Below, piece by piece: positions 1-64,000 of a DNA stretch of 64,000 nucleotides; position 1 is the first letter of the stretch; each line of letters starts with the position of its first letter. The DNA is taken from assembly GCA_963745235.1 (NCBI GenBank), contig CAVUXE010000035.1, positions 224,001 to 288,000 on the forward strand. Reading direction: 5' to 3'. This DNA is from an uncultured Spirochaetota bacterium. GTDB lineage: Bacteria > Spirochaetota > Spirochaetia > SZUA-6 > Fen-1364. The notes beneath the pieces are model-generated. The model was not told where the DNA came from. It did not search any database and saw nothing but the letters and a program-made list of their open reading frames with translations. The position numbers and the translations under genes are program-made.

Positions 1-2
1 GA

Positions 3-461
3 ACCGATTTCGAAAAGAAATATGGGCTGCCGCTCTCCTGGATTCCCTCGTTCATGGATCGATCCCCGAACGACAAGGGGCTGATGTCCGTCTGGGCATG
101 GGAATTGAACAAGAACAGCAAGAACAAGGCCGCAGCTGTGAAGTTCCTCCTTGCCGCTGCCGATGAGAACTTGCGGATCCAGGCTACCCAGCAGGCGAAA
201 CTGCCCGTCGGAAACGGAATGCTCGACGTTAGCCAGTGGCTCGTAAGCCACAGCGTGGTCCCGGGCGCCTACATACCGGCGGTTCAGACCATTGGGACGT
301 TCTGGCCGACGAGTCCTGCTTTCCCGCAGACCGATCCGGCGCGTGACGTGCTTCGAAAGGCTCACGAGCAGCTTCTCAGTGGCCAGATCACTCCCGACCA
401 GTTTGTGAAACAGACCGGCGACGGAGTGGAGGCGCTGATGCACCAGGCAGGCTACTTCTAA
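3..461 (+). CDS. Carbohydrate ABC transporter substrate-binding protein, C-terminal part (5' end outside window)
   Basis: Frame is open from position 3. C-terminus (SKNKAAAVKFL...LLSGQITPDQFVKQ) is typical of CUT1 binding proteins, and two CUT1 permeases follow. Confidence 0.8.
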   Translation, partial: TDFEKKYGLPLSWIPSFMDRSPNDKGLMSVWAWELNKNSKNKAAAVKFLLAAADENLRIQATQQAKLPVGNGMLDVSQWLVSHSVVPGAYIPAVQTIGTFWPTSPAFPQTDPARDVLRKAHEQLLSGQITPDQFVKQTGDGVEALMHQAGYF

Positions 462-476
462 TCGACTCGACAGACA

Positions 477-508
477 GTCAAGGCGGAGCGACACGTCTCC
501 GCCTTGAC
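477..508 (+). terminator. Intercistronic stem-loop after the binding-protein gene
   Basis: GTCAAGGCGGAG-8nt-CTCCGCCTTGAC, a perfect 12-bp stem with no U-tract. Typical mRNA-stabilising or attenuating hairpin in ABC operons. Confidence 0.6.
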
Positions 509-530
509 CTCATCATAGAGGAGACCGAAT

Positions 531-1406
531 GTGATACTGCAGCGGCAGCGCAGAACGTACTGGCTCCTGACATTTCCCGCAATTTTCATAACGCTGGTCG
601 GGTTGGTATGGCCGATTTCGCGAGGCGTTCAGATCAGCTTCACGAATATGAACCTGCTGGCCGACACGAATCGCTATGTGGGGCTGGCCAACTACGGGAA
701 GGTCCTCAGCGATCCTGATTTTTATTTTTCACTCTTGCGGAACGTTGAATACGTCGTCGTCGTCGTTTTCTTCAATTTCGTCATCGGCTTCGCCATGGCG
801 CTCGTGTGCAACGGGAAATTTGCCGGCAATCGAGTTCTCCGCGCGGTCATCATCCTTCCCATGGTGGTCATACCGACCGCCGCAGCTATTTTGTGGCGAT
901 TCATGTACAACTACGACATTGGGGTCATCAACAACGTCGCCAACAGTTTGCACCTCCTCAGAGTCGACTGGTTGGGAGATCCCAAGATGGCGCTGATCTC
1001 GGTGCTTATCACCGATATTTGGGCGTGGACACCGTGGATGTTTTTAATCCTGCTTGCCGGACTCGAGGGGCTTCCGGCCGAGACCATCGAAGCGGCGAGA
1101 ATCGACGGCGCTTCGGGTCTTCGCCTCATCTGGATGATTATGCTTCCCATGATGAGGCCGATCTATCAGGTCGCGATATCGCTGAAAGCAATTGACACCT
1201 TCCGTACGTTCGACTATGTCTGGGTCATGACCGGCGGCGGGCCAGGGTCCTCCAGCGACATCCTGAGCACGTACATCTACAAGTCGGCTTTCAAGAACCT
1301 CGCGTACGGATACAGCGCAGCAATCAGCCTCGTCGTTCTTGTCTTCACTGTCGCCCTCTCGTTTTCTGTGCTGCGTGGATTGATCGTCAAGCAGGAAAAC
1401 CTATGA
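531..1406 (+). CDS. Carbohydrate ABC permease (MalF/UgpA-like)
   Basis: YVGLANY motif, EAA motif (EAARIDGAS), MTGGGPG; SD AGAGGAG upstream. Confidence 0.93.
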   Translation: MILQRQRRTYWLLTFPAIFITLVGLVWPISRGVQISFTNMNLLADTNRYVGLANYGKVLSDPDFYFSLLRNVEYVVVVVFFNFVIGFAMALVCNGKFAGNRVLRAVIILPMVVIPTAAAILWRFMYNYDIGVINNVANSLHLLRVDWLGDPKMALISVLITDIWAWTPWMFLILLAGLEGLPAETIEAARIDGASGLRLIWMIMLPMMRPIYQVAISLKAIDTFRTFDYVWVMTGGGPGSSSDILSTYIYKSAFKNLAYGYSAAISLVVLVFTVALSFSVLRGLIVKQENL

Positions 1407-2215
1407 ACAAATACTTGAGATCATTCCTTATTCTTCTCATCGTGGTATGGACGGTCGGTCCGCTGTACGAGTTGATTGTGATGTCAACCGCGGCGTCGGG
1501 GAGTTTCAGCACGCTGCTACCCACGAAGATCACACTCAGCTACTACGGGGAAATCCTCTTCGGAGCTCGTTTCGGAGCCCAATCAATTTGGCCATTCATG
1601 GGCCACAGCCTCATTGTGTGCACCGTGGCGTCGCTTGCCGTGATCCTCTTCAGCCTGCCGTGCGCGTACGGTTTTTCCCGGCTCAAGTCCAAGGCGAGCC
1701 AAGGGGTGTACCTTGGCTATTTCGTTCTGCGAATGCTGCCTTCGATCGCGCTGCTCGTCCCGTGGTATTTCATCCTCAGATCGCTGCGCTTGATTGACAC
1801 ATATGGCGGCCTATCGCTCATCTACCTGCTTTTCCAGCTTCCCGTCGGTATCTGGCTCATGAAGGGATTCTTCGACACCATTCCTGTCGAGCTTGAGGAA
1901 TCCGCGTGGATCGAGGGTGCAAGCGTCTTGACGGCATTTCGAGAGATCATCATTCCCCTCGCCGGAAATGGAATCTCTGTGACGGGAGTTTTCGTCTTCC
2001 TGTACAGCTACATTGAGCTCATGTACGCATCCGTTCTAACCAGGCAAAAAATAACACTACCACCGTACCTCGCAGGATTTGTCAGCCAATATGAGCCTCA
2101 CTGGCAACTGACGCTCGCGGCGTCTCTTATCAGCACCGTCCCGATGATCCTGCTGTTCATGTTCGCGCAAAGGTATATGACGCGGGGCATCACCGGAGGC
2201 GCCCTGAAATACTGA
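1403..2215 (+). CDS. Carbohydrate ABC permease (MalG/UgpE-like)
   Basis: FFDTIPVELEESAWIEGAS; C-terminal QRYMTRGITGGALK; ATGA overlap with the upstream gene. Confidence 0.93.
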   Translation: MNKYLRSFLILLIVVWTVGPLYELIVMSTAASGSFSTLLPTKITLSYYGEILFGARFGAQSIWPFMGHSLIVCTVASLAVILFSLPCAYGFSRLKSKASQGVYLGYFVLRMLPSIALLVPWYFILRSLRLIDTYGGLSLIYLLFQLPVGIWLMKGFFDTIPVELEESAWIEGASVLTAFREIIIPLAGNGISVTGVFVFLYSYIELMYASVLTRQKITLPPYLAGFVSQYEPHWQLTLAASLISTVPMILLFMFAQRYMTRGITGGALKY

Positions 2216-2232
2216 AGATAAGAGGAAAAGAA

Positions 2233-2490
2233 ATGGGCAAGGTCAGAATAGGAATGATCGGAGCGGGCGTCCATGCCACGAACATGCTGTACCCGAGTTG
2301 CGAGCATATCGCGGCCCCTGTGGAGAGGGTCGCCGTCTGCGACCTGATCGAGCAGAAGGCGAAGAGCGCGATCGATTTCAAGAAAATGCTGAGAGGTTCC
2401 GGGGTGGTCCTGGAGAAGATGGATGAGCCGACCTCGGCTTTGAGCGACACGGAGATACGGCGTCTCTTGAATACCGTGTCCGCGCTGTGA
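2233..2490 (+). pseudogene. Truncated Gfo/Idh/MocA oxidoreductase (N-terminal Rossmann fragment only)
   Basis: MGKVRIGMIGAG...VAVCDLIEQKA with a good SD, but only 85 aa; similarity fades after about 50 aa. Confidence 0.65.
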
Positions 2491-2552
2491 AGGCCCCGGG
2501 ATTGCCCGGTCGTCGACACGTTGACAAGTGCGGAAAGAAGGAGGGATCGGGA

Positions 2553-3014
2553 ATGCGTCTGCTCGCGGACCATACTGCCGAACTTGGAGATGGTTTCGTT
2601 CGCTCCGTCGCCGCGAAGGCGCGGGACGCGAAACTGACAAGGGGAGACCTGGAAGATTGCATTCGGCTGTTTTGCATGGTGTGCAATCACGTTGACGAGC
2701 TCCAGTTCGAGCTCAAGGATTTCACGCATTCCTTCCAATTGCAGATCGGCGAGGAGCGCTTCGCCGTGACGTTCAACAAGGGCGCGTGCGCCGTGTACGC
2801 GGGCACCATCGATTCCCCCGACATCACGATCCAGATGGGTCTCGTGACTGCGCGGGACCTGGTGATGGGGAAGGTCAATTCCGGCGCGGCCCACATGGAC
2901 GGTGACATCACGTACAAGGGAACCAAGAATGGTGCCGTCAAGCTGCAGTCAGTGTTCGAACTCTTCCTGGACGAGCTCGACGAACGTGCGCGATCCGAAC
3001 GGGGAGAATCATGA
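2553..3014 (+). CDS. SCP2 sterol/lipid-binding domain protein
   Basis: PDITIQM...LVMGKVNSGAAHMDGDITYKG matches the SCP2 pattern; SD GAAGGAGG before ATG 2553. Confidence 0.75.
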   Translation: MRLLADHTAELGDGFVRSVAAKARDAKLTRGDLEDCIRLFCMVCNHVDELQFELKDFTHSFQLQIGEERFAVTFNKGACAVYAGTIDSPDITIQMGLVTARDLVMGKVNSGAAHMDGDITYKGTKNGAVKLQSVFELFLDELDERARSERGES

Positions 3015-5284
3015 AGCAGTTGAAACTCGGGGTCGTAGGCGGCGGCAGCGCCTTCACCTTTCACGCGAGCGGTGTGAAGGATTCGAAGCTCCTGCGCTTC
3101 ACGGCGATTTTCGACTCGAACATCGACAACGCCAGGAAGATCGCCCGGCGATTCAAGGAAGGCCATCTCGAGGTCTACGAGACCCTTGATGCGATGCTCG
3201 AATCGGACATCGACGCGGTTCTCGTGATGGTGCCCCATGCATACCACGAGAGGATCGTCGTGCGGTGCGCGGAGAAAGGCAAGCACGTGCTGTGCGAGAA
3301 GCCCATGGCCACCACGGTGGAAGCGTGCAGGAACATGATCGAGGCCGCGGAGAGGAACAAGGTCAAGCTCATGATCGCGGAGAATCACCGGTTTCTCCCG
3401 GCGCACACCTATATCCATGACGCCGTCCAGAAGGGTCTGATTGGCGACGTCCTCGTGGTCAGGGCATACGAGGGCGTCAACGAGATCCCCGGGTTGAGCA
3501 TGAGCGGCTTCTGGAAGGGGGATCCGATCAAGGCGGGCGGCGGCGCGCTCATGGACATGGGCGCGCACAAGTTTGCGGCCCTCGAGTACATCCTCGGAAG
3601 CAGGTGCACGAAGATTACCGCGGTGCTCGCGAAGCAGGCGATCAACCTGCCGGAAAAGGCGGAAGACAACGCGTTCACGATCGTGCATTTCGACAACGGC
3701 GCGGTCGGCGAGATCGCGGTGAGCTTCACGCAGATGACGCCCCCTTTCAACAGCCTCGAGATCTTCGGAACGTCGGGGAGCATCTTCGAGAACCATGCAT
3801 GGGAGAAGCCGGTTCGGATCTACTCCTTTTCGAAGGACATGGGCGAGCATCAGCAGGTCATGTACGAGCCCGACATCGAGCACAAGCCCTTCCCCGGCTA
3901 CTATCCCATTTCGGTGCGACACGAGGACGAGTACTTCGCGAAATGCGTCCTCGAAGATACACAACCCGAGTTCACTCCCATCGATTCGATGAGCGCCATC
4001 GAGTGCATACTGGCGGGCTATCTCTCGGCCATTGAACACAGGCCTGTTGAACGGAGAGAGATCGTGGAGCTCGCGGACAAGGGCCTCACATTCGGCATAC
4101 TGGAACGGCTTGCCGAGCAGATACCAATCAACCCGAAGCTGCCCGAGGTGAAGAAGATGAAACCCGTCGGATATGACCGCAGCAGGAGCGCCGGGATCAT
4201 GGAAAAATATGACCTGGACCTCCTCATCGCGAGCTCTCCCGAGAATGTCTATTACCTGAGCGGATTGCCCGTCCTCCACAGCGCGCCCAATCCCATACTG
4301 GAGGCCTTGAGCAACCAGTACCCCAACATTGCGATGATCCGGCGCGAGGGGGAAGGCACGGTAATCAACTGGGACGTGTTCAAGAGCGTCCCCGCGCTGT
4401 GCTGGGTCGCGGACAGCGTCGGGATCAGCAGCCCGAAGGACGTCCAGAGCGCCCTCCTTCTGAAGATCAAGAAGTGGGGGCTCATCGACAAGCGCGTCGG
4501 CGTGGAATCCACCGCTCCGAAGTTTCTCCTCGATGTCCTCGCACAAAACAAGGCGAACGCGAAATTGGTCGAAGCGGATGCCGCTTTCCAGGACATGCGG
4601 ATCGTCAAGACCGACCAGGAGATCGAGTACATCACGAAAGCAACGGAAATCACGGAGAAGGCGATCATGCGCTGCGTGAAGGCCCTGAGGGAAGGCATGA
4701 CCGACAACGACCTCCTGAACCTCGGCAAGAGGGCGATGCTCGAGGAAGGAGCCGACGGGTGGAACCACATGACCCTGTCCATCGGCGGCTCCGATCCGGA
4801 AGCGCCCGGTATCGGCACAGTCGTGCGAAAGGGAGACATTGTCCGCCTGGACTTCGGCGCTGTGTGCAAAGGCTACGTCGCTGACGTGAACGCGCACGTC
4901 GTCGTAGGGAAGGTTCCGGAGAAGGCCGCGGCTCTCATTGAAGGCCTGCTCGAGTTCCAGGGCTACTTCGAGGCCCGCATCACGCCGGGCGTCTCGATGA
5001 GGCAGCTCGGCGAGGAAGCCGTGCACTGGTACAAGGGGAAATATCCCGAGGGGATGGCATTCTGCATCGGCCACAGCATCGGCCTGGAGTGCGAGGACCT
5101 GCACCTGTTTGGCGCGATGGGTTCGCAGGACCGCGACTTCGAGAAGAACATGGTTTTCGAGATCGAGGCGTGGGAAAGCTTCGAAGGCTTCCTCATCGGC
5201 GTCGAGGATTGCTATGTCGTGACCGACTCAGGCTGCCGCAAACTGACTCGCCTCGACAAGCGAATCATGACAGTGAAGGAGTGA
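3011..5284 (+). CDS. Fusion: Gfo/Idh/MocA oxidoreductase + Xaa-Pro (M24) peptidase-like domain
   Basis: N-half has LGVVGGG, HVLCEKPMA and GGGALMDMGAH. C-half has DFGA, YVADV, GHSIGL, FEIE and IGVED (M24 metal ligands). Confidence 0.85.
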   Translation: MKQLKLGVVGGGSAFTFHASGVKDSKLLRFTAIFDSNIDNARKIARRFKEGHLEVYETLDAMLESDIDAVLVMVPHAYHERIVVRCAEKGKHVLCEKPMATTVEACRNMIEAAERNKVKLMIAENHRFLPAHTYIHDAVQKGLIGDVLVVRAYEGVNEIPGLSMSGFWKGDPIKAGGGALMDMGAHKFAALEYILGSRCTKITAVLAKQAINLPEKAEDNAFTIVHFDNGAVGEIAVSFTQMTPPFNSLEIFGTSGSIFENHAWEKPVRIYSFSKDMGEHQQVMYEPDIEHKPFPGYYPISVRHEDEYFAKCVLEDTQPEFTPIDSMSAIECILAGYLSAIEHRPVERREIVELADKGLTFGILERLAEQIPINPKLPEVKKMKPVGYDRSRSAGIMEKYDLDLLIASSPENVYYLSGLPVLHSAPNPILEALSNQYPNIAMIRREGEGTVINWDVFKSVPALCWVADSVGISSPKDVQSALLLKIKKWGLIDKRVGVESTAPKFLLDVLAQNKANAKLVEADAAFQDMRIVKTDQEIEYITKATEITEKAIMRCVKALREGMTDNDLLNLGKRAMLEEGADGWNHMTLSIGGSDPEAPGIGTVVRKGDIVRLDFGAVCKGYVADVNAHVVVGKVPEKAAALIEGLLEFQGYFEARITPGVSMRQLGEEAVHWYKGKYPEGMAFCIGHSIGLECEDLHLFGAMGSQDRDFEKNMVFEIEAWESFEGFLIGVEDCYVVTDSGCRKLTRLDKRIMTVKE

Positions 5285-5288
5285 GCAA

Positions 5289-6078
5289 ATGAAACCATTG
5301 ATCATCATAGCCACGCCGAATATCTGCTGGCTCACGCCAAGCGTGCCGTACCCCCGGACAGCGACGGAAATCGCGCAGGAAGCAAAGCTGTGCCGTGAGA
5401 ACGGGGCGTCGGTTCTCCATGCTCATGGCGAAGGGCAGTGGGTCGGGATGATGGCGGAGGTCCGCAAGCGGAGCGATATCCTGATCCAATGCGGCATGTC
5501 GAGCATCCCTCTGCGGGACCGGATGGACGTCATGAATCAGAAGGCAGACATGATATCCATCATACTCAATCACCACGACGAGGCGTTTGCCGAGGTGGAT
5601 TGCAACATGCTGCATACGAAGCCGGAGCTCGAAGAATATGCAGCCGCTTGCCGTACCTACGGCGTCAAGCCGGAATTTCGAGGTCTGGCATTCGGGCTCC
5701 ATCTGGAACTTGAACCGCCTGATCGAAAAGAGCCTGCTGGATCCGCCGTATGTGACCACGATGTTCTTCGGATGGCCTGGCGGCACGTGGTCCCCTCCCA
5801 CTGTGGAGGAGTATCTTTATAGAAGGAAACAGATGCCGGAGAACTGTGCAGTTGCCGTCAGCATCATGGACGCCAGGCAGATGGACATTCTGGTCGCGGC
5901 GATAATGAACGGAGATAACGTCAGGGTTGGCACGGAGGATTATCCCTACAGCCGCCATGGCGCTCTTTCTACGACGCATGATCTGGTGAAGGAAATTGCA
6001 GATATCTCGCAGCTGCTGGGAAGGCAAATTGCAACGCCCATTGAAGCTCGTGAAATTCTCGGAACCAGGGGGCGATGA
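5289..6078 (+). CDS. Beta-keto acid cleavage enzyme (BKACE/DUF849, Kce-like), one frameshift at ~5677
   Basis: VPYPRTATEIA...GASVLHAH, KPEFEVW restored by removing one T at 5676-5678, RVGTED, GRQIATPIEAREILG. Confidence 0.85.
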
Positions 6079-6851
6079 GGATGGTCGACAAAAAGGTGGC
6101 AGTCATTACCGGCGCGGCCAGCGGCATAGGAAAGGCCACGGCGTTGAAATTCGCGAAAGAGAACTATGCGGTTGCTCTCTTCGACAAAAGCGGCGCGATA
6201 GTGGAAGTTGGCCAGTCGCTTCGCGAAAACGGATCCGAGTGCCTCGATTTCTGTGGAGACGTTGCCCGCGCAACGGACGTAGAAAGGTTCATCGACCAGG
6301 TCGCAGGGAAGTTCGGCAGGATTGACGTGCTCAATTGTAACGCGGGCATCGTGGTTGTAAAACCCCTGGAGGATACCTCCTTCGATGAGTTCGTCATGGT
6401 ATCCAATGTGAACATCGGAGGAACGTTCCTTTTCTGCAAACATGTACTGCCAATCATGAAGAGCCAGCGGCGCGGGGCGATCGTGAATCTCGGCTCAGTT
6501 TCCGGGCACGTCGGGCAGACCGAGCATGCCATTTACGGAGCGACGAAAGGCGCGGTGATCGCGTTTACCCGCGCGGTTGCCTGGGAAGTTGCGGATTACA
6601 ATATCCGGGTGAACTCCGTAAGTCCCGGCTCTGTTGACACCCCGATGCTTCGTTCGGACATACAGCTCGAATCGGCGCGAACCGGACTGGCGTTCGGGAA
6701 GGTAAAGAAGAACAGGGAGGCGGAACAGGCGTTCAAGCGCTGGGCGGAGCCGGAAGAGATCGCCGAGGCGATCTACTTTTTGGGCAGTGACGCGGCCTCG
6801 TTTATTACAGGCACCGACTTGCTGGTGGATTGCGGCTGGGTGGCGAAATAA
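6075..6851 (+). CDS. Short-chain dehydrogenase/reductase
   Basis: TGAASGIG, NAG, YGATK, IRVNSVSPG. Confidence 0.93.
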   Translation: MRMVDKKVAVITGAASGIGKATALKFAKENYAVALFDKSGAIVEVGQSLRENGSECLDFCGDVARATDVERFIDQVAGKFGRIDVLNCNAGIVVVKPLEDTSFDEFVMVSNVNIGGTFLFCKHVLPIMKSQRRGAIVNLGSVSGHVGQTEHAIYGATKGAVIAFTRAVAWEVADYNIRVNSVSPGSVDTPMLRSDIQLESARTGLAFGKVKKNREAEQAFKRWAEPEEIAEAIYFLGSDAASFITGTDLLVDCGWVAK

Positions 6852-7579
6852 TGCCGGGTGCAGTCATCGACTACGAAATAGAGAAGAAGAAGAGTACGAC
6901 GGGAATAATCGTTCAGAAGCTCCTGGAACTGATCCGCGTTCGCAGTCTGAAGCCGGGGGATAAGCTTCCAACCGAGAGGGAGCTTTCGAAACTGATGAAA
7001 GTAAGCAGGCCGTCCTTGAGGGAGGCGCTGAAATCACTGGAAATGATGAGTATCATCAGAATTCGACAGGGCTCGGGCGCTTTCGTGAACAAACTGGAGC
7101 CCGAAAGCGTCGTCGAACATCTCGACATAGTTTTCACCCTGGATGAGACGCTCTACCGCGATCTCTACAAGGCTCGAAGGGTTCTGGAGTCGGCGATTGC
7201 GGGGATGGCCGCCGAACTGATCACTGACGAGGAGCTCGTCGAAATCGAATCGAACATCACAAAAGCCGCGCGAGCCGTTAGAAAGACCCACGAGTTCTTC
7301 GAGCTCGATCTTCAGCTCCATAGTTTGATCCTGAAAGCGTCGAGAAACCGGATCCTTCCCGTATTCATCCAATCTATCAACAAGCTCAACTTGATGATGC
7401 GCGAAAAGACGAACAGGTATCTCAAAATCAGGCAGTCATCCATCCGAGATCATCAGAACATCCTGGAAACCTTGCGGGAGAGGAATCCGGAAAAGGCCGC
7501 GCGGGCAATGGAAGAACACCTGTTCAACGTCGAGAGGGGATATTATGGCCTCGTCAAGGAAGGAGCCAGGAAAAAGTGA
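6851..7579 (+). CDS. FadR/GntR family transcriptional regulator
   Basis: PGDKLPTERELSKLMKVSRPSLREAL plus FCD domain; TAATG overlap. Confidence 0.93.
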   Translation: MPGAVIDYEIEKKKSTTGIIVQKLLELIRVRSLKPGDKLPTERELSKLMKVSRPSLREALKSLEMMSIIRIRQGSGAFVNKLEPESVVEHLDIVFTLDETLYRDLYKARRVLESAIAGMAAELITDEELVEIESNITKAARAVRKTHEFFELDLQLHSLILKASRNRILPVFIQSINKLNLMMREKTNRYLKIRQSSIRDHQNILETLRERNPEKAARAMEEHLFNVERGYYGLVKEGARKK

Positions 7580-8523
7580 ATGACACTTTCTTTGTAACTG
7601 GCGCGACGGGGTGCATCGGAGGCTGGGTTGTCAAGAACCTCGTCGAATCAGGAAGCGAGGTGTACGTGCTGGCACGGAGTGGAAGCCTGGAGAAACTGAA
7701 GCTTATCATGCCGGCAGACGAGATATCCAAGGTGCACGTCATACGCGGAGATATCGGCGATGCCGAGCTACTCAAGGAATGTGTCGCGAAAAACAAAATT
7801 GAACTCATAATCCACCTGGCGGCGATGCAGCTGCCTTTCTGCCGTGCAGAGCCGGGGCGCGGCGCTCGTGTGAACGTCGAAGGGACCATCAATGTCTTCG
7901 AGGCTGCAAAGAATGCCGGAATTCGATCGCTCGTCTATTCAAGCAGCACCGCAGTATACGGGAGAATGGACGAGTACGCGGAAATCTGCGTCGAGCATGG
8001 CGCGCGGCTGATTCCGCATTCCCTCTATGGTGTGTATAAGCAGGCGAACGAGTGGAGCGCAAGAGTCTATTTTGATTCGGACGGCATCTCCAGCATTGGC
8101 ATAAGGCCCTACGTCGTATACGGACCCTTGCGAGACAAAGGCATAACTTCCACGCCCACTCTCGCAATGAAGGCGGCTGTCGAGCATGAACGGTACGAGA
8201 TATCGTACGGTGGCGAGTTCAATTTTCAGTATGTGGACGACACGGCGAAAGCGTTCATTCGCGCTGCGCGCGCGGATCACGAGGGGGCGGATACCTATAA
8301 CCTGGGCGGAGCCGCCATCGATATGGGCGATGTGATACAAGCCATTGAGACCGCTGAGCCGCGGGCCAAAGACCTCATTACGTACGTCGATGCGCCACTT
8401 CCGTTCCCCAGGAGAGCGAGCAACGAAGAGCTTGAAAAAATCATTGGACCCGTTTGTCCGACGGCGCTTGTTGATGGTGTAAGAAAGAGTATGGAAATCT
8501 TCAGGCGAAACGCTGGCGTGTAG
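7576..8523 (+). CDS. NAD-dependent epimerase/dehydratase
   Basis: VTGATGCIG, IIHLAA, YGVYK, YGP. Confidence 0.9.
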   Translation: MNDTFFVTGATGCIGGWVVKNLVESGSEVYVLARSGSLEKLKLIMPADEISKVHVIRGDIGDAELLKECVAKNKIELIIHLAAMQLPFCRAEPGRGARVNVEGTINVFEAAKNAGIRSLVYSSSTAVYGRMDEYAEICVEHGARLIPHSLYGVYKQANEWSARVYFDSDGISSIGIRPYVVYGPLRDKGITSTPTLAMKAAVEHERYEISYGGEFNFQYVDDTAKAFIRAARADHEGADTYNLGGAAIDMGDVIQAIETAEPRAKDLITYVDAPLPFPRRASNEELEKIIGPVCPTALVDGVRKSMEIFRRNAGV

Positions 8524-9824
8524 AAGCAAAGCGGTCCTTCGGGTTCCGTGCGCTCAGTGGCGCAAACGGACCTTTCAGGGCAGCCCACCTCGGGTGATGA
8601 CGGCGCGGATCTCGTCGGAGATCTACGGCGTCACCCACCTGTTTCCCGCCTTTGGTTCTTCCCCGATGGTTCACGACCTCCTTGATGGCCTGATACATCA
8701 GAAAGAAGGGCCTGGTCTGAGAATCGGTCTGGTCGATCGTCCCTGCCAGATACAGGTCGGAGGCATCGCAGTAGAACAGGAAGGAACCCGTCGAACCTGA
8801 ATGGCCCCACAATGGCGGCATCCGCATCAATGTGCGCATGGGGCGCGGGAAGCTGAAGAGCATCGTGCCCAAGCCGTATTCGAGCGGAAAGCGCCATTTG
8901 CGCCAGGCGTGCATCTGCCCGAGGCTGTTTCGGCTGACGACTCGTCCCTCGTTCAGGGCCTTCAGGAAGACGATCATCTCTTCGGCCGTCGATACAATTC
9001 CTCCGTCGGCCCAGTATGATCCGTTGGAGCGAACCTTTGTGATGTTCGTGTTCTTGGAGAACACCTCCGCCGGGCAGCGCCGACGGCAGGACCTGATCTC
9101 CGCCGTAGCCGACGAGGTAGGTGTGCTTCAGACCAAGCGGTTGGAAGATGAGCTGCCCATACGCGGCCTGGACGGACGTGCCTGCAACTGCCTCGATAAT
9201 CTTCCCCAGAAGCTGGAAGTTGGTGTCCGAATAGAAAGTTCTCTCGCCAGGAGGGAACCTGGGCTTGAGGTCCTTTTTCGCTCGCTCGATCGTCTGATCA
9301 ACAGACCAGCGGCGGTCGGGGTTCTCCACGAAGATCTCGAACAGGCTCTTGCCGTCCGCGCCTTTCTGGTCGTAATAGTCCGCGATCCCCGACGAGTGCG
9401 ACAGGAGTTGCCTGATCGTGATCTGGGTCGAGTAGTCCTGACCCTTGTAGACGTGGATGCCCTGCACGAGCTCCTTCGGAAGATACTTTGCCATCGGATC
9501 GTCGAGTGCGAGCAGGCCCTGCTCACAAAGACGCATGACGATCGCGGCCGTGTACAGCTTGGTGATGCTCGCGATGTAGATGGGCGTGTCCTTCGTCATA
9601 GGCGCCTGGCCCGTCGCCATCCCCGACGCGCCTGACCACTCAAACGAGCCGTCGCCATTCGCAATCGTGAGAGCGCAGTTCTTTATTCCGCTGCCATCCT
9701 TGACCTGCCGCGCGACAAGCGATCGGAGTCCATCATCCAGGCTCGCGGACGCCTTGGAGCAGGCGGCCGTCATCGCGAGTGCCGCGGCGATCAGGATCAT
9801 CCCTGCGACTTTCCAGACTTTCAT
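8501..9824 (-). CDS. Serine hydrolase (beta-lactamase/D-peptidase class), probable lipoprotein, frameshift at ~9073
   Basis: Lipobox MTAAC, SITK, LLSHSSG, YSDTN; WGHSG lies in the downstream frame. The 3' end is uncertain. Confidence 0.82.
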
Positions 9825-9921
9825 TCCGCCACCCTCCAAAGCTTCCTTCCAAGACCTTTCGCATCGACAGGCCAAAGGCGAGAGCCAAGCTTTGCGCTTG
9901 GCCCTCCGTATTGCAGAGCGC

Positions 9922-10797
9922 CTAGTTCAGCCAGGTAATTTGAGGTTTTCTTCTCGGAAGCGTCCTGTGGTAAGTCACTTTCGGATAGCCTATTGCCAGG
10001 ACAGCCTGTGGGGCGCTCCCCTCTGGAACGCCAAGGCTGTCTCGCAACGACGTATTCCTGTCGAGCGCGAACTTCATGAAGCCCATCTGACAGGTGGCAA
10101 GACCGATTCGTCGGGCGGCGAGTTCTACGTTGTACAGGGCATGAATCGCGTTGTCTCGCGCCGAGCCATCGCTCTTCGGAGTGAGCGCGATCGCGACCGC
10201 AGGAGCTCGGAAGAAGATCGGTTCGTCCCCCGCGTCCTCGCGTGTCTTGAGCGTTGCAAGCTTCAGGGCGAATCCCTTCACCGCGGCGACATACTCCCGC
10301 CCTCTTGATGCGCGGAAGAACAGTTGAACCAGCGGGTTTCTCAGGAATCGCGACATCTTCGTGAGGAACAGCACCGTTCGCTTGCTCAGATCTTGAATCG
10401 TTTGCGGGTTGTCGACCACAAGCCAGTCGACGTTTTGGCTGTTGCTGCCAGTCGGGGCATACCTGCCGACTTCGAGAAGATCCCGTAAGGTCTCGCGCGG
10501 AATCGCGCTATTGCGAAAGGCGCGGGTAGATCGTCTTTCTTGAAACAATCCGACCAGGCTCTGGTAGCTCGGAAGAACTTCGAAGTCGATAGGCGGGCAA
10601 AGTGCAAGTGGATACTCGCTGTGGTTGATCGCGCCAACAGGGCACGCAGCAACGCAATGACCACACTTCCAACAGGAGTTGGACGCGGCCTGGGCGACGT
10701 TCTCTTCCGAGAGCTTGTACACGTGGGCGATGCACACGCGGCTGCATGCCCCGCACCCGTTGCAGATCTCCTTGTCGACGGCTATCTGAACCATCAC
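9922..10797 (-). CDS. Nitroreductase with N-terminal 2x[4Fe-4S] ferredoxin domain
   Basis: CNGCGACSRVC, CWKCGHCVAACP, RRSTRAF, APTGSNSQ, IGYP. Confidence 0.9.
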   Translation of the reverse strand: MMVQIAVDKEICNGCGACSRVCIAHVYKLSEENVAQAASNSCWKCGHCVAACPVGAINHSEYPLALCPPIDFEVLPSYQSLVGLFQERRSTRAFRNSAIPRETLRDLLEVGRYAPTGSNSQNVDWLVVDNPQTIQDLSKRTVLFLTKMSRFLRNPLVQLFFRASRGREYVAAVKGFALKLATLKTREDAGDEPIFFRAPAVAIALTPKSDGSARDNAIHALYNVELAARRIGLATCQMGFMKFALDRNTSLRDSLGVPEGSAPQAVLAIGYPKVTYHRTLPRRKPQITWLN

Positions 10798-10889
10798 GTC
10801 CCTCCCGAATCGGTTCGCTTGTGAACACAACAGCCCGCGCAGCGACGTCAGGCGGTCCAAACGCGCCGCTGGGCAGGCTCCGTCAGACT

Positions 10890-11246
10890 CTACCTGACCT
10901 CGGCAAGGGCCTTCTGGTAGTCTCCCATTCTCCGCTGAAGTTCTTCTCCGACGAACGCGTCGATAACTCCAAAGTTGGGCACCAGCAGGGCGACACGGAT
11001 GTTTCGGCTCTCGAATTCCGGATCCATCTTTATCCTGGCCAGCTTGTCGCGGTCTCCGTGAACCAACAGGAAGCCACTCAAATCGCCGCCGATGTAGTCG
11101 AGGAATACGGCCTCGAAACTGTCGATCATTCGCTCTTGTTGTTTCCGCTTCCAGTACTCGGTGGCCTCGGCAAACGCCTTCACGGCCTTTTCTGCGAGGG
11201 CGGGCGTTGGGAAGCCCCAACGGATGAAAAGGGCACCTTTTGCCAT
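10890..11246 (-). CDS. Hypothetical protein (118 aa)
   Basis: Strong SD AGAGGAGG and globular composition; family not recognised. Confidence 0.7.
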   Translation of the reverse strand: MAKGALFIRWGFPTPALAEKAVKAFAEATEYWKRKQQERMIDSFEAVFLDYIGGDLSGFLLVHGDRDKLARIKMDPEFESRNIRVALLVPNFGVIDAFVGEELQRRMGDYQKALAEVR

Positions 11247-11437
11247 AGCGTTCCTCCTCTGAAGGGTGACCGCCTGAGGTCAACTATCCGGCGTCTCGAA
11301 ACTGCTGTCAAGGAATTCCTGAAGGGGAGTCTCGCCCTCGCGAAGCTACCCACGATGCCGCGCGACGGATGCGACTATCCAGCAGATATGCGCGGCGAGA
11401 AGCGGCAGTAGGACTGAATGCGATCGTTGACCTGAAC

Positions 11438-12076
11438 ATGCCGCCTGTGCTACCCCAGCAGCAGATGCGAGACCTCAAGGCAAGATCCAGAGAGTTCTTC
11501 AACAGGCTTGCGCCCAGATACGATCGCCACTACTACGGAGCCCACGGGCGCCTCCAATACCAGCGAGTGATCGAAGTAGCTCAGACGTGGAAGTTCGCCT
11601 CGGTCCTGGATGTGGGCTGTGGAACAGGGGGACTTCTCGCCTCGCTACAGCGCCCGCGGCTGAAATTGGCTGGAGCCGACTTGTCGCCCGGTATGATAGC
11701 CGAGGCGAGGAAACGCCTTGGGAAGACCGCCGACTTGAAAGTCGCAGACTCCGCGCGACTCCCTTGGAAGGCTGGTACCTTCGATCTCGTCGTAACGACC
11801 GATTCGATCCATCACTGGACGGATCCGGCCCAGGCTTTCTCGGAAATCAGGCGAGTACTGAAGAAGGGCGGACACGCCGTGGTCGCCGATGTTTATGCTC
11901 CCGCGCCGTTGAGGCAGCTCGGGAACTGGATGGCCCGCTTCGGCAGGGAGGGGGACGTCAAAGTCTACTCGGAAGCCGAGCTCACTCGCATGTTACGGGA
12001 AGCGGGGTTCGCACGAATCGCGCGAGACCATCTCAGCTTCATGGCCATCGTGATGAGCGCGAAGGTCGGCAAGTAG
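11438..12076 (+). CDS. Class I SAM-dependent methyltransferase
   Basis: VLDVGCGTG, ADLSPGM, FDLV, RVLKKGG. Start could be 11438 or 11465. Confidence 0.9.
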   Translation: MPPVLPQQQMRDLKARSREFFNRLAPRYDRHYYGAHGRLQYQRVIEVAQTWKFASVLDVGCGTGGLLASLQRPRLKLAGADLSPGMIAEARKRLGKTADLKVADSARLPWKAGTFDLVVTTDSIHHWTDPAQAFSEIRRVLKKGGHAVVADVYAPAPLRQLGNWMARFGREGDVKVYSEAELTRMLREAGFARIARDHLSFMAIVMSAKVGK

Positions 12077-12111
12077 CTCACCCTCGATTCGCGGTTGCGT
12101 TCCAGGACCCG

Positions 12112-12447
12112 TCAGCCCGCGCCCCCTGCTTGTCCCCGGGATTGCATTTCCATTTTGATCAGCTTGTCCAACTGCAGGGCTTTGAATATGCGGTAAACCC
12201 CTTCGCTGCATCCCTGGATCCGGAGAATCTTTCTGTTCTCAGCCAGTTTTCTGCTGAAGAAAATCAGCTTGCCTATTGCCGTTGAGTTGATTGTCGTGGT
12301 TCGCGAGAGATCAAGGGTTATTGTGAGAAAGCTCCCCGCGGCCAGCTCTACCATTCTTCGATGAAAATCCTCGACCGCTTCTCCGGCAAGTGGTCCGTCA
12401 ACCGCGAGGATGACTTCGACTCTTGAAACAGACTCCTGGCGAATCAT
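12112..12447 (-). CDS. STAS domain / anti-sigma-factor antagonist
   Basis: LDLSRTTTINSTAIGKL...IFKALQLD; conserved Ser present. Confidence 0.85.
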   Translation of the reverse strand: MIRQESVSRVEVILAVDGPLAGEAVEDFHRRMVELAAGSFLTITLDLSRTTTINSTAIGKLIFFSRKLAENRKILRIQGCSEGVYRIFKALQLDKLIKMEMQSRGQAGGAG

Positions 12448-12645
12448 CGCTGATCAAAGTATCGGCTTCATTTCAAGCAACCTGAATTCCGGGCCCGATT
12501 TGTCCCAACGGCCACATTTGCTTTCATCGAAAGGGCGGTGTCAGCCCTTTTAGCGTAAATAGGTATATTGACTTTTGTGGATAAAATGGAGCACAATCCC
12601 TCTCAAGCAAAGTAATCCGGCTCGCGCGAGCATTTGTGACGGCAA

Positions 12646-15600
12646 ATGACCGAACCTGATGGAACGGCTAGGATAATTCCTCACTGGCTCATTCCCGCCT
12701 CCCTGCTGTTTCTCGTTGCCGGTGGCGCCTGGTTCTACGTCACCCAAAAAGACGCTCTGGAGGCGACGGCGAGAGAGAATCTCAACACGATTGCAAATCT
12801 GAAAGTGAACCAGATTGAGCAGTGGCGCGCCGAAAGGCTCGGGGATGCCGCTGAGCTGGTAGAGAGCTCCTTCAATTCCGCGGCGTTGTCCCGTTGGATG
12901 GACGGCACGCCGAGCGAAGGTAGCGACCAGATTCTCACATTGTTTCGTTCCTACCAGGCGTATGGCGGCTACGCCGATATTCTCCTGGTCGATGGCGAAG
13001 GGAAAGTCCGCCTCAGCCTGAGCGGGCATCCATGGGCGTCGGGCGAACAAACCACTCACACCCTTGCCGACGCGTTGCGCGACCATCGGCCGAAGCTGAG
13101 CGATCTCCAGGAGAACGCTGGCAGCCCGGGGCCCTACCTCGATGTCATTGCGCCCCTGTTCGCTGGGAAGGGAGAAACCATCCGCGCTGTGGGCGCGGTC
13201 CTCTTGCGCTGCGAGGCCAGGGATTTCCTCTATCCTCTGATCCAGTCATGGCCACTGTCGAGCCGGACCGCGGAAACCTTGCTTGTGAGGCGGGACGGAG
13301 ACAGCGTGCTGTACTTGAACGAGCTGCGCCAACAGCAACACACCGCGCTCGCCCTTCGGCTCCCGGTGAGCCGCACGGATCTGCCGGCAGTCGCCGCGGT
13401 AGCGGGAGGGGAAGGCGCGTTTTACGGGAAGGACTATCGCGGCGTCCCTGTCGTGGCGATGTTGAAAGCCATCCCCGGCTCGTCGTGGTTCATTGTCGCC
13501 AAGGAAGATGCCGCGGAGGTGCTGGCGGCCTGGCGGTTCCGCTCGCTTCTCATCCTGGCGCTGATCCTGGTGCTCGTTGCCGGGGCCGCTTCGGCCGTGG
13601 TGGCCATCTGGCAGCGCAACGAGAAGAATCGATATCGATCCCGGTTCGAGTCCGAGGCAATGCGACGCGTGGCGGAGGAGCGCTACCGGATCACGCTCTT
13701 GAGCGTCGGGGACGGAGTCATTGCCACTGATGCGGAAGGAAAGGTGCAGTTCGTGAACCCGGTTGCCGAGTCCCTGACCGGATGGCCGCAGGAAGATGCC
13801 CGCGGCAGACCGCTGGAAGAAGTCTTCCACATTCTGAATGAAGAAACCAGGCTGCCGGTTGAAAACCCGGTGAGCAGAGTGATTCGAGAAGGCGTGGTGG
13901 TGGGTCTCGCAAATCACACGCTGCTGGTAGACCGGGCGGGCAGGGAGCGCGCAATTGCGGACAGCGGCGCTCCCATCAGGGACCAGGCTGGGGGGACTGT
14001 CGGCGTGGTCCTGGTCTTTCGCGACATCACCGCGGAGCTGCGCACCCGGCGCGAGCGGGAAACGACGGTTGATCTGCTGCGACTGCTCAACACGCAGAGC
14101 GTGACGCACGAGCTGATTCGAGAGATAACGGGATTGATGCAGAGGTGGACCGGCTGCGAGGCGGTCGGTGTACGACTGAAGGAAGGGGACGATTTCCCGT
14201 ACTTCGAGACCCGCGGGTTCCCGGCGGATTTTGTCGAAGCAGAGAGGTATCTCTGTGAGCGCGACATCGGCGGGGAGCTGGTCCGGGATGAATCATTCAG
14301 CCCGGTTCTCCAGTGCATGTGCGGCACCGTGCTGCGCGGTCGCGTCGATTCTGGGCTTCCGTTTTTCACCCCGAAAGGAAGCTTCTTCACGAACAGCACC
14401 ACCGAGCTGCTGGCCACGACGTCGGAGCAGGACCGACAGGGCCGGACCCGCAACCGGTGCAACCGGGAAGGCTATGAATCTGTCGCTTTGATACCTCTGC
14501 AGAGCAGTGATGAAACACTTGGACTGCTTCAGCTGAACGACCGGGGCCGCAACCGATTCACCCCAGAGCTCATTTCATTTCTTGAAAGCGCCGCGGATCA
14601 GATCGCCATAGCGCTCGCGCAAAGGAAGGCGCTGTCCGACCGGAAAGAGAGTGAACAACGCTATCGCTCACTTTTCCAGAACATGTTGAACGGGTTTGCT
14701 TATTGCAGGATGCTCTTCACGGACGGCAGAGCGCAGGATTTCATCTACCTCGAGGTAAACAGCGCTTTCGAAACGCTGACAGGGTTGAAGAACGTCACCG
14801 GCAAAAAGGTGTCCGAGGTCATCCCCGGAATCCGGGAATCGGATCCCCAGCTCCTGGAAGCGTACGGGCGGGTTGCGCTGACCGGCCGACCCGAGCGATT
14901 CGAAACCTATCTCGCGGCATTGGATATGTGGTTTTCCATCTCCGTGTACAGACCGGGCGAGGAACATTTCGTGGCCATCTTCGATGTCATCACGGAGCGC
15001 AAGAAGATGGAGGCCGCGCATCAGCTCCTGGTCTCGGCCGTGGAGCAGGCCGCGGAGATGATCGTCATCACCGACCCCGCCGGGATGATTCAATACGTCA
15101 ATCCCGCGTTCGAGACCGTCACCGGCTACTCTTTTGACGAGGTGATCGGGAGCAATTCGCGCATTCTGCAAAGCGGGGAGCACGACAAGGATTTCTACAG
15201 GAACCTCTGGGAGACGATCATCGGCGGGAATACCTGGAAGGGTCATTTTATCAACAAGAAGAAGGACGGCACTCGCTATTCGGAGGACGTGGTCATATCA
15301 CCGGTGCGCGGCCCTGAGGGTGGCATCGTCAACTTCGTGGCGGTCAAGCGCGACAGCACGCGCGAGCACCTTCTGGAGGACCAGCTTCGACAGGCACAGA
15401 AAATGGAGTCAATCGGCAGGCTTGCCGGCGGGGTGGCGCACGATTTCAACAACATGCTTCAGGTGATCAGCAGCTACGTGGAGATCTCACTGGGGCAGAC
15501 GGAAGAAGGGGACCCCCTTCACCGAAACCTGCTGCAGGTGGGCAAGGCGGCTCGGCGCTCAGCGGACCTCGTCGGACAGCTGCTGGCCTTCGCGCGCAAG

Positions 15601-16518
15601 CAGACGGTGAGCCCCCGGGTCGTGGACGTGAACGAGGCCGTCGGCGGCGCGTTGCGGATGCTCCAGCGGCTCATTGGTGAGGACATCGACATTGCATGGA
15701 TGCCGGGCCATGACGTGGGGAAGGTCAGGATCGATCCTTCCCAGCTCGACCAGGTCCTGGCCAACCTCGCCGTCAACGCGCGTGACGCGATCAGTGGCGT
15801 GGGGAAGCTCACCATTGAGACTGAAAATATGACGATCGACGAAGAGTATCGTTCCGCGCACCCGGGCTTTGTGGCCGGAAACTTCGCGATGCTGGCGGTC
15901 AGCGACAACGGGAGCGGGATGAACCGAGAGACGCTCTCCCACCTGTTCGAGCCGTTTTTCACGACAAAGGCAGTGGGAAAGGGAACGGGGCTTGGCCTGG
16001 CCACCGTGTACGGCATCGTCAAGCAGAACAACGGCTTTATCAACGTGTACAGCGAGCCAGGGCGGGGATCGACATTCAGGATCTACCTGCCCCGGGTCGC
16101 CGAGCAGCCCGAAGATGCTCCGGCCGGAGGAGGCGCCCGAGCGATGCCCAAGGGAACCGAGACAATACTGGTGGTTGAAGACGAAGAGGCAATCCTGGAG
16201 ATCAGCAGAACGCTGCTCGAGAGTCTGGGGTATACGGTTATCAGTGCCGGCACTCCGATTGAGGCGCTTCAACAGGTTGCCGAGCTGAAGAAGCCCGTCC
16301 AGCTTTTGATCACCGACGTCGTGATGCCGCAGATGAACGGGCTCGAGCTGGCAAGACGGCTCGCTGAGACGAATCCCGGATTGAAATGGATATTCATGTC
16401 AGGCTATACGGCGGATGTCATTGCCCATCAGGGCATACTGGACAAGGGAGTTCATTTCATCTCAAAACCGTTTTCGATGAGCGACCTCGCGGAAAAAGTC
16501 CGCGAGGTGCTAGGCTGA
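12646..16518 (+). CDS. Membrane hybrid sensor kinase/receiver (Cache-like, PAS, GAF, PAS, PAS, HisKA, HATPase, REC)
   Basis: Two TM segments; LAGGVAHDFNN, NLAVNARDA, DNGSG, FEPFFTTK, GTGLGL; receiver ILVVEDE...TDVVMP...KPF. Confidence 0.95.
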   Translation: MTEPDGTARIIPHWLIPASLLFLVAGGAWFYVTQKDALEATARENLNTIANLKVNQIEQWRAERLGDAAELVESSFNSAALSRWMDGTPSEGSDQILTLFRSYQAYGGYADILLVDGEGKVRLSLSGHPWASGEQTTHTLADALRDHRPKLSDLQENAGSPGPYLDVIAPLFAGKGETIRAVGAVLLRCEARDFLYPLIQSWPLSSRTAETLLVRRDGDSVLYLNELRQQQHTALALRLPVSRTDLPAVAAVAGGEGAFYGKDYRGVPVVAMLKAIPGSSWFIVAKEDAAEVLAAWRFRSLLILALILVLVAGAASAVVAIWQRNEKNRYRSRFESEAMRRVAEERYRITLLSVGDGVIATDAEGKVQFVNPVAESLTGWPQEDARGRPLEEVFHILNEETRLPVENPVSRVIREGVVVGLANHTLLVDRAGRERAIADSGAPIRDQAGGTVGVVLVFRDITAELRTRRERETTVDLLRLLNTQSVTHELIREITGLMQRWTGCEAVGVRLKEGDDFPYFETRGFPADFVEAERYLCERDIGGELVRDESFSPVLQCMCGTVLRGRVDSGLPFFTPKGSFFTNSTTELLATTSEQDRQGRTRNRCNREGYESVALIPLQSSDETLGLLQLNDRGRNRFTPELISFLESAADQIAIALAQRKALSDRKESEQRYRSLFQNMLNGFAYCRMLFTDGRAQDFIYLEVNSAFETLTGLKNVTGKKVSEVIPGIRESDPQLLEAYGRVALTGRPERFETYLAALDMWFSISVYRPGEEHFVAIFDVITERKKMEAAHQLLVSAVEQAAEMIVITDPAGMIQYVNPAFETVTGYSFDEVIGSNSRILQSGEHDKDFYRNLWETIIGGNTWKGHFINKKKDGTRYSEDVVISPVRGPEGGIVNFVAVKRDSTREHLLEDQLRQAQKMESIGRLAGGVAHDFNNMLQVISSYVEISLGQTEEGDPLHRNLLQVGKAARRSADLVGQLLAFARKQTVSPRVVDVNEAVGGALRMLQRLIGEDIDIAWMPGHDVGKVRIDPSQLDQVLANLAVNARDAISGVGKLTIETENMTIDEEYRSAHPGFVAGNFAMLAVSDNGSGMNRETLSHLFEPFFTTKAVGKGTGLGLATVYGIVKQNNGFINVYSEPGRGSTFRIYLPRVAEQPEDAPAGGGARAMPKGTETILVVEDEEAILEISRTLLESLGYTVISAGTPIEALQQVAELKKPVQLLITDVVMPQMNGLELARRLAETNPGLKWIFMSGYTADVIAHQGILDKGVHFISKPFSMSDLAEKVREVLG

Positions 16519-16932
16519 CGAAGGCAGGACTTTCTCGATCTTTTCCATGACAGGGGCGGGGAGCGCCGGCCTCCCGTTTTGCAGGGCCGTCGTGACGACT
16601 CGGGCCTGGGCAATCAGCTTCTGGTCGGACGTCCTGTATATGTCCTGGCTGCAGATCAGCTTGAGCCGGCCCTCCCGGTGGAAGGCGGAGCGCACGACGA
16701 ACCTGTCCCGGCTTTTCAGGGGATGCCTGTAGTCTATCTCGATCCGCACTGCTACGAGGTCGATTCCATCCTCATGGAGCGCGGCAAAGTCTATTCCAAG
16801 GGATTCGAGCCACTGGTGTCGGGCGTGCTCCATGTAGTGGAGAAAGTTGGCGTTGTTGACAACGCCTTGCAGGTCGCATTCGTAGTCCCTCACCACGAAC
16901 TCGAGCTCATTCTGGTATTTCATCTCTTCCAT
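16510..16932 (-). CDS. Acyl-CoA thioesterase (YbgC/FadM hot-dog fold)
   Basis: VRDYECDLQGVVNNANFLHYMEHAR. Confidence 0.9.
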   Translation of the reverse strand: MEEMKYQNELEFVVRDYECDLQGVVNNANFLHYMEHARHQWLESLGIDFAALHEDGIDLVAVRIEIDYRHPLKSRDRFVVRSAFHREGRLKLICSQDIYRTSDQKLIAQARVVTTALQNGRPALPAPVMEKIEKVLPSSA

Positions 16933-17008
16933 GTTTCCGCCTTCCCCAAGCCAAGATTGACTGTCTTCCAACATGCTGTCAATGTCATCTGCGCAGGAGA
17001 GGACTCCC

Positions 17009-17857
17009 ATGGTCGTCGTTGACAGGGAAAAGTGCACCGGCTGCGGCTCGTGCGTGCAGATTTGTCACCAGCATTGCGTGTCGCTCGTCGAACAGAAGGT
17101 CGCGATCGAGCGCGTCCTGTGCAGCACCTGCACACAATGCGTTGCCATGTGCGCTCAGAAAGCTCTGTCCTGGGACGGAGCTTCCCCTGTGAGCTTTGAG
17201 CCCGCTCTCCTGCCGTCTGCCGCACAACTGGACGAGCTTTTCCGGGAACGGCGGACAATCAGGGACTTCGCTGACCGACAGGTGGACCGCGCGGCGCTGG
17301 AGGAAATTGTTTCCTATGGAGCCTGCGCTCCGACCCACAACTTTGATTTCAGATCCGTTATCATCGATGATCCTGCGCTCATTTCGCTCTTCGGCGAGGC
17401 CGCGTTTCGGTTCTCAAGGCGGATATATCGACTGGTGTTTCGCCCGCGGCTCATCCGCCTCCTGGTTCTCCTGGCTCCGCGCCCTGTGCGCGAAGAGTTC
17501 AGAAAGGCCGAGTCCAAGCTGCGCACAGTCATCGGCAGGGGGAAGGGCTTCGCTACCCTGCCGCCCGACATGGTCTGCATCGTGGGCGACAGGCGGATTC
17601 CCCTGTCCCTGGAAAGCGCGCAGTATGTCCTGTACACAATGGCCCTGTACGCGCAGGTGAAAGGGCTGGCATGCCGCAACCTCGTGGGGAACCAGATGAT
17701 TTTCAACGCGAACAGCAAGATACGTCGGGGACTGGGGCTGCAGAAACACGAGCGCATCTTCGCCGTCGCCGGCTTCGGTCATCCCGCGGTGAGGTTCAGG
17801 AACAAGGTCATGGGAAAGAAGATGCCGGTGCAGTGGAATGGGGCTTCGACCGGCTGA
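17009..17857 (+). CDS. Nitroreductase with N-terminal ferredoxin domain (second paralog)
   Basis: CTGCGSCVQIC, CSTCTQCVAMC, RRTIRDF, GFGHP; SD AGGAGAGG before ATG 17009. Confidence 0.88.
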   Translation: MVVVDREKCTGCGSCVQICHQHCVSLVEQKVAIERVLCSTCTQCVAMCAQKALSWDGASPVSFEPALLPSAAQLDELFRERRTIRDFADRQVDRAALEEIVSYGACAPTHNFDFRSVIIDDPALISLFGEAAFRFSRRIYRLVFRPRLIRLLVLLAPRPVREEFRKAESKLRTVIGRGKGFATLPPDMVCIVGDRRIPLSLESAQYVLYTMALYAQVKGLACRNLVGNQMIFNANSKIRRGLGLQKHERIFAVAGFGHPAVRFRNKVMGKKMPVQWNGASTG

Positions 17858-17884
17858 GGCTCCCTTGGTGTCCCCGCGCGGGGC

Positions 17885-18274
17885 TCACCCGCGGTCATGG
17901 ATCTTGTATTCGAAATCGTAGGAATGCTTTCCGTCGATGATCGTGATGGTCATGGAACCCGTGAGGCCGACAAGCTCGCCGGCCCCGGAGTCCGGCACGA
18001 CGCTGATGGTCAGGTGCGGTTCGCCCCGATTCATGGTTCCGCTGTGCTGGAGCACGAAGGTGCCGCGGCGGCCATGCAGCGTCCCGCTCACGCGTTCCAT
18101 GGCCACGTAACCGACCGACCCCTCGATTTCCGTGCTCGCGCTCAGCATCTCGCCCTTGCTGACTGCTTCGAGGTCTCCCCGGAATTGTTTGTCGATTGAC
18201 ATCCTGCCGATGTACTCGTCTGAATCCTGGGGCACCAGCTTCACTTCAAACGAACCGCTCGCTCGATTTGCCAT
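17885..18274 (-). CDS. DUF3224 domain protein
   Basis: GYVAMERVSGTLHGRRGTFVLQH...VVPDSGAGELVGLTG. Confidence 0.88.
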   Translation of the reverse strand: MANRASGSFEVKLVPQDSDEYIGRMSIDKQFRGDLEAVSKGEMLSASTEIEGSVGYVAMERVSGTLHGRRGTFVLQHSGTMNRGEPHLTISVVPDSGAGELVGLTGSMTITIIDGKHSYDFEYKIHDRG

Positions 18275-19296
18275 ACAGTCAGGGATAATTTCGTCTGGCG
18301 ATCGATGAAAGTCAAACGCCTGTCGGCCGGAGGCCGCCGTGGTTCAGATGCGATCCGCCGGTACGGCCCGGCGCATGCAGGCCGGGGAAGGAGCCCCGCC
18401 TGGCTCACGATCTCCGGGACGCGATGCTCCCACTCGATGGCCATGATGTGGACGCCGGCCACCCCCTCGATGTCCTTCAGCTGCCGGATGATCTCGCAGC
18501 AGATCTTGATGCCCTCAGCCGCCCCTTTTTCCTTCGGGACCGCCTCCATCCGCTTCAGGATCGACTCGGGGATGATTATCCCGGGCACGTTCTCCACCAT
18601 GTATCGCGCCATGCGGAAGGACTTCAGGGGTATTACCCCGGCAAGGATCCGACACCTGGTGTGCACCCCGAGCGCCCTGACCTTTTCCATCCAGTCCGCG
18701 AAGAGGGCCACGTCGAACACGCATTGCGTCTGGGAGAAGTCCGCCCCCGCGTTGACTTTCTTTTCCAGGAGACGAGCCCGGAGCTCGTAGGGGAATGCAA
18801 ATGGATTTGCCGCCGTGCCGATGAACAGGGGAACTTTCCCGGACACCTCTTCGTCGTTCCCGAGCACGCGCTGCTCGTCCCGCAGCCTCTTTACGGCGGC
18901 GACGAGCTGGGTGGAATCTATGTCGTAGACCTTCTTGGCCCCCGGCTGGTCACCCAGGCTGTGGTGATCTCCGGAGATGCACAGGATGTTCTTCACGCCG
19001 AGCGCCGAGGCCCCGAGGATGTCGCTCTGGATTGCGATGCGGTTGCGGTCACGGCAGGTCATCTGCATGACAGGCTCGACGCCCTGCCTCACGAGGAGCG
19101 CCGCGCACGCGATGCTGGACATGTGGACCATTGCGCTCTGGTTGTCCGTGACGTTCACCGCGTCCACCGAGCCGCGAAGCTGGCCGGCTTTCTTCTCCAC
19201 AACGGCGGTGTCGGTGCCCCGGGGCGGTCCGAGCTCCGCTGTCACTGCAAAATGGCCCTCGGAAAGGACCTTCTCGAGGTTGCTTCCGGCTTTCAT
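18241..19296 (-). CDS. metF: Methylenetetrahydrofolate reductase, catalytic subunit
   Basis: VTAELGPPRG, AVNVTDNQ, MQMTCRDRNRIAIQS, KKVNAGADFSQTQ, GVHIMA. The C-terminal extension overlapping DUF3224 may be artefactual. Confidence 0.93.
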   Translation of the reverse strand: MKAGSNLEKVLSEGHFAVTAELGPPRGTDTAVVEKKAGQLRGSVDAVNVTDNQSAMVHMSSIACAALLVRQGVEPVMQMTCRDRNRIAIQSDILGASALGVKNILCISGDHHSLGDQPGAKKVYDIDSTQLVAAVKRLRDEQRVLGNDEEVSGKVPLFIGTAANPFAFPYELRARLLEKKVNAGADFSQTQCVFDVALFADWMEKVRALGVHTRCRILAGVIPLKSFRMARYMVENVPGIIIPESILKRMEAVPKEKGAAEGIKICCEIIRQLKDIEGVAGVHIMAIEWEHRVPEIVSQAGLLPRPACAGPYRRIASEPRRPPADRRLTFIDRQTKLSLTVWQIERAVRLK

Positions 19297-20015
19297 GCGC
19301 TGTCCTTGTCGAATCGCGGGTCGTAGCGCTCTTCGAATCCCCGCTGGACGAGCACTCCCTGTCCTCTTTCGAGCCATTCCTTCGGGGGCTGGATCTCCAT
19401 CATGTCGTCGACCCTTCCCTGGGCCAGCAGTCGGTCGTAGATTGCGTTCCACGCGCAGCGAAGGCCGCCGCCCAGCTCGCATTCGCCATCGGAGCGCGTG
19501 CCTCCGCACGGGCCGTTGAGGACTCCCTTCGAGCAGCGGGAGAGGGGGCAGATGCCTCCCGTGAGACCCAGGACGCACCTCTTGCAGGTGCGGCAGCGCT
19601 CTTCGTACAGCCCGACGTCGACGTCGACGCCGATGAACATTGTGTCAAGCGCCGGGAAAACGGGCTTGGTCGGGTACCTGTCTCCCAGGTTCTGCGTGCC
19701 CGCTCCACAGGCGCCGGAAAGGATGCAGTCCGCGTTCTGGACGAGGTCCGTGATGTCTTCCAGGAACTGCGCGTTGCATTGCCGCTCCACGGTGACGCAG
19801 GAGAACTGGAGGGGTACCTTCTCCCGGCGGGAAAGCTCCGTCAGCTCCTCGTTCAGGGCCAGGACTTCTCTCTGCCCTCCCGCCATGCAGACCGAGGTGC
19901 AGCCGCCGCAGCCGACTGTGAGCACCTGGAGGACGTCCCGCGGGCGCCGCTTCTCCTTGTAGCCCCGTATCAGCGCGAATATCTCTTCCAGGGGCTTTTG
20001 CTTTGCCTTTACCAT
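19293..20015 (-). CDS. metV: Methylenetetrahydrofolate reductase Fe-S/Zn subunit
   Basis: GCGGCTSVC, VERQC, ACGAG, ERCRTCKRC...GGICPLSRCSKGVLNGPCGG...C...CAW; SD GAGGAGG. Confidence 0.9.
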   Translation of the reverse strand: MVKAKQKPLEEIFALIRGYKEKRRPRDVLQVLTVGCGGCTSVCMAGGQREVLALNEELTELSRREKVPLQFSCVTVERQCNAQFLEDITDLVQNADCILSGACGAGTQNLGDRYPTKPVFPALDTMFIGVDVDVGLYEERCRTCKRCVLGLTGGICPLSRCSKGVLNGPCGGTRSDGECELGGGLRCAWNAIYDRLLAQGRVDDMMEIQPPKEWLERGQGVLVQRGFEERYDPRFDKDSA

Positions 20016-20034
20016 TTCCGGTTCCTCCTCGGCG

Positions 20035-20427
20035 TCATGCGTTTCGCTCACCGTCGTACGTGCGGAAGACGCCTCTTTCTCTGCAGACGCTGCGGGCGCA
20101 GGCTATCAGTGACGGGATGCTGACCCCGACGGGGCAGTAGCAGCGCATGCACAGCACGCACCGGTCCCAGACCAGCTCATTGATCGCGCGATACTCCGCT
20201 TCGGACAACCTGCCTTTTTTCCGGTAGATCTTTCCGATCGAGTTGATGGCTTTGTACGAAGGGGTGTAGCCGGGGTCCCCGCCGCTTGACTGGAACTTGA
20301 AGCAGCTCTCAGCGCAAAGGGCGCAGTGCATGCACGCCTGGAGGGACAGCTGGATCATTTCCCTGTTCCTCGTGAGAACACGCGAGATGCGATGCGCCGT
20401 GATGGCGTCTTTCGTGGATTCGTTCAT
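20035..20427 (-). CDS. Small 4Fe-4S dicluster protein (HmcF/DsrK/HdrC N-terminal-like, no CCG domain)
   Basis: CMHCALCAESC...YTPSYK...CVLCMRCYCPVGV; ATGA-coupled to the upstream gene. Confidence 0.85.
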   Translation of the reverse strand: MNESTKDAITAHRISRVLTRNREMIQLSLQACMHCALCAESCFKFQSSGGDPGYTPSYKAINSIGKIYRKKGRLSEAEYRAINELVWDRCVLCMRCYCPVGVSIPSLIACARSVCRERGVFRTYDGERNA

Positions 20428-21392
20428 GCGCCCCTTCCCCAGGCCCTTCTGGCCGGCTTCCATGCATACTCCCCCGAGGCGGAGAACCGGGAGAAAAGGA
20501 GGAACGGCATGTGGCCCAGCTTCGTGAAAGGGATTGCCAGGAGGACCGCATCTCCCGCGACGATGTGTCCAATCATCAGCCATCGTGAAGAGGAGACATG
20601 GTGGTAGAGCATCAGGCCCGTCACGAACGGGGCAAGGACCAGCACCAGGATCAGGTAGTCATACAAGGTTGAAAGCACGCGCACCCGCGGGACGGCGAGG
20701 CGGCGCACAAGGAAGAAGCCGCCGAGGAGGACAAGGATAATGGTAAGCCAGTCGGCGAGCTGCGCGGGGATGGCAGGCAGCCGCGCATGAATGCTGTGGT
20801 ACAGGATCATGTTGTGCGCGGGAAGGAGCAGGGGAACGAGAAACAGGAGGACGTGAAAGATGAGGCTGACCGTCCTCATTGTCGGGTGGGACAGGCTTTT
20901 CGGCCCGGCGGGTCCCACGAACAGGATTGACCGCAGGGATCGCCGCGCGGGAGGAGAAGCGGCCACGGCGGGTCGTGGGGAAAGGGGCCCACGCGCGGGC
21001 CGCCGTCTGGTGAGCCGTATGAACTGCCGCAGCCTGTACAGGATTCCCAGCGCAGCCGCCAGGAGGCAAAAGCGGAGAGCAGGCCCCGCCGCGAAGTTGT
21101 AGAGCGTGCCCGAAAGCTCCCGCTGCGTCCTGGGCGCTCGCGAGGCAGAGCCGGTGGCAGCCGTGCCGGCGCCGGGTGCCTCATGCTCTGCCCGTGAGGC
21201 CGACGTGGTTGCATCCACGGTGGCGCGGGAAGCGGAGGTCGGTCCTTCCTTCGGCGCTTCCGCGGTTGTCCTGGATGCCGAGGTCGTTGCGTCAGCCTGT
21301 TCCGCCCAGGAGAGGGCAGGGGTGATGCAGATCACGATTGCAAGAGCCCCCGGCAGCCAGAGCCCGCTCCGGGGGATGCGTTTGACGGGCAT
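20424..21392 (-). CDS. HmcE/DsrM/NarI-like di-heme cytochrome b membrane protein with signal peptide and periplasmic TSAS repeats
   Basis: FHVLLFLVPLLLPAHN, RRLAVPRVRVLSTLYDY, GHIVAG...IPFTKLGH (four His). N-terminal signal peptide, then DATTSASR twice, GPTSASR and ATGSASR. Confidence 0.82.
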   Translation of the reverse strand: MPVKRIPRSGLWLPGALAIVICITPALSWAEQADATTSASRTTAEAPKEGPTSASRATVDATTSASRAEHEAPGAGTAATGSASRAPRTQRELSGTLYNFAAGPALRFCLLAAALGILYRLRQFIRLTRRRPARGPLSPRPAVAASPPARRSLRSILFVGPAGPKSLSHPTMRTVSLIFHVLLFLVPLLLPAHNMILYHSIHARLPAIPAQLADWLTIILVLLGGFFLVRRLAVPRVRVLSTLYDYLILVLVLAPFVTGLMLYHHVSSSRWLMIGHIVAGDAVLLAIPFTKLGHMPFLLFSRFSASGEYAWKPARRAWGRGA

Positions 21393-21399
21393 GCCTTGC

Positions 21400-22038
21400 C
21401 TACGCGCCGACGATGGCCTTGAGCTTCTCCGCCGCTGAGGCTGCATCTGCTGCATAGCCGTCAGCGCCGATCTCCCGGGCGTACTGGTCCGTGAGCGGCG
21501 CCCCGCCCACCAGGAACTGCACCTTGTCGCGAAGCCCTTCCTTCAGGAACCGGTCAATGACGTCTTTCATCCCCGTCATCGTCGTGGTGAGGAGGGCCGA
21601 CATCCCGATGGCTTTGGCGTCCGGGTTGTCCTTCAATCCCTGGAGAAACTTGTCCGCCGAGACATCGATCCCCAGGTCCACCACTTCCATTCCCGCTCCC
21701 TGCGCCATCATCTTCACGAGGTTCTTCCCGATGTCGTGCAGGTCTCCCTTCACCGTGCCGAGCAGCATCTTCCCGATTGGCTTTATGCCCGCTTTCACAA
21801 GCTCGGGGCGGAGGATCTCCATGCTCTGGTTCATGGCCCGGGCAGCGATGAGAACCTCGGGAATGTATACCTCATTTGCCTTGAACCGCCGGCCGATCTT
21901 CTCCATCCCGTCCAGGAGTCCCTGGTTCAGGATTTCCCCGGCGCTCTGCTTTGCCGCAAGAAGTGAGGATGTAAGCTCCTTCGCCGCGCTTGCGTTGCCC
22001 TTCTGGATTGCCTCAGAAAGCTCCTGATATGTCGCCAC
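21400..22038 (-). CDS. Corrinoid (cobalamin-binding) methyl-acceptor protein, MtaC/MttC-like
   Basis: YIPEVLIAARAM cap domain, GTVKGDLHDIGKNLV (DxHxxG), SALLTTT, VGGAP. Confidence 0.93.
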   Translation of the reverse strand: MATYQELSEAIQKGNASAAKELTSSLLAAKQSAGEILNQGLLDGMEKIGRRFKANEVYIPEVLIAARAMNQSMEILRPELVKAGIKPIGKMLLGTVKGDLHDIGKNLVKMMAQGAGMEVVDLGIDVSADKFLQGLKDNPDAKAIGMSALLTTTMTGMKDVIDRFLKEGLRDKVQFLVGGAPLTDQYAREIGADGYAADAASAAEKLKAIVGA

Positions 22039-22107
22039 CGTCCACCTCTCTTTCGGGCGTTGTTCGTGTCCGTGTGGCTTCATCATGCATCCGGAATCAC
22101 CGGGCGT

Positions 22108-22135
22108 ATTGTATGATTCGTGCCCGTTTTGTAAA
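22108..22135 (-). promoter_or_regulatory. Putative sigma70 promoter of the corrinoid-metVF operon
   Basis: Minus strand TTTACA-16nt-TACAAT. Confidence 0.5.
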
Positions 22136-22188
22136 ATTCTGCTATTCGCCGGGTGAGGGATTTCCAGCGAGGCTCCTCAGCGTGAAGG

Positions 22189-22926
22189 CTATGCCTTTCG
22201 AGCCTTTGACCGCAGCCTCTTCTTGGGTGTCGCTGCCCTCTTTCGCGCGGCGGGGCGTACCGGCTTCGGAGACGCCAGCTTTTTCAGCTTCTTCTCGAGT
22301 GAACCCGAATATTCCTCCAGATGCAGGAGGACATTGAACACGTCCTCGAGCGCCCGGTCGTAGAGCTCGCGGGCGCGAGCGGGATTGGCTCTTGTCAGCT
22401 CCTTGACGTCGTGGAAGGCGACAACAGTGTTGTCCTCCGCGGCAACGATGTCCGCTGGCCTGCTTTTCTGGTGAAAAATGGCTGCCGAGCCGGCCATGGA
22501 TCCCTGCCGGTACTTGAGGCCGGGGAGTCCCGCGTTCTGGGCGGACCCGCGTACTATTTCGCAGGCCACCGCGATGCCCTCTCCCTTGTCGAGGATAACG
22601 TCTCCACGATTGAAAGTGCGTGTGTCGCCCGCGGCCTCCGCGCCCTCCACGGGCTGAGTGAACACCGAGCCGGATGTCAGGCCTCCGAGGCGCTCGTAGG
22701 ATCCTGAGACCTTGAAGATCTCCGGGTTCGCAAGCTGGTGCTTTCTGCCGTGCAGTGCGTCGTGCTTTATGAATGCCATGTTTTTGGCTATTTTCAAGGC
22801 TTCCGAGTCCACGTCCGCCTCGGTGACGCCCATGAAATTTTCCTTGACGATAAACTCCGACGCAAAGGTGCACCCGGGTTCCCGGCACCTGATCTTGTAT
22901 ACAGCTTCCTTGAGCCTGAAGGACAT
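22189..22926 (-). CDS. Cyclic-nucleotide-binding (CAP_ED-like) domain protein with Cys/His N-terminal domain and basic tail
   Basis: FNRGDVILDKGE...IVRG...RPADIVA resembles a cNMP barrel; SD AGGAGG. Confidence 0.7.
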   Translation of the reverse strand: MSFRLKEAVYKIRCREPGCTFASEFIVKENFMGVTEADVDSEALKIAKNMAFIKHDALHGRKHQLANPEIFKVSGSYERLGGLTSGSVFTQPVEGAEAAGDTRTFNRGDVILDKGEGIAVACEIVRGSAQNAGLPGLKYRQGSMAGSAAIFHQKSRPADIVAAEDNTVVAFHDVKELTRANPARARELYDRALEDVFNVLLHLEEYSGSLEKKLKKLASPKPVRPAARKRAATPKKRLRSKARKA

Positions 22927-23041
22927 GGTTGGCCTCCTGTCGATGCGACACTCAGAATTTCATATGAATACCGCGCCATTTTCCATCACATTTGAGGAAA
23001 AAGCAACGGTGAGCCGGGCTGACAAAAGACGGGATGCGCCG

Positions 23042-23987
23042 TTATCGCGCGCGGATGGCGTAGGGAAGCTGCCCGTGTATGGTGCCGGCAGAAGGATCCG
23101 CGCTGAACCGCCACAGTCGCACGGCCTCCACCACAGCTGCGTCGACCTCGTTGTATCCGGACGACGCTTCCACGTTGACGTCCCTGAGGAGCCCATCCGG
23201 GGTGAGCGTGAAAGTGACCAGGACGGTGAGACTGAGACCCTCCTTGCTCACCCACTGCGGGATCTTTGGCTGCGGAGACGCGAGGAGCTTGCGGGCCTTC
23301 GCTGCGCCCGGCTGGTCCCACTGGAAGCGCAGGTCACCCGTGCCGCCTCCACCCTGGCCCGCGTTTCCGCCTCCCCCGCCACCGCCTCCGGAGGCGGCTT
23401 CCTCCTGGCCTCCGGATCCCTGTGCCCCTGCCGCAAGAGACTTGTCCAGGGAGCCCAGGTCCAGCGCGCCCTTCGCGGGAGCCTGCCCTCCGCCTTCCAC
23501 CAGCACCCCGCGCGCGGGCGCGCCCGTCGGGGCTCCTCCGCCGGTTGCGGCGGCGCCCCCTTCCTGCGAGGCTTTCACGCGCGGAAACACAGGCTCCTGC
23601 ACGGGCGATGTCGCCGGCTGAGCGCCGCCGGCCTGGAAGTTGCTCGGTCCGGCCGCTCGAAAAGCGGGCCCGCTGGGTTGGGTCGGCCCCGTGCTCGTGC
23701 TCTGGCGAGGCGTCGGAATCACGAAACCCTGGCTGCTGCCGCCTCGGGACTGCGTCGTGGCGGTTGCCGCAACCTGGGGTTGTCCGGGCAGGAAGAGCGG
23801 GGCCGCTCAGCGTGCCCGGCACGAGGTCCACGCTCACCGGCGCGAGGTTCGACGGGCTCTGCAGGCGGACAATCGCAAACAATACGAAAACAAGAATGTG
23901 CAGGAGCACGGCGACGAGGAACGCCGCAAGGAGGCGTCTGGAATCGCTGTGCTGAGGGTCCATCATCTGCTGTGCTGCGCTGCTCAT
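23042..23987 (-). CDS. TonB family energy transducer, frameshift at ~23790
   Basis: TM segment with His (AVLLHILVF), Pro/Gly-rich linker, TonB_C (VTFTLTPDG...SSGYNEVDAAVVEAVRLWRF). Confidence 0.85.
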
Positions 23988-23998
23988 CTTCAGCTCTC

Positions 23999-25646
23999 TT
24001 AGAAGCTCAATCTCAGGCTCGCCACCACGCGGAACCCGGGCTCCGCGTAGGGGTACAGGCTCGGCCCAAAGCGATCACCGCCCAGCAACGGCCACAACAG
24101 GTCATACAAGTCCAGACGGAGCTGGGCGGGCTCCGACACTCGCACGAATCCTCCAACGTCCAGCTCAGGGAGCTGGGCGGACGGAGGCAGCCCGGTGAGC
24201 ATTGTCACGGCGACCTGTCCCCCGTACGCTCCCGTGGTCTCCATGGCAATCGCCTCCGCCGTTATCTCGTCCACCGCAACGAAGGACGGCCTGTCCATGA
24301 GCTCTCGATTCCAGCTGCCGCTCAACGTGACGCCCGGAGTGATTGTCCACCGAACACCTGCGTCGCCGGTGAGCCGGTTGGCGGCCCGCTGGTCGACCAG
24401 GAAGAGACCCGTGGTGGATCCGGATCCGCCAGGCACGGGATAGAAACTGCCTCCCGCAAAGGCATCCGATGTCAGCATGTTGGTGCTGCTCATGAACGAG
24501 AGCCCGGCCCTCACGCTGAACGATTCAGCGAGGGCAAGCTGGACACTCGCATCTGAGAACCATCCGCTGTCATCCACGAGGTTCACAGGAATAAGGTACG
24601 GGTTGAGGGCAAGAATGTCACCTGCATCATAGGTGACCACCTTGTAGCCAAAGGAGGCATCGATGGTGAGGGCCGAAAAGGGCGCCCCGGTCACATGGAT
24701 CGAAAAAGGAAGCAAGCTGTTGCCCTGGGAGCTCAGGAACCATGCGATGGAGCCCTCCAGGAGGAGCGACCCGGGGAAATCCAGGGCCATCGAAAGTCCC
24801 GTGTTCAGCCGCTGAACCTGGTCGTCACTGCCGGTGTACAGGTGCGCCAGGCGGTAACTGTAGTCGCCGGATATCCCGGCGGTGAATATCCCGGAGTGCG
24901 CGCTCGCCGACAGGTGCGATGCCCCCTTGTACTCGCTTGCCTGGCCCGGACCCGCTACGCGTGCCGGCGAGCGTCAAAGAGTCGGTGAGCCCCGTGACGG
25001 ATCCGTCCACGGTCAGCCAGTCCAGGGGCTGCACGCTCAGTGTGGCGGTGCCGTCAAGGTTGCGGCCCAGCCGATAGAAGTAGTCGGTGCTCTGGTTCTG
25101 CAGTCCCATCTCTTTTTCAGCGTAGCTTCCCTGGAAGCCTCCGTTGAAAGGCCCGAGTCGGCCGGACACATTTCCCGCTATCGAGTCGGTCCGCGTGTCA
25201 AAGCCAGATCCCTGTGCCTGCCCCGAGATGCCATCCGCCGTATCGTGGGCAAACGAAAGGCTGGCCTGGGCGTTCTGGCCGGTCGTGGTCACGTTGAGGT
25301 CACCGACCACCCGGTTCTGCGATCCGATTCCAAGGGTTGCCTGCGTTGCCAGCGGGCGGGGAGGGCTGGCAGGTCCTCCCAGGGGATCGGCGCCTTCCAC
25401 TGCCAGGCTTCGGACCGGCGGCTCCACGGCCAGCTCCGGCGCTGGCGGCAGAAGGACGTCCGTTTTCACGATGACCGGGGCCTCGGCTGGCGGCAGCATG
25501 GACTGGACGTTTTCCACGCTCAGGTCCTTGATGTCGAGGGTCACCTCCGGCAGGACAAGCTCGGGGGCCGAGGGCTGGTCCGCCGCCGCGGCGAAAGCGG
25601 GGAGGAGGACCATCATGACGAAGGAGAATCCGCTCAGTCTGCTCAT
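23999..25646 (-). CDS. Outer-membrane beta-barrel protein (~550 aa), frameshift at ~24960
   Basis: Signal peptide, LVLPEVTL near the N-terminus, alternating amphipathic strands, C-terminal beta-signal GFRVVASLRLSF. One continuous ORF after removing one base. Confidence 0.7.
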
Positions 25647-28553
25647 TTCCCCGCCTCCAGCAGCTTCCTGGCCTTGACCGTCCACGCCGACGAGGGGAAG
25701 CTGTCTGTCATCTTCTTCACCAGCGCCTGCACCTGATCCGGCCGCTCCCCAAGCTTCATCATTTCGGCAGCCCGGTAAAGGGCGGATGCCGAAAAATCCT
25801 GATCCCCTGCTCCCGTGGCAGCGGCCGCTACAAACCTCTTTGCCGCTTCCATCAGGTCACTCCTGCGATAGAAGTATTCACCTTCGAGGTACTGGGCGTT
25901 TGCCGCCATGGCCCCGCTTGCCTGCGCGGCAACCTGCTGGAGCATCTGATACCCCTCTTCGACTTTCTTGTCTCCGCTGTAGATGTACAGCCGTGCGAGG
26001 TCGACAGTTGCCTGCAGGCGGGCATCGCCGCTGGAATGCGCGATGCGCGTCTTGAGGTCAGCCTCCGTGGCGTCAAGGCCTTGGACCTGGTAGCGCAGCT
26101 TTTCCGCCGCGATGTCCGCCTTCGCGAGGCGGGCCTCGTTCGGGTAGTCGGAAATGAACCGGGTGTAGAGATCCAGGGCATGCTTGAGGTCATTGGCGGC
26201 CGCGTAGACCTCGGCAGCCTTCCGCAGCGAGGCGGCACGGAAGGGGCTCGTTCGATACGTGTTGGCAAGCTGCTCCCAGAGGAGCGCAGCGTCGAACTTC
26301 GCTCCGGTGTTGCTGGCCGCTTCGCCGCCCCAGTACAGGGCGGCATCATGCAACCGCCCGTTCGGGTACTTGCGCCGGTAATCCGTGAACGCGGTTGCCG
26401 CGGCCGCGTAGTCGTGCTGGTTGAACATCGTTTCCGCCAGTCGATACGTCGCTTCTTCCGCAAGGGGGCTTGCGGGGAACTGACTCACCAGGTCCCGGTA
26501 AGCACTCACAGCGCCTGAGGGTGACCCGGAAAGCGCCTGGACGCCCGCGTAGTCGAAGAGGGCGCTGTCCGCAAAGGAAGATCGCGGAGAGGAGTTGATG
26601 ATTCCCTGCAGGGCGTTGGAGGCTTCCGTGAGCCTTTTTGCATTCATCAGGCTCTTTGCGTAAAGGTAGAAATCCTTGTCCGCCGAGCTCTTGTCCCCTT
26701 CCGCCTGGGCAGCCCGGGAGAAATAGTCCGCTGCCTTGTCGAAGTCCCCGAGGTTGTAATGGCTCCACCCCGCCAGGAAGAGGATCTTCGGGGTGAGGGC
26801 ATGGAGCGGATATGCCGCGGCCAGGCCGTCAGCGGTTGCCGCGCTGTTTTTGAAATCTGCCGTTTTCGAATATGACCACGCCAGGTAGTACCCCAGGTAC
26901 GGCACGATCATTCCGAGCCCGTTCGCCTGGGCCGAGTTCGTGTCAATTTTTCCGAGAGTCTGGACGGCGCCGGCGTAATCCTTCACGGCTACCTGGCTGA
27001 GCCCGAGCAGATACGAGGCAAGGATGCCGTTCCGCGGGCTCCTGGACGCCGCGGGAGCAATGGCCGCCGGGGCTCCCTGCTGAACCGCCTGGTACTGCTT
27101 TGCCAGGAACTGCATCTCCAGAAGGTCCACGGTGGCGTCCACGTCCTGGGGATCAAGCCGGGCGTACTCCTGCAGCGCGCCGGCAGCCCCGGCGAAGTCC
27201 CCCTTCTTCCTGTCGATCTCCGCCTGCAGGCGAAGGAAATCCGGCCGGGTGCTCCCCGCCGTCGGGAGATACCTGGAGACCAGGGCCGCGCTCTGATCCA
27301 GCTTGCCTTCCTGAAGCTGCACATCGGCAAGAAGCGCCGCAGCGCGCGAGGTGTCGGGAGATTTCGGATGCTCACTCAGGAAACGCTGAAGGATGCTTTC
27401 TGCGAGCACAAGCTTACCGGAGTCACGCGCAAGGGCCGCCAATGCAAGCACCGCCGCCTCCGAGGCGGATCCTGGCTGGGTTATGTAATCCTGCAGGAGG
27501 GCCTTTGCCCCGGCGCTGTCCTTTCGGTCCTGCATGATCCTGGCGAGGTAGATCGGCACCGTGCTGTCAACCTTGTAGGAGGCGCGAAGGGCCCAGGCCC
27601 TCCGGAGGTAGAGGGACGCCGCGTCAAGGTTTCCCTTCTTGTAGTATTCGACGCCGATCCCGGCCCAGATGTCCATCATGACTTGCGGCGTCCCGGGCAA
27701 AGTGGCTTTCCATTTCCTGCCCGAGTGATTCCATCCGGGGCAGGTCCGTCTTCGACTCCGCCGCCGCGAACAGCCGGCGGTAGGCGGCCACCGATATGTC
27801 TGGTCGTGCGTTCCGCAGGTCCATGTAGATGGCAAGAGCGTCCGCCTGGCGGTTGTTCTCCCAAAGGCCCTCCGCCCGGTTCCAGAGAAACTCCTGGCTC
27901 AGATCTGCCGGAAGAGACGCAAGGTCAGCGCTTGCGGCGAGCTGCTCCAGGGCGTCCCAGGACTTCTCCTTTGCGAGCAGGGAGGACAGCAGGACGAGAG
28001 CCGGCCCCGCGGCTTCGGACCGCGGATAGGCTTTCAGGAGCTGGCGTGCGGCATCCTCCGCTTCGGGCAGTTTCTGCAACGCCTCCAGGTCCAGGGACTT
28101 GCAGAGAAGCGCCCGGGGGACCAGCTCTGGATCCTTGCCCGTGGTCAGGTATTCATTGAGGGAAACCAGGCTCGGTGTGTACCGGGAGAGCCGGTAAAGC
28201 GACAACCCCTGCCACAAGGGGACTGCGTCGAGGTAGCGCGTCCAGCGATAGCGCAGGGAAATCTCAGTCAACAGGTCTGTTGCCGCCTGGTAGTTGCCCA
28301 GCTGATAGAGGCATACCGCGCGGCGGTACTGCACGTCGGCCAGGAGGTCAGAGGAAGGATACTGTTGAAGGAACTCGTCGTACTGGACGAGTGCCGCCGT
28401 GTAGCTCTTGTTGAGAAAGCGGCTTTCTGCTTCGGTGAACAGCTCGCTGTCGGCCGGAATTGCCCACAGGGATGCTGGTCCCAGGAAAAGCACGAGAATT
28501 GCCGCGTACCGCAGACGCCCGGCAGCAGCCCTGGTCCGCACGTTGTTTTCCAT
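25643..28553 (-). CDS. Large periplasmic TPR protein (~970 aa, CpoB/BamD-like repeats), frameshift at ~27696
   Basis: Signal peptide and repeated F/Y-P-x-S TPR motifs (QYPSSDL, YPRSEA, HPKSPD, FPASPL, YPNGRL, FPSSAW). Confidence 0.88.
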
Positions 28554-28734
28554 ACTCCTGAAGGTATCACAGGCGTGCAAGCGCTCAAGTCATCCATGAA
28601 AGGAAAACGGGGTCGAATTTCCATGACAGTCCCTTCCTGGTGTCGTTGAGATTCGACATGCGAATCATCTTTCGCATTACTGACCGGAGTTGCCCGCAAT
28701 CCGTAGAGTTTGACACACGTGGCGTGGTGCGGCG

Positions 28735-28763
28735 TTGAAAATGCCATGACATCGCTATACAGT
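28735..28763 (+). promoter_or_regulatory. Putative sigma70 promoter in the divergent intergenic region
   Basis: TTGAAA-17nt-TACAGT, then SD GGGAGG and ATG 28784. Confidence 0.45.
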
Positions 28764-28783
28764 ATTGCCGTCGGGAGGGCCCC

Positions 28784-31700
28784 ATGAGCAAGAAGTTCCA
28801 TCGCGTGATCATCGTCGCCCTGTTCGCCGTCGCAGCGGCGGCCGCCCACGCAGAGAGCGGCTTTCTTGATTTCTATTCTCCCCAGTTCCTCGCCGGCATG
28901 GGCGGGACGGCGAACCTCAATGCGCCGCAGGGAACGGTCCTCAATCCCGCGGTCAGCGCGGGAAAACAGAGGGTGACCCTGGACTTGAGCTATCTCGCAC
29001 TGACGGGGGTCAGCCCTCTCAACTGGAGCGGGAACTTCATCAACGCCGGGATCACAATCCCCTCCGCGGCCGGAGTCTTCTCCACCACGGGGCGGTTCAC
29101 CAATGCGAACTTTTCAGGATCGCCCGATTGGGGCCCCATGGGCGGAGTGACCCTGTCGTTCGCCAAGGATCTTTTCCCGGATTTCTATGTCGGTGCCGGG
29201 CTGGGTTTCGAGTTCGGCAGCGACTGGGGTCTTGGCCTTGACCTCGGCTTTCTCAATCTTGCGGGTGACATTGGCTTTCTCAGGGATTTCCGGTGGGGGA
29301 TCGCATTCCTGAACATCGGGAAAGGCTACAGCGACTCAAGCTCGCCGGGGTCGCTCAGCAACCCGCCGGCGTTCACGCCGGCCATCGGCGCCCATTTCTC
29401 CCTTGTGAAGACAGACCCCGTGGTGCTTTCTTTCAGTCCCGACCTCAGCTTCCCTTCGCTGGTCGACATGAGGGCCACTGTTGGCGGGGACATCCTGCTC
29501 TTCAAAGTCGTGACGCTGAGCGGGGCGTACAGCTACGACCTTCGCGAAGCGGCGGGAATTGAGCCGGCGCGCTCACTTCCGTTCAGCTTCGGCATCTCGT
29601 TCACTTTCTCCACCAACATCCAGCAGAACATCGGGGCGCTCAACGCCACGGAGCGGGGTTGGAACAGGAGCGATGTCAGCACGACCATCGCTGCTGTGCC
29701 CCTGCAAAACAGCGTGTGGGGGTTCGGCGCCGGAGTCAACGTTCCCCTTGGCTCCATCGTGAAGACTCCTCCCGCCATATCCCTGGAAACCTCGGGTGAG
29801 AAGTACATCTCCCCGACTCTCGTGGGTGGAAAAGTGGATCTTGTCCTTCCCCTTTCCATCACCTCAAAGCGATACGTGAAGGGGTTCCGGCTTGTCATCC
29901 AGGATTCCTCAGGGAACCCGGTTCGCACAATCCAGAACAAGGAGGACAGGCCTGAGAACAGGGACCTGGGGAACCTCCTGAAGCGCCTTGTCTATGTGAA
30001 GCAGGGAATCCCCATTCCTCCTTCCGTCAGGTGGGATGGGACCTCGGACAAGGGCACGGTGGTTCCTGACGGCACGTACCGCTATTACGTCGAGGCGTGG
30101 GACGACAACGGCAACATCGGCAAAACGCCGCTGGGGACGGCCATTGTGAAGACCGTGCCGCCCAGGATAACGGTGAGCGCGCCGTACGTGATTTTCTCCC
30201 CAACAGGGGAAGGGACAAAGGGGAATCTCCCCATCCATCAAACAGGCTCGAAGGAAGACATGTGGGCAGGGACAATCAGGGATGCGGCGGGAGCGACTGT
30301 CCGCACCCTCACCTGGAAGGATTCCGCGCCGCCTGACTTCACATGGGACGGCAAGAACGACAAGGGCATCCTGGCGCCAGACGGCGTGTACAGCTACCAC
30401 GTGACGGCCACGGACAGGGCGCTGAACGTGGGCTCGGCGGATCTGAACAACATCATCATCAACACCCAGCCGACACCCATCCAACTCTCCATCGACAACG
30501 CCTACTTCTCCCCGGGCACGGGCAGCCCCAAGAAGGATGTTACTTTCACTCTGGGCGTTCCCGTCACGACCGACATCGACCAGTGGAGCCTCGCAATCAC
30601 GGACGCCGGCGGGACCACGCAGAGGACCTTCTCAGAAAAGTCGAAAGTCCCCTCGACGGTCGTCTGGGACGGGCGTGATGACGGCGGCAAGCAGCTTCCT
30701 GACGGCGGTTACAAGGCCAGGCTCGCAGTCGTGTACCTGAACGGCCACAACCCGACGGCAGACTCCCCGCTCATCACCATCAAGACGACACCGCCCACCG
30801 CCGCCGCAACAGCGGAATACCAGGTCTTCTCCCCAACGGGCGACAGTGAGCGCAACACGGTCAAGATCCACCAGGACACCTCGGAAGAGACGTCCTGGAC
30901 AGGGACTTTCAAGGACGAAAAGGGCAAGGACGTGAGGATCCTCACGTGGCGCGGAACGGCTGACCCCGTCTTCCAGTGGGACGGCCGCACGGACGACGGC
31001 ACGCTCCTTCCTGACGGGGAGTACACCTACGCTCTTTCCGCCACCGACCGGGCGGGGAACACCGGGGCCTCCAAGCCGATCACCCTGAGAATCGACACCC
31101 AGAAAAAGCCGGTCCGAGTTTCCACGGATGTCGCATACTTCTCACCCTTCGGCGGCGGAACAAGGACAAGGATAAAGATAATCCCGTCCCTTGCCGTGAC
31201 AACGGGCATAGAGAGCTTCGTGGTTCGGGTGAAAAACTCCAAGGGTGATGTCGTGCGGACGTTCAAGGGCTCCAACCGGCCGCCGGAGGAGATTTCATGG
31301 GCGGGCATAGACGACGCAGGGGCCAGGGCGCCTGACGGACAGTATGGGGCGGAGCTGGAAGTCGCGTATTCCAACGGCACGCATCCCACGGCGCAAAGCA
31401 ATCCCTTCTTCATCGACAACCATTTCCCGCAGATCGACCTCAGCGCTGACGCCACTCTGTTCTCTCCGGACGGCACGAGCCGCCTGCAGTCAATCAGCAT
31501 CAAGCAGTCTTCCAGCAACGAAGACCTCTGGGAAGGGGAGATACGAAACGCCAAGAATGAGCGTGTCCGGGGATGGTTCTGGAAGGGCATGGCCGTTGAT
31601 TTTGCCTGGGACGGCAAGGACGACAACGGCAACATTGCCCTGACGGCACGTACACCTATATCGTCAAATCCCAGACAAAGGCCGGAAACTCGACCGTCAA

Positions 31701-32790
31701 GGAGTTGAAGGGGATTCAGATCGACACCCGGCCCACGCCCATCTTCATTACCGCGTCTGCCACAGGGTTCTCTCCAACGCCCGGCGGCACGCCGAGCTCC
31801 GTCAACTTCACGCCGATCGTTCAGCTGGCGGAAGGGATCAGGTCCTGGAAGCTTTCCATGGTGAGCTCCGCCGGTACATCGGTCAGGGATTTCACGGGAG
31901 CGGCGCCTGTGCCGCAGTCCGTTGCGTGGGACGGCAAGGACGCGGCCGGCGCCCTGGCGCCGGACGGCTCGTACGTTGCTGACTTCCAGGTGGACTACTT
32001 CAAGGGAAATCTGCCGGACACCCGGACCGCGCCGTTCGTGCTGAACGCCAGTCCGCCGAATGTGGATCTCTCCGTCGGGCCGCTTCCCTTTGCGCCCGAC
32101 AATACGGGCTACCACAACGAGCTCAACATAGGCATCAAGGTCAACGACCCGAGCCCGATTGACACCTGGAGCATTCAGATCCTCGACCCGGAGAATCATC
32201 CTTTCGCTTCTTTCTCCGGAAAAGGCGCTCCGTCAGAGAACATCATCTGGAACGGCCTCTCGGATACGGGAGAGCTCGTGCAGTCAGCGGAGGACTATCC
32301 GCTCACCTTCACCATCAAGGATGTGCTCGGCAACACGGCCACCTACACGAAGACGATCCCGGTTGACATCCTGGTCATCCGCGACGGGGACAACCTCAAG
32401 ATCAGGATCCCCAGCATCACGTTCCAGGCGAACACGGCTGACTTTACGCATGTGGAGCCGGAGAAGGCCGCGAAGAACATCGCGACAATCTCCCGGCTCG
32501 CGGAGATCTTCAAGAAATACAGCCAGTACAAGATCACGATCCAGGGACACGCGAACCTCGTGAACTTCGACAACCCCGCGGCTGCCAAGAAGGAGCAGGA
32601 GCAGGAGCTGATCCCGCTGTCGAAGGCAAGGGCTGAGGCCATCAGGACGGCCCTGATTGCGCAGGGGATCGCGGCGGCGCGCATCTCCACCGTGGGAATC
32701 GGCGGCGCCGAGCCCGTGGTGCCGTTCTCGGATCTCGACAACCGGTGGAAGAACCGCCGCGTGGAGTTCATCCTCGTTCGTAACGAGTAA
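28784..32790 (+). CDS. ~1335-aa envelope protein: FadL/PorV-like N-terminal barrel + 8 FlgD-Ig repeats + OmpA C-terminal domain, frameshift at ~31640
   Basis: GMGG...LNPA barrel-family motif; eight (F/I)SP...WDG..D.G...PDG.Y-type repeats; OmpA domain ITIQGHA...LSKARAEAI...NRRVEF. Adding one C at 31638-31640 joins the two ORFs. Confidence 0.85.
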
Positions 32791-32809
32791 GGCAAGAAGG
32801 AGAAACCTG

Positions 32810-33430
32810 ATGTTTGCAGGCAAAACGCTGTGGCAGATCTTCGCGTCCGGCGGAGTGACAATGTATGTGCTCCTTTTCTGCTCGCTGCTTTCCCTCGCCG
32901 TCATCATTGATCGCCTCTGGACATACTGGAGCATGATGAAGGTGAGCCGCGCCGGGTTCATGCGTCGGATCCAGGCGATGATCGAGCGCAAGGACAGGGA
33001 GGGCGCCATCGAGGTCTGCCGTGAGACGCGGGCGCCTTTCGCGCGCGTGGCCATGGCGGGACTGGAGCTGCGCTCCCGCGACGAGAAGCTTCTCGCAAGC
33101 ACGCTGGAGCGGGCGGTGACCGTCCAGGCCTCCCGTCTTTCGCGGCTCACGAGCGTTGTTGGCACCATCGGGAACACAGCCGTGTATATCGGTCTCTTCG
33201 GCACGGTCCTCGGCATCATCAGGGCGTTTCGTGACATCTCCGCAATGGGGGCCGGCGGAATGGCGGTTGTCATTGGAGGAGTGGCGGAGGCGCTCATTAC
33301 CACGGCCACGGGGCTTGCAGTGGCCGTGCCTTCGGTCATCGCATACAACTACTTCGTTCGGCGCATTGACCAGTTCGTGAACGACATGGAGCTGTGCGCC
33401 TCGGAGATGACGGATCTCCTTACCCGCTGA
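32810..33430 (+). CDS. exbB: MotA/TolQ/ExbB proton-channel protein
   Basis: YIGLFGTVLGIIRAF, GVAEALITTATGLAVAVP. Confidence 0.9.
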   Translation: MFAGKTLWQIFASGGVTMYVLLFCSLLSLAVIIDRLWTYWSMMKVSRAGFMRRIQAMIERKDREGAIEVCRETRAPFARVAMAGLELRSRDEKLLASTLERAVTVQASRLSRLTSVVGTIGNTAVYIGLFGTVLGIIRAFRDISAMGAGGMAVVIGGVAEALITTATGLAVAVPSVIAYNYFVRRIDQFVNDMELCASEMTDLLTR

Positions 33431-33432
33431 CC

Positions 33433-33852
33433 ATGCGCAACCCGAGAACGCGCCACAACGGGCTGATGGCGGGGATCAACATCACCCCCTTCACGGACGT
33501 GGTGCTTGTCCTCCTCGTCATTTTCATGATCGCTACGCCGCTGATCATCCAGTCGGGGATGCGGGTGAACCTTCCCGCAACGAGCACTGCCGAGGCGCAG
33601 CCGGAAAAGAGCATCCGCATCACGATTGACTCAGCCGGCGCTGTCTACCTGGGAAAGGACAGAGTCATGTACGACGAGCTGCGCCAGCGGCTTTCACGCA
33701 TCCTGGCGCAGCAGCCTGGCTCTCCCGTCGTGGTGATGGGTGACAGGGGGCTGCGGTACGACCTGGTCATCAGGGTGCTGGACATCGCCCGTGCCGCCGG
33801 CGCGCGCAGGATGTCGCTGGGCGTCGAGGTGCGAAACGATTTGACTCCCTAA
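33433..33852 (+). CDS. exbD: ExbD/TolR protein
   Basis: INITPFTDVVLVLLVIFMI with the conserved Asp; GDRGLRY. Confidence 0.92.
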   Translation: MRNPRTRHNGLMAGINITPFTDVVLVLLVIFMIATPLIIQSGMRVNLPATSTAEAQPEKSIRITIDSAGAVYLGKDRVMYDELRQRLSRILAQQPGSPVVVMGDRGLRYDLVIRVLDIARAAGARRMSLGVEVRNDLTP

Positions 33853-33876
33853 GAGGGGCGCCGAGTACCCCCCCAA

Positions 33877-35208
33877 TTACTTGTCCGGAAGCTTGTCCGC
33901 TGGCACGCGAAGCTCGTGAGAATCCAGCCCGATGGTGCTCTTCGCTTCCCGGGCCGTGGTTGCCGGGGCTGGTTTGCGACGCGTGGCCGGGCTTGCAGGG
34001 CCCGCCTCCCCCTTCATCTGCTGGCTCCCCAGGTGGTCTCTCGTGCGGAAGAAGCGGGCCTTGGACTGCAGGACATTGGGGTTTTCGATTGTAACCTGGC
34101 GGAACTGGAAGCTGAGGTTTGGGTCATCAGTGAGGACCTCTGCAAGCTTCTGCTGCTTCTCAGAAGGGACCCTCGCCATGGCCAGGATCTCCCCGATTCC
34201 CAGCGGCAGCGTCACGGCCTTGGTGCTTCCCAGCGAGATTCGCTCTTCCAGGAGCTTGTTTTCCAGGAGCACGTACGCCCGGGTCAGCGGGTTCTCATAG
34301 AAGCTTGACTGCAGCCGTATGAAGGTGAACCAGAGTCTCTGGCTGATGGCCGTGAGAATCCTGGCGATGGTGACGGGTGATTTCTCGAAGAGGGCCGCAA
34401 GGGATTCCCGCGCAACCGGAAGAAGCTCCGTCTCACCGATGGCAATAGCGGTGGCATTTCGCGGTTTGCTCGAGACGATGGAAAGCTCGCCGAAGATGTC
34501 TCCCTCCCGCAGGATGGAAAGGAGCATCTCATCCGGCGGGGTTATCTTCAGGATCTCCACCTTCCCCGATTTGACGATGTAGAGCTCCTTGCCCGGCTCG
34601 TGCTCGCAGAAGACCAGCTGGCCGTCGGAGTACCGGCGCGCGAGCCCGCGCTGATTCAACGGCGGAGCCTTTACCCCCTTCTCTTTCAGCGCGGAGACGG
34701 CTTTCTGCGCCTCCCGGGCGTTGGGGACCGACGGAAAAAGCTGAATGTGCGCGCTCAGGGCGTGAAGGGCGTAGGCGTCCCGGCCTGAGTTGACAAAATG
34801 CATCCCCAGCTCGAACAGCCGCGCTTCCTCGTCCGAGGGCGCGGCTTTGTCCGAGGGCACGGCTACCATGTCGTCATACGCTCGAAGCTCATCCGCGAAG
34901 TAGGAGATGACGCGCGTTGCCAGCTCCGCGTTCGCCTGGACGGATTCGAGAAAGCGATCCCGCCCCAGGACCGCGCACGTGCAGTCCGTGCGGGCCACCA
35001 CTGTTTCCATGCGGGGACGCCTGCACAGGCACGATGTGAAGCCGAAGATGTCTCCCGGGCCGAGGGTGGAGCGGAATCGCTTCGCCTCCGCGAAGCCGGA
35101 GAGCTCGACCTCTCCCTTCTCGATGACAAAGACCTCTCCGCTCTCTTCCTCGGACTCGAGGTAGATGCGCGCCCCTCGCGTGTAGCTTTTCTTGGCGACT
35201 TCGCTCAC
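33877..35208 (-). CDS. Tandem cNMP-binding domain protein (Crp/Fnr-like)
   Basis: Two CAP_ED domains (GDIFGF...PRMETV; LYIVKSGKVEI...GDIFGEL...PRNATA). Confidence 0.88.
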   Translation of the reverse strand: MSEVAKKSYTRGARIYLESEEESGEVFVIEKGEVELSGFAEAKRFRSTLGPGDIFGFTSCLCRRPRMETVVARTDCTCAVLGRDRFLESVQANAELATRVISYFADELRAYDDMVAVPSDKAAPSDEEARLFELGMHFVNSGRDAYALHALSAHIQLFPSVPNAREAQKAVSALKEKGVKAPPLNQRGLARRYSDGQLVFCEHEPGKELYIVKSGKVEILKITPPDEMLLSILREGDIFGELSIVSSKPRNATAIAIGETELLPVARESLAALFEKSPVTIARILTAISQRLWFTFIRLQSSFYENPLTRAYVLLENKLLEERISLGSTKAVTLPLGIGEILAMARVPSEKQQKLAEVLTDDPNLSFQFRQVTIENPNVLQSKARFFRTRDHLGSQQMKGEAGPASPATRRKPAPATTAREAKSTIGLDSHELRVPADKLPDK

Positions 35209-35250
35209 TGGCCGTCTCTCAAGGCGCCGCTGGCGCGGCGCCCGTCGTCC

Positions 35251-35346
35251 CTACTTCTTCTTGCGCAACCTGTTCTTTCCCTTTTTCCCGCGGCTTTTCT
35301 TCCGCATCTTTTCGCTCCACGTCCTGTTCCAGCTGACCTTCGCCAT
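35251..35346 (-). CDS. 31-aa very basic small protein MAKVSWNRTWSEKMRKKSRGKKGKNRLRKKK
   Basis: Strong SD GGAGGAGG before ATG and a clean TAG; occupies its own intergenic space, divergent from tRNA-Glu. Confidence 0.65.
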   Translation of the reverse strand: MAKVSWNRTWSEKMRKKSRGKKGKNRLRKKK

Positions 35347-35409
35347 GAATGGTGGCCTCCTCCAAGTGTCTCGGAGCATAGTATCCCGCAAAGGGATTGT
35401 GTTCAACTC

Positions 35410-35439
35410 TTGACAAAGCTCGTTCATCAAGGCTATACG
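35410..35439 (+). promoter_or_regulatory. Putative tRNA-Glu promoter
   Basis: TTGACA-18nt-TATACG. Confidence 0.5.
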
Positions 35440-35487
35440 TGAGCCGGTCGGGGCGAGCGCCGAACGGCGAGCGGCGCCGACCATCGG

Positions 35488-35559
<72 letters not shown>

Positions 35560-35648
35560 GCGGGCTGGGAGCACAAGGTCTGGTGTTTCCAGCCCTCATT
35601 TTTACCCGGGGGCATGCATCCCCGTGCAGGGCCGCCCAGGAGGCAAGG

Positions 35649-37097
35649 TTGGCCGAGCAGCTGCTTCTCCCGCAATCCCTCGAAGGATTTCGCGTTCACA
35701 TGGTCGGCATCAAGGGAACTGGCATGGCCGCTCTTGCAGAAGTTCTTTGCGCCCGTGGCGCCCGCGTGACAGGGTCCGATACAAAAGAGACTTTCTACAC
35801 CGACGCGGTCCTGCATCGGCTTTCCATCCCGTTCAAGGAAGGATTCGACGCGGCAAACCTGCCGGAGGACGCACAGCTCGTCGTCCATTCCGCGGCATAC
35901 CGCGCGGAAGAGAACCCCGAGCTCGCGCTTGCCGCGGCGCGCGGGGTCCCCATCATCTCTTACCCCCAGGCTCTCGGACAGCTTTCACGCCTGTCCGACT
36001 CAAGCGGCGTGAGCGGCGTTCACGGGAAATCGACAACCACCGCGATGTGCGGAGTCATCCTGGCCGCCTGGGGCATGCCGGCAACCGTCCTCGTGGGCGC
36101 GGAGGTGCCTGCGTTCGGCAACAGGTCGACGATCATGCGGGGGGATCGATTCCTTGTCGCGGAGACCTGCGAGTACCGGCGCCATTTTCTCAACTTCCGG
36201 CCCGCGCGAATCCTCATCACCAGCGTCGAGCCGGATCACCTGGACTACTTCAAGGGCCAGGATGACCTGCTCAACGCCTTTCAGGAATATGGGGCGCTGT
36301 TGCCTGCTGGAGGGCAGCTCGTCTACTGCGCGGACGAACCAGGGGCAAGCTCCGCCGCGGCCGGTATCCTTTCCCGCAGGAAGGACGTGGAGGCTGTCCC
36401 CTACGGCCGCACGGCCGCCGGACCGTTTCAGATCGTGGATGAGAGCACGGGGGACGGCTGCAGCGGATTCACTCTCTCGGGGTGGCCGCAGAGGTTCACT
36501 CTGAAGATCCCGGGCGCGCACTCCGTCCTCGACGCGGCTGGAGCCCTGGCCCTCTGCAGCCTGCTCTGGGCAAAGGAGCATGCGGGCACGGCGGACATGG
36601 ATCTCCCGGCGGCCGCGGCGGCGCTGGCGGAGTTCAGCGGAAGCAGGAGGCGAAGCGAAATTGTCGGCGCGGCTGCGGGAATCCTTTTCATGGACGACTA
36701 CGGCCATCATCCCACCGCCATCGCCACCACGCTGGAGGGGCTGCGGCGTTTTTACCCGAAGCGGCGCCTCATTGTGGACTTCATGTCCCACACGTACTCG
36801 CGCACCCGTTCGCTGCTCGCCGAGTTCGGGACCTGTTTTTCCCATGCAGACATGGTTGTTCTCCACAGGATCTATGCCTCGGCCCGTGAGCCGAACGAGG
36901 GAGGTATCACGGGGCGCGACCTTTTCAACGAGGTGTCGCGCCACCACGGCAACGTGCGCTACTTCGATGATCCCCGGGAGTCCATTCCCTTCCTGTTGTC
37001 GGAGCTGACCTCCGGAGACCTCTTCATTACGATGGGGGCGGGGGACAACTGGAAGCTCGGGCGCGAGCTCCTTCATTCCCTCGGAGTCAGGCCATGA
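35649..37097 (+). CDS. murC: UDP-N-acetylmuramate--L-alanine ligase
   Basis: HMVGIKGTGMAALA, GVHGKSTTT, DHLDYF, DDYGHHPT, MGAGD. Confidence 0.95.
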   Translation: MAEQLLLPQSLEGFRVHMVGIKGTGMAALAEVLCARGARVTGSDTKETFYTDAVLHRLSIPFKEGFDAANLPEDAQLVVHSAAYRAEENPELALAAARGVPIISYPQALGQLSRLSDSSGVSGVHGKSTTTAMCGVILAAWGMPATVLVGAEVPAFGNRSTIMRGDRFLVAETCEYRRHFLNFRPARILITSVEPDHLDYFKGQDDLLNAFQEYGALLPAGGQLVYCADEPGASSAAAGILSRRKDVEAVPYGRTAAGPFQIVDESTGDGCSGFTLSGWPQRFTLKIPGAHSVLDAAGALALCSLLWAKEHAGTADMDLPAAAAALAEFSGSRRRSEIVGAAAGILFMDDYGHHPTAIATTLEGLRRFYPKRRLIVDFMSHTYSRTRSLLAEFGTCFSHADMVVLHRIYASAREPNEGGITGRDLFNEVSRHHGNVRYFDDPRESIPFLLSELTSGDLFITMGAGDNWKLGRELLHSLGVRP

Positions 37098-37960
37098 CCA
37101 GCATGACGGGGTTCGGCCACGGGGAGTCGAGGGACCCCGGACTCCAGATGGTGCTGGAGATACGGTCCTACAACAACAGGTTCCTGGATCTCTCCATCAA
37201 CCTTCCCTACAGCCTCAAACAGCTGGAGCCCCGGGTACGGGAGTTCCTTTCGGCCCGCATCCAGCGGGGAAAGGTGGAGTTCTATCTCTCGGTGGTCGAG
37301 CTGGAAGAGGGGACCGAGGTGCTCATCGATCAGGGCCGCCTGCGCGCCTACATGACCGCCCTCGAGCAGCTGCGGCGCACCACCGGGATCAAGGAGAAGC
37401 CAGCCCTGGCACATTTCATAGGCCTGGACGGCGTTCTGAAGACGGTGAGCAGAAAGGACCCCGAAGCGTCGTGGGCAACCCTGCTGCCCCTGCTGGAGAG
37501 GGTGTTTGAAGACTTTGAGAAGTCGCGCACGGCCGAGGGGGCAAAGACCGGGGCAGACCTTCGCAGGCTCTCCGCGGAGGTCGAGCGCAAAATAACGACG
37601 ATCGAGGGGAAGGTCCCCGAGATGGAGACAAAGATCAAGGAAAGTCTGCGTGAAAGATTCCGGGAGCTCCTTGATGAGGGAATCGACGAGTCGAGGATCC
37701 TGGCGGAGACGGCCGTCCAGCTCGTGAGGTTCGACATCAACGAGGAAGTCCAGCGGATGAAGGCGCATCTCCAGAGCCTCGTGGAGTCACTCGGGCAGAC
37801 GGGGCAGCAGGGAAAGAAGCTGGACTTCATCTGTCAGGAGCTCGGAAGGGAGATCAACACGATAGGCTCGAAAAGTGTCACTCTCGAGATCGACCAGGCG
37901 GTGATCGCGGTCAAGGACACGCTGGAAAAGATTCGGGAGCAGCTGCGGAATGTCGAGTGA
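37094..37960 (+). CDS. yicC: YicC/YloC family endoribonuclease
   Basis: MTSMTGFG, NNRFLD, GKKLDFICQELGREINTIGSK, EKIREQLRNVE. Confidence 0.95.
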   Translation: MTSMTGFGHGESRDPGLQMVLEIRSYNNRFLDLSINLPYSLKQLEPRVREFLSARIQRGKVEFYLSVVELEEGTEVLIDQGRLRAYMTALEQLRRTTGIKEKPALAHFIGLDGVLKTVSRKDPEASWATLLPLLERVFEDFEKSRTAEGAKTGADLRRLSAEVERKITTIEGKVPEMETKIKESLRERFRELLDEGIDESRILAETAVQLVRFDINEEVQRMKAHLQSLVESLGQTGQQGKKLDFICQELGREINTIGSKSVTLEIDQAVIAVKDTLEKIREQLRNVE

Positions 37961-38532
37961 AACCCCCCGGCGAACCCGTGCCTGACAGTCAGAACGCGGG
38001 CTCCGACCTGCGGCTTGCCATCTCAGGCAAGAGCGGTTGCGGCAACACCACCGTCTCCCGCCTTGTGGCGGAGAAGCTCGGGCTGCGCGTCATCAATTAC
38101 ACATTCAAGAACCTGGCGCGGGACAGCGGGATGAGCTTCGAGGAGCTTGCGCTCAAGGCGGAGACGGATCCCCAGTACGACCTCACCATCGACCGCATGC
38201 AGGTCGACCTTGCGCGCATGGGGGGGTGCGTGCTTGGCTCCCGGTTGGCGATATGGCTCCTGCGGGACACCGCGCTCACCGTGTATCTCAAGGCCAGCCT
38301 CGAGGTGCGCGCGGCGCGGATTGCCCGGCGTGAGGGAGGAGATCCCGCCGCGGTGCGGGCGCGCACCGAAGCGCGGGACGAGAGGGATCGGGCCCGGTAC
38401 CAGCGGCTCTACGGGTATGACGTGGACCGCTACGATTTCTCCGCGCTTGTCGTGGACACGGAGAGGCTGAATCAGCAGCAGGTCGCGGATGTGATCGTGG
38501 ACTTTGCGCGGCGCGAGCGCGGCTTTGCGTAG
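37957..38532 (+). CDS. Archaeal-type cytidylate kinase-like nucleoside monophosphate kinase
   Basis: ISGKSGCGNTT P-loop, GSRLAIW, RDERDRARYQRLYG. Confidence 0.85.
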   Translation: MKPPGEPVPDSQNAGSDLRLAISGKSGCGNTTVSRLVAEKLGLRVINYTFKNLARDSGMSFEELALKAETDPQYDLTIDRMQVDLARMGGCVLGSRLAIWLLRDTALTVYLKASLEVRAARIARREGGDPAAVRARTEARDERDRARYQRLYGYDVDRYDFSALVVDTERLNQQQVADVIVDFARRERGFA

Positions 38533-38563
38533 GACCAAGGCTCTGCGGCGACCGAGGAGCTCC

Positions 38564-38592
38564 TTGAATAAAAGCTGTTATAAACATATATT
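38564..38592 (+). promoter_or_regulatory. Sigma70 promoter immediately before rpoZ
   Basis: TTGAAT-17nt-TATATT, 8 nt before ATG 38601. Confidence 0.65.
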
Positions 38593-38600
38593 GAGACCAT

Positions 38601-38795
38601 ATGGTGTTACCTCTGGACCTTCTCGAGAGCTTTCAGGGCAATGTCTATGAAATGACCTGCGCGGCCATGAAGCGCAGTATTCAAATCAACCTCGCGGGTG
38701 ATGACGAGCTGGATGCGAACAAGGGGAAGATCGTCTCCACGGCCCTCAAGCAGATCCTCACGCAAAAGGTCCGGTATCGGCACCCGGAAGGCTGA
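38601..38795 (+). CDS. rpoZ: RNA polymerase omega subunit (spirochete type)
   Basis: GNVYEMTCAAMKRS...GKIVSTALKQIL; position between yicC/kinase and miaA. Confidence 0.8.
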   Translation: MVLPLDLLESFQGNVYEMTCAAMKRSIQINLAGDDELDANKGKIVSTALKQILTQKVRYRHPEG

Positions 38796-39724
38796 CAGAG
38801 TCCTTCCTCTCGTCGTCCTCTTCGGACCGACAGCCGCGGGAAAGTCCGAAATCCTTCCCTCCCTTTTCGATCAGCGCTTCGAGATCATCAACGCCGACTC
38901 CATGCAGGTGTATCGCCATCTGAACGTGGGCACCGCAAAGCCAGGCCGGGATCTCCGTGACAGGTTCCCGCACCACCTCATAGACGTGGTGGACCCGTCC
39001 CACCAGTTCAACGCCGGTGAGTTCGTGAAGGCGGCGCAGGACCTTGTCCGGCAGATCAGCGCCCGGGGGAGAGTCCCCGTGGTCTGCGGCGGCACGGCGT
39101 TCTATATCACGAGCTTCCTCTATGGCCTGCCCGGAGTCACCCAAAGGGGACCCGCGGACGCGTGAGCGGCTTCGAGAGCTTGCGCGGGTGGAAGGGCGCG
39201 ATGCTCTTGCGCGCATGCTGCGCGAACGCGACCCTGAGGCAGCGGATCGCATCCCCCCCGCGGATACCTACAGGATCACGCGGGCCCTGGAGGTTCTGGA
39301 GTCCACCGGGGAGTCAGTCTATTCTTTTCGCTGGCCACGGACCCTGCGAACTGATTTCCAGTTCCTTCTCCTGGGCCTCACGCGCGAGAGGGATGAGCTT
39401 TACCGGCGGATCGAGCAGCGAGTCGACAGGATGTTCTCCGAAGGGCTCCTGGAAGAGATCAAGGGGCTTCTGTCCATGGGGTACGGGCCGTCTGATCCTG
39501 GCATGCGCGGGATCGGGTACCGCGAGATTCTTGGCATGCGAAGCGGCTGCGCGACCCTGGCCGATGCCCGTGACCTCATCAAGCGGAACTCCCGCAGATA
39601 CGCGAAGCGCCAGCTCACGTTCTTCAAATCCGTTCGCGGCGTGATCTGGTTCGACCCGTCGGAGGCGCCGAAAATCCGAGCGGCAATAGAAGCCTTCGTC
39701 TCTCCCCTCCTCCCTGCCTATTGA
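38788..39724 (+). CDS. miaA: tRNA dimethylallyltransferase, frameshift at ~39131; start codon uncertain
   Basis: GPTAAGKS, IINADSMQVY, HHLID, GGTAFY; then RALEV, GIGYRE, RRYAKRQLTFF. Confidence 0.92.
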
Positions 39725-39812
39725 CCACTGCCCGGCAAAAAGCGCATAGTGCTTCGACAATGTTGGGAGCTGCGGCTTTGTCGCGGCACCAGAGTCGAAA
39801 GGAGTAGGCCCT

Positions 39813-39908
39813 GTGCCCTGTGGTAGGAAAAGAAAGCGACACAAGATTGCCACCCATAAGAGGAAGAAAAAGCTGAGGGCCAACCGGCACAAGAAGAAGC
39901 TGCGCTAG
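39813..39908 (+). CDS. Small ribosomal protein bS22-like (AURKAIP1/COX24 domain), MPCGRKRKRHKIATHKRKKKLRANRHKKKLR
   Basis: Not in the ORF track. SD AAAGGAG and GTG start; matches the Bacteroidota/spirochete bS22 pattern MP(S/C)G(K/R)KRKRHK.ATHKRKK.LR.NRHKKK. Confidence 0.88.
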   Translation: MPCGRKRKRHKIATHKRKKKLRANRHKKKLR

Positions 39909-39956
39909 CGCCGGGGGGAAGCCCCGCGGCGCAAGCGCACTCCGGGAGGAGCGTCG

Positions 39957-40724
39957 GTGAAAGGCGTACGGATAGCGGTCTTGCTCCTGCTTGCAGCCGC
40001 ATTTGGCGCGGGAGCAGAAAGCCTGTGGTCGCCCGGGTTCAAGGGCTACCTTTCAGGAGGCCGGGGGCCCGCCGTCGGTGACGTCCTGATCATCCAGATC
40101 GACGCTTCCTCCTCGCTTTCCTTCACGTCTTCGAGCAACGACGCGAAAAATCTCACCCTCGAGTTTTCCGGCGGAGAGTCGGGAAACCTGTTCTCTTTTC
40201 TGCCCCAGGTGCGCGCAACGGGCTCTCGGAGCACGACCGGCCGGGATGTTCTCAGTCTCAAGACGGAAATCCCCGCCGTGGTTACCGCGGTCAACCCTGA
40301 CGGAACGGCGCAGGTCCAGGGAAGCAGAACGGTTTCCGTGGAGGGAAAGGACGAGTCTGTGACCGTGAGCGGCTCGGTCTCTCCGGGCCTGGTGGATCAG
40401 AAAGGATCGGTTCCTTTCTCCCGACTGGCCAACTCCAGACTTGTGTACAGGACATTCCTTACCTCCAACCAGGACGTGCTGTCCCCCGCGGATCTGCGGC
40501 AGCTCCTTGCCCCTGCGCCCGCTGCCGCGGCTCCCGTCGCGCCCGCTGCCGCCGCTGCACCAGCGGGGACTGCCCCCGGCGCGCCGCCGGCGCCCGGGGC
40601 AACTCCGGGGGCGGCCGCGGCGCAGCCGACAGCCGCGCCAGGGCTCACAATAACGGACGCGAAAAAGCGGCAACTGCTTCTCCTCTACCTCAACCGCCTC
40701 ATCGACGTAGTTTTCCCGCAGTGA
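39957..40724 (+). CDS. FlgH (flagellar L-ring)-like exported protein with Ala/Pro-rich insert
   Basis: Signal peptide, ESLW...VGDVLIIQI, AVVTAVNPDG.AQVQGSRTVSVEG...VTVSGSV. Confidence 0.65.
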   Translation: MKGVRIAVLLLLAAAFGAGAESLWSPGFKGYLSGGRGPAVGDVLIIQIDASSSLSFTSSSNDAKNLTLEFSGGESGNLFSFLPQVRATGSRSTTGRDVLSLKTEIPAVVTAVNPDGTAQVQGSRTVSVEGKDESVTVSGSVSPGLVDQKGSVPFSRLANSRLVYRTFLTSNQDVLSPADLRQLLAPAPAAAAPVAPAAAAAPAGTAPGAPPAPGATPGAAAAQPTAAPGLTITDAKKRQLLLLYLNRLIDVVFPQ

Positions 40725-40759
40725 GCGCCTGCGCGGCCCCGCCGGGAACAGCGCCGACC

Positions 40760-40789
40760 TTGACCCTCGTGGAAGCGCGCTGTTAGAAT
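40760..40789 (+). promoter_or_regulatory. Sigma70 promoter (extended -10) immediately before folP
   Basis: TTGACC-18nt-TAGAAT with TGn; 6 nt before GTG 40796. Confidence 0.6.
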
Positions 40790-40795
40790 CCCCCC

Positions 40796-42019
40796 GTGGC
40801 GTCGACCTACCTGCGCTCGTCCGAGACCAACGCGCATCCCATAGCCATCGGCTCTGCGAATGATCTCAAGAGGCATCTTGCCGAGATCGACGTGTCGGAC
40901 GACGAGATCGAGAAGATCTCCGACATGTTTCTCTACTGCACCGTGAAGCTTGAAGCCATTGACACCCGGGCCGCCAACCTCATGAAGACCAGGATCGAGA
41001 ACCTGGGCGGCGCCATTGCGATGCGCAAGGAGGCTCACGAGTTCACCGTCCGGGAGACAGACGTCGTGATTTCCGGCAGCAGGCACACGCTGCGGGTGCT
41101 GGCCACCAGCCTGAAGGGAGAGCCTTTTGGACTGGACGGCATTGCCGCGGAGATCGCCGCCTGCATCTCCACCGGCGCGCGCATCATGTCCTGGGGCACC
41201 CGGACCCTCGACTTCACCAGCAAGACCTACGTGATGGGGATCCTCAATTGCACCCCTGATTCTTTCTATCCCGGAAGCCGGGCTGTCACCATCAAGGACG
41301 CGTTGAAAGCCGCGCGGGAGATGATTGACGCCGGAGTCGACATCATCGACGTGGGCGGGGAATCCACGCGTCCGGGCTCCGACCCGGTTCCTCTCGAAGA
41401 GGAGATTCGCCGGGTCATTCCGGTGGTGCAGTCTCTGCGCTCCGAATCTGAGGTCATGATCTCCGTCGACACGAGGAAGAAGGACGTTGCTGAAAGGTCC
41501 CTGGACGCCGGGGCGGACATCATCAACGACATTTCCGGACTGAGGCACAGCGAGGACCTGGCCAGGCTGGTGGCCGCGCGAAAGGTGCCGGTGGTCCTGA
41601 TGCACATGCGGGGAACGCCCAAGACCATGCAGCGCCAGCCCCACTACCAGAACACCATCAGCGAGATCCTGCGCGAGCTGCAGCCGCCAATTGCCGCGGC
41701 CATTGGCGCCGGAATAGATCCCGCCATGCTCATCATCGACCCTGGCATCGGCTTCGGCAAACGGATCCAGGACAACCTGCGCATCATCAAAGAGCTCGCG
41801 TCCCTGAAATCGCTCAACTTTCCCATCCTCATTGGCCTGTCACGAAAGAGCTTCATCGGGGAGATCCTGGACAAGCCCGTGGAGAAAAGGCTCATTGGCA
41901 CCATCACCGCCAACACCCTCGCAATCATCAACGGTGCCAACATCATCCGTGTCCATGACGTCAGCGATGCGGTTGAGATGGTAAAGATCATAGAGTCAGT
42001 GCGAAAGATCGGGACATAA
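40796..42019 (+). CDS. folP: Dihydropteroate synthase with N-terminal extension
   Basis: VMGILNCTPDSF, DVGGESTRPG, ISVDT, DPGIGFGK, GLSRKSF, IRVHDV. Confidence 0.95.
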   Translation: MASTYLRSSETNAHPIAIGSANDLKRHLAEIDVSDDEIEKISDMFLYCTVKLEAIDTRAANLMKTRIENLGGAIAMRKEAHEFTVRETDVVISGSRHTLRVLATSLKGEPFGLDGIAAEIAACISTGARIMSWGTRTLDFTSKTYVMGILNCTPDSFYPGSRAVTIKDALKAAREMIDAGVDIIDVGGESTRPGSDPVPLEEEIRRVIPVVQSLRSESEVMISVDTRKKDVAERSLDAGADIINDISGLRHSEDLARLVAARKVPVVLMHMRGTPKTMQRQPHYQNTISEILRELQPPIAAAIGAGIDPAMLIIDPGIGFGKRIQDNLRIIKELASLKSLNFPILIGLSRKSFIGEILDKPVEKRLIGTITANTLAIINGANIIRVHDVSDAVEMVKIIESVRKIGT

Positions 42020-42029
42020 GGGAGAGCCG

Positions 42030-42815
42030 GTGGATCAGCTCCTGAACACGTGGGTCGCGCGGGAGGTCGTGCGGCCGGTCCTGGACGTCCTCATGCTCGC
42101 CTACCTCCTCTACAAGAGCTGGCAGATCCTCGTGCAGACCCGCGCGGTGCAGCTCCTCAAGGGCACCATCGTGATGGTGCTGATCTATGCCGTGTCGTTC
42201 TTTCTGCGCCTTACTACGCTCCTGTGGATCCTGAATGTCCTGGTGCCCGGCCTCGTTATTGCAATTGCAATCGTCTTCCAGCCGGAGCTGCGAAAGATCT
42301 TTACCCAGATCGGCAGCCGAGAGTGGTTTCGCCCGGGGGCCAGGGCGGGGACGCTGCGGGTGGAAAGCCTCCTCAACGCCGTCCAGCTCCTCTCAGCCCG
42401 TCGACGTGGCGCTCTGATTGTCCTTCCGCGCCGGGTCGGGGTGAAGAACATCGTCCAGACCGGCACCATACTGAATGCGGAGATTTCTACCAACCTGATC
42501 ATGACCATTTTCTACGACGGAACCGCGCTTCACGATGGTGCCATGATCATAGAGGGGGACCGGATCGTCGCTGCCGGCTGCTTCCTTCCCCTTTCGCAGC
42601 GGGAGGACGTGGAAAGCGCGTTCGGCGCCAGGCATCGGGCAGCCCTGGGCCTGGCGGAGGAAAGCGATGCGCTGGTGGTGGTGATCTCGGAGGAGAACGG
42701 CGCAGTTTCCCTGGCCCAGGACGGCAATATCCGCTACAACATCGGCCTCCCCGAGGTTGAGGCCGGCATCAGGAGCCTGCTGCCCCTGACCAGGCCGGAG
42801 GGGAAGTCCCCATGA
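42030..42815 (+). CDS. cdaA: Diadenylate cyclase
   Basis: Three TM helices, VFQPELR, LHDGA, GARHRAA, SEENG. Confidence 0.95.
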   Translation: MDQLLNTWVAREVVRPVLDVLMLAYLLYKSWQILVQTRAVQLLKGTIVMVLIYAVSFFLRLTTLLWILNVLVPGLVIAIAIVFQPELRKIFTQIGSREWFRPGARAGTLRVESLLNAVQLLSARRRGALIVLPRRVGVKNIVQTGTILNAEISTNLIMTIFYDGTALHDGAMIIEGDRIVAAGCFLPLSQREDVESAFGARHRAALGLAEESDALVVVISEENGAVSLAQDGNIRYNIGLPEVEAGIRSLLPLTRPEGKSP

Positions 42816-43759
42816 ACAGCAGGGGATTCCTGCACGCCCTCCTGTCGGACCTTCCGGTCAAGGTGATCTGTCTCACCGCCGCCGTGATCCTGTTCCTCTT
42901 CCACCGGGTCAACACCATGACGGAGCGCTTCTTCAGCGTTCCCCTGGAGGTCAGCACCCCGCCGGGTCTTGCGATAGCATCCCCGTACCCCAAGACCGTG
43001 CGGATCACGCTTCGGGGTTCAGAGGATGCAATCTACCCGATATTGGAGGAGGACATTGAGGCCACCGCGGACCTCGAGTCCCATAAGAGCCAGGGTGTGT
43101 TTCGGGCGCCCGTCAGGATTTCCCGTCGGGGAACCGCGGCGAACGTCGAGCCGCTGGAGATCAAGGTCGAGCCCCAGGATGTCGCGTTCACACTGGAGCC
43201 GCTTGCGGAGCGAAAGGTGAATGTTTCGCCGGATCTGCGCGGGTCCCCCGCCTACGGGTACGAGATGGTCCAGTCCAGCGTGACGCCGCCGACCATGCTG
43301 GTGCGCGGCGCGCGAAGCCGGGTTCAGACGCTTACATCGTTGTCAACGGAGGAGATTGACCTTTCGGGCCACGCCACCAGCTTCACCACCCGCGTCAAGA
43401 TACTTGCCCCCAGCTCGCTGGTCCGGATTGTCGGGGACCCGTCCGCGGATTTCCACGCGATCATCCAGGAGTCCATCGGCGCGAGGACTTTTGACAGCGT
43501 GCCGATTGTCGGCTCCGACATCGGGCCGCACCTGGCCCTGAAATCGACCCTGCCCCTGGGGATGGTGTCGCTGCAGGGCGCGCAGCTCGCCCTGGACGGG
43601 GTCCGAGCGGAGCAGGTGAGCCTGCTCATCGATTTTTCCTCCATCCACAGGGCCGGTCAGTACACGCTTCACCCCCGGCCCGAAGCGCCCCCCGGCTTCT
43701 CCGTCCTGGACTGGACGCCGCGGGAGGTGACCGTGGATCTGGCCTCGTCGGGTCGATAG
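42812..43759 (+). CDS. cdaR: CdaR/YbbR-like protein
   Basis: Single TM followed by YbbR-type repeats; downstream of cdaA. Confidence 0.85.
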   Translation: MNSRGFLHALLSDLPVKVICLTAAVILFLFHRVNTMTERFFSVPLEVSTPPGLAIASPYPKTVRITLRGSEDAIYPILEEDIEATADLESHKSQGVFRAPVRISRRGTAANVEPLEIKVEPQDVAFTLEPLAERKVNVSPDLRGSPAYGYEMVQSSVTPPTMLVRGARSRVQTLTSLSTEEIDLSGHATSFTTRVKILAPSSLVRIVGDPSADFHAIIQESIGARTFDSVPIVGSDIGPHLALKSTLPLGMVSLQGAQLALDGVRAEQVSLLIDFSSIHRAGQYTLHPRPEAPPGFSVLDWTPREVTVDLASSGR

Positions 43760-43770
43760 GAGGTGCAGCC

Positions 43771-44151
43771 GTGATCCTGGGAGTTGGCATCGACGTCGTT
43801 CACGTGGAACGCATCCGCAGGTGGCGGAGAATCGAAGGCCTCTACGAGAGGTTCTTCCATGCCGAGGAGCTGGCCGCCGCGCTTCCCCGGGGGGAGACGG
43901 GGATCCTGTCCCTGGCCGCGCGTTTTGCGGCCAAGGAGGCTTTCGGAAAGGCCATCGGTTCAGGCCTCCGCCATTTCGCCCTCCGGGACATCGCCGTGCT
44001 CAACGACTCCCACGGGAAGCCGTTCATGATGCTCACGGGCGGGGCGGAAGCGGCGTTCAAGGATTTTGGAGGGAGCCGGCTCGTGTGCTCTCTTTCCCAC
44101 GAGAAAGAAAACGCGCTCGCCGTGGTCCTCATCGAGGGAGACCCCCGGTGA
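43771..44151 (+). CDS. acpS: Holo-ACP synthase
   Basis: GVGIDVV, LAARFAAKEAFGKA, SLSHE. Confidence 0.95.
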   Translation: MILGVGIDVVHVERIRRWRRIEGLYERFFHAEELAAALPRGETGILSLAARFAAKEAFGKAIGSGLRHFALRDIAVLNDSHGKPFMMLTGGAEAAFKDFGGSRLVCSLSHEKENALAVVLIEGDPR

Positions 44152-45032
44152 TGGAAGCCCAGAAGCTCACTTTCTTCGAGAAGAAACAGACGGTGTGCCC
44201 TGTCTGTGACACCAAGTTCTTCCGGGAAGATCTCCTCTCCGGGGGAGGAAGGCTCATTGCAGGGGACCTCGACCCCGAGCTGAGGCGCCGCTACGAGCCG
44301 TCCAAGAAGTTCGGCGAGGTATCTCCCCTCCTGTATCCGGTGACGGTCTGTCCGATCTGCTATTTTTCCACCTTTGCCCAGGACTTCGAGACGGCTCCGG
44401 AAAAGAACCTGCGAAAGGCGGAGCAGAATACCGAGGAAAGGCGACAGGGCGCCGCGCTGCTTTTCCCGCAGCTGGACTTCACCGCGCCGCGGACGCTGTT
44501 CGAAGGAACGGCAAGCTATTTCTTCGCCGCCGCCTGCTACGACTTCCACGACAAGAAAGCGAACCCCACCTACAAGTCCGCGCTGTGCTCCCTGAGGGCC
44601 GCCTGGCTGCTGGGAGACCTCCACGCAAAGTTCCCGGGCGACAACTGGGACTACGCGTCGCTGCTCTTTTACCGCAAGGCCCGCTTCTACTACCGCATGG
44701 CCCTTGAAAGGGAAAGCGCCGGCCAGGAGGCCTTCGATTCCAACCTCGCGTTCGGCCCGGACCTCGACAAGAACTACGGGTACTACGGGGTCATCTACCT
44801 TGCCGCGTACCTGGATTTCCGCTACGGCGCGGCTCATGATCCCGAAAAGAGGGCGTTCGAGCTGCAAAACGCCCGGCGGATGATGGCCAAGATCTTCGGC
44901 GTCGGAAAGTCTTCCAAGAACAAGCCGTCGGTCCTCCTGGACAAGGCGAAGGAGATCTACGAGCAGATGGGAGAACAGCTGGCGCGGCTCAGGCCGGAGA
45001 CCGAAAGCGCGGACCTGGGAGCAGATGACTGA
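44151..45032 (+). CDS. DUF2225 domain protein
   Basis: CPVC...YPVTVCPICY...LRAAWL; conserved position between acpS and truA. Confidence 0.85.
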   Translation: MEAQKLTFFEKKQTVCPVCDTKFFREDLLSGGGRLIAGDLDPELRRRYEPSKKFGEVSPLLYPVTVCPICYFSTFAQDFETAPEKNLRKAEQNTEERRQGAALLFPQLDFTAPRTLFEGTASYFFAAACYDFHDKKANPTYKSALCSLRAAWLLGDLHAKFPGDNWDYASLLFYRKARFYYRMALERESAGQEAFDSNLAFGPDLDKNYGYYGVIYLAAYLDFRYGAAHDPEKRAFELQNARRMMAKIFGVGKSSKNKPSVLLDKAKEIYEQMGEQLARLRPETESADLGADD

Positions 45033-45867
45033 AACGCCCGTCGCGCCGGAGAGGAACATCAAGCTGACCGTTGCATACGACGGGACCGATTTCCTGGGCT
45101 GGCAGCTCCAGAGGAAAGGCCGCACCGTCCAGGGGGTGATGCAGGACGGCCTGGGACGGATGCACGGCCATCCCGTGCACGTCCTGGCGGCGGGGCGGAC
45201 GGACTCCGGGGTCCATGCAACCGGCCAGGTTGCAAACTTCCACACGGACATCCACTCCATCCCCCCGGAACGGTTCCGCGATGCGGTCAACTCCTTTCTC
45301 CCCCGCGACGTGCGCGTCGTGGCGAGCGAGGATGTGGGGCCCGGTTTCCACGCGCGCAGGTCAGCGCGGCTGCGAGTCTATCGCTATTACATCGTGAACG
45401 GACCCATCCTCCTCCCGCACCTTCGAAACTATCGCCACTGGGTCAGGCGCGCGCTCGACTTGAAGCGCCTGAACGAGATGGCATCCGTGCTCGTCGGTGA
45501 GCACGACTTTTCCTGCTTCTCCGCCGAAGGGGATGCCAACGTCTCCAAAGTGCGCCAGGTCATGGTATCCTCGTTCCACGTGGAGGGGGACACACTTGTC
45601 TACACGATCGCCGCGTCGTCATTTCTCTGGAAGATGGTGAGGTCGGTGATCGGGACGTTTCTCATGCTGGACGAGCAGGGGCTGGGCGCTCCCGAGATGC
45701 TGCGGATCATCGACTCGCGTCTTCGATCCAATGCCGGCGGAACCGCTCCTGCGCGCGGATTGTTCCTCGAAAGGGTGCTCTATGAAGAGGTCAACGGAAT
45801 CCCTGCCCCGTCTCTGGAAGGCGCTGAACCTGCTCCAGGACTACGTGAGCACGGGGTTTTCCCGTAG
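45025..45867 (+). CDS. truA: tRNA pseudouridine(38-40) synthase
   Basis: YDGTDFLGWQ, AGRTDSGVHA, FLWKMVR, APARGLFL. Confidence 0.95.
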   Translation: MTETPVAPERNIKLTVAYDGTDFLGWQLQRKGRTVQGVMQDGLGRMHGHPVHVLAAGRTDSGVHATGQVANFHTDIHSIPPERFRDAVNSFLPRDVRVVASEDVGPGFHARRSARLRVYRYYIVNGPILLPHLRNYRHWVRRALDLKRLNEMASVLVGEHDFSCFSAEGDANVSKVRQVMVSSFHVEGDTLVYTIAASSFLWKMVRSVIGTFLMLDEQGLGAPEMLRIIDSRLRSNAGGTAPARGLFLERVLYEEVNGIPAPSLEGAEPAPGLREHGVFP

Positions 45868-46615
45868 CCATCCTGAGCTCGTCCTGACCCAGCCGCAGAA
45901 AGCGGTGACGCAGACGGCGGAGGCGCCCCGAGCCCAGCCGTCACGTGCGGAAGCGCCCCGGCCCGAGGCGCCACGCGCAGAAGTGGCGCGGCCCCAGCCC
46001 TCACGTACAGAAGCTCAGCCGCAGCCTGTTCAGGTGGCGCAAACCGCAGGCACTCCCGTTGACGACAGTCCTGACATCATTGCCGCGGAAATCGCCGCCT
46101 GCGTCAAATGCGAGCTGTGCGCAGGGAGAAAGACAACAGTGCCGGGAGAGGGCAGCCTGCGGCCGCCGGTGATGTTCGTGGGGGAGGGGCCCGGAGAGGA
46201 GGAAGACAGAACCGGACGGCCCTTTGTCGGGGCGGCGGGGCGTTACCTCGACAAGTGGATCCCGGCCATCGGGCTGAGCAGGGAAGAATGCTTTATTGCG
46301 AACGTGGTCAAGTGCAGGCCGCCGCGCAATCGCGAGCCGCATCCGGAAGAGATCACCGCGTGCCTGCCGTACCTCGAACGGCAGATCCGCGTCGTGAAGC
46401 CGCTCACCCTCTGCTGCCTGGGGCGGATCGCGGCTCACACGCTCCTGCAGACCACGGCGAGCCTCGGGGGCCTGCGCGGGAAGGTCCACCACTGGCAGGG
46501 CATCCCCCTTGTGGTCACCTATCACCCCAGCGCCGTCCTGCGGGACTCCACCCTGCGCAAGCCGGTCTGGGACGACCTGAAGCTCCTGAAGACCCTCATT
46601 CCCGCCCAGAAATGA
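45782..46615 (+). CDS. Uracil-DNA glycosylase family 4 with repetitive linker
   Basis: CVKCELC, VGEGPG, FVGAAG, NVVKCRPPRNR, TYHPSA. Confidence 0.92.
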   Translation: MKRSTESLPRLWKALNLLQDYVSTGFSRSHPELVLTQPQKAVTQTAEAPRAQPSRAEAPRPEAPRAEVARPQPSRTEAQPQPVQVAQTAGTPVDDSPDIIAAEIAACVKCELCAGRKTTVPGEGSLRPPVMFVGEGPGEEEDRTGRPFVGAAGRYLDKWIPAIGLSREECFIANVVKCRPPRNREPHPEEITACLPYLERQIRVVKPLTLCCLGRIAAHTLLQTTASLGGLRGKVHHWQGIPLVVTYHPSAVLRDSTLRKPVWDDLKLLKTLIPAQK

Positions 46616-48558
46616 GCCGATACATCGAGCTGGCCTTCAATCTCCCGGTGAAGCGCCAGTTCACGTACAGCGTCCCTGACGGCATGGAGGTCATGGTGGG
46701 ATGCCGGGTGAGCGCGCCATTCGGCTCACGCCAGCTCACCGGCCTCGTTGTCAGCACCCCCGCGGCGCCTCCGGAGGGAGTTGGCGAGATCAAGAGCGTG
46801 AAGCGTGTCATAGACAAGCAGGCGCTTGTGGATGATGCAACGCTGGACCTCGCCCGGTGGATGGCGCGCATGTACATGTGCTCGCTGGGGGAAGCTCTCT
46901 TCACCATCCTTCCCGGCGGACGCAGGGAGGGCGAATCGGATGATCTTCCCCCCGAAGATGATGTGCTGGAGCATGAGCTCGCTCCCCAGCAGCAAGACGC
47001 GGTTCGAGCAATAGAGGCCACCGACGGCGGGTCGTTCTATCTCTTCGGGGTCACGGGCTCCGGGAAGACCGACGTCTACCTGCACGCCGCCCGGAGCGTC
47101 ACGTCCCGCGGCAAGGGAGTGATCTACCTCGTTCCCGAGATTTCCCTCACGCACCAGGTGGTCAGGGTATTTCACCGGACCTACAAGAGCCGCCTTGCAG
47201 TGCTGCACTCCGGCCTTACCCCGTCGCAGCGGCTCTCGGAATGGCTTCGGGTCATGGGCGGCGATGTGGACGTGGTTATCGGCGCCCGCAGCGCGGTCTT
47301 TGCGCCCCTGCGCAGGCTCGGTCTCATTGTGATCGACGAGGAGCAGGAAGGCGCCTACAAGTCCGGAACGACCCCCCGTTACCACGCCCGCCAGGTCGCG
47401 ATGTACCGCGCAGCACGGGAGAAGGCGCGTCTCGTCATGGGCAGCGCAACTCCGTCCCTGGAGGCGTATCACTTCATGGGAGAAGGAAAGCTGGTTCCCC
47501 TGCGCATGCCGGATCGGCTGAGCGGGGGAGCAATGCCTTCCCTGGAGATCGTGGACATGCGCGCGCAGCAGGGCCCTCTCTCGCAGGCCTTGCTGGATGC
47601 GATATCCCGGACAGCTTCCGAGGGTCGGCAGGCCATCCTGTTCCTCAACAGGCGCGGATTTTCCTACCTCTTTCACTGCCGTTCGTGCGGGTACGAAATG
47701 GCATGCCCTCATTGCTCGGTGGCGATGACGTATCACAAGGAGCGCGGCAGGATGATCTGCCACTACTGCGGCTCATCAGCGGCTCCCATCACTGTCTGCC
47801 CCACGTGCGGCTCGCTTGACGTGGGCTACTCGGGGTTCGGAACGGAGGGAATTGAGGAGGAGCTGGCGCGCAACTTCCCCCAGCTTGTCGTTCGCCGCAT
47901 CGACACGGATGCGGTGCGAAAGAAGCGCGTGCTCCAGCAGCTGCTGAGCGACTTCAGAAAGGGCGCGGTCCAGGTGCTCGTCGGGACCCAGATGGTTGCA
48001 AAAGGGCTGGACTTTCCCGGTGTGAAGCTTGTGGGGATCATCAACGCGGACACGGGACTGCAGCTCCCCGATTTCCGGGCCGCAGAGAGGACGTTCAGCC
48101 TGCTTGTGCAGGTTGCAGGTCGGGCGGGAAGGGCGTTACCGGACGGCAAAGTGCTCATCCAGACTTTCCGGCCAGGCTCCCCATCAGTACGCCTGGCACA
48201 GCAGGGGAAGCTGGAAGAGTTCTACGCTGAAGAGCTCCAGGCCAGGAGGCAGCTTGGATTTCCTCCTTTCAGCAGGCTCATCCGTGTCCTCCTGCGGGGG
48301 CGGAACAGGCAAAAGACGCTCGCGGCAATCAACGAGCTTACCGCTGAGCTCTCCACCCGGCTCGCGGAGACTGCCGAGACCATGGGTCCCGCGGAGTGCC
48401 CCCTGGCCAGGATTTCGGGCAACTACAGGTACCACACCATCCTGCGCACGCTCAGGTTCTCCGAAGCGCACTCCCGCGTAAGTCGGGTTCTGGAAACCTG
48501 GCGAGCGCCCGGCGGAGTGTATGTCGAGGTCGACGTGGACCCGCAGGCGCTCCTGTAG
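46612..48558 (+). CDS. priA: Primosomal protein N'
   Basis: GVTGSGKT, IDEEQ, SATPS, Zn-finger CxxC pairs, QVAGRAGR, DVDP. Confidence 0.96.
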   Translation: MSRYIELAFNLPVKRQFTYSVPDGMEVMVGCRVSAPFGSRQLTGLVVSTPAAPPEGVGEIKSVKRVIDKQALVDDATLDLARWMARMYMCSLGEALFTILPGGRREGESDDLPPEDDVLEHELAPQQQDAVRAIEATDGGSFYLFGVTGSGKTDVYLHAARSVTSRGKGVIYLVPEISLTHQVVRVFHRTYKSRLAVLHSGLTPSQRLSEWLRVMGGDVDVVIGARSAVFAPLRRLGLIVIDEEQEGAYKSGTTPRYHARQVAMYRAAREKARLVMGSATPSLEAYHFMGEGKLVPLRMPDRLSGGAMPSLEIVDMRAQQGPLSQALLDAISRTASEGRQAILFLNRRGFSYLFHCRSCGYEMACPHCSVAMTYHKERGRMICHYCGSSAAPITVCPTCGSLDVGYSGFGTEGIEEELARNFPQLVVRRIDTDAVRKKRVLQQLLSDFRKGAVQVLVGTQMVAKGLDFPGVKLVGIINADTGLQLPDFRAAERTFSLLVQVAGRAGRALPDGKVLIQTFRPGSPSVRLAQQGKLEEFYAEELQARRQLGFPPFSRLIRVLLRGRNRQKTLAAINELTAELSTRLAETAETMGPAECPLARISGNYRYHTILRTLRFSEAHSRVSRVLETWRAPGGVYVEVDVDPQALL

Positions 48559-48624
48559 CCATCGCTTCCACTTGGCTCAATTGGCCGTTTTTACTACTAT
48601 TGACGTGGAAAGCGATTAGACCCG

Positions 48625-49113
48625 ATGCTGAACATCATAAAACTGGGCGACCCGCTGCTGAAAAAACATTCGGTTGTGGTTCCGGACATCAACGACGAAG
48701 TGCGCGCTCTCGTCGCCGGGATGTTCGAGACGATGGAACGGGGCAAGGGAGTCGGCCTGGCCGCCGTCCAGGTGGGTGAGCTCCTGCGCCTTTTCGTCAC
48801 GAAGGTGCCCGGGGACTCCCCCCGCGTGTTCATCAATCCTGATATCCTGGAAACCTCCATCGATGAGGTGACCATGGAGGAAGGCTGCCTCAGCATCCCC
48901 GGCCTGTATACCGATGTGACGCGGCCCGGCTCCATTCGCGTGCAGGCCTGGAACGAGAAGGGGAGGCCGTTCGCGCTCAGCGCTGAGGAATACCTGGCCC
49001 GCGTGATCCAGCACGAGCTCGACCACCTCAACGGCATCTTGTTCATTGACCGCGTAGGTCCGAAGAAAAGACAGAGACTTCTCGCCGAGTACGACAGCAA
49101 AGTCGGTGTCTGA
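48625..49113 (+). CDS. def: Peptide deformylase
   Basis: GVGLAAVQVG, EGCLS, QHELDHLNG. Confidence 0.96.
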   Translation: MLNIIKLGDPLLKKHSVVVPDINDEVRALVAGMFETMERGKGVGLAAVQVGELLRLFVTKVPGDSPRVFINPDILETSIDEVTMEEGCLSIPGLYTDVTRPGSIRVQAWNEKGRPFALSAEEYLARVIQHELDHLNGILFIDRVGPKKRQRLLAEYDSKVGV

Positions 49114-50060
49114 TGCGCATCCTTTTCGCCGGCACGCCGCCCATGGCCGTACCGTCACTGGAGAACCTTGCCCGCGAGCTGCGCGTGGTTGCGGCACTGA
49201 CGGCGCCAGACCAGCCGGTTGGCCGCGGGCGCACTCCGTGCCCGTCCGCCGTAAAGGAGGCGGCACTGGGTCTTCGGGTACCTGTGCTGACTCCTGCCTC
49301 GCTTGACGCGGCGGCCATCGAGGCGGTGAAAGAACTGGCGCCTGACCTCCTGGTCGTCGTAGCGTACGGAAAAATCTTCAAGAAGAAGTTCCTTGACCTG
49401 TTTCCTCGCGGCGGCATCAACCTCCATCCCTCTCTTCTGCCCCTGTATCGGGGGCCTTCCCCCATCACGGCTGCCATCCTTGCAGGAGACGGTGAAACTG
49501 GCGTCACGGTCCAGAAGCTCGCAATGCGGTTCGACACAGGGGATACCCTGGCGCAGGTTCGAGTCCCCCTGCATGGGAACGAGACGACGGGCTCGCTGAC
49601 CGATGCCCTTTCCCGCATCGGCGCCGATCTTCTCCTGAAGGTGACCGGGGATATAGCCGACGGACACCCTCCCGCGGCCGTTCCCCAGGATGAATCCCGG
49701 GCGAGCTACTGCCGGCTTGTCTCCAAGCAGGACGGTCTCCTGGACTGGAACACTCCGGCTTCCCTGATCGAGCGCAAAGTTCGCGCCTACGATCCGTGGC
49801 CGCGAGCTCGGACAACTTTGAACGGAAGCTCACTCCTGCTCTTGAAAACCGTTGTCCATCCGGGTACGCTCGTCCGTGCGGCAGGCGCGCCGGTTCCCGG
49901 CGAGGTGCTTGCCGCGGACGAGGAGAACGGGATCCTTGTCCAGACCGGGCAGGGCGTCCTGCGGATCGAGCGGCTCCAGCTGCAGTTCAAGAAACCGCTT
50001 GACTGGCAATCGTTTCTTCACGGCCACCCGGATCTGCCAGGCGTCCGCCTGGGCAATTGA
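49113..50060 (+). CDS. fmt: Methionyl-tRNA formyltransferase
   Basis: FAGTP, INLHPSLLPLYRG, DTG, PWP. Confidence 0.96.
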   Translation: MRILFAGTPPMAVPSLENLARELRVVAALTAPDQPVGRGRTPCPSAVKEAALGLRVPVLTPASLDAAAIEAVKELAPDLLVVVAYGKIFKKKFLDLFPRGGINLHPSLLPLYRGPSPITAAILAGDGETGVTVQKLAMRFDTGDTLAQVRVPLHGNETTGSLTDALSRIGADLLLKVTGDIADGHPPAAVPQDESRASYCRLVSKQDGLLDWNTPASLIERKVRAYDPWPRARTTLNGSSLLLLKTVVHPGTLVRAAGAPVPGEVLAADEENGILVQTGQGVLRIERLQLQFKKPLDWQSFLHGHPDLPGVRLGN

Positions 50061-51151
50061 GCAGGGGAGATATGAGGGATTTCATCAGCAAGGTGCGCGT
50101 CTGGCTCGAGCAGGCCGCGGAGTGGACGGTGACATTCGTCCGGAAGGTCGTGCCGAACGCGGAAGATTCAGCGGAAACGCGGAGTCTGAAGCTCACGATT
50201 TTCCTCTTTGTCGGGATCATCGGACTGATGCTTCTCATCGGGGCAGTCACGTTCTCCATTGCGGTGCGGGGCCAGGACGAGACGCTCGTCCCGAACCTCG
50301 AAGGCAAGGATGTCCTTGATGCCCTCACCGACCTGCAGAGCAAGGAGCTGTACCCTGACATCCAGGAGCAGTACTCCACAAGCTATGACCGCAACATCGT
50401 CATCTCCCAGAGGCCTGCTCCGGGAACGCTGGTCAAAGCCGGCAAGAGAGTCACGCTGCGCGTGAGCCGCGGTCCCGTCATCGACAAGGTGGAGAACTAT
50501 GTTGGGATGACCCTGGACGATGTGAAGATCCACCTGCAGACCCTCTTCGCAACGCACAGCCCGAACCTGATCATCAAGGAGCCGATCCTGTACAGGTTTG
50601 AAAGCAGCACCCAGCCTGGCAAGATCCTGGCACAGAGCCCGAAGCCAGGAACGCCGATCTCCGGGATAACCTACCTCGAGCTCGTCGTGAGCCAGGACCA
50701 GACGGGGGAAACAATGCTGAGCGTAGGGGACTACGTCGGCAAGAACTTCCAGGAAGCCGTCTCAGACCTCACGAAAGCCAACATACCCTTTGCATTCACC
50801 GTCCAGAAGTCGGCGCAGGGCAAGGCGCCCGGCAGCGTCATCGCTCAGAACCCTGGTCCGGGGGAGAAGATCAGCTACGACCAGGTGGTCCAGCTGACCA
50901 TGACCGCTCCGGGGGACGTCGGGAAAGGGAACGTGTTCGGCCTGTTCCAGTACTCCCTTCCTCAAGAGCCCATAGCCGTTGATATCAGCCTCGACATCGT
51001 ATCCGGCTCGGACAGGAAGAACGTCCTTGCCATGAAGCATCCTGGCGGTCCTCTTGCTGTTCCGTATGTCGTTCCCGACGGGAGTGACTTGGTCCTTACA
51101 GTCCTTGACCAGGAAGTAGCGCGGCAAAAGGCAGCGCAACTGACCTTCTAG
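50057..51151 (+). CDS. PASTA domain membrane protein
   Basis: Single TM and three PASTA-like repeats (VPNLEG...VISQRPAPG); follows def-fmt. Confidence 0.88.
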   Translation: MSRGDMRDFISKVRVWLEQAAEWTVTFVRKVVPNAEDSAETRSLKLTIFLFVGIIGLMLLIGAVTFSIAVRGQDETLVPNLEGKDVLDALTDLQSKELYPDIQEQYSTSYDRNIVISQRPAPGTLVKAGKRVTLRVSRGPVIDKVENYVGMTLDDVKIHLQTLFATHSPNLIIKEPILYRFESSTQPGKILAQSPKPGTPISGITYLELVVSQDQTGETMLSVGDYVGKNFQEAVSDLTKANIPFAFTVQKSAQGKAPGSVIAQNPGPGEKISYDQVVQLTMTAPGDVGKGNVFGLFQYSLPQEPIAVDISLDIVSGSDRKNVLAMKHPGGPLAVPYVVPDGSDLVLTVLDQEVARQKAAQLTF

Positions 51152-51280
51152 GAGAACGCCTCGCGGCTGCGGTGCTGCTGGGCCGCCGGCCAAAGCGGAC
51201 GGACAGGCCGGCTGGACTGGCGGGCAGGCAAAGGCGGGCATGCGGGACAGCCGGGCTGGCCAACACCGGGCAGGCCAACC

Positions 51281-51310
51281 TTGACAGTTCGCGAGGCGAT
51301 CGTGTAGATT
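51281..51310 (+). promoter_or_regulatory. Putative tRNA-Gly promoter
   Basis: TTGACA-18nt-TAGATT. Confidence 0.55.
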
Positions 51311-51331
51311 TCGGAGCGTAGTTTTCGACTA

Positions 51332-51402
51332 GCGAGCGTCGTAAAATGGCATTACCCCAGCTTCCCAAGCTGGAGTCGGGGGTTCGATTCCCCTCGCTCG
51401 CT
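51332..51402 (+). tRNA. tRNA-Gly(CCC), CCA not encoded
   Basis: Acceptor GCGAGCG/CGCTCGC, anticodon arm CCAGC-TT CCC AA-GCTGG, T arm GGGGG-TTCGATT-CCCCT. Confidence 0.95.
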
Positions 51403-51418
51403 CTTTATAAGTGCATAA

Positions 51419-51506
51419 TCCGGCCGAAAAGAGCCGGCGTTCCGGTTTAAAAGAGCCAGCGTTCCGGAAATAAAAAGCCACCGTTCCGGGGAAAAAGAGC
51501 CACTTT
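51419..51506 (+). repeat. Four tandem 22-bp IS21 left-end repeats (transposase-binding sites)
   Basis: TCCGG-N3-AAAAGAGCCANCGT-like units at 51419, 51441, 51463 and 51485; two inverted copies at ~54151-54194. Confidence 0.9.
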
Positions 51507-51594
51507 TCGGCCCTTGCCCGGAAATCCCACTCTCCAATCTCTCCAGACGCTACTTGCTATGCTTCTCCCACAACAGTTGGGGGAGGCAGAAGGA

Positions 51595-53157
51595 ATGGGA
51601 CGGAGGAGGACGGGAGTGAAGAAGGTTCGAGACATCATCCGCTACAACCACACGAGCGACTTGAGCGAAAGGCAGATTGCTCGCGCTCTGGGAGTCTCAC
51701 GAACCGTGGTGGCCAGGACCCTGTGTGCCTTTCGGGCCAGCGGTCTTGACTACAGCGCGGTGGAACAAATGCCCGACAGTGAGCTTGAGAAAAGTCTGGA
51801 AACCGAGAAGGCGCCCCAGAACGGTTCACGCTATGTGGAACTGGTTGCGCTGTTTCCCGAGATGGCCGTTGAGCTGAAGAAGAAAGGGACGACCCTTGAA
51901 TGGTTGTGGCAGAAGTATATCGGCGAACATCCCCAAGGCTACCAGTACAGCCAGTTCTGGTTGCACTTCCGCCAGTGGTGCAAGAGCGAAGAGGTCTCCA
52001 TGCACATCGAGTACAAGGCGGGAGAGGCCGTGTTGGTGGACTGGGCAGGAGACAAGCTTGAGGTGATCAACGGAAACACCGGCCAGACTTGGCCGCTGGA
52101 ACAATTTGTCGCGATCCTGGGAGCCAGCGAACTGACTTATGTGGAGGCTCGGGAAAGCCAGAAGGAGGAAGACTGGATCCGGGCCAACGAAGGAGCTCTT
52201 CGCTATTTCGGCGGAAGCCCCAAGGCCCTTATTCCCGACAACACCCGCACCGCGGTGATTCGGCCCGACCCCTACGAGCCAGGACTGAATCCAGTCTTTG
52301 ACGATTTTGCCTGCCATTACGGTGTGGTGGTAGTGCCCACGCGTGTGCGTCGTCCCCGGGACAAAGCGTTGGTGGAGAACGCCGTGCGGCTGGTTTATCA
52401 GAGGATCAGTTGCCGCCTTCGGGGCAAGGTCTTCTTCAGCCTTGCGCAGGTCAACGTGGCCATTCGCGAGCTTCTGGAAGAGCACAATCACCGTTCCTTC
52501 AGCCGGCTGCCCTACAGCAGGCGAGAGTTGTTCGAGCGCGTGGAGAAGAGTGCCTTGCGCCCTTTACCCACCGAACCCTTCGTGATGAAAGAGACAACCG
52601 AGGCCACCGTCGGGATCAACTACCACGTGGAGTTGCGCGAGGATCGCCACTATTACAGCGTCCCCTACGCTCTTCGCCGTCGTGACCCTCCCACTCGAGT
52701 GAAGCTCGTCTACGACGATCGGGTGGTAGCCATCTACTATGACAACGTTCGCGTGGTTCAGCATCGGCGCGACAGAACACCCAACGGCTATACGACGTTG
52801 GGTGAGCACATGCCCCCGTCGCACCGGTGGTACGCGGAGTGGAGCCCGGAAAAGTTCCTGGGTTGGGCGCGTTCCGTGGGGCCCGCGACCGAGGCGATCA
52901 TCACCAAGGTCTTGGAGTCTGCCGCCTATCCGCCCCAGGCATTTCGCAGTTGCCTGGGTATCCTGAGCCTCGCACGACCTCACGGCGCCGAACGCCTGAA
53001 CAAGGCCTGTGGCAAGGCGCTGCGGGTAGGAACTCAGTCGGGCAAACGAATCAAAAGCATCTTGGATCTGGGACTCGAGGAAGAGCGTCAGCCCCAGTTG
53101 GATTTGCCACCGTTGCCGCATCATGAGAACGTTCGCGGCAGCCAGTACTACAACTGA
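51595..53157 (+). CDS. istA: IS21 transposase
   Basis: HTH (SERQIARALGVSR); DDE motifs VDWAG, IPDNT, KALVE; HENVRGSQYY C-terminus. Confidence 0.95.
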   Translation: MGRRRTGVKKVRDIIRYNHTSDLSERQIARALGVSRTVVARTLCAFRASGLDYSAVEQMPDSELEKSLETEKAPQNGSRYVELVALFPEMAVELKKKGTTLEWLWQKYIGEHPQGYQYSQFWLHFRQWCKSEEVSMHIEYKAGEAVLVDWAGDKLEVINGNTGQTWPLEQFVAILGASELTYVEARESQKEEDWIRANEGALRYFGGSPKALIPDNTRTAVIRPDPYEPGLNPVFDDFACHYGVVVVPTRVRRPRDKALVENAVRLVYQRISCRLRGKVFFSLAQVNVAIRELLEEHNHRSFSRLPYSRRELFERVEKSALRPLPTEPFVMKETTEATVGINYHVELREDRHYYSVPYALRRRDPPTRVKLVYDDRVVAIYYDNVRVVQHRRDRTPNGYTTLGEHMPPSHRWYAEWSPEKFLGWARSVGPATEAIITKVLESAAYPPQAFRSCLGILSLARPHGAERLNKACGKALRVGTQSGKRIKSILDLGLEEERQPQLDLPPLPHHENVRGSQYYN

Positions 53158-53165
53158 AGGAGTCC

Positions 53166-53930
53166 ATGATGAACAGCAACCAAGCAACGCTACAGAAACT
53201 TGAGATGATGGGACTGTGGGGCATGATGCGAGCTTTGCGGGAATCCATGGAAGCGGGATCAAAGGCGGATTTCACCTCCGACGAGTTGATCTCCCGTTTG
53301 GTGGACGTCGAGTGGGATCAGCGGCAGGGTCGCAAGCTCTCACGACTTCTCAAGGGTGCTCGCTTTCGCTATCGCGCAGGGCTGGAGGATCTCGACTTCG
53401 GCTTGCACAGGAATCTGGAGAAAAACCAACTCATGCGCCTTGCCGACTGTCATTGGATCGAAGAGCATCAGGACCTCATTCTCACAGGCCCTTGCGGATG
53501 CGGGAAGAGCTTCATCGCCTCCGTGTTCGGTCAGCAGGCATGCATCCACGGCTACAGCGTGTGCTACTGGCCCGCGGGAAAGCTCTTCGAGCAGATGAAG
53601 CTGTGCAAGGCCGACGGCAGCTACCTTCGGGAGATGGCCAAGCTCACCAAGAAGCGGCTCTTTATCGTTGACGATTTTGGGCTTGAGGTTCTCGATGCAG
53701 CCAGCCGACTCATTCTGCTTGAGATCCTGGAAGACCGCCACGGCCGCTGCTCCTCCCTGTTCAGCTCCCAGCTTCCGGTCTCCCAGTGGCACCAGGCTAT
53801 CGGAGACCCCACCATTGGGGATGCCATCTGCGACCGTATCGTGCATACCGCTCACCGCATTGAGCTCAAAGGGGAGTCAGTTCGCAAACTCTACGCTCAT
53901 CGTGGGGAAGCCAAGAAGGAGAAGGAATGA
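53166..53930 (+). CDS. istB: IS21 helper AAA+ ATPase
   Basis: TGPCGCGKS, IVDDFG, DAICDRIVH, LKGES. Confidence 0.95.
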   Translation: MMNSNQATLQKLEMMGLWGMMRALRESMEAGSKADFTSDELISRLVDVEWDQRQGRKLSRLLKGARFRYRAGLEDLDFGLHRNLEKNQLMRLADCHWIEEHQDLILTGPCGCGKSFIASVFGQQACIHGYSVCYWPAGKLFEQMKLCKADGSYLREMAKLTKKRLFIVDDFGLEVLDAASRLILLEILEDRHGRCSSLFSSQLPVSQWHQAIGDPTIGDAICDRIVHTAHRIELKGESVRKLYAHRGEAKKEKE

Positions 53931-54103
53931 GCGCTTTTGGCGACTGCCTCCGTTGGCAACACAAAACGACCTCCGTGGAAGGCCGCCACTGCATTTGCTC
54001 AGAGCACCCCGTATTTGAATGCCCCCCTCGGATCGACTTCAGCGACGAACAGCACATCGCCGGGGGATACGTGCACAAGGAGGTGACCGGAACTGTTGAC
54101 TGA
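53927..54103 (+). CDS. 58-aa Cys/His-rich ORF inside IS21, coupled to istB
   Basis: ATGA overlap with the istB stop, preceded by AGGAGAAGG; MSAFGDCLRWQHKTTSVEGRHCICSEHPVFECPPRIDFSDEQHIAGGYVHKEVTGTVD. Confidence 0.45.
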   Translation: MSAFGDCLRWQHKTTSVEGRHCICSEHPVFECPPRIDFSDEQHIAGGYVHKEVTGTVD

Positions 54104-54409
54104 AAAGAGCCACTACAGCATTGTCTGAGCGAGCGGATTGGCTGAGTGGGAAAGTGGCTTTTTATTTCCGGATCCAATGGCACTTTTCACCGGACTACGC
54201 ATTATAAGTTGTTGTGGAAATGAAAGTCAGGCTGCCAAGGCTTTTTGAGCATCACGGAAGAAGGTCAAAACGTCGGCAAGTTGTCGGCGGTTGACGCGGG
54301 GAGGAGCCTAAGGCGGTTCGCTCCACGGGGACCGCGAACATCGCGCTCGCCCGGAAAATCGCCCTCCAGATGATCGAGAAGGGGGACGTCTTTGCTGCCA
54401 CAGATGACC

Positions 54410-54539
54410 TGCGCCAGTGGAGCTAGGAGCGACCTCCCGCATCGCAGCCCTGATCGTCTTCAACTTGCCTTGCACCTCCTTCGGGCATTTACTCATCCAC
54501 GCCCCCAGGCTCAACGGCTGCGGACTTGGTTCTTTCCAA
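54410..54539 (-). pseudogene. DUF1801 (YdhG-like) remnant
   Basis: SD AGGAGG and TTG start, GGVDE then a small deletion/stop, KCPKEVQGKLKTIRAAMREVAP in another frame, then truncated. Confidence 0.6.
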
Positions 54540-54617
54540 CCGCTTTGCCTCCTATTAAGTGAAAGTCAAAAGGGGGCCGTCTCACGTTGAGAAAGACCCT
54601 TCTGTCGGAACATCTCT

Positions 54618-55262
54618 CTATTCTAAGCTAAACGGTGGATAAATGTCTGTTGTCAGCAAGATAGCGTAGGTCTCGACCCTGAGGCCCCATCGCATCACTC
54701 CCACGACATAGTTGAAAAGTCCCTTTGGATACTTTCCTGTAAAAAGGATTGCAAACCACGCGATGATGACGACGACGTCTACTCCTATGACCAATCCAAT
54801 AAGGCAGATGTAGTGAGGGATTGCAAGGAACCATTTGACGAGAGGGAGTCCCGCCTTCAAGTCTTTCTGCACATCAGGATAGGGAATGTGGATATGGACT
54901 GCCTGCTCTTCATCTGTTGAAGGATATTTGTCTGTCAGCAGCCAAAGAAAGGCGGAAACTCTAGCTGCAAACTTCGCAATGCCGACATTCCAATCAAACC
55001 ACCATCTGGGATACTTCCACCTGAACAAGATCATGAGGACTGTAGGTAGGAAGATGATGCCACCTGCAAGAAGTGGAAATGTGCCGAGATGACGATAATG
55101 GTGGTAACCACCACCACTCCAGTGAGGACCACTGATGAGAAGGAGAATGCCAAGGATTGGCAGGATGAGGATGATGCGGAACGCCGTGGTCAGCCGATTG
55201 AGACGTTCTGGATAGTCAATGTCGAGGGTGACAGGGTATGAAGACTCAGGGGCCTTTGCCAT
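54618..55262 (-). CDS. DUF4389 membrane protein
   Basis: Duplicated ILF..KYP..WFD/LFN...LLTD.YP motif; YPPFSLE C-terminus. Confidence 0.9.
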   Translation of the reverse strand: MAKAPESSYPVTLDIDYPERLNRLTTAFRIILILPILGILLLISGPHWSGGGYHHYRHLGTFPLLAGGIIFLPTVLMILFRWKYPRWWFDWNVGIAKFAARVSAFLWLLTDKYPSTDEEQAVHIHIPYPDVQKDLKAGLPLVKWFLAIPHYICLIGLVIGVDVVVIIAWFAILFTGKYPKGLFNYVVGVMRWGLRVETYAILLTTDIYPPFSLE

Positions 55263-55396
55263 AGTTTCCTCCTTTGCCTACGGCTAACAATAGTGGAATC
55301 ACCGGGACAAGACCATTAACGCAACTTTCAGCAGATGGCACGATTAAACTGCTTCACCTATTGATGCGCTATTTGTATTGGAGTGGAGTTGGGGGG

Positions 55397-55735
55397 TCAC
55401 TTGCCTGCGATCTTTTTGGTCCCTTCGCCACTTACCTTGATGACGACCTTCACAGCATCTTCCATCGGGTCTTTGAAGGGCACTTCGATTCGAAGCAGTC
55501 CGTGTTCGTATGTCGCCTCGGCTTTGTCAGGTTTCACCGCCCAGCCCAAAGCCAAGGATGCAACATACTCAATGTCCCTCGCTATCGCTGACAGGTGGAC
55601 GCTGTCCTCCAGCATCTTGAGATCAATGGTATCCGCTGGCGCTCCTGGGATGGCGAACTCCACAATGAGCTTCCGGTTCTCCGCATCAGCATAGGCCACG
55701 TTATCGGGGGCAACCTTCATTCGATATTCGGGCAT
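55397..55735 (-). CDS. Small heat-shock protein (Hsp20/alpha-crystallin)
   Basis: FAIPG...AEATYEHGLLRIEVP; SD AGGAGG. Confidence 0.85.
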   Translation of the reverse strand: MPEYRMKVAPDNVAYADAENRKLIVEFAIPGAPADTIDLKMLEDSVHLSAIARDIEYVASLALGWAVKPDKAEATYEHGLLRIEVPFKDPMEDAVKVVIKVSGEGTKKIAGK

Positions 55736-56454
55736 CTATGTACCCTCCTTTTTGATCTAGACGCAATGTAGCCATTGTAAGGGTAAAAAAATAGGGATTT
55801 CGATTTGCAGCTGACTGAGGACCAACTGATCAGCAAGGATGAGAACGCTGGTCTTGAACAACTCACGAGTTGACCTACCGCATTTGGCGCCCGCGAGCCC
55901 TGGCTTCGGGCATCCAGAAGTCACAATCTACCCGCTCGGCGAAATACCATAACCTCAGCGCAAAGCGTGCCCTAGAGGATTTTTATCTACCTACCCCCTA
56001 TCCGGATAGGGTGTTCGAGGAGAGTTTTGGCAAGTATTATTAATGAGAGGGTCTACGCTATTTTGAATTGGACTCATGAGGAGGGACTGTGGCGGAAAAG
56101 AAAGCAAAGATTCTAACTGTCAACTGCTTCTTGCTCTTTTCTGGCGTTGTGGCTACCGGTCGAACAAGCCCGCTAACTGCTGCGTTGCCCTGATCCAGGA
56201 GCGAATGGGCGACGAGGTTTCCGAGCCAGCCAGTGATTCCGAAGGTGGTCTCGATACGCGGCGCAGAGCTGTCTCATGTCAGGAATACTGGGCGTTCGGA
56301 GGGCCAAAGAGGCAGCCTGGATGATCAATAGGAAAACGTCACTCCTCTTGGGGCCGCTGAACGGCTGACAGCATGGAAAGCAGTCAGACACCAGGAAAGA
56401 GCCGCGGCTCTGGTCAGGAGGAGGTTCGCGGCCGAAGGCCATGTCTGGCGAGGA

Positions 56455-56624
56455 GCCTGATATATTATCCTGTCCAGGCCACAGTCCTCGCATTGAACGG
56501 CATCTGGATCCGAAACGATTACCTCCTCCCCATGCTGATCCTGGGAAAGGGTAATGCGGCGATAACGATTTCTCTCGCCGTTTTCAACTTCGCCGCGGCC
56601 TATTATGGTCAAGCAATTGGGTGA
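56455..56624 (+). pseudogene. Fragment of a carbohydrate ABC permease
   Basis: PVQATVLALNGIWIRNDYLLPMLILGKGN.ITISLAV resembles the MalG-type WNDYLLP segment; isolated fragment. Confidence 0.6.
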
Positions 56625-56679
56625 AGCAAAGCGCCGCGGCACTATTCGGCGTTAATTTAGCCCCCAATTGGGAGAGAAA

Positions 56680-58635
56680 ATGCTTGTAAAAGATCCAAAC
56701 AAGTCCCGACTGCCGTCACCGCTCAACCGGAACTTCTCACTTTGGGGGGTAGTGGCGTCCGTCCTTCTGGTCCTGGCTCTGAACTTCCTCCTGATCCCCA
56801 AGCCCTCGGTCATGATGGTCGATTTCAGCGCTTTCAAGAAGCTGATCACGGATGGTTCGATCAAGCGCGTGGAAATGACCCCGAGCGCCTATTACGGATT
56901 CGCTCTTACCAAGGAGCAGCAGGATGCTCTGCGGCAACAGGCTCAGCAGGGTAAGGTCACCCAGACGGGCAGTGCTCCCGCAAAGGAGTACCAGACCGCC
57001 CCCGTTCAGGACCCCGGGTTCGTAGCGCTGCTGGATTCCAAGGAGGTCGAATACTACGAGGTCCTGCCGCAAAACCATCCTATCCTCGGCTTCCTGATTA
57101 GCTGGATTCTTCCCTTTGGCGCCATGTTCCTGATTTGGCGGCTTTTGTCCCGGCGCATGGGCGGGCTGGGGCGCGGTGTGATGAGCTTCGGACAGAACAA
57201 GTCCCTCTTGGTGGCCGAGGGGAATACAGGGGTCAGATTCGACGACGTGGCGGGAGCCGAGGAGGCGAAGGCGGAACTCGTCGAAGTCATCGATTTCCTC
57301 AAGCATCCCGCCCGCTACACTGCCATCGGCGGAAAGATCCCAAAAGGGGTGCTGCTTGTCGGTGCGCCAGGGACAGGGAAGACTCTCATGGCTCGGGCAG
57401 TTGCCGGAGAGGCAGGCGTGGCCTTTTTTAAGATCAGCGGCTCGGAGTTCGTGGAGATGTTCGTGGGGGTTGGCGCGGCACGGGTGCGAGACCTGTTCCA
57501 GCAAGCCAGGGGCAAGGCACCCTGCATCATCTTCATTGACGAGCTGGATGCCATCGGGAAAAGCAGAGCACAGGCACTGTCCGCCAACGACGAACGAGAG
57601 CAGACCCTGAACCAGCTCCTGGTGGAAATGGACGGGTTCGATTCGCGAACCGGAGTCATAATTCTGGCTGCCACGAACCGGCCTGAGGTCCTGGACCCCG
57701 CCCTTTTGCGTCCCGGACGTTTCGACAGGCAGGTCCTCATGGACAAGCCCGACCTGAACGGCCGGGAGGCGATCCTGCGCATTCACAGCCAGGAGGTGCG
57801 GCTGGAAGATTCGGTGAACCTCAGGGATGTAGCCCGCAGGACTCCCGGGTTCGTCGGAGCGGACCTCGCAAATCTGGTGAATGAGGCAGCGCTTCTGGCG
57901 GTCAGGGCGGGGAGGGAAAAGGTGACGCAGCCTGACTTCGATTCGGCCTTCGAGAGACTGGTCGCGGGGCTGGAGAAGAGAAACCGCTTGATCAACGAGA
58001 AGGAGCGAAAGATCGTCGCCTACCACGAGACAGGCCATGCACTGGTTGCTCATATGACTCCGGGGGCGGACTCAGTGGAAAAGATCTCCATCGTGCCTCG
58101 TGGCCTTGGCGCTCTGGGGTACACTATGCAGCTCCCCACTGAGGACCGTTTCCTGATGACCGAGGGTGAGCTGAACACTCGGATCGACGTTCTGCTCGGG
58201 GGAAGGGCCGCGGAGCAGCTGGTTTTCCATGAAGTTTCCACGGGCGCCACGAACGACCTGGACAAAGCAGGAGACATTGCCCGTCGAATGATTACAGACT
58301 TCGGAATGAGCGAAAGGTTCCGCAACACCTTCCTGCCCGCGAGGAGACAGGGCCAGCTACTTGGAGACGCCAACGCCATAACGCTGCGCGAATACTCGGA
58401 GGCTACCCAGCAGTACGTGGACGAGGAATCCGCCAGGATCATAGACAGAAGGTACGAGAAAGTCGCCGACATGCTCCGTCGCCACGAAGGTCTCCTTCAC
58501 GAAATAGCCGAAAAGCTTCTGGAGGTCGAGGTACTGGAAAAGGCGCAATTCAAAGCCATGATCGAAAAATTCTCGGACAGGAAGACGGCTGCTGCCGGCA
58601 GCACGGAGACGTCGAAGGGCCAACCGCTGCATTAG
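56680..58635 (+). CDS. ftsH: ATP-dependent zinc metalloprotease FtsH (island-borne, probably a paralog)
   Basis: Two TM helices, [30 protein letters not shown]. Confidence 0.95.
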
Positions 58636-59031
58636 AATCACGTTTCTTATTGTTGCCAGCACGGTCTCGACTCCGCAGCTCAGGGAGTGCTCGTTTTCGC
58701 AATTCTAGCAGTGACACAGTGAGGTTTTTGGACTTGAGCTCTTGGCTCCGTTCATCGAGCACACCGTTGCGGGGTCGATTTCCCAGCGCGTTTAGCCTCA
58801 ATTCAGGCTCCTGGGAGTGGCGGGGAAAGACCGAGCTTTTGATCCGCATATGCAGAACCGCCCAGGCCGGCACAGGCAACTCGGGATCTTGTGGAGAGCC
58901 AGGGCAAAAACGAATCAGAATTACTGGAAGACCGTGAGTCCAATCTGTCCCGGATGCCGGACTTGGAATTAGTACAAGTTGATGCAAATCAGAGCGAGTT
59001 GAGGAAAGTCAAAAGAATGGCTCCGGCTGGT

Positions 59032-59078
59032 TTCCCAATGCTGGAGGTCGGGAGTTCGATTTCCCTTGCTCGCTCTTT
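59032..59078 (+). repeat. Degenerate copy of the tRNA-Gly 3' half (att site)
   Basis: Matches 51362-51406 at 42 of 45 positions, with 3 substitutions and 2 single-base insertions. Confidence 0.85.
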
Positions 59079-59209
59079 TTATGGCGACCCAGCTTGAAGC
59101 GCAGAGGTAAAGCTCGCCAGGCAACGACGGGGAGATCCGCGCCGACAGACTCGTCCATAATGAGCGCCGCGCGGCCCCCCCGCGGCCCGCCCCTTCCGTA
59201 CTCCACGGG

Positions 59210-60254
59210 TCAGGCGATTGCGCGCTTCCTCAACGCCCGGCGCTCGGCGCGAGCGGAAAGGAGACGGTTGAACACCAGCACAAGAATCAGCACCCCACCC
59301 CAGATCACGTCCCGGTAGAAGTTGGATACCTGGTTGAACATGTTGAGGCCGGACGAAAGGAACTGGAGGATCAGGATGGCGAGGGTGACGCCCGTGATCT
59401 TGCCGAAACCGCCGTTCGGATCGATGCCCCCGAGCACGGCGATGAGCACGCACTGGAGCGTGTAGGGGGCCCCGTACTCCGCCTTGGCCGAGTTGGCGCG
59501 CGCCATCATGATGAGGCCCGCGACGGAGGAGAGCAGCCCGGAGAGCAGGTAGGTGCGCCGCAGGATCGAGGCGTTGTTGAGCCCCGCGTATCGGGCGGCC
59601 TTGGGGTTGGTCCCGTAGAGGTACATGTAGGTGCCGAAGCGGGTGCGGGAGAGGAGGAGGCCGACGCCGACCGCGATCACGAGGAAGAGGATGAAGGAGA
59701 GGGGGAAGAGGTTGAAGAACTCCGTGTTGCCGATCTTCGAGTAAAGGAGGGGCAGCCGGCTCTGGGGCCGACCGTTCGTGATGCCGACCGCGATGCCCGT
59801 GTAGAGCTGCTGGGTTCCGAGGGTGGCAAGGATGGCAGGGATGTTGAATCGGGAGATCAGGATCCCCGCGAAGTAGCCGCAGGCGAGCCCCGTCGCCAGC
59901 GAGATGAGGACCGCGGCCACGATGTAGGGCAGGACCACCTGGGGCGGCGCGCCCGCGGGCACGACGCCGATGAGGAACTTCGCCGCGAGGATGGCCGAGA
60001 GATTGGCCGTGCCGACGACGCCGAGGTCGATGCCCCCGGTGATCATCGTCAAGCTGATGCCGATCGCCATGATGCCGTACTCGGGGAACTGGCGCATCAT
60101 CGAGCCGAAATTGGCGAGTGTGGGGAACAGTCCCGGCCGCAGCGCAGTCATCAGCGCGAAAACGAGGACAAGCATGACGAAGAGCCGCACAAGGTTCTGG
60201 TCGCGGCTCTTGCGAGCCTGGAGGCGCGGGGATTCCCGCGTGGGTGGTGTTCAT
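59210..60254 (-). CDS. Monosaccharide (CUT2) ABC permease, frameshift at ~60229
   Basis: MITGGIDL, YLYGTNPKAARYAG, IAVLGG. Confidence 0.9.
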
Positions 60255-61278
60255 GGCGCCTGCCTGTGCCCTTCGGGCGGGGCCGCGCTCGCGCCGCCGC
60301 TTCGTGGTGATCTGCCGAGCGGTGACCCCCGTGCCGATGATGATGACCGCGCCGGTGAAGACGCGGGTCCAGTAGGTCGGTATGCCCATCAGGATGAGGC
60401 TGTTTGCGAGGATGATCACCAGGGCGACGCCGAGCGCGGTGCCCGTGAGGGTGCCGACCCCGCCCGTGACGCGGGTCCCGCCGAGCACGACCGCCGCGAT
60501 GACCGTGAGCTCCATCCCGAGCACGGTCGAGGGATCGGCGTACGCGATCATCGAGATTCGCGCGATGCCCGTGATCCCCGCGAGGACGCCGACCAGGCAG
60601 TAGAGGAACATCTTGATGGCACGAACGTTGAAGCCCGCCCGCTCCGCTGCCGCCTCGTCGCCGCCGATGGCGTAGATGCCGCGGCCGACCATCGTGTAGC
60701 GCAGCAGGAGAAAGGCCAGGGCGAAGCACGCCGACCAGGATGAGGACCTGGGAGGGCATGTTCGAGGTGAGGCCGAGCTGCGGGTTCACGGCGGTGAACA
60801 GGGTCTCTTTGCTGTGGGCGATGATGGCCGGGGGCACGTCGGACGCGCTCGCCGAGAAGGCGCCGAACATGAGGCCCGTGAAGAGACTCGCCGTGCCGAG
60901 GGTCACCACGAGTGTCGGCAGCCGGAGGAAGGCGATCAGCAACCCGTTGAGCGCCCCCATGACGAGACCGAGGCCGGCCGACATCGCGTAGGCGAGAAGG
61001 ACGCTGCCGGCGTAGTGCGACGAGAGGAGGACGCGGTCCGTCACGTACATGGCGAGGGAGGCGACGGCCGTGAAGGACACGTCGATGCCCCCCGAAACGA
61101 TGACCATCATGCAGCCGACGGAGAAGAGGCCGGGCACGATCATGGCCTGCACGAGGTCCACGAGGTTGTTGCCGGTGAAGAACTGTCCCGACCGGACCTG
61201 GATCAGGAGGCTGAGGACGACGATGGACGCCAGGACCCAGGGTTCGGACCTTCCCAGCAGCCGGCGCGGATTGATCAC
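60251..61278 (-). CDS. Monosaccharide (CUT2) ABC permease, frameshifts at ~60724 and ~60276
   Basis: SGGIDVS; GRGIYAIGGDEAAAERAG; ELTVIAAVVLGG. Confidence 0.88.
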
Positions 61279-61295
61279 CCTCGCGACCTCCCTTC

Positions 61296-62790
61296 CTACG
61301 CCACGCCGGTGGACAGCTCGCCCAGCCTCGATTCCGTCGTCGATGCCGGGTCGAGCTCCTGGACGAGGGCGCCGTCCCGCATCACGAGGATCCGGCTCGT
61401 GCAGGCGAGCACCTCCGGCAGGTCGTCCGAGACCACGATGATGGCGAGCCCGGAGGCGGCGAGCCTGCGCATCAGGGCGTGGATATCGTACTTCGAGCCG
61501 ATGTCGACGCCCATCGTGGGGCCGTTCAGTACGAGGACCTTGAGGTCGTTGGCCAACCAGCGGGCCAGGACGGCCTTCTGCTGGTTCCCGCCAGAGAGTG
61601 TCCGCACCGGGAGGGAGGGGTCCCTGGTCGCGATAGAAAGCTCGGAGATCCAGCGCGCCGTGGTCTCCGCGACGGCCTTCGTCTTGAGGAAGCCGAGCCG
61701 GGAGGAGAGCCGCGCGAGCACCGCGACCACGATGTTGCGCTCGATGGTCTGGGGTTGGAACAGACCCTCCGTGAGGCGGTCAGAGGGCACATAGCCGATG
61801 CCCCGGCGGATCGCGGCCTTGACGCTGCGCATCCGCGCCGGCCTTCCCTCGACCTGGATCGTGCCCCCGTCGGGCCTCGAGATGCCGAAGATGGTCTCGA
61901 CCAGCTCTGTCCGCCCCGATCCAAGGAGGCCGGTGATGCCGAGGATCTCGCCCGGCGAGAGGTCGAAGGAAACGTCGGCGTAGCAGCCGCGCAGCGTGAG
62001 GCCCTTCACCGACAGCACAGGCTTCCCGACCGGGCCCGCGAGGCGATAGGACTCCTCCGTAAACTCCCGGCCGGTCATGTGGAAGGCGAAGGTCTTTCGA
62101 TCGAGATCCCGCGTGCTGCCGGAGGCGGCGTTTTCCCCGCTCCTGATGATCGTGTAGCGTTCGGAGATCTCGAAGACCTCGTCGAGCTTGTGGGAGACGA
62201 AGAGGATCGAGATCCCCCGAGACTGGAGATTCTTGATTACGGCGAAGAGGGCCTTCACCTCCTTCTTGGTCAAAGCGGAGGTGGGCTCGTCCATGATGAT
62301 GAGCTTCGAGTTCTGCAGCAGTGCGCGGCAGATCGCGATGAGCTGGCGGTCCGCGACTGAGAGGTTCTCCACGCGCTCGTCGAGGTCGATATCGAAGCCG
62401 ATGAGGGAGACGGCGCGGGCAGCGATCGATCGGGCCCTGCGGTAGTTCATCAGTTTGCGGCTGTCCATGAGCTCCCTGTTGAGGGCGAGATTCTCCATCA
62501 CGCTCAGGTTGGGGAAGACGGAGAAATCCTGGTAGATGACCTGGACGCCGAGGGCGATTGCCTCCATGGGGGTGAGGCGGGAGAAGGAGCGTCCGCCGAT
62601 CTCAATTCTGCCCGCGTCGGGCTCGGTGGACGCCCGAGATCACCTTGATGAGGGTGGACTTGCCCGAGCCGTTCTCGCCCGCGAGGCAGTGAATCTCCCC
62701 CGCACCGATCTCCAGGCTCACCCCCTTGAGCGCCTGGACTCCTCCGAAGGACTTGACGATCCCCTGGACCCTCAGAACGGCATCCGACAC
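61296..62790 (-). CDS. Monosaccharide ABC ATP-binding protein (two NBDs), frameshift at ~62627
   Basis: [30 protein letters not shown]. Confidence 0.92.
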
Positions 62791-62908
62791 CTCGAGCCTC
62801 CGCGACCGCAGGGTATCATAAAAAGCGCGGACGGGAGCATCACGCCCCGCCCGCGCCCTCATGGGAAGATGGTACGGGAGTACCCGTTCGGCGATAGTAC
62901 GCCGCAGC

Positions 62909-63943
62909 CTAGAATCCGAACGTGTCAACGTTGGCCTTGTTGATCGTGATCCAGCCCTGTCCCTGGAGTACCGTGGTCGAGCCGGGCTTGAACTTCATGC
63001 TCGTCCAGCCCGGAGCCTTCAGGTTGATACCGTTGGCGACCTTCTCTCCCTTGAGGACGGCGACGGCCATCGCAAGCTGGGCATAGCCGGCGTCCCTGGG
63101 GTCCCAGAGGAGGACGCCATCAACGGTTCCGTCCTTGATGAAGGGCGCGCACTCGTTGGGCAGTCCGACCGCAGTCACGAAGGCTTTGCCCTGAAGGCCG
63201 AGCTCCTCGATGGCACGACCGGTGCCCGGGACGGAGAGCGAGGAGGTTCCGAAGATGCCCTTGAGATTGGGATACTTCTTGAAGAGCTCCTTGGCCCGCT
63301 GGTAGGCGGTGTCGAGGTTGTCCATGATCTCGACGCGCGGCTCGGCGGCGAGCAGTGTCATGCCGGGGTAATGCGCCTTCTGGTAGGCGACGCCGGCGTC
63401 GGCCCACTCGTTATGCGAGGCGTTGGTGACGTTGCCGACCATCGTCGTGTAGACGCCCTTTTCCCCCATCATCTTGGCCAGCTCCTTCATGATCGTCTGG
63501 CCGAGGCCCTCGTTCGAGAAGGCTTCGATGTCGTAGAGGCAGTTCTGCTGGGAGGCGCCCTCATGGTCGATGACCACGATGCCCTTGGAAAGGGCTTCGC
63601 CGAGCACGGGCTCAAGGGCCGAGGGATCGACCGGTACGACGCAGATGGCGTCGACGCCCTGGGCGATAAGGTCCTCGATGACCTGGGCCTGCATGGCAGC
63701 GTCGGTCTTCGGGGGTCCCTTCTGGAAGACGTTGATCCCCGTTGCCTTGGCGAACTCCTTGACGCCGACCTCCATCCGAACGAACCAGGCGTTCGTGGCG
63801 TCCTTGGGGACCAGGGCGATCTTCCATGCCGATTGCGGCTTGGAAGACTTGAACTTCATGGGATCATAGTTCTGCGCGAAGAGCGGCACCGAGAGCATGA
63901 AGACGAGCACGAGCGATACCACGAGAACCAGTGTTCGTTTCAT
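62909..63943 (-). CDS. Sugar/autoinducer-2 (LsrB/RhaS-like) ABC substrate-binding protein
   Basis: Signal peptide, IALVPK...[29 protein letters not shown]. Confidence 0.9.
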
Positions 63944-64000
63944 CTTGTCCCTCCTTCTTCGGGTCAAAGATGGTGCGAGTCTATCATTGGCATGCACCCT

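Follow-up and report, generated by a model that had tools for sequence, protein, structure and literature searches.

The window analyzed here, a stretch of 64,000 nucleotides from an uncultured, peat-type Spirochaetota bacterium, carries a run of five genes on its minus strand (18241-22086). The first is predicted to encode a corrinoid (B12) methyl-carrier protein of the MtgC/MtbC type (21400..22038; Pfam B12-binding, 90 bits, and B12-binding_2, 75 bits). Its start is a GTG at 22038, with an alternative open ATG at 22086, and its translation contains DLHDIG, a stretch that fits the D-x-H-x-x-G motif. It is followed by genes for a 322-aa di-haem cytochrome b of the NarI/TmcC/HmcE type (20424..21392; Pfam Nitrate_red_gam, 24.7 bits for a cut-off of 22.9), an HdrC-like 2x[4Fe-4S] adaptor of 130 aa (20035..20427; Pfam Fer4_8 and Fer4_17), the 240-aa MetV, small FeS/Zn subunit of a MetVF-type methylene-tetrahydrofolate (methylene-THF) reductase (MTHFR) (19293..20015; DUF5981, MTHFR C-terminal, 107 bits), and the 351-aa flavin subunit MetF (18241..19296; Pfam MTHFR, 141.5 bits). 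Thirteen cysteines of MetV are invariant across 53 sequences. About 45 residues at the end of MetF are unconserved, and this tail runs into the following gene; homologues stop near residue 306. A first-pass annotation of the sequence had described five tightly packed genes with two ATGA overlaps and gaps under 20 nt, which we confirmed: the overlaps join the cytochrome b and FeS genes (20427-20424) and the MetV and MetF genes (19296-19293), with 7 nt separating the corrinoid gene from that of the cytochrome b and 19 nt lying between the FeS and MetV genes. Translational coupling is suggested by the overlaps.

The same annotation had placed one promoter-like site before these genes. Such a site is present (TTTACA-16-TACAAT, 22108..22135, minus strand, 10/12 matches), but a single site in the region compares with a mean of 0.7 in shuffles, so it carries no weight on its own. 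Zero-mismatch contigs of three RNA libraries fall within 21704-22119, the region of the corrinoid gene, and one of them extends to 22119, beyond the -10 box of the site. Directly upstream on the same strand lies a gene for a 245-aa protein (22189..22926) with a weak cyclic-nucleotide-binding-like middle (Pfam cNMP_binding, 18.8 bits, below cut-off) and a Lys/Arg/Ala-rich tail. This gene has the same position and strand in loci L001-L003 (68-75% identity) and was found in none of the remaining 77 loci of the set described below (best 80 of 90 relatives). Its product may have a regulatory role or belong to the operon as a sixth member.

Eight cysteines of the 130-aa FeS protein are invariant in 60 sequences. 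Its AF2 model (pLDDT 93.3) has HdrC 5odc_I/C and 8rvu_C as best folds, with HdrC the top match, and in sequence its closest kin are the N-terminal halves of CCG proteins (TmcB/HmcF/HdrD-like; 34-36% identity). Sequence and model thus indicate that it is a CCG-less Hdr-type ferredoxin, a form of TmcB/HmcF/HdrD. The first-pass annotation saw no CCG or Hdr partner at the locus; HdrA and HdrB are indeed missing, but the adaptor itself best matches HdrC and is kin to CCG proteins. Since it has no signal peptide, it is predicted to be cytoplasmic, and having lost the CCG catalytic domain used by its relatives, it would need a new catalytic partner. The cytochrome b comprises a signal peptide (residues 1-30), a periplasmic tail (31-95) and a five-helix core (about 96-322). 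A profile search matched it to NarI 1q16_C (E=2e-4), and the core, modeled at pLDDT 83-94, was assigned to NarI by Foldseek with probability 1.00 and a TM score of 0.52. His180, 193, 276 and 294 did not vary in either set of homologues compared (22 and 65).

To examine how widely these genes are linked, we scanned 185,579 species genomes by pattern and obtained 154 matches, 90 of which encode a relative; the best 80 loci were analyzed. Core genes were scored by tblastn (E<=1e-6, >=40% query cover) on the same strand near the cytochrome b match. The cytochrome b, FeS, MetV and MetF genes were all present on one strand in 60 of the best 80 loci; the other 20 comprised two with three core genes, four cut by contig ends and 14 of a CCG type without MetVF. 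By record titles, the four-gene linkage spans five or more phyla, including sulfate-reducer-type lineages as had been anticipated, and the nearest relatives of the window organism are Spirochaetia, in agreement with the spirochete host first proposed. Gene order took three forms, some interleaved, as in Syntrophales-type loci (MetF-cytb-FeS-c3-MetV). The core-gene linkage is therefore far beyond chance, and the genetic tie of MetVF to a dicluster protein that stands alone and to a membrane protein of the di-haem NarI/HmcE type, seen in the first-pass annotation at a single locus, held in this survey. The corrinoid gene adjoins the module in only four of the 80 loci (L001-L003 and L047). A separate cytochrome c gene, with Pfam Cytochrom_CIII matches, occurs in 53/66 MetVF-type loci, and in five spirochaete loci four CxxCH motifs (a tetrahaem c3 domain) are fused to the cytochrome b; in the window lineage, no cytochrome c gene was found in the module. 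Our literature search returned no description of a cytochrome b-FeS-MetVF module, which is apparently a conserved but undescribed, membrane-wired form of MTHFR.

In the 14 most distant of the best 80 loci, which are Tmc/Hmc-like, a CCG-domain protein stands in place of MetVF, and the FeS part lies N-terminally in a CCG protein of 380-460 aa. Also present in these clusters is either c3 or a multihaem c together with NrfC and NrfD. A cytochrome b tree (50 rows) split the CCG type from the MetVF type (SH-aLRT 99); rooted on the CCG group, it nests a cytochrome-free clade (8 rows, SH-aLRT 91) within cytochrome-bearing spirochaete rows. We therefore read the module as a transmembrane conduit derived from Tmc/Hmc in which MetVF has replaced the catalytic CCG part. 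Tmc (TmcABCD) and Hmc (HmcABCDEF) of Desulfovibrio-type sulfate reducers likewise join a cytochrome b of the NarI type to a helical 2x[4Fe-4S] protein in the cytoplasm, share the transmembrane wiring to the periplasm and are the nearest non-MetVF relatives found. However, the window FeS subunit has no CCG domains, MetVF takes their place, no cytochrome c occurs anywhere in the window, and the cytochrome b has a motif-bearing tail instead. The available part of PMC4215793 presents Hmc and Tmc alike as conduits through the membrane that start from hydrogen oxidation in the periplasm, and gives their cytoplasmic redox partner as not known.

The tail of the cytochrome b (21129..21293, minus strand) contains flavinylation-like repeats in a region that AF2 predicts to be disordered, with no folded FMN-binding domain in the model. 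DATTSAS occurs at residues 34-40 and 60-66, and degenerate copies are EGPTSAS (49-55) and AATGSAS (78-84). The signal peptide and the repeated motif were absent from the first-pass annotation. The pattern, D-A-x-[ST]-[SGA]-A-[ST], resembles the ApbE flavinylation motif, D-x-x-[S/T]-G-A-[S/T], with Ser or Ala at the canonical Gly position; a Gly-to-Ala change left about 50% flavinylation in one enzyme (both from excerpts of PMC12052999). The motif is present in 49/52 tailed homologues, for 0.002-0.07 expected per shuffled tail, and at least two copies were found in 32/35 tails without CxxCH versus 1/17 with fused c3. Among 36,270 six-frame ORFs of >=80 aa in the genome, only two had two clustered motifs, both at the N-termini of NarI-type proteins; for the second of these proteins, the motif also occurs in 109/120 of the relatives listed. 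The genome has two genes for ApbE, each product starting with a lipoprotein-like leader, and ApbE was found in 5/5 related genomes tested. However, ApbE is common (8/14 control genomes), none of the 80 loci (best 80 of 90) has an apbE within 8 kb, and the two genes could serve the genome's two ordinary FMN_bind proteins. From its sequence, the tail may be flavinylated, a prospect that we place slightly short of even.

At 85.7% completeness and 5.9% contamination, the genome does not establish the true absence of any gene missing below. In this assembly, we detected no CdhC/ACS match for acetyl-CoA synthase, no PF02085 match for cytochrome c3, no MqnA/D match and no menA match over cut-off; four UbiA-family genes scored 62-82 bits on the menA model (cut-off 102). 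Three MttB-family (MTTB) methyltransferase genes, a SHMT-Pterin_bind-FolD cluster with a MeTr-like gene, and Fhs are present. By tblastn, the corrinoid gene of the operon has just one counterpart elsewhere in the genome, and a separate YitJ-like fused MTHFR can serve methionine synthesis. Of the searches proposed earlier, that for methyltransferases found these genes, and that for quinone synthesis gave no clear menaquinone pathway.

Taken together, these observations lead us to favor, with some reservation, a membrane-integral MetVF methylene-THF reductase on a Tmc/Hmc-type conduit that oxidizes methyl-THF and exports electrons to the periplasm. The four core proteins very probably act as one unit. 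From anatomy and homology, we infer that in the cytoplasm MetF (flavin) and MetV (FeS) would convert methyl-THF and methylene-THF into each other, that electrons would move by way of the adaptor between MetV and the side of the cytochrome b facing the cytoplasm, and that two b haems (His180/His294 and His193/His276) would take them across the membrane. The periplasmic partner would be cytochrome c3 in most lineages, presumably lost in the window spirochaete lineage, where the exported disordered tail, with two to four ApbE-type motifs, could pass electrons through covalent FMN to a periplasmic or external acceptor. In DsrMK, HdrED and QmoC modules, too, a cytochrome b of the NarI type meets an Hdr-type FeS protein on the cytoplasmic face. 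Their partners have CCG domains or resemble HdrA, and they act on sulfur or heterodisulfide substrates, whereas the partner in the window is a folate enzyme. The four soluble MTHFR types listed in the first-pass annotation agree with the available text of PMC9430772. Among them, the Hdr-type (class IV) enzyme of Moorella thermoacetica and Sporomusa ovata, MetFV-HdrCBA-MvhD, shares the MetVF core and an HdrC-like ferredoxin; the window locus lacks HdrA, HdrB and MvhD and encodes an integral membrane subunit. For class IV, membrane association of the activity is reported and a membrane link has been sought, with no subunit carrying transmembrane helices (PMC9430772, in part). The flavinylation-associated transmembrane cytochromes (MsrQ-like, PepSY-like, DUF4405; Meheust 2021, PMC8238504; Huang 2024, PMC11334425) follow the same proposed logic of haem b across the membrane and extracytosolic FMN attached covalently by ApbE, and share the interchange of flavin and cytochrome c between related clusters, a pattern set out in those authors' abstract. 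In contrast, the window cytochrome has a NarI-type fold, and its motif lies in a disordered tail, with the altered Gly position and no adjacent apbE. NarI and cytochrome b do not occur in the main text of either paper, nor does nitrate reductase gamma in that of PMC8238504.

Electrons could instead be exchanged in either direction between the cytochrome b and the menaquinone pool, methyl-THF oxidation reducing menaquinone or menaquinol reducing methylene-THF, with the tail acting just as a linker. The NarI family typically has a quinol site and its type member oxidizes quinol; four UbiA-type prenyltransferase genes are present, and quinone-dependent MTHFR activity was reported for Thermacetogenium phaeum membranes (PMC6895022, in part). 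We nonetheless regard this as unlikely: menaquinone synthesis was not clearly recognized in the 85.7%-complete genome, the frequent periplasmic cytochromes c and fused c3 would be superfluous for a purely quinone-facing subunit, and Hmc and Tmc are described as serving hydrogen oxidation in the periplasm. Of the two couplings initially envisaged, quinones or periplasm, the latter is the better supported, and the partner is probably periplasmic. Nor does it appear that the genes are loose neighbors, with MetVF a normal soluble enzyme that depends on ferredoxin and the cytochrome b/FeS pair serving another cytoplasmic partner. Purified MetVF enzymes do use ferredoxin in vitro without membrane subunits (PMC9430772, available part). 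Yet the recurrence of the four genes in several phyla and three orders, the ATGA overlaps and the adaptor's need for a catalytic partner make this reading very improbable.

The direction of flow was first left between methyl-group oxidation and energy-conserving reduction. In the reductive case, as proposed for cytochrome-containing acetogens, periplasmic donors would reduce methylene-THF inward and a redox loop would build a proton gradient. Relatives whose module adjoins periplasmic cytochromes c probably use it in this way, and Sporomusa ovata membranes are reported to catalyze H2-dependent methylene-THF reduction (PMC9430772, in part). In the window organism it seems quite doubtful, as no acetyl-CoA synthase to consume methyl-THF and no cytochrome c3 were found in the 85.7%-complete genome, a separate fused MTHFR is available for methionine synthesis, and a methyl-carrier corrinoid protein opens the operon. 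Genome content (MttB, MeTr-like, FolD, Fhs, no ACS found) points rather to oxidation, which we consider the likelier course here. Overall, the observation in the first-pass annotation was confirmed and its interpretation partly supported. In the oxidative scheme, MttB-family methyltransferases would load methyl groups onto the operon's corrinoid protein, a MeTr-like enzyme would transfer them to THF, and MetVF would oxidize methyl-THF (E0' about -200 mV). FolD and Fhs would carry the carbon to formate with ATP yield, and electrons would exit through the membrane, an outward flow that membrane potential would aid. If true, one-carbon metabolism in this organism would be wired across the cell membrane, with attached flavins possibly replacing the usual cytochrome c.

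All five minus-strand genes described in the first-pass annotation were found. They encode a corrinoid protein (21400-22038; GTG start, with an ATG at 22086 also open), a 322-aa membrane protein of the NarI type, called cytochrome b here (20424-21392), a 130-aa FeS dicluster protein (20035-20427), MetV (19293-20015) and MetF (18241-19296). The two ATGA overlaps that had been claimed were read at 20427-20424 and 19296-19293, and the gaps said to be under 20 nt measured 7 and 19 nt in the sequence. The promoter-like site is present at 22135-22108, but a single site of this kind equals the shuffle expectation for the region. The interpretation first placed on the operon held in part and is sharpened here. 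Contigs of about 200 nt from three metatranscriptome runs of a single study, which carries the label peat metagenome, matched without mismatch within 21704-22119, in the corrinoid gene and its leader. Elsewhere in the operon, MetF had partial matches of 35-44 nt only, the contigs being short and the word shares small, and no RNA contig of these same runs lay over the cytochrome b, FeS and MetV genes, a gap that carries no inference. Because DNA carry-over is possible, the contigs at the corrinoid gene are a weak hint of expression.

MetF matched PF02219 (141.5 bits) and MetV matched PF12225 (107.4 bits); with their genes adjacent and overlapping by ATGA, they form a MetVF-type methylene-THF reductase (MTHFR). 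Homologue alignments showed conserved Cys columns in MetV and conserved columns in the catalytic region of MetF. A sequence search of the PDB with MetV returned no relative. Across 401 genomes of the phylum, the MetV profile gave 72 matches at E<=1e-40 and 16 at E<=1e-94, including the source genome G000 (85.7% complete); these figures count metV matches and not modules. Complex prediction for MetF (residues 1-306), MetV and the FeS protein with alignments scored 0.14 against a mark of 0.32, a value that weighs neither for nor against binding. The corrinoid protein matched PF02310 (B12-binding, 90 bits) and PF02607 (helical cap, 75 bits), and its translation contains DLHDIG, which we take to be the D-x-H-x-x-G loop of corrinoid methyl-carrier proteins (MtgC/MtbC/MtaC type). 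A corrinoid paralogue, 84% identical, was found on contig C35 of G000 (C35:96755-97390; L093:6753-7460), isolated between an NHL-repeat protein and 2-oxoacid:ferredoxin oxidoreductase subunits, with no methyltransferase adjoining.

Upstream of the operon, a 245-aa protein (22189-22926) showed a cNMP-binding match below threshold and a histone-like tail of Lys/Arg/Ala, and the position of its gene before the corrinoid gene is kept in three related loci (L001-L003). At the other end, MetF extends about 45 residues beyond the end of its homologues (18241-18380) and overlaps the start of a DUF3224 gene (17885-18274). None of the 80 related loci has this downstream gene, which therefore lies outside the module. 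Further downstream, on the opposite strand, are a ferredoxin-nitroreductase fusion (16973-17857) and a 1290-aa multi-PAS hybrid sensor kinase (12646-16518).

The conservation of the module was assessed by a pattern scan, derived from the cytochrome b alignment, of one genome per species. It gave 154 matches; a relative is encoded in 90 of them, from which the best 80 were retained. The window proteins and six further queries were mapped on these loci by tblastn and counted by fixed rules. Cytochrome b, the FeS protein, MetV and MetF were encoded on one strand in 60 of these best 80 of 90 relatives, including one locus at a contig end (L033) for which MetV was taken from a second metVF pair just upstream. 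Three of the four core genes were found in two loci (L039, L061), four were cut by contig ends (L008, L037, L052, L073) and 14 had no MetVF. Record titles, with MAG labels as given, assigned the loci to Spirochaetota, Thermodesulfobacteriota (many of them Syntrophales/Syntrophaceae), Planctomycetota, Myxococcota, Acidobacteriota and Thermodesulfovibrionia. Three gene orders recurred: MetF-cytb-FeS-c3-MetV(-MetF2); cytb-FeS-MetV-MetF followed by a multihaem cytochrome c of 500-650 aa, an NrfC-like and an NrfD-like protein; and, in spirochaetes, cytb-FeS-(c3)-MetV-MetF. The cytochromes, NrfC and NrfD were confirmed by Pfam on representative loci. In five Syntrophales-type loci (L020-L022, L025, L046), a NuoF-like (Complex1_51K) gene was observed just upstream of MetF-cytb-FeS-c3-MetV, at about 3.6-6.5 kb in the locus, followed in L020 by a 2Fe-2S/NuoG-like gene (Pfam), which hints at an added NADH-linked input in those five loci. 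Four loci (L023, L029, L033, L073) had a second metV-metF pair directly upstream of the membrane-linked block, so that soluble-type and membrane-type enzymes stand side by side in those genomes.

The family of cytochrome b was narrowly recognized by sequence, with a PF02665 (nitrate reductase gamma) score of 24.7 bits for a cut-off of 22.9 and a match confined to residues 195-284 of this long ORF. A profile of 22 homologues matched E. coli NarI (1q16_C) at E=2e-4. AF2 models a core of five helices with confidence (pLDDT 83-94), and the top eight Foldseek matches in the PDB were NarI chains (probability 1.00, target TM 0.49-0.53). His180, His193, His276 and His294 are invariant in alignments of 22 and of 65 sequences; the His pairs sit on helices II and V, and the 18-residue spacing on helix V aligns with NarI. 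From these helix positions, we infer that the two pairs would be ligands of one b haem near each membrane face. The FeS protein had been assumed to be unrelated to Hdr, a view contradicted by its fold: the best structural matches of a very confident AF2 model (pLDDT 93.3) were HdrC chains of heterodisulfide reductase (probability 1.00). The fold search was needed for this placement, as the PDB sequence search returned spurious TPR/PPR matches and HdrC at E=0.73 only. Because eight cysteines (C32, C35, C38, C42, C90, C93, C96, C98) are invariant in 60 sequences, the model is confident and HdrC is the best fold, the 130-aa protein is assigned, on its predicted structure, as a helical Hdr-type 2x[4Fe-4S] ferredoxin. 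It ends at residue 130 with no C-terminal CCG domains, and a CCG query matched no gene adjoining cytochrome b in any MetVF-type locus among the 80. One locus (L056) gave two CCG matches at its opposite ends, more than 6.5 kb from the cytochrome b match, and the sole CCG match within G000 was on contig C52.

The 14 loci without MetVF were the most distant (about 30-35% identity), and their FeS part forms the N-terminus of a CCG-domain protein of 380-460 aa. Beside it stands either a small c3 or a multihaem c accompanied by NrfC and NrfD, which makes these loci Tmc-like and Hmc-like clusters; one belongs to the cultured Desulfacinum infernum DSM 9756. A quick maximum-likelihood tree was built from 50 rows of cytochrome b, after omission of 31 loci whose match translated to under 190 aa or contained a stop; in it, these CCG-type rows separated from the MetVF-type rows with an SH-aLRT of 99. 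Because the CCG-type loci are Tmc/Hmc-like and the tree makes this split, the module is best read, from sequence comparison, as a Tmc/Hmc-type conduit in which MetVF would have replaced the CCG catalytic part. The cytoplasmic partner of Hmc and Tmc is called not known in PMC4215793, and the module would give this family one defined catalytic partner. Known systems differ from the window operon. The Tmc complex (TmcABCD) has a periplasmic tetrahaem cytochrome c3 subunit, whereas the operon has no cytochrome c ORF, and the Hdr-type (class IV) MTHFR combines HdrA, HdrB and MvhD with metVF, whereas none of the three was found among the ORFs of 14000-27000. MetVF and the Tmc/Hmc-type conduit are known parts joined here, to which the window lineage may have added a flavin-based periplasmic end.

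Several genes of G000 bear on the direction of the reaction. No CdhC match was found in this 85.7%-complete genome, so that an acetogenic sink for methyl-THF is not evident. The genome encodes three MttB-family methyltransferases and only two corrinoid carriers, one of them in the operon. SHMT, a 267-aa Pterin_bind (MeTr/MtgA-like) protein and FolD are encoded consecutively at C9:90276-93444 (locus L089), on a contig that also has an MttB-family gene (105652) and Fhs (179953). A YitJ-like 626-aa homocysteine S-methyltransferase-MTHFR fusion, followed by a GltD-like FeS flavoprotein, was found at C37:226121-228001 (L084:375-2255). This fusion is probably a biosynthetic MTHFR able to serve methionine synthesis, which would free the MetVF operon for catabolism. 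Methyl oxidation would be the simplest reading, with methyl groups passing from a methylated amine through the corrinoid protein to methyl-THF and methylene-THF, then to formate and ATP, and with the electrons of the MetVF step, at the -200 mV stated in PMC9430772 and PMC6895022, leaving through the membrane. Relatives equipped with periplasmic cytochromes c could use this wire in the inward direction, with conservation of energy. The main idea of the first-pass annotation was that these electrons reach quinones, to which a NarI-like fold would lend itself, and the incompleteness of the genome leaves room for missed genes. However, MqnA/D (PF02621) had no match in the 85.7%-complete G000, and the menA model returned four UbiA-type genes at 62-82 bits, below its cut-off of 102; as neither search for menaquinone synthesis gave a match above threshold, quinone coupling is not supported. 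Ferrochelatase was detected at C33:16142-17045 as a match whose two parts lie in different frames and meet at a TGA, reflecting either an assembly error or a broken gene.

A separate cytochrome c gene was present in 53 of the 66 MetVF-type loci and absent in the window lineage, and class III cytochrome (PF02085) had no match in the 85.7%-complete G000. Instead, cytochrome b begins with a Sec-type leader ending in SWA (residues 1-30) and a 65-residue tail (31-95) that is disordered in the AlphaFold model. The tail carries DATTSAS twice, with Ser at the Gly position, and the degenerate copies EGPTSAS and AATGSAS. In the tails of relatives this position is G, S or A (e.g., DATSGAT, DAVSGAS). The N-terminus of NarI lies outside, and some relatives have a haem c domain fused where the motif stands; this topology, the fusion and the Sec-type leader predict that the motif is extracytosolic. 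We counted motifs in 72 database homologues plus the window protein; after 12 were dropped (no landmark) and nine proved tail-less, 52 were left, 49 of which carry the motif, for 0.002-0.07 expected per shuffled tail. At least two copies were present in 32 of 35 tails without CxxCH versus one of 17 with a fused tetrahaem domain. In the CCG-rooted tree, a clade of 8 cytochrome-free rows (SH-aLRT 91) is nested among spirochaete rows that do carry a cytochrome, a position which suggests that haem c may have been lost together with motif multiplication. The repeats of the tail resemble the target motif of ApbE, given as D-x-x-[S/T]-G-A-[S/T] in PMC12052999.

Whether the tail is flavinylated is a close call, and we lean slightly towards doubt. 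Among the 36,270 open frames in G000 that reach 80 aa or more, only two have two clustered motifs. The second is a NarI-type protein of 291 aa (P0078) with no signal peptide and with N-terminal DAVSAAS and DAVTSAS, in a region (C52:173218-175350; L092:4219-6349) where a DsrE/DrsE_2-like gene flanks it on one side and an HdrD-like FeS/CCG gene on the other; the latter reads in two frames. Among its 120 listed relatives, 109 have one to three motifs within residues 1-90, and the Gly position is mostly taken by Ala. When P0078 was used as a query, 41 of 401 genomes of the phylum matched, all but G000 and three others (G369, G283, G031) starting at residue 53 or later with 32-39% identity, and its motif-bearing tail was therefore essentially unmatched in that search. 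G000 has two ApbE genes with lipoprotein-like leaders, on contigs C9 and C62 and so away from the operon, and ApbE was present in all five related genomes tested. However, it was also present in 8 of 14 control genomes, no apbE gene lay within 8 kb of the module in any of the 80 loci, the Gly position of the motif is occupied by Ser or Ala, and two ordinary FMN_bind proteins of G000 are possible alternative targets that could account for its ApbE genes. Glycosylation was considered as another role for the tail and rejected, since the tail fits neither the sequon D-[ST]-[AILVMT] nor the sequon D/E-x-N-x-[ST].

In searches of full texts, supplements and subscription papers aside, we found no paper in which MetVF is described as encoded together with a NarI-type cytochrome b. 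Nor was flavinylation of NarI/DsrM-type proteins described there; earlier descriptions may exist, and the supplement tables of PMC8238504 could list NarI-type partners. PMC9430772 lists four MTHFR classes, none with a subunit bearing transmembrane helices; there and in PMC6895022, membrane-associated MTHFR activity is reported with no such subunit, and the membrane partner is a question mark. For acetogens, syntrophic acetate oxidisers and methyl-oxidising anaerobes, the link of the methylene-THF/methyl-THF step to the membrane and to energy conservation has long been debated as a question. The operon family offers a concrete, genetically linked membrane partner for MTHFR that could be expressed and purified, and it would add a fifth to the MTHFR classes. 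In the variant found in the window, the periplasmic cytochrome c may be replaced by short ApbE-type tags on a NarI-type cytochrome b, which would broaden what is known of protein flavinylation and of the ways in which cytochrome-c-poor bacteria export electrons. A bolder proposal, which we consider rather unlikely, is that peat spirochaetes perform a cytochrome-c-free 'methyl respiration', in which quaternary-amine methyls would be oxidised at methyl-THF by a membrane-integral MetVF complex, and the disordered tail of its NarI-type cytochrome b, bearing several covalently attached flavins, would deliver the electrons to acceptors in the periplasm or outside the cell, humic quinones for example. 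If true, ApbE would have an unrecognised class of substrates in the fold-less multi-flavin tails of NarI/DsrM-type cytochromes, and these tails would be, with the motif also on the CCG-linked paralogue and on most of its listed relatives, a flavin counterpart of the cytochrome c3 pool.

Follow-up and report, generated by a model that had tools for sequence, protein, structure and literature searches.

A probable Ton/Tol-type envelope module with a plug-less outer-membrane barrel in Spirochaetota

The locus at positions 23042 to 33852 of the window, the whole stretch of 64,000 nucleotides that was analyzed, contains six genes arranged in two divergent arms. In our assessment, the chances are somewhat better than even that we see here, in rearranged form, a conserved Ton/Tol-type envelope module which is restricted to Spirochaetota and which would work by the mechanism proposed below. 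The conserved unit of this module is five genes in one operon, encoding a TPR protein, an outer-membrane barrel, ExbB, ExbD and TonB, in that order. No description of such a module was found by a full-text literature search.

The host is an uncultured soil or peat spirochaete. An earlier note had described six genes in two arms that share a region of ~230 bp, and all six were found where it placed them, with the same content, order and strands. Three of them are located on the minus strand: those for the TonB-like energy transducer (23042-23987), the outer-membrane barrel (23999-25646; ~550 aa), which belongs to no Pfam family, and the periplasmic, all-TPR protein (25643-28553; ~970-980 aa), whose stop codon overlaps the ATG of the barrel gene in the sequence ATGA. 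A divergent intergenic gap of exactly 230 bp (28554-28783) separates the TPR arm from the OmpA/ExbBD arm. The latter is located on the plus strand and encodes the barrel-8xIg-OmpA protein (28784-32790; ~1340 aa; FlgD_ig 7.7e-46, OmpA 5.7e-12), referred to here as the Ig-OmpA protein, the ExbB/TolQ-type stator subunit (32810-33430; 206 aa; MotA_ExbB 1.3e-30) and the ExbD/TolR-type stator subunit (33433-33852; 139 aa; ExbD 8.5e-29). The genes in the neighbourhood encode RNase Y, YmdB, GerM-domain proteins, Der and a HAD hydrolase. The 230-bp gap was also inspected for regulation of the Fur or B12 type, which the earlier note had raised, and contains no Rfam family or riboswitch and no match to the E. 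coli-type Fur box when up to 3 mismatches are allowed. A single sigma-70-like match is present at 28735-28763 (+), and such sites are no more frequent in the gap than in shuffled sequences.

The conservation of the gene order was analyzed in 43 non-duplicate loci, comprising the window, a selection of 17 from the relatives with a match (38 in all), a selection of 8 from the phylum genomes with a match (43 in all), and the 17 that were left of 26 related-locus matches after 9 duplicates had been removed. The TPR gene is located directly upstream of the barrel gene in 42 of the 43 loci, a tonB gene is located downstream of it in 42, and the three are found together in 42. ExbB and ExbD are encoded between the barrel and TonB in 30 of the 43 loci, and in these 30 all five genes form a colinear operon, with a TPR protein of ~980 aa and a barrel of ~550 aa. 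In addition, 18 of the 43 loci encode an unannotated secreted protein upstream of the module; judging from its invariant NCSGF...H motif, this protein could be a Cys-His hydrolase.

The barrel is encoded by 38 of 41 relatives, and by 44 of 401 genomes (24 of 153 genera) sampled across the phylum. Its family numbers 523 representatives (E<=1e-3) among 1.84 billion proteins. The named matches all come from Spirochaetota MAGs and are annotated as 'hypothetical'; together with the conserved, proton-motor-linked gene set, this agrees with the earlier suggestion of an uncharacterised trans-envelope system of spirochetes. Moreover, no Plug domain was detected in 13 of the 41 relatives, and all 13 encode the barrel, which would suit a plug-less protein as client of TonB. 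Two of the genomes in which no Plug was found, G030 and G037, consist of a single contig and contain the full operon.

The barrel protein consists of a signal peptide, a conserved acidic N-terminal linear motif of ~55 aa that includes the segment LPEVTL, and a plug-less barrel. An AF2 model was made for the orthologue in genome G006, which is 78-79% identical over its two halves; the frame in the window itself is broken (see below). In this model, built from a 17-row alignment and hence a predicted rather than a solved structure, residues 111-553 form 22 strands and residues 24-108 are disordered (pLDDT 73.4). The best Foldseek matches are all TonB-dependent transporters (TBDTs), with BtuB in first place (E 5.3e-17, TMq 0.62). 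Likewise, the first 31 matches obtained with VIA are TBDTs (Z 17.9-22.9), among them BtuB with Z 22.9 and an rmsd of 3.3 over 397 aligned residues; the best non-TBDT matches are the 19-strand Mdm10/Tom40/VDAC barrels (15.0-17.0), followed by FimD (14.4) and LptD (13.2).

The presence of a plug was examined in the barrel family by searches with Pfam models PF00593 and PF07715 (Plug), which gave matches in 0 of 17 (E<=1) and 0 of 90 (E<=0.01) members, while the same Plug search does detect the canonical TBDT of the genome containing the window (G000). The signal peptide is separated from the first barrel strand by only about 75 residues, which are modelled as disordered. A PDB profile search with the barrel yielded 0 matches, and alignment by hhalign with the canonical TBDT of the same genome gave a probability of 1.8%. 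Since the barrel lacks sequence similarity to TBDTs, the shared fold may be convergent or very ancient, and a TBDT-like fold alone does not prove TonB-dependent gating. In one Atlas neighbour cluster, 38% of the members contain PF00593, which we regard as a lead only. The barrel is not a standard plugged TBDT. The earlier statement that the locus has no canonical receptor holds for plug and sequence only, because the modelled barrel has the 22-strand TBDT fold.

The LPEVTL segment pointed out previously is real and forms part of a motif that is conserved in 135 representatives of the family, across which positions 38-93 are almost free of gaps (P45 99%, P64 97%, L78 90%, P79 91%). The motif sits at the mature N-terminus of the barrel, which is the usual position of a TonB box.

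The TonB-like protein has an N-terminal TM helix with a His, a long linker rich in Pro, Gly and Ala, and a C-terminal TonB_C domain (1.8e-9); the TM His and the C-terminal domain are conserved in an alignment of 18 orthologues. Among the NCBIfam models, tonB_Cterm gives 52.8 bits (cut-off 27.1) and tolA_full only 23.8. The TM segment of ExbD reads 'PFTDVVLVLL' and contains the TM Asp. The ExbB protein of the window scores 121.3 with TolQ (cut-off 221) versus 90.6 with exbB (cut-off 206.2), and its ExbD protein 94.7 with TolR (cut-off 127.3) versus 82.6 with ExbD PRK11267 (cut-off 216).

In G000, two MotA_ExbB matches were found, the second of which (contig C29) adjoins an OmpA/MotB-type ORF, so that the exbB gene of the window is the only non-flagellar gene of the MotA/ExbB family found in this genome. 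G000 also contains three TonB_C genes and one Plug TBDT, the canonical Plug-plus-barrel protein on contig C54, which adjoins its own TonB; a second ExbBD was not found in this 85.7% complete assembly, on which these motor counts rest. The closed genomes G311 and G317 have the same motor, TonB and TBDT counts, with their second MotA_ExbB match taken as MotA by size alone. Because the TBDT-TonB pair on C54 is present and a second ExbBD was not found, the motor of the window is probably shared with another TonB. The locus can therefore not be called self-contained, as had been proposed, since the genome has a TBDT-TonB pair to which no separate motor belongs.

The module shares several properties with the Ton system (e.g., E. 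coli BtuB): the MotA_ExbB, ExbD and TonB_C domains, the TM residues His of TonB and Asp of ExbD, an outer-membrane partner with a predicted TBDT fold close to that of BtuB, and a strand-like conserved motif at the TonB box site. It differs from it in that the barrel has neither a plug nor a match to PF00593 or PF07715, that its operon always includes, as an obligate partner, a TPR protein of ~980 aa (42/43 loci), that the motor is nearer to the TolQR models and does not reach the ExbB and ExbD equivalog cut-offs, that receptor and motor are co-operonic, single-copy and in a housekeeping context, and that the motif is acidic and ~55 aa long whereas the TonB box has 7 residues.

We propose that the ancestral form of the module was a single operon for a giant TPR protein, a plug-less barrel of TBDT fold, ExbB/TolQ, ExbD/TolR and TonB, often preceded by the gene for the unannotated secreted protein. 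In the ExbB-ExbD stator, proton flow would be converted into force on the TonB-family arm, and the C-terminal domain of this arm may capture the acidic, strand-forming N-terminal motif of the barrel, as TonB does with the TonB box. Pulling on the tethered segment would then open or remodel a 22-strand channel, which itself lacks a plug domain, and the ~980-aa TPR protein of the CpoB/BamD type may serve beneath the barrel as a scaffold or lid on the periplasmic side. Other observations count against this reading. The motor proteins match TolQ and TolR models best and the TPR protein passes the CpoB/YbgF model, which favours a Tol-like, non-transport role; and the disordered N-terminus of the barrel could instead dock on the TPR protein. 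In the accessible part of PMC11761067, the N-termini of GltA and GltB are predicted to dock on GltC, and those of the Glt outer-membrane barrels to become ordered on this TPR protein.

The strongest alternative is that the module is an analogue of Tol-Pal, in which a TolQR-like stator, a TolA-like arm and a CpoB-like TPR protein engage the barrel as an anchor and not as a channel, with a role in outer-membrane tethering or constriction and in coordinating wall remodelling at division. We consider this reading, role included, unlikely but deserving of serious attention. TolQ is the best model for 8 of 8 ExbB orthologues of the module (82-105 bits, against <=70 for ExbB models) and TolR the best NCBIfam model for 8 of 8 ExbD orthologues, as is also the case for the window; however, every one of these scores falls far short of the equivalog cut-off, which is 221 for TolQ and 127.3 for TolR. 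The TPR protein, whose signal peptide contains no lipobox Cys, is made up of repeated CpoB/YbgF- and BamD-type units (Pfam TPR_6, TPR_19 and YfiO; OM_YfiO 75.9 bits). It exceeds the cut-off of NCBIfam tol_pal_ybgF (TIGR02795; 135 versus 90.1 bits, over 4 stretches, with 52.4 bits for its N-terminal piece), but with PRK10803 it reaches 61.6 against a cut-off of 383; it repeats CpoB-type units rather than being a ~260-aa CpoB, and is roughly four times as large as CpoB. The gene order Q-R-transducer and the housekeeping context, which looks constitutive, also fit, as does the possible hydrolase encoded upstream. Furthermore, the accessible part of PMC12204202 argues for an origin of TolA in a paralogue of TonB and for an ancestral CpoB that was a lipoprotein of the outer membrane.

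On the other hand, the transducer has a C-domain of the TonB type, which the tolA_full model matches poorly, and a 22-strand barrel, far more than an anchor needs, takes the outer-membrane place. As the earlier note had stated for this locus, TolB and a Pal lipoprotein are missing: neither was found in the 43 loci, and the single OmpA domain of the locus is in the ~1340-aa protein. Six further OmpA-domain ORFs are present elsewhere in G000. The absence of a TolB_N match from G000, at its 85.7% completeness, would suit a counterpart of Tol-Pal, as would the phylum sample, in which 44 genomes are positive for the barrel and 43 for TolB_N with an overlap of one (G215); yet these TolB_N matches are weak (best 37 bits) and multi-copy, and may for that reason not be TolB, and related genomes are not independent. 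The limitation of the module to 24 of 153 genera also argues against this alternative.

In the Ig-OmpA protein, a signal peptide that lacks a lipobox Cys is followed by a FadL/PorV-like N-terminal domain of ~330 aa, 8 Ig repeats of the FlgD type and, at the C-terminus, an OmpA domain; in the intact G006 orthologue, too, 8 Ig-like repeats precede the OmpA domain. Its N-terminal 345 aa have no Pfam match and resemble FadL/PorV/TraF_2-type barrels by Atlas language-model features only (0.93-0.95). FlgD_ig and OmpA domains are shared with the Lsa66-type OmpA adhesin, in contrast to the extra barrel-like N-terminal domain; two pieces of the protein give 209 and 81.6 bits with Lsa66_OmpA (NF053608), below its cut-off of 700. 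The earlier note had treated this protein as part of a six-gene unit. On such a reading, the protein would be integral and Pal-like and the divergent two-arm layout native. The outer-membrane and peptidoglycan-binding domains would suit such a role, in the window, G006, G015 and G003 exbB-exbD follow the Ig-OmpA gene on its own strand at a distance of ~20-40 nt, and in G020 the barrel and Ig-OmpA genes are divergently adjacent by coordinates. Both families are near-universal in the order, the Ig-OmpA gene being a core gene present in 40 of 41 relatives, but co-presence of two core genes tells nothing of a functional link. Moreover, the Ig-OmpA gene adjoins the module in only 4 of the 43 loci and is usually hundreds of kb away (0.3 to 2.6 Mb in G017, G018, G030 and G037), and in genomes of the same genus exbBD is located among unrelated genes, such as those for an amino-acid permease and an H+-PPase. 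A native six-gene machine therefore has little chance of being correct: the conserved core is five genes, the Ig-OmpA protein is an outer-membrane-to-peptidoglycan tether and a recent neighbour outside the module, and the split motor is a late rearrangement. We suggest that exbBD left the operon in this genus and, in this subclade, landed behind the tether gene, and that the probable reason is the use of this motor by other TonB paralogues as well.

Spirochaetes swim by means of periplasmic flagella, which speaks against the idea that the module is an Agl-Glt/Nfs-like surface motor whose load is an adhesin or a polymer, a reading that we judge highly improbable. The part lists are similar: in the accessible parts of PMC3169522 and PMC11761067, these systems have a TolQR-type motor, TonB-C-like transducers (GltG/J), a periplasmic TPR protein (GltC) under the barrels, and barrels with extended N-termini. 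The former source also describes, for organisms other than gliders, a 'core complex' whose function is not known, but its accessible text contains 0 occurrences of spirochaetes. The surface-motility idea of the earlier note found no support in the NCBIfam matches, which are weak: gliding_GltC gives 18.5 bits (cut-off 450), and the AgmX/PglI tail model myxo_SS_tail gives 19 (cut-off 40). Furthermore, the module has two motor genes, one TolQ and one TolR, rather than the three AglR/Q/S, and a single TPR protein with a single large barrel in place of the small porins GltA/B/H. A cytoplasmic platform is absent from it, and no FHA domain, GltD/E-type partner or adhesin gene was found in the 43 loci.

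A long periplasmic TPR scaffold paired with a plug-less barrel is also a feature of the exopolysaccharide exporters AlgK/AlgE, PgaA and BcsC, whose barrels have 16-18 strands and which have no TonB/ExbBD motor; the module differs from them by its 22 strands and its motor. The best polysaccharide-secretin match to the barrel model, 4y25, reaches a VIA Z of 13.8 only. Vibrio TonB2 systems have the accessory proteins TtpB/TtpC/TtpD (PMC6957404). TtpD is a TPR protein. These systems resemble the module in having a TonB-ExbBD operon with extra obligatory periplasmic or TPR partners, but they serve ordinary plugged TBDTs for iron uptake and their operon encodes no barrel.

The frames of four genes are broken in the window, at about 23786 (TonB-like), 24960 (barrel), 27695 (TPR) and 31638 (Ig-OmpA). 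Near-identical public contigs from four runs of four studies differ from the window by a 1-nt indel at each break, in 2/2, 3/3, 3/3 and 3/3 of the covering runs, respectively. In silico correction of these indels, a check that the earlier note had proposed, reopened all four genes and extended the longest frames from 254, 343, 751 and 989 to 318, 618, 981 and 1350 aa, while the intact orthologues, all four of which are intact in G006, measure 338, 554, 992 and 1340 aa. Because the public contigs reopen the frames and the lengths match those of the orthologues, the breaks are assembly errors and the genes are intact. Despite the four breaks within 10.8 kb, a decaying remnant that the organism is losing is scarcely credible, given their absence from each covering contig, the agreement in length with intact orthologues, and the position of the breaks at 27695 and 31638 in C/G runs which, with at least one further frameshifted gene elsewhere in the window, is typical of assembly indel errors.

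Judging from the housekeeping genes around it and from the absence of regulatory signals for metals or B12, the module is more likely to carry out a constitutive task in the envelope than to scavenge a single nutrient under regulation. Among the machines that energise the bacterial outer membrane, the gene set looks like a variant not described before.

The six genes that the earlier note had placed on two divergent arms at positions 23042-33852 were borne out in content, order and strands. The leftward arm contains a TonB-family gene (23042-23987), whose product matches Pfam TonB_C (1.8e-9) and NCBIfam tonB_Cterm (52.8 bits, cut-off 27.1); its tolA_full score is only 23.8 bits. It is followed by the barrel gene (23999-25646), which encodes a secreted protein of ~550 aa without a Pfam or NCBIfam match, and by a gene encoding an all-TPR protein of ~970 aa (25643-28553). 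The TPR protein matches the NCBIfam model tol_pal_ybgF with 135 bits (cut-off 90.1); this match is spread over four stretches, and BamD-type YfiO matches too. The stop codon of the TPR gene overlaps the start codon of the barrel gene (ATGA). To the right of a divergent gap of 230 bp (28554-28783), the rightward arm begins with a gene encoding a protein of ~1340 aa with eight FlgD-type Ig repeats and a C-terminal OmpA domain (hereafter Ig-OmpA), and ends with exbB (32810-33430) and exbD (33433-33852). Both the transmembrane His in TonB and the transmembrane Asp in ExbD are seen. Cyclic-nucleotide-binding-domain proteins are encoded on both flanks, at 22189-22926 (leftward; weak, 1.6e-3) and 33877-35208 (leftward; 2.6e-37), as is also the case in G006, G015 and G003, three related genomes of the same order.

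The fold of the barrel was predicted for the intact orthologue of the close relative G006 (78-79% identity across both halves), using a 17-row alignment. The model (pLDDT 73.4) contains a signal helix, a disordered stretch (residues 24-108) and 22 predicted strands (111-553). The earlier note had doubted that this protein is a standard plugged, 22-strand TonB-dependent transporter (TBDT). The doubt is borne out for the plug, as the model has no globular plug, but not for the number of strands. The top Foldseek matches in the PDB were TBDTs only, of which BtuB gave an E-value of 5.3e-17 (TMq 0.62). An independent all-against-all structural alignment (VIA) also found BtuB (Z 22.9, rmsd 3.3, 397 residues aligned), and its top 31 entries were all TBDTs (Z 17.9-22.9); the best entries other than TBDTs were the 19-strand Mdm10/Tom40/VDAC barrels (15.0-17.0), followed by FimD (14.4) and LptD (13.2). 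At the level of sequence, neither PF00593 nor Plug was detected in 17 or in 90 members of the barrel family, a profile search against PDB sequences gave no match, and hhalign gave a probability of 1.8% for the barrel against the genome's own canonical TBDT. Fused, longer forms (1058-3020 aa) of the barrel were not found either, which is weak evidence.

Among 135 full-length representatives, barrel positions 38-93 align almost gap-free. Their consensus is acidic and punctuated by prolines (roughly EPEIVLPxVxLEIEDLSVExVEAxLP...PLP), with P45 conserved in 99%, P64 in 97% and L78/P79 in 90-91%. The motif occupies the position of a TonB box, starting a few residues past the point where the signal peptide is predicted to be cleaved. 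Complex prediction for the TonB C-domain with the N-terminal segment of the barrel gave a score of 0.00 (mark 0.32), a result that counts neither for nor against binding.

The barrel is a protein of spirochaetes. Its C-terminal half is matched in 38 of 41 relatives from the same order, where intact frames have 545-650 aa. Of 401 genomes sampled evenly across the phylum, 44 gave a match, and these represent 24 of the 153 genera; several large families in the sample gave none (0/89, 0/34 and 0/16). When the barrel profile was searched against 1.84 billion representatives, only 523 proteins were retrieved at E<=1e-3, and the named records are all from Spirochaetota or Spirochaetia MAGs and annotated as "hypothetical protein". 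Gene order was compared at 43 non-duplicate loci: the window, 17 loci chosen from the 38 positive relatives, eight chosen from the phylum positives, and 17 that remained after removing nine duplicates from the 26 genome-contig matches of a search seeded with eight closer barrel rows. In 42 of the 43 loci the barrel gene directly follows the TPR gene, and the one exception is truncated where its contig ends. Likewise, 42 loci have a TonB gene downstream of the barrel gene, and 30 have exbB-exbD between the barrel gene and tonB. The ancestral form is a single operon, TPR-barrel-ExbB-ExbD-TonB. Further neighbours are housekeeping genes, encoding RNase Y, YmdB, GerM-domain proteins, Der and a HAD hydrolase.

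As to the users of the motor, the window's own genome contains only two MotA/ExbB-family genes, that of the window and one on contig C29, which adjoins an OmpA/MotB-type ORF and is taken to be a flagellar stator gene. G311 and G317, closed genomes that belong to other families, gave the same counts: each has the module ExbB, one MotA-sized match of ~260 aa and a single Plug gene, and a TonB gene lies ~2.3 kb from the latter. A canonical TBDT of the window's genome (Plug 94 bits, plus PF00593) is encoded on contig C54 next to a TonB gene, with no exbBD there. We infer that the stator of the module is the general Ton/Tol stator of the cell, which would also explain how exbBD could leave the operon. 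All 13 relatives, out of 41, without a detected Plug domain carry the barrel, and seven of these are at least 94% complete. The 13 include two single-contig genomes, G030 and G037, in which neither a Plug-domain protein nor a MotA-sized third MotA_ExbB match was found; both hold the full operon and, besides the module, a second ExbB-TonB cluster. Since a TonB system exists in such Plug-free genomes without any plugged receptor, the plug-less barrel beside it is its obvious client.

The receptor on C54 (L056:7684-14942; 674 aa) is the only canonical TBDT of the genome. Because it is adjoined by a 719-aa ORF without a Pfam match and by a gene for a CobW-family GTPase, the locus suggests metal-related uptake. 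The third TonB_C protein of the genome, of 258 aa (Pfam 2.4e-7), is encoded on contig C99 (L058:6082-6858, plus strand). The stop codon of its gene overlaps the start of tamB, a TamB-family gene (6855-11276, plus strand; 1473 aa), so that this TonB-like protein is apparently coupled to TamB, which is unusual.

The stator and the TPR protein also bear on the main rival explanation, in which the module is an analogue of Tol-Pal and the barrel merely an anchor. The TPR units of the module are of the CpoB/YbgF type known from Tol-Pal. The best NCBIfam model was TolQ for all eight module ExbB orthologues (82-105 bits) and TolR for all eight ExbD orthologues (56-73 bits), although every score falls well short of its equivalog cut-off, and the window shows the same pattern. 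The transducer is TonB-like and the stator slightly more Tol-like. TolB_N was not found in the window's genome, which is 85.7% complete. In the phylum sample, it was matched in 43 of 401 genomes by weak (<=37 bits), multi-copy hits that cannot be called TolB; the genomes with these matches and those bearing the barrel overlap in one case only, in a comparison of related genomes that are not independent. We consider a Tol-Pal analogue rather unlikely.

The earlier note had interpreted all six genes as one machine with Ig-OmpA as an integral part. This unit did not hold up: in only four of the 43 loci (the window, G006, G015 and G003) is the Ig-OmpA gene adjacent, and a further relative, G020, looks alike by its coordinates. 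Ig-OmpA is a core gene of the order, present in 40 of 41 genomes and usually far from the module, and elsewhere in the genus the exbBD pair is separate, with unrelated genes around it; therefore, the two-arm layout of the window is a late rearrangement. A six-gene machine is accordingly poorly supported and improbable, and a Glt-like surface motor, likewise poorly supported, is more improbable still. A Pfam search with the N-terminal 345 aa of Ig-OmpA gave nothing; by language-model features, this domain lies near FadL/PorV/TraF_2 barrels (0.93-0.95), which serves as a lead only.

In the window, a single break interrupts each of the genes for TonB, the barrel, the TPR protein and Ig-OmpA. The window is part of an assembly of 104 contigs (5.85 Mb, 61% GC, completeness 85.7%, contamination 5.9%). 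In G006 all six genes are intact (338, 554, 992, 1340, 206 and 140-153 aa). The breaks, two of which (27695 and 31638) fall within C/G runs, were checked against contigs of four public soil or peat sequencing runs from four studies. One base is absent at 23786 in both covering runs, and at 24960 and at 27695 in all three covering runs; at 31638 there is an extra T in three of three. When these four frameshifts, already recognized in the earlier note, were corrected in silico, the longest frames increased from 254, 343, 751 and 989 aa to 318, 618, 981 and 1350 aa. As the indels of the public runs reopen the frames, the breaks are errors of the assembly and the four genes are intact in nature. 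A pseudogene reading was rejected because every covering public run lacks the breaks and the corrected frames reopen, and decay of a system being lost in this organism is poorly supported and the least credible of the alternatives. Outside the module, a 323-aa ORF of G006 matches positions 38776-39703 (plus strand) in two frames; this further frameshift fits a generally indel-prone assembly. All four public runs have an extra C at 33867, in the small gap that separates the exbD stop from that of the convergent cNMP-binding gene. A contig of one run, X1, joins 31332 to 33107, skipping 1774 bases with 32 other letters in between; it probably stems from a different organism or from misjoining inside the Ig repeats, and its shorter side has 21 letters only.

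In 18 of the 43 loci, a sixth gene is present directly upstream of the TPR gene (e.g., L018:8882-10312, plus strand). It encodes an unannotated secreted protein of ~430-480 aa with an invariant NCSGF...H motif, for which 931 homologues were found, none with a Pfam domain; the copy of the window's genome (C35:20509-21930) lies ~200 kb from the module on the same contig. A profile search against the PDB gave nothing, and the fold predicted from a 4-row alignment was unusable (pLDDT 48.8). No VIA match of this model exceeded Z 5.3; LolA/LolB-like chains reached 5.2, which is within noise. Concerning regulation, Rfam models detected no riboswitch and no family besides two tRNAs. A Fur box was not found with up to three mismatches to the E. 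coli consensus, which may not apply to this host, and promoter-like and terminator-like sites were not more numerous than in shuffled sequences.

The best-supported explanation, which we hold to be somewhat probable, is that of a Ton/Tol-type force-transducing module whose dedicated outer membrane partner is a plug-less barrel of TBDT fold. As we infer its action, TonB would capture the N-terminal motif of the barrel and pull, which would gate or remodel the barrel channel; the TPR protein may scaffold or cap the channel from the periplasm, and the cargo would be a component of the envelope, not a nutrient that the cell scavenges. More tentatively, and with some doubt, the module may represent a third Ton/Tol branch. 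In it, a TolQR-like motor would drive a 22-strand barrel that has no plug and is kept shut in trans by two elements, the barrel's own N-terminal tether and a giant TPR protein resembling CpoB. In spirochaetes, which lack TolB-Pal, this proton-driven device would have one of two tasks: the export or insertion of a bulky envelope component, or the coupling of outer membrane and wall during division. The barrel might also be the pre-plug state from which TBDTs arose.

Searches of full-text articles gave no description of the module, and in the literature searched, "plugless" was used only for an engineered FpvA. Passages of PMC12204202, PMC11761067 and PMC3169522 do not describe the module, and spirochaetes are not mentioned in PMC12204202 and PMC3169522. 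The finding bears on how spirochaetes, having neither Tol-Pal nor Braun's lipoprotein, hold and constrict an outer membrane that is loosely attached, and on what TonB systems do in genomes without a plugged receptor. For both, the module is a concrete, conserved and testable candidate, in which a motor is combined with a TPR scaffold and with a plug-less TBDT-fold barrel of its own, every part being annotated as "hypothetical". It bears as well on the gating of 22-strand barrels, on the evolution of TBDTs and on the Tol/Ton split. Since the operon is present in several complete genomes, there may be a culturable host in which genetics could be done.
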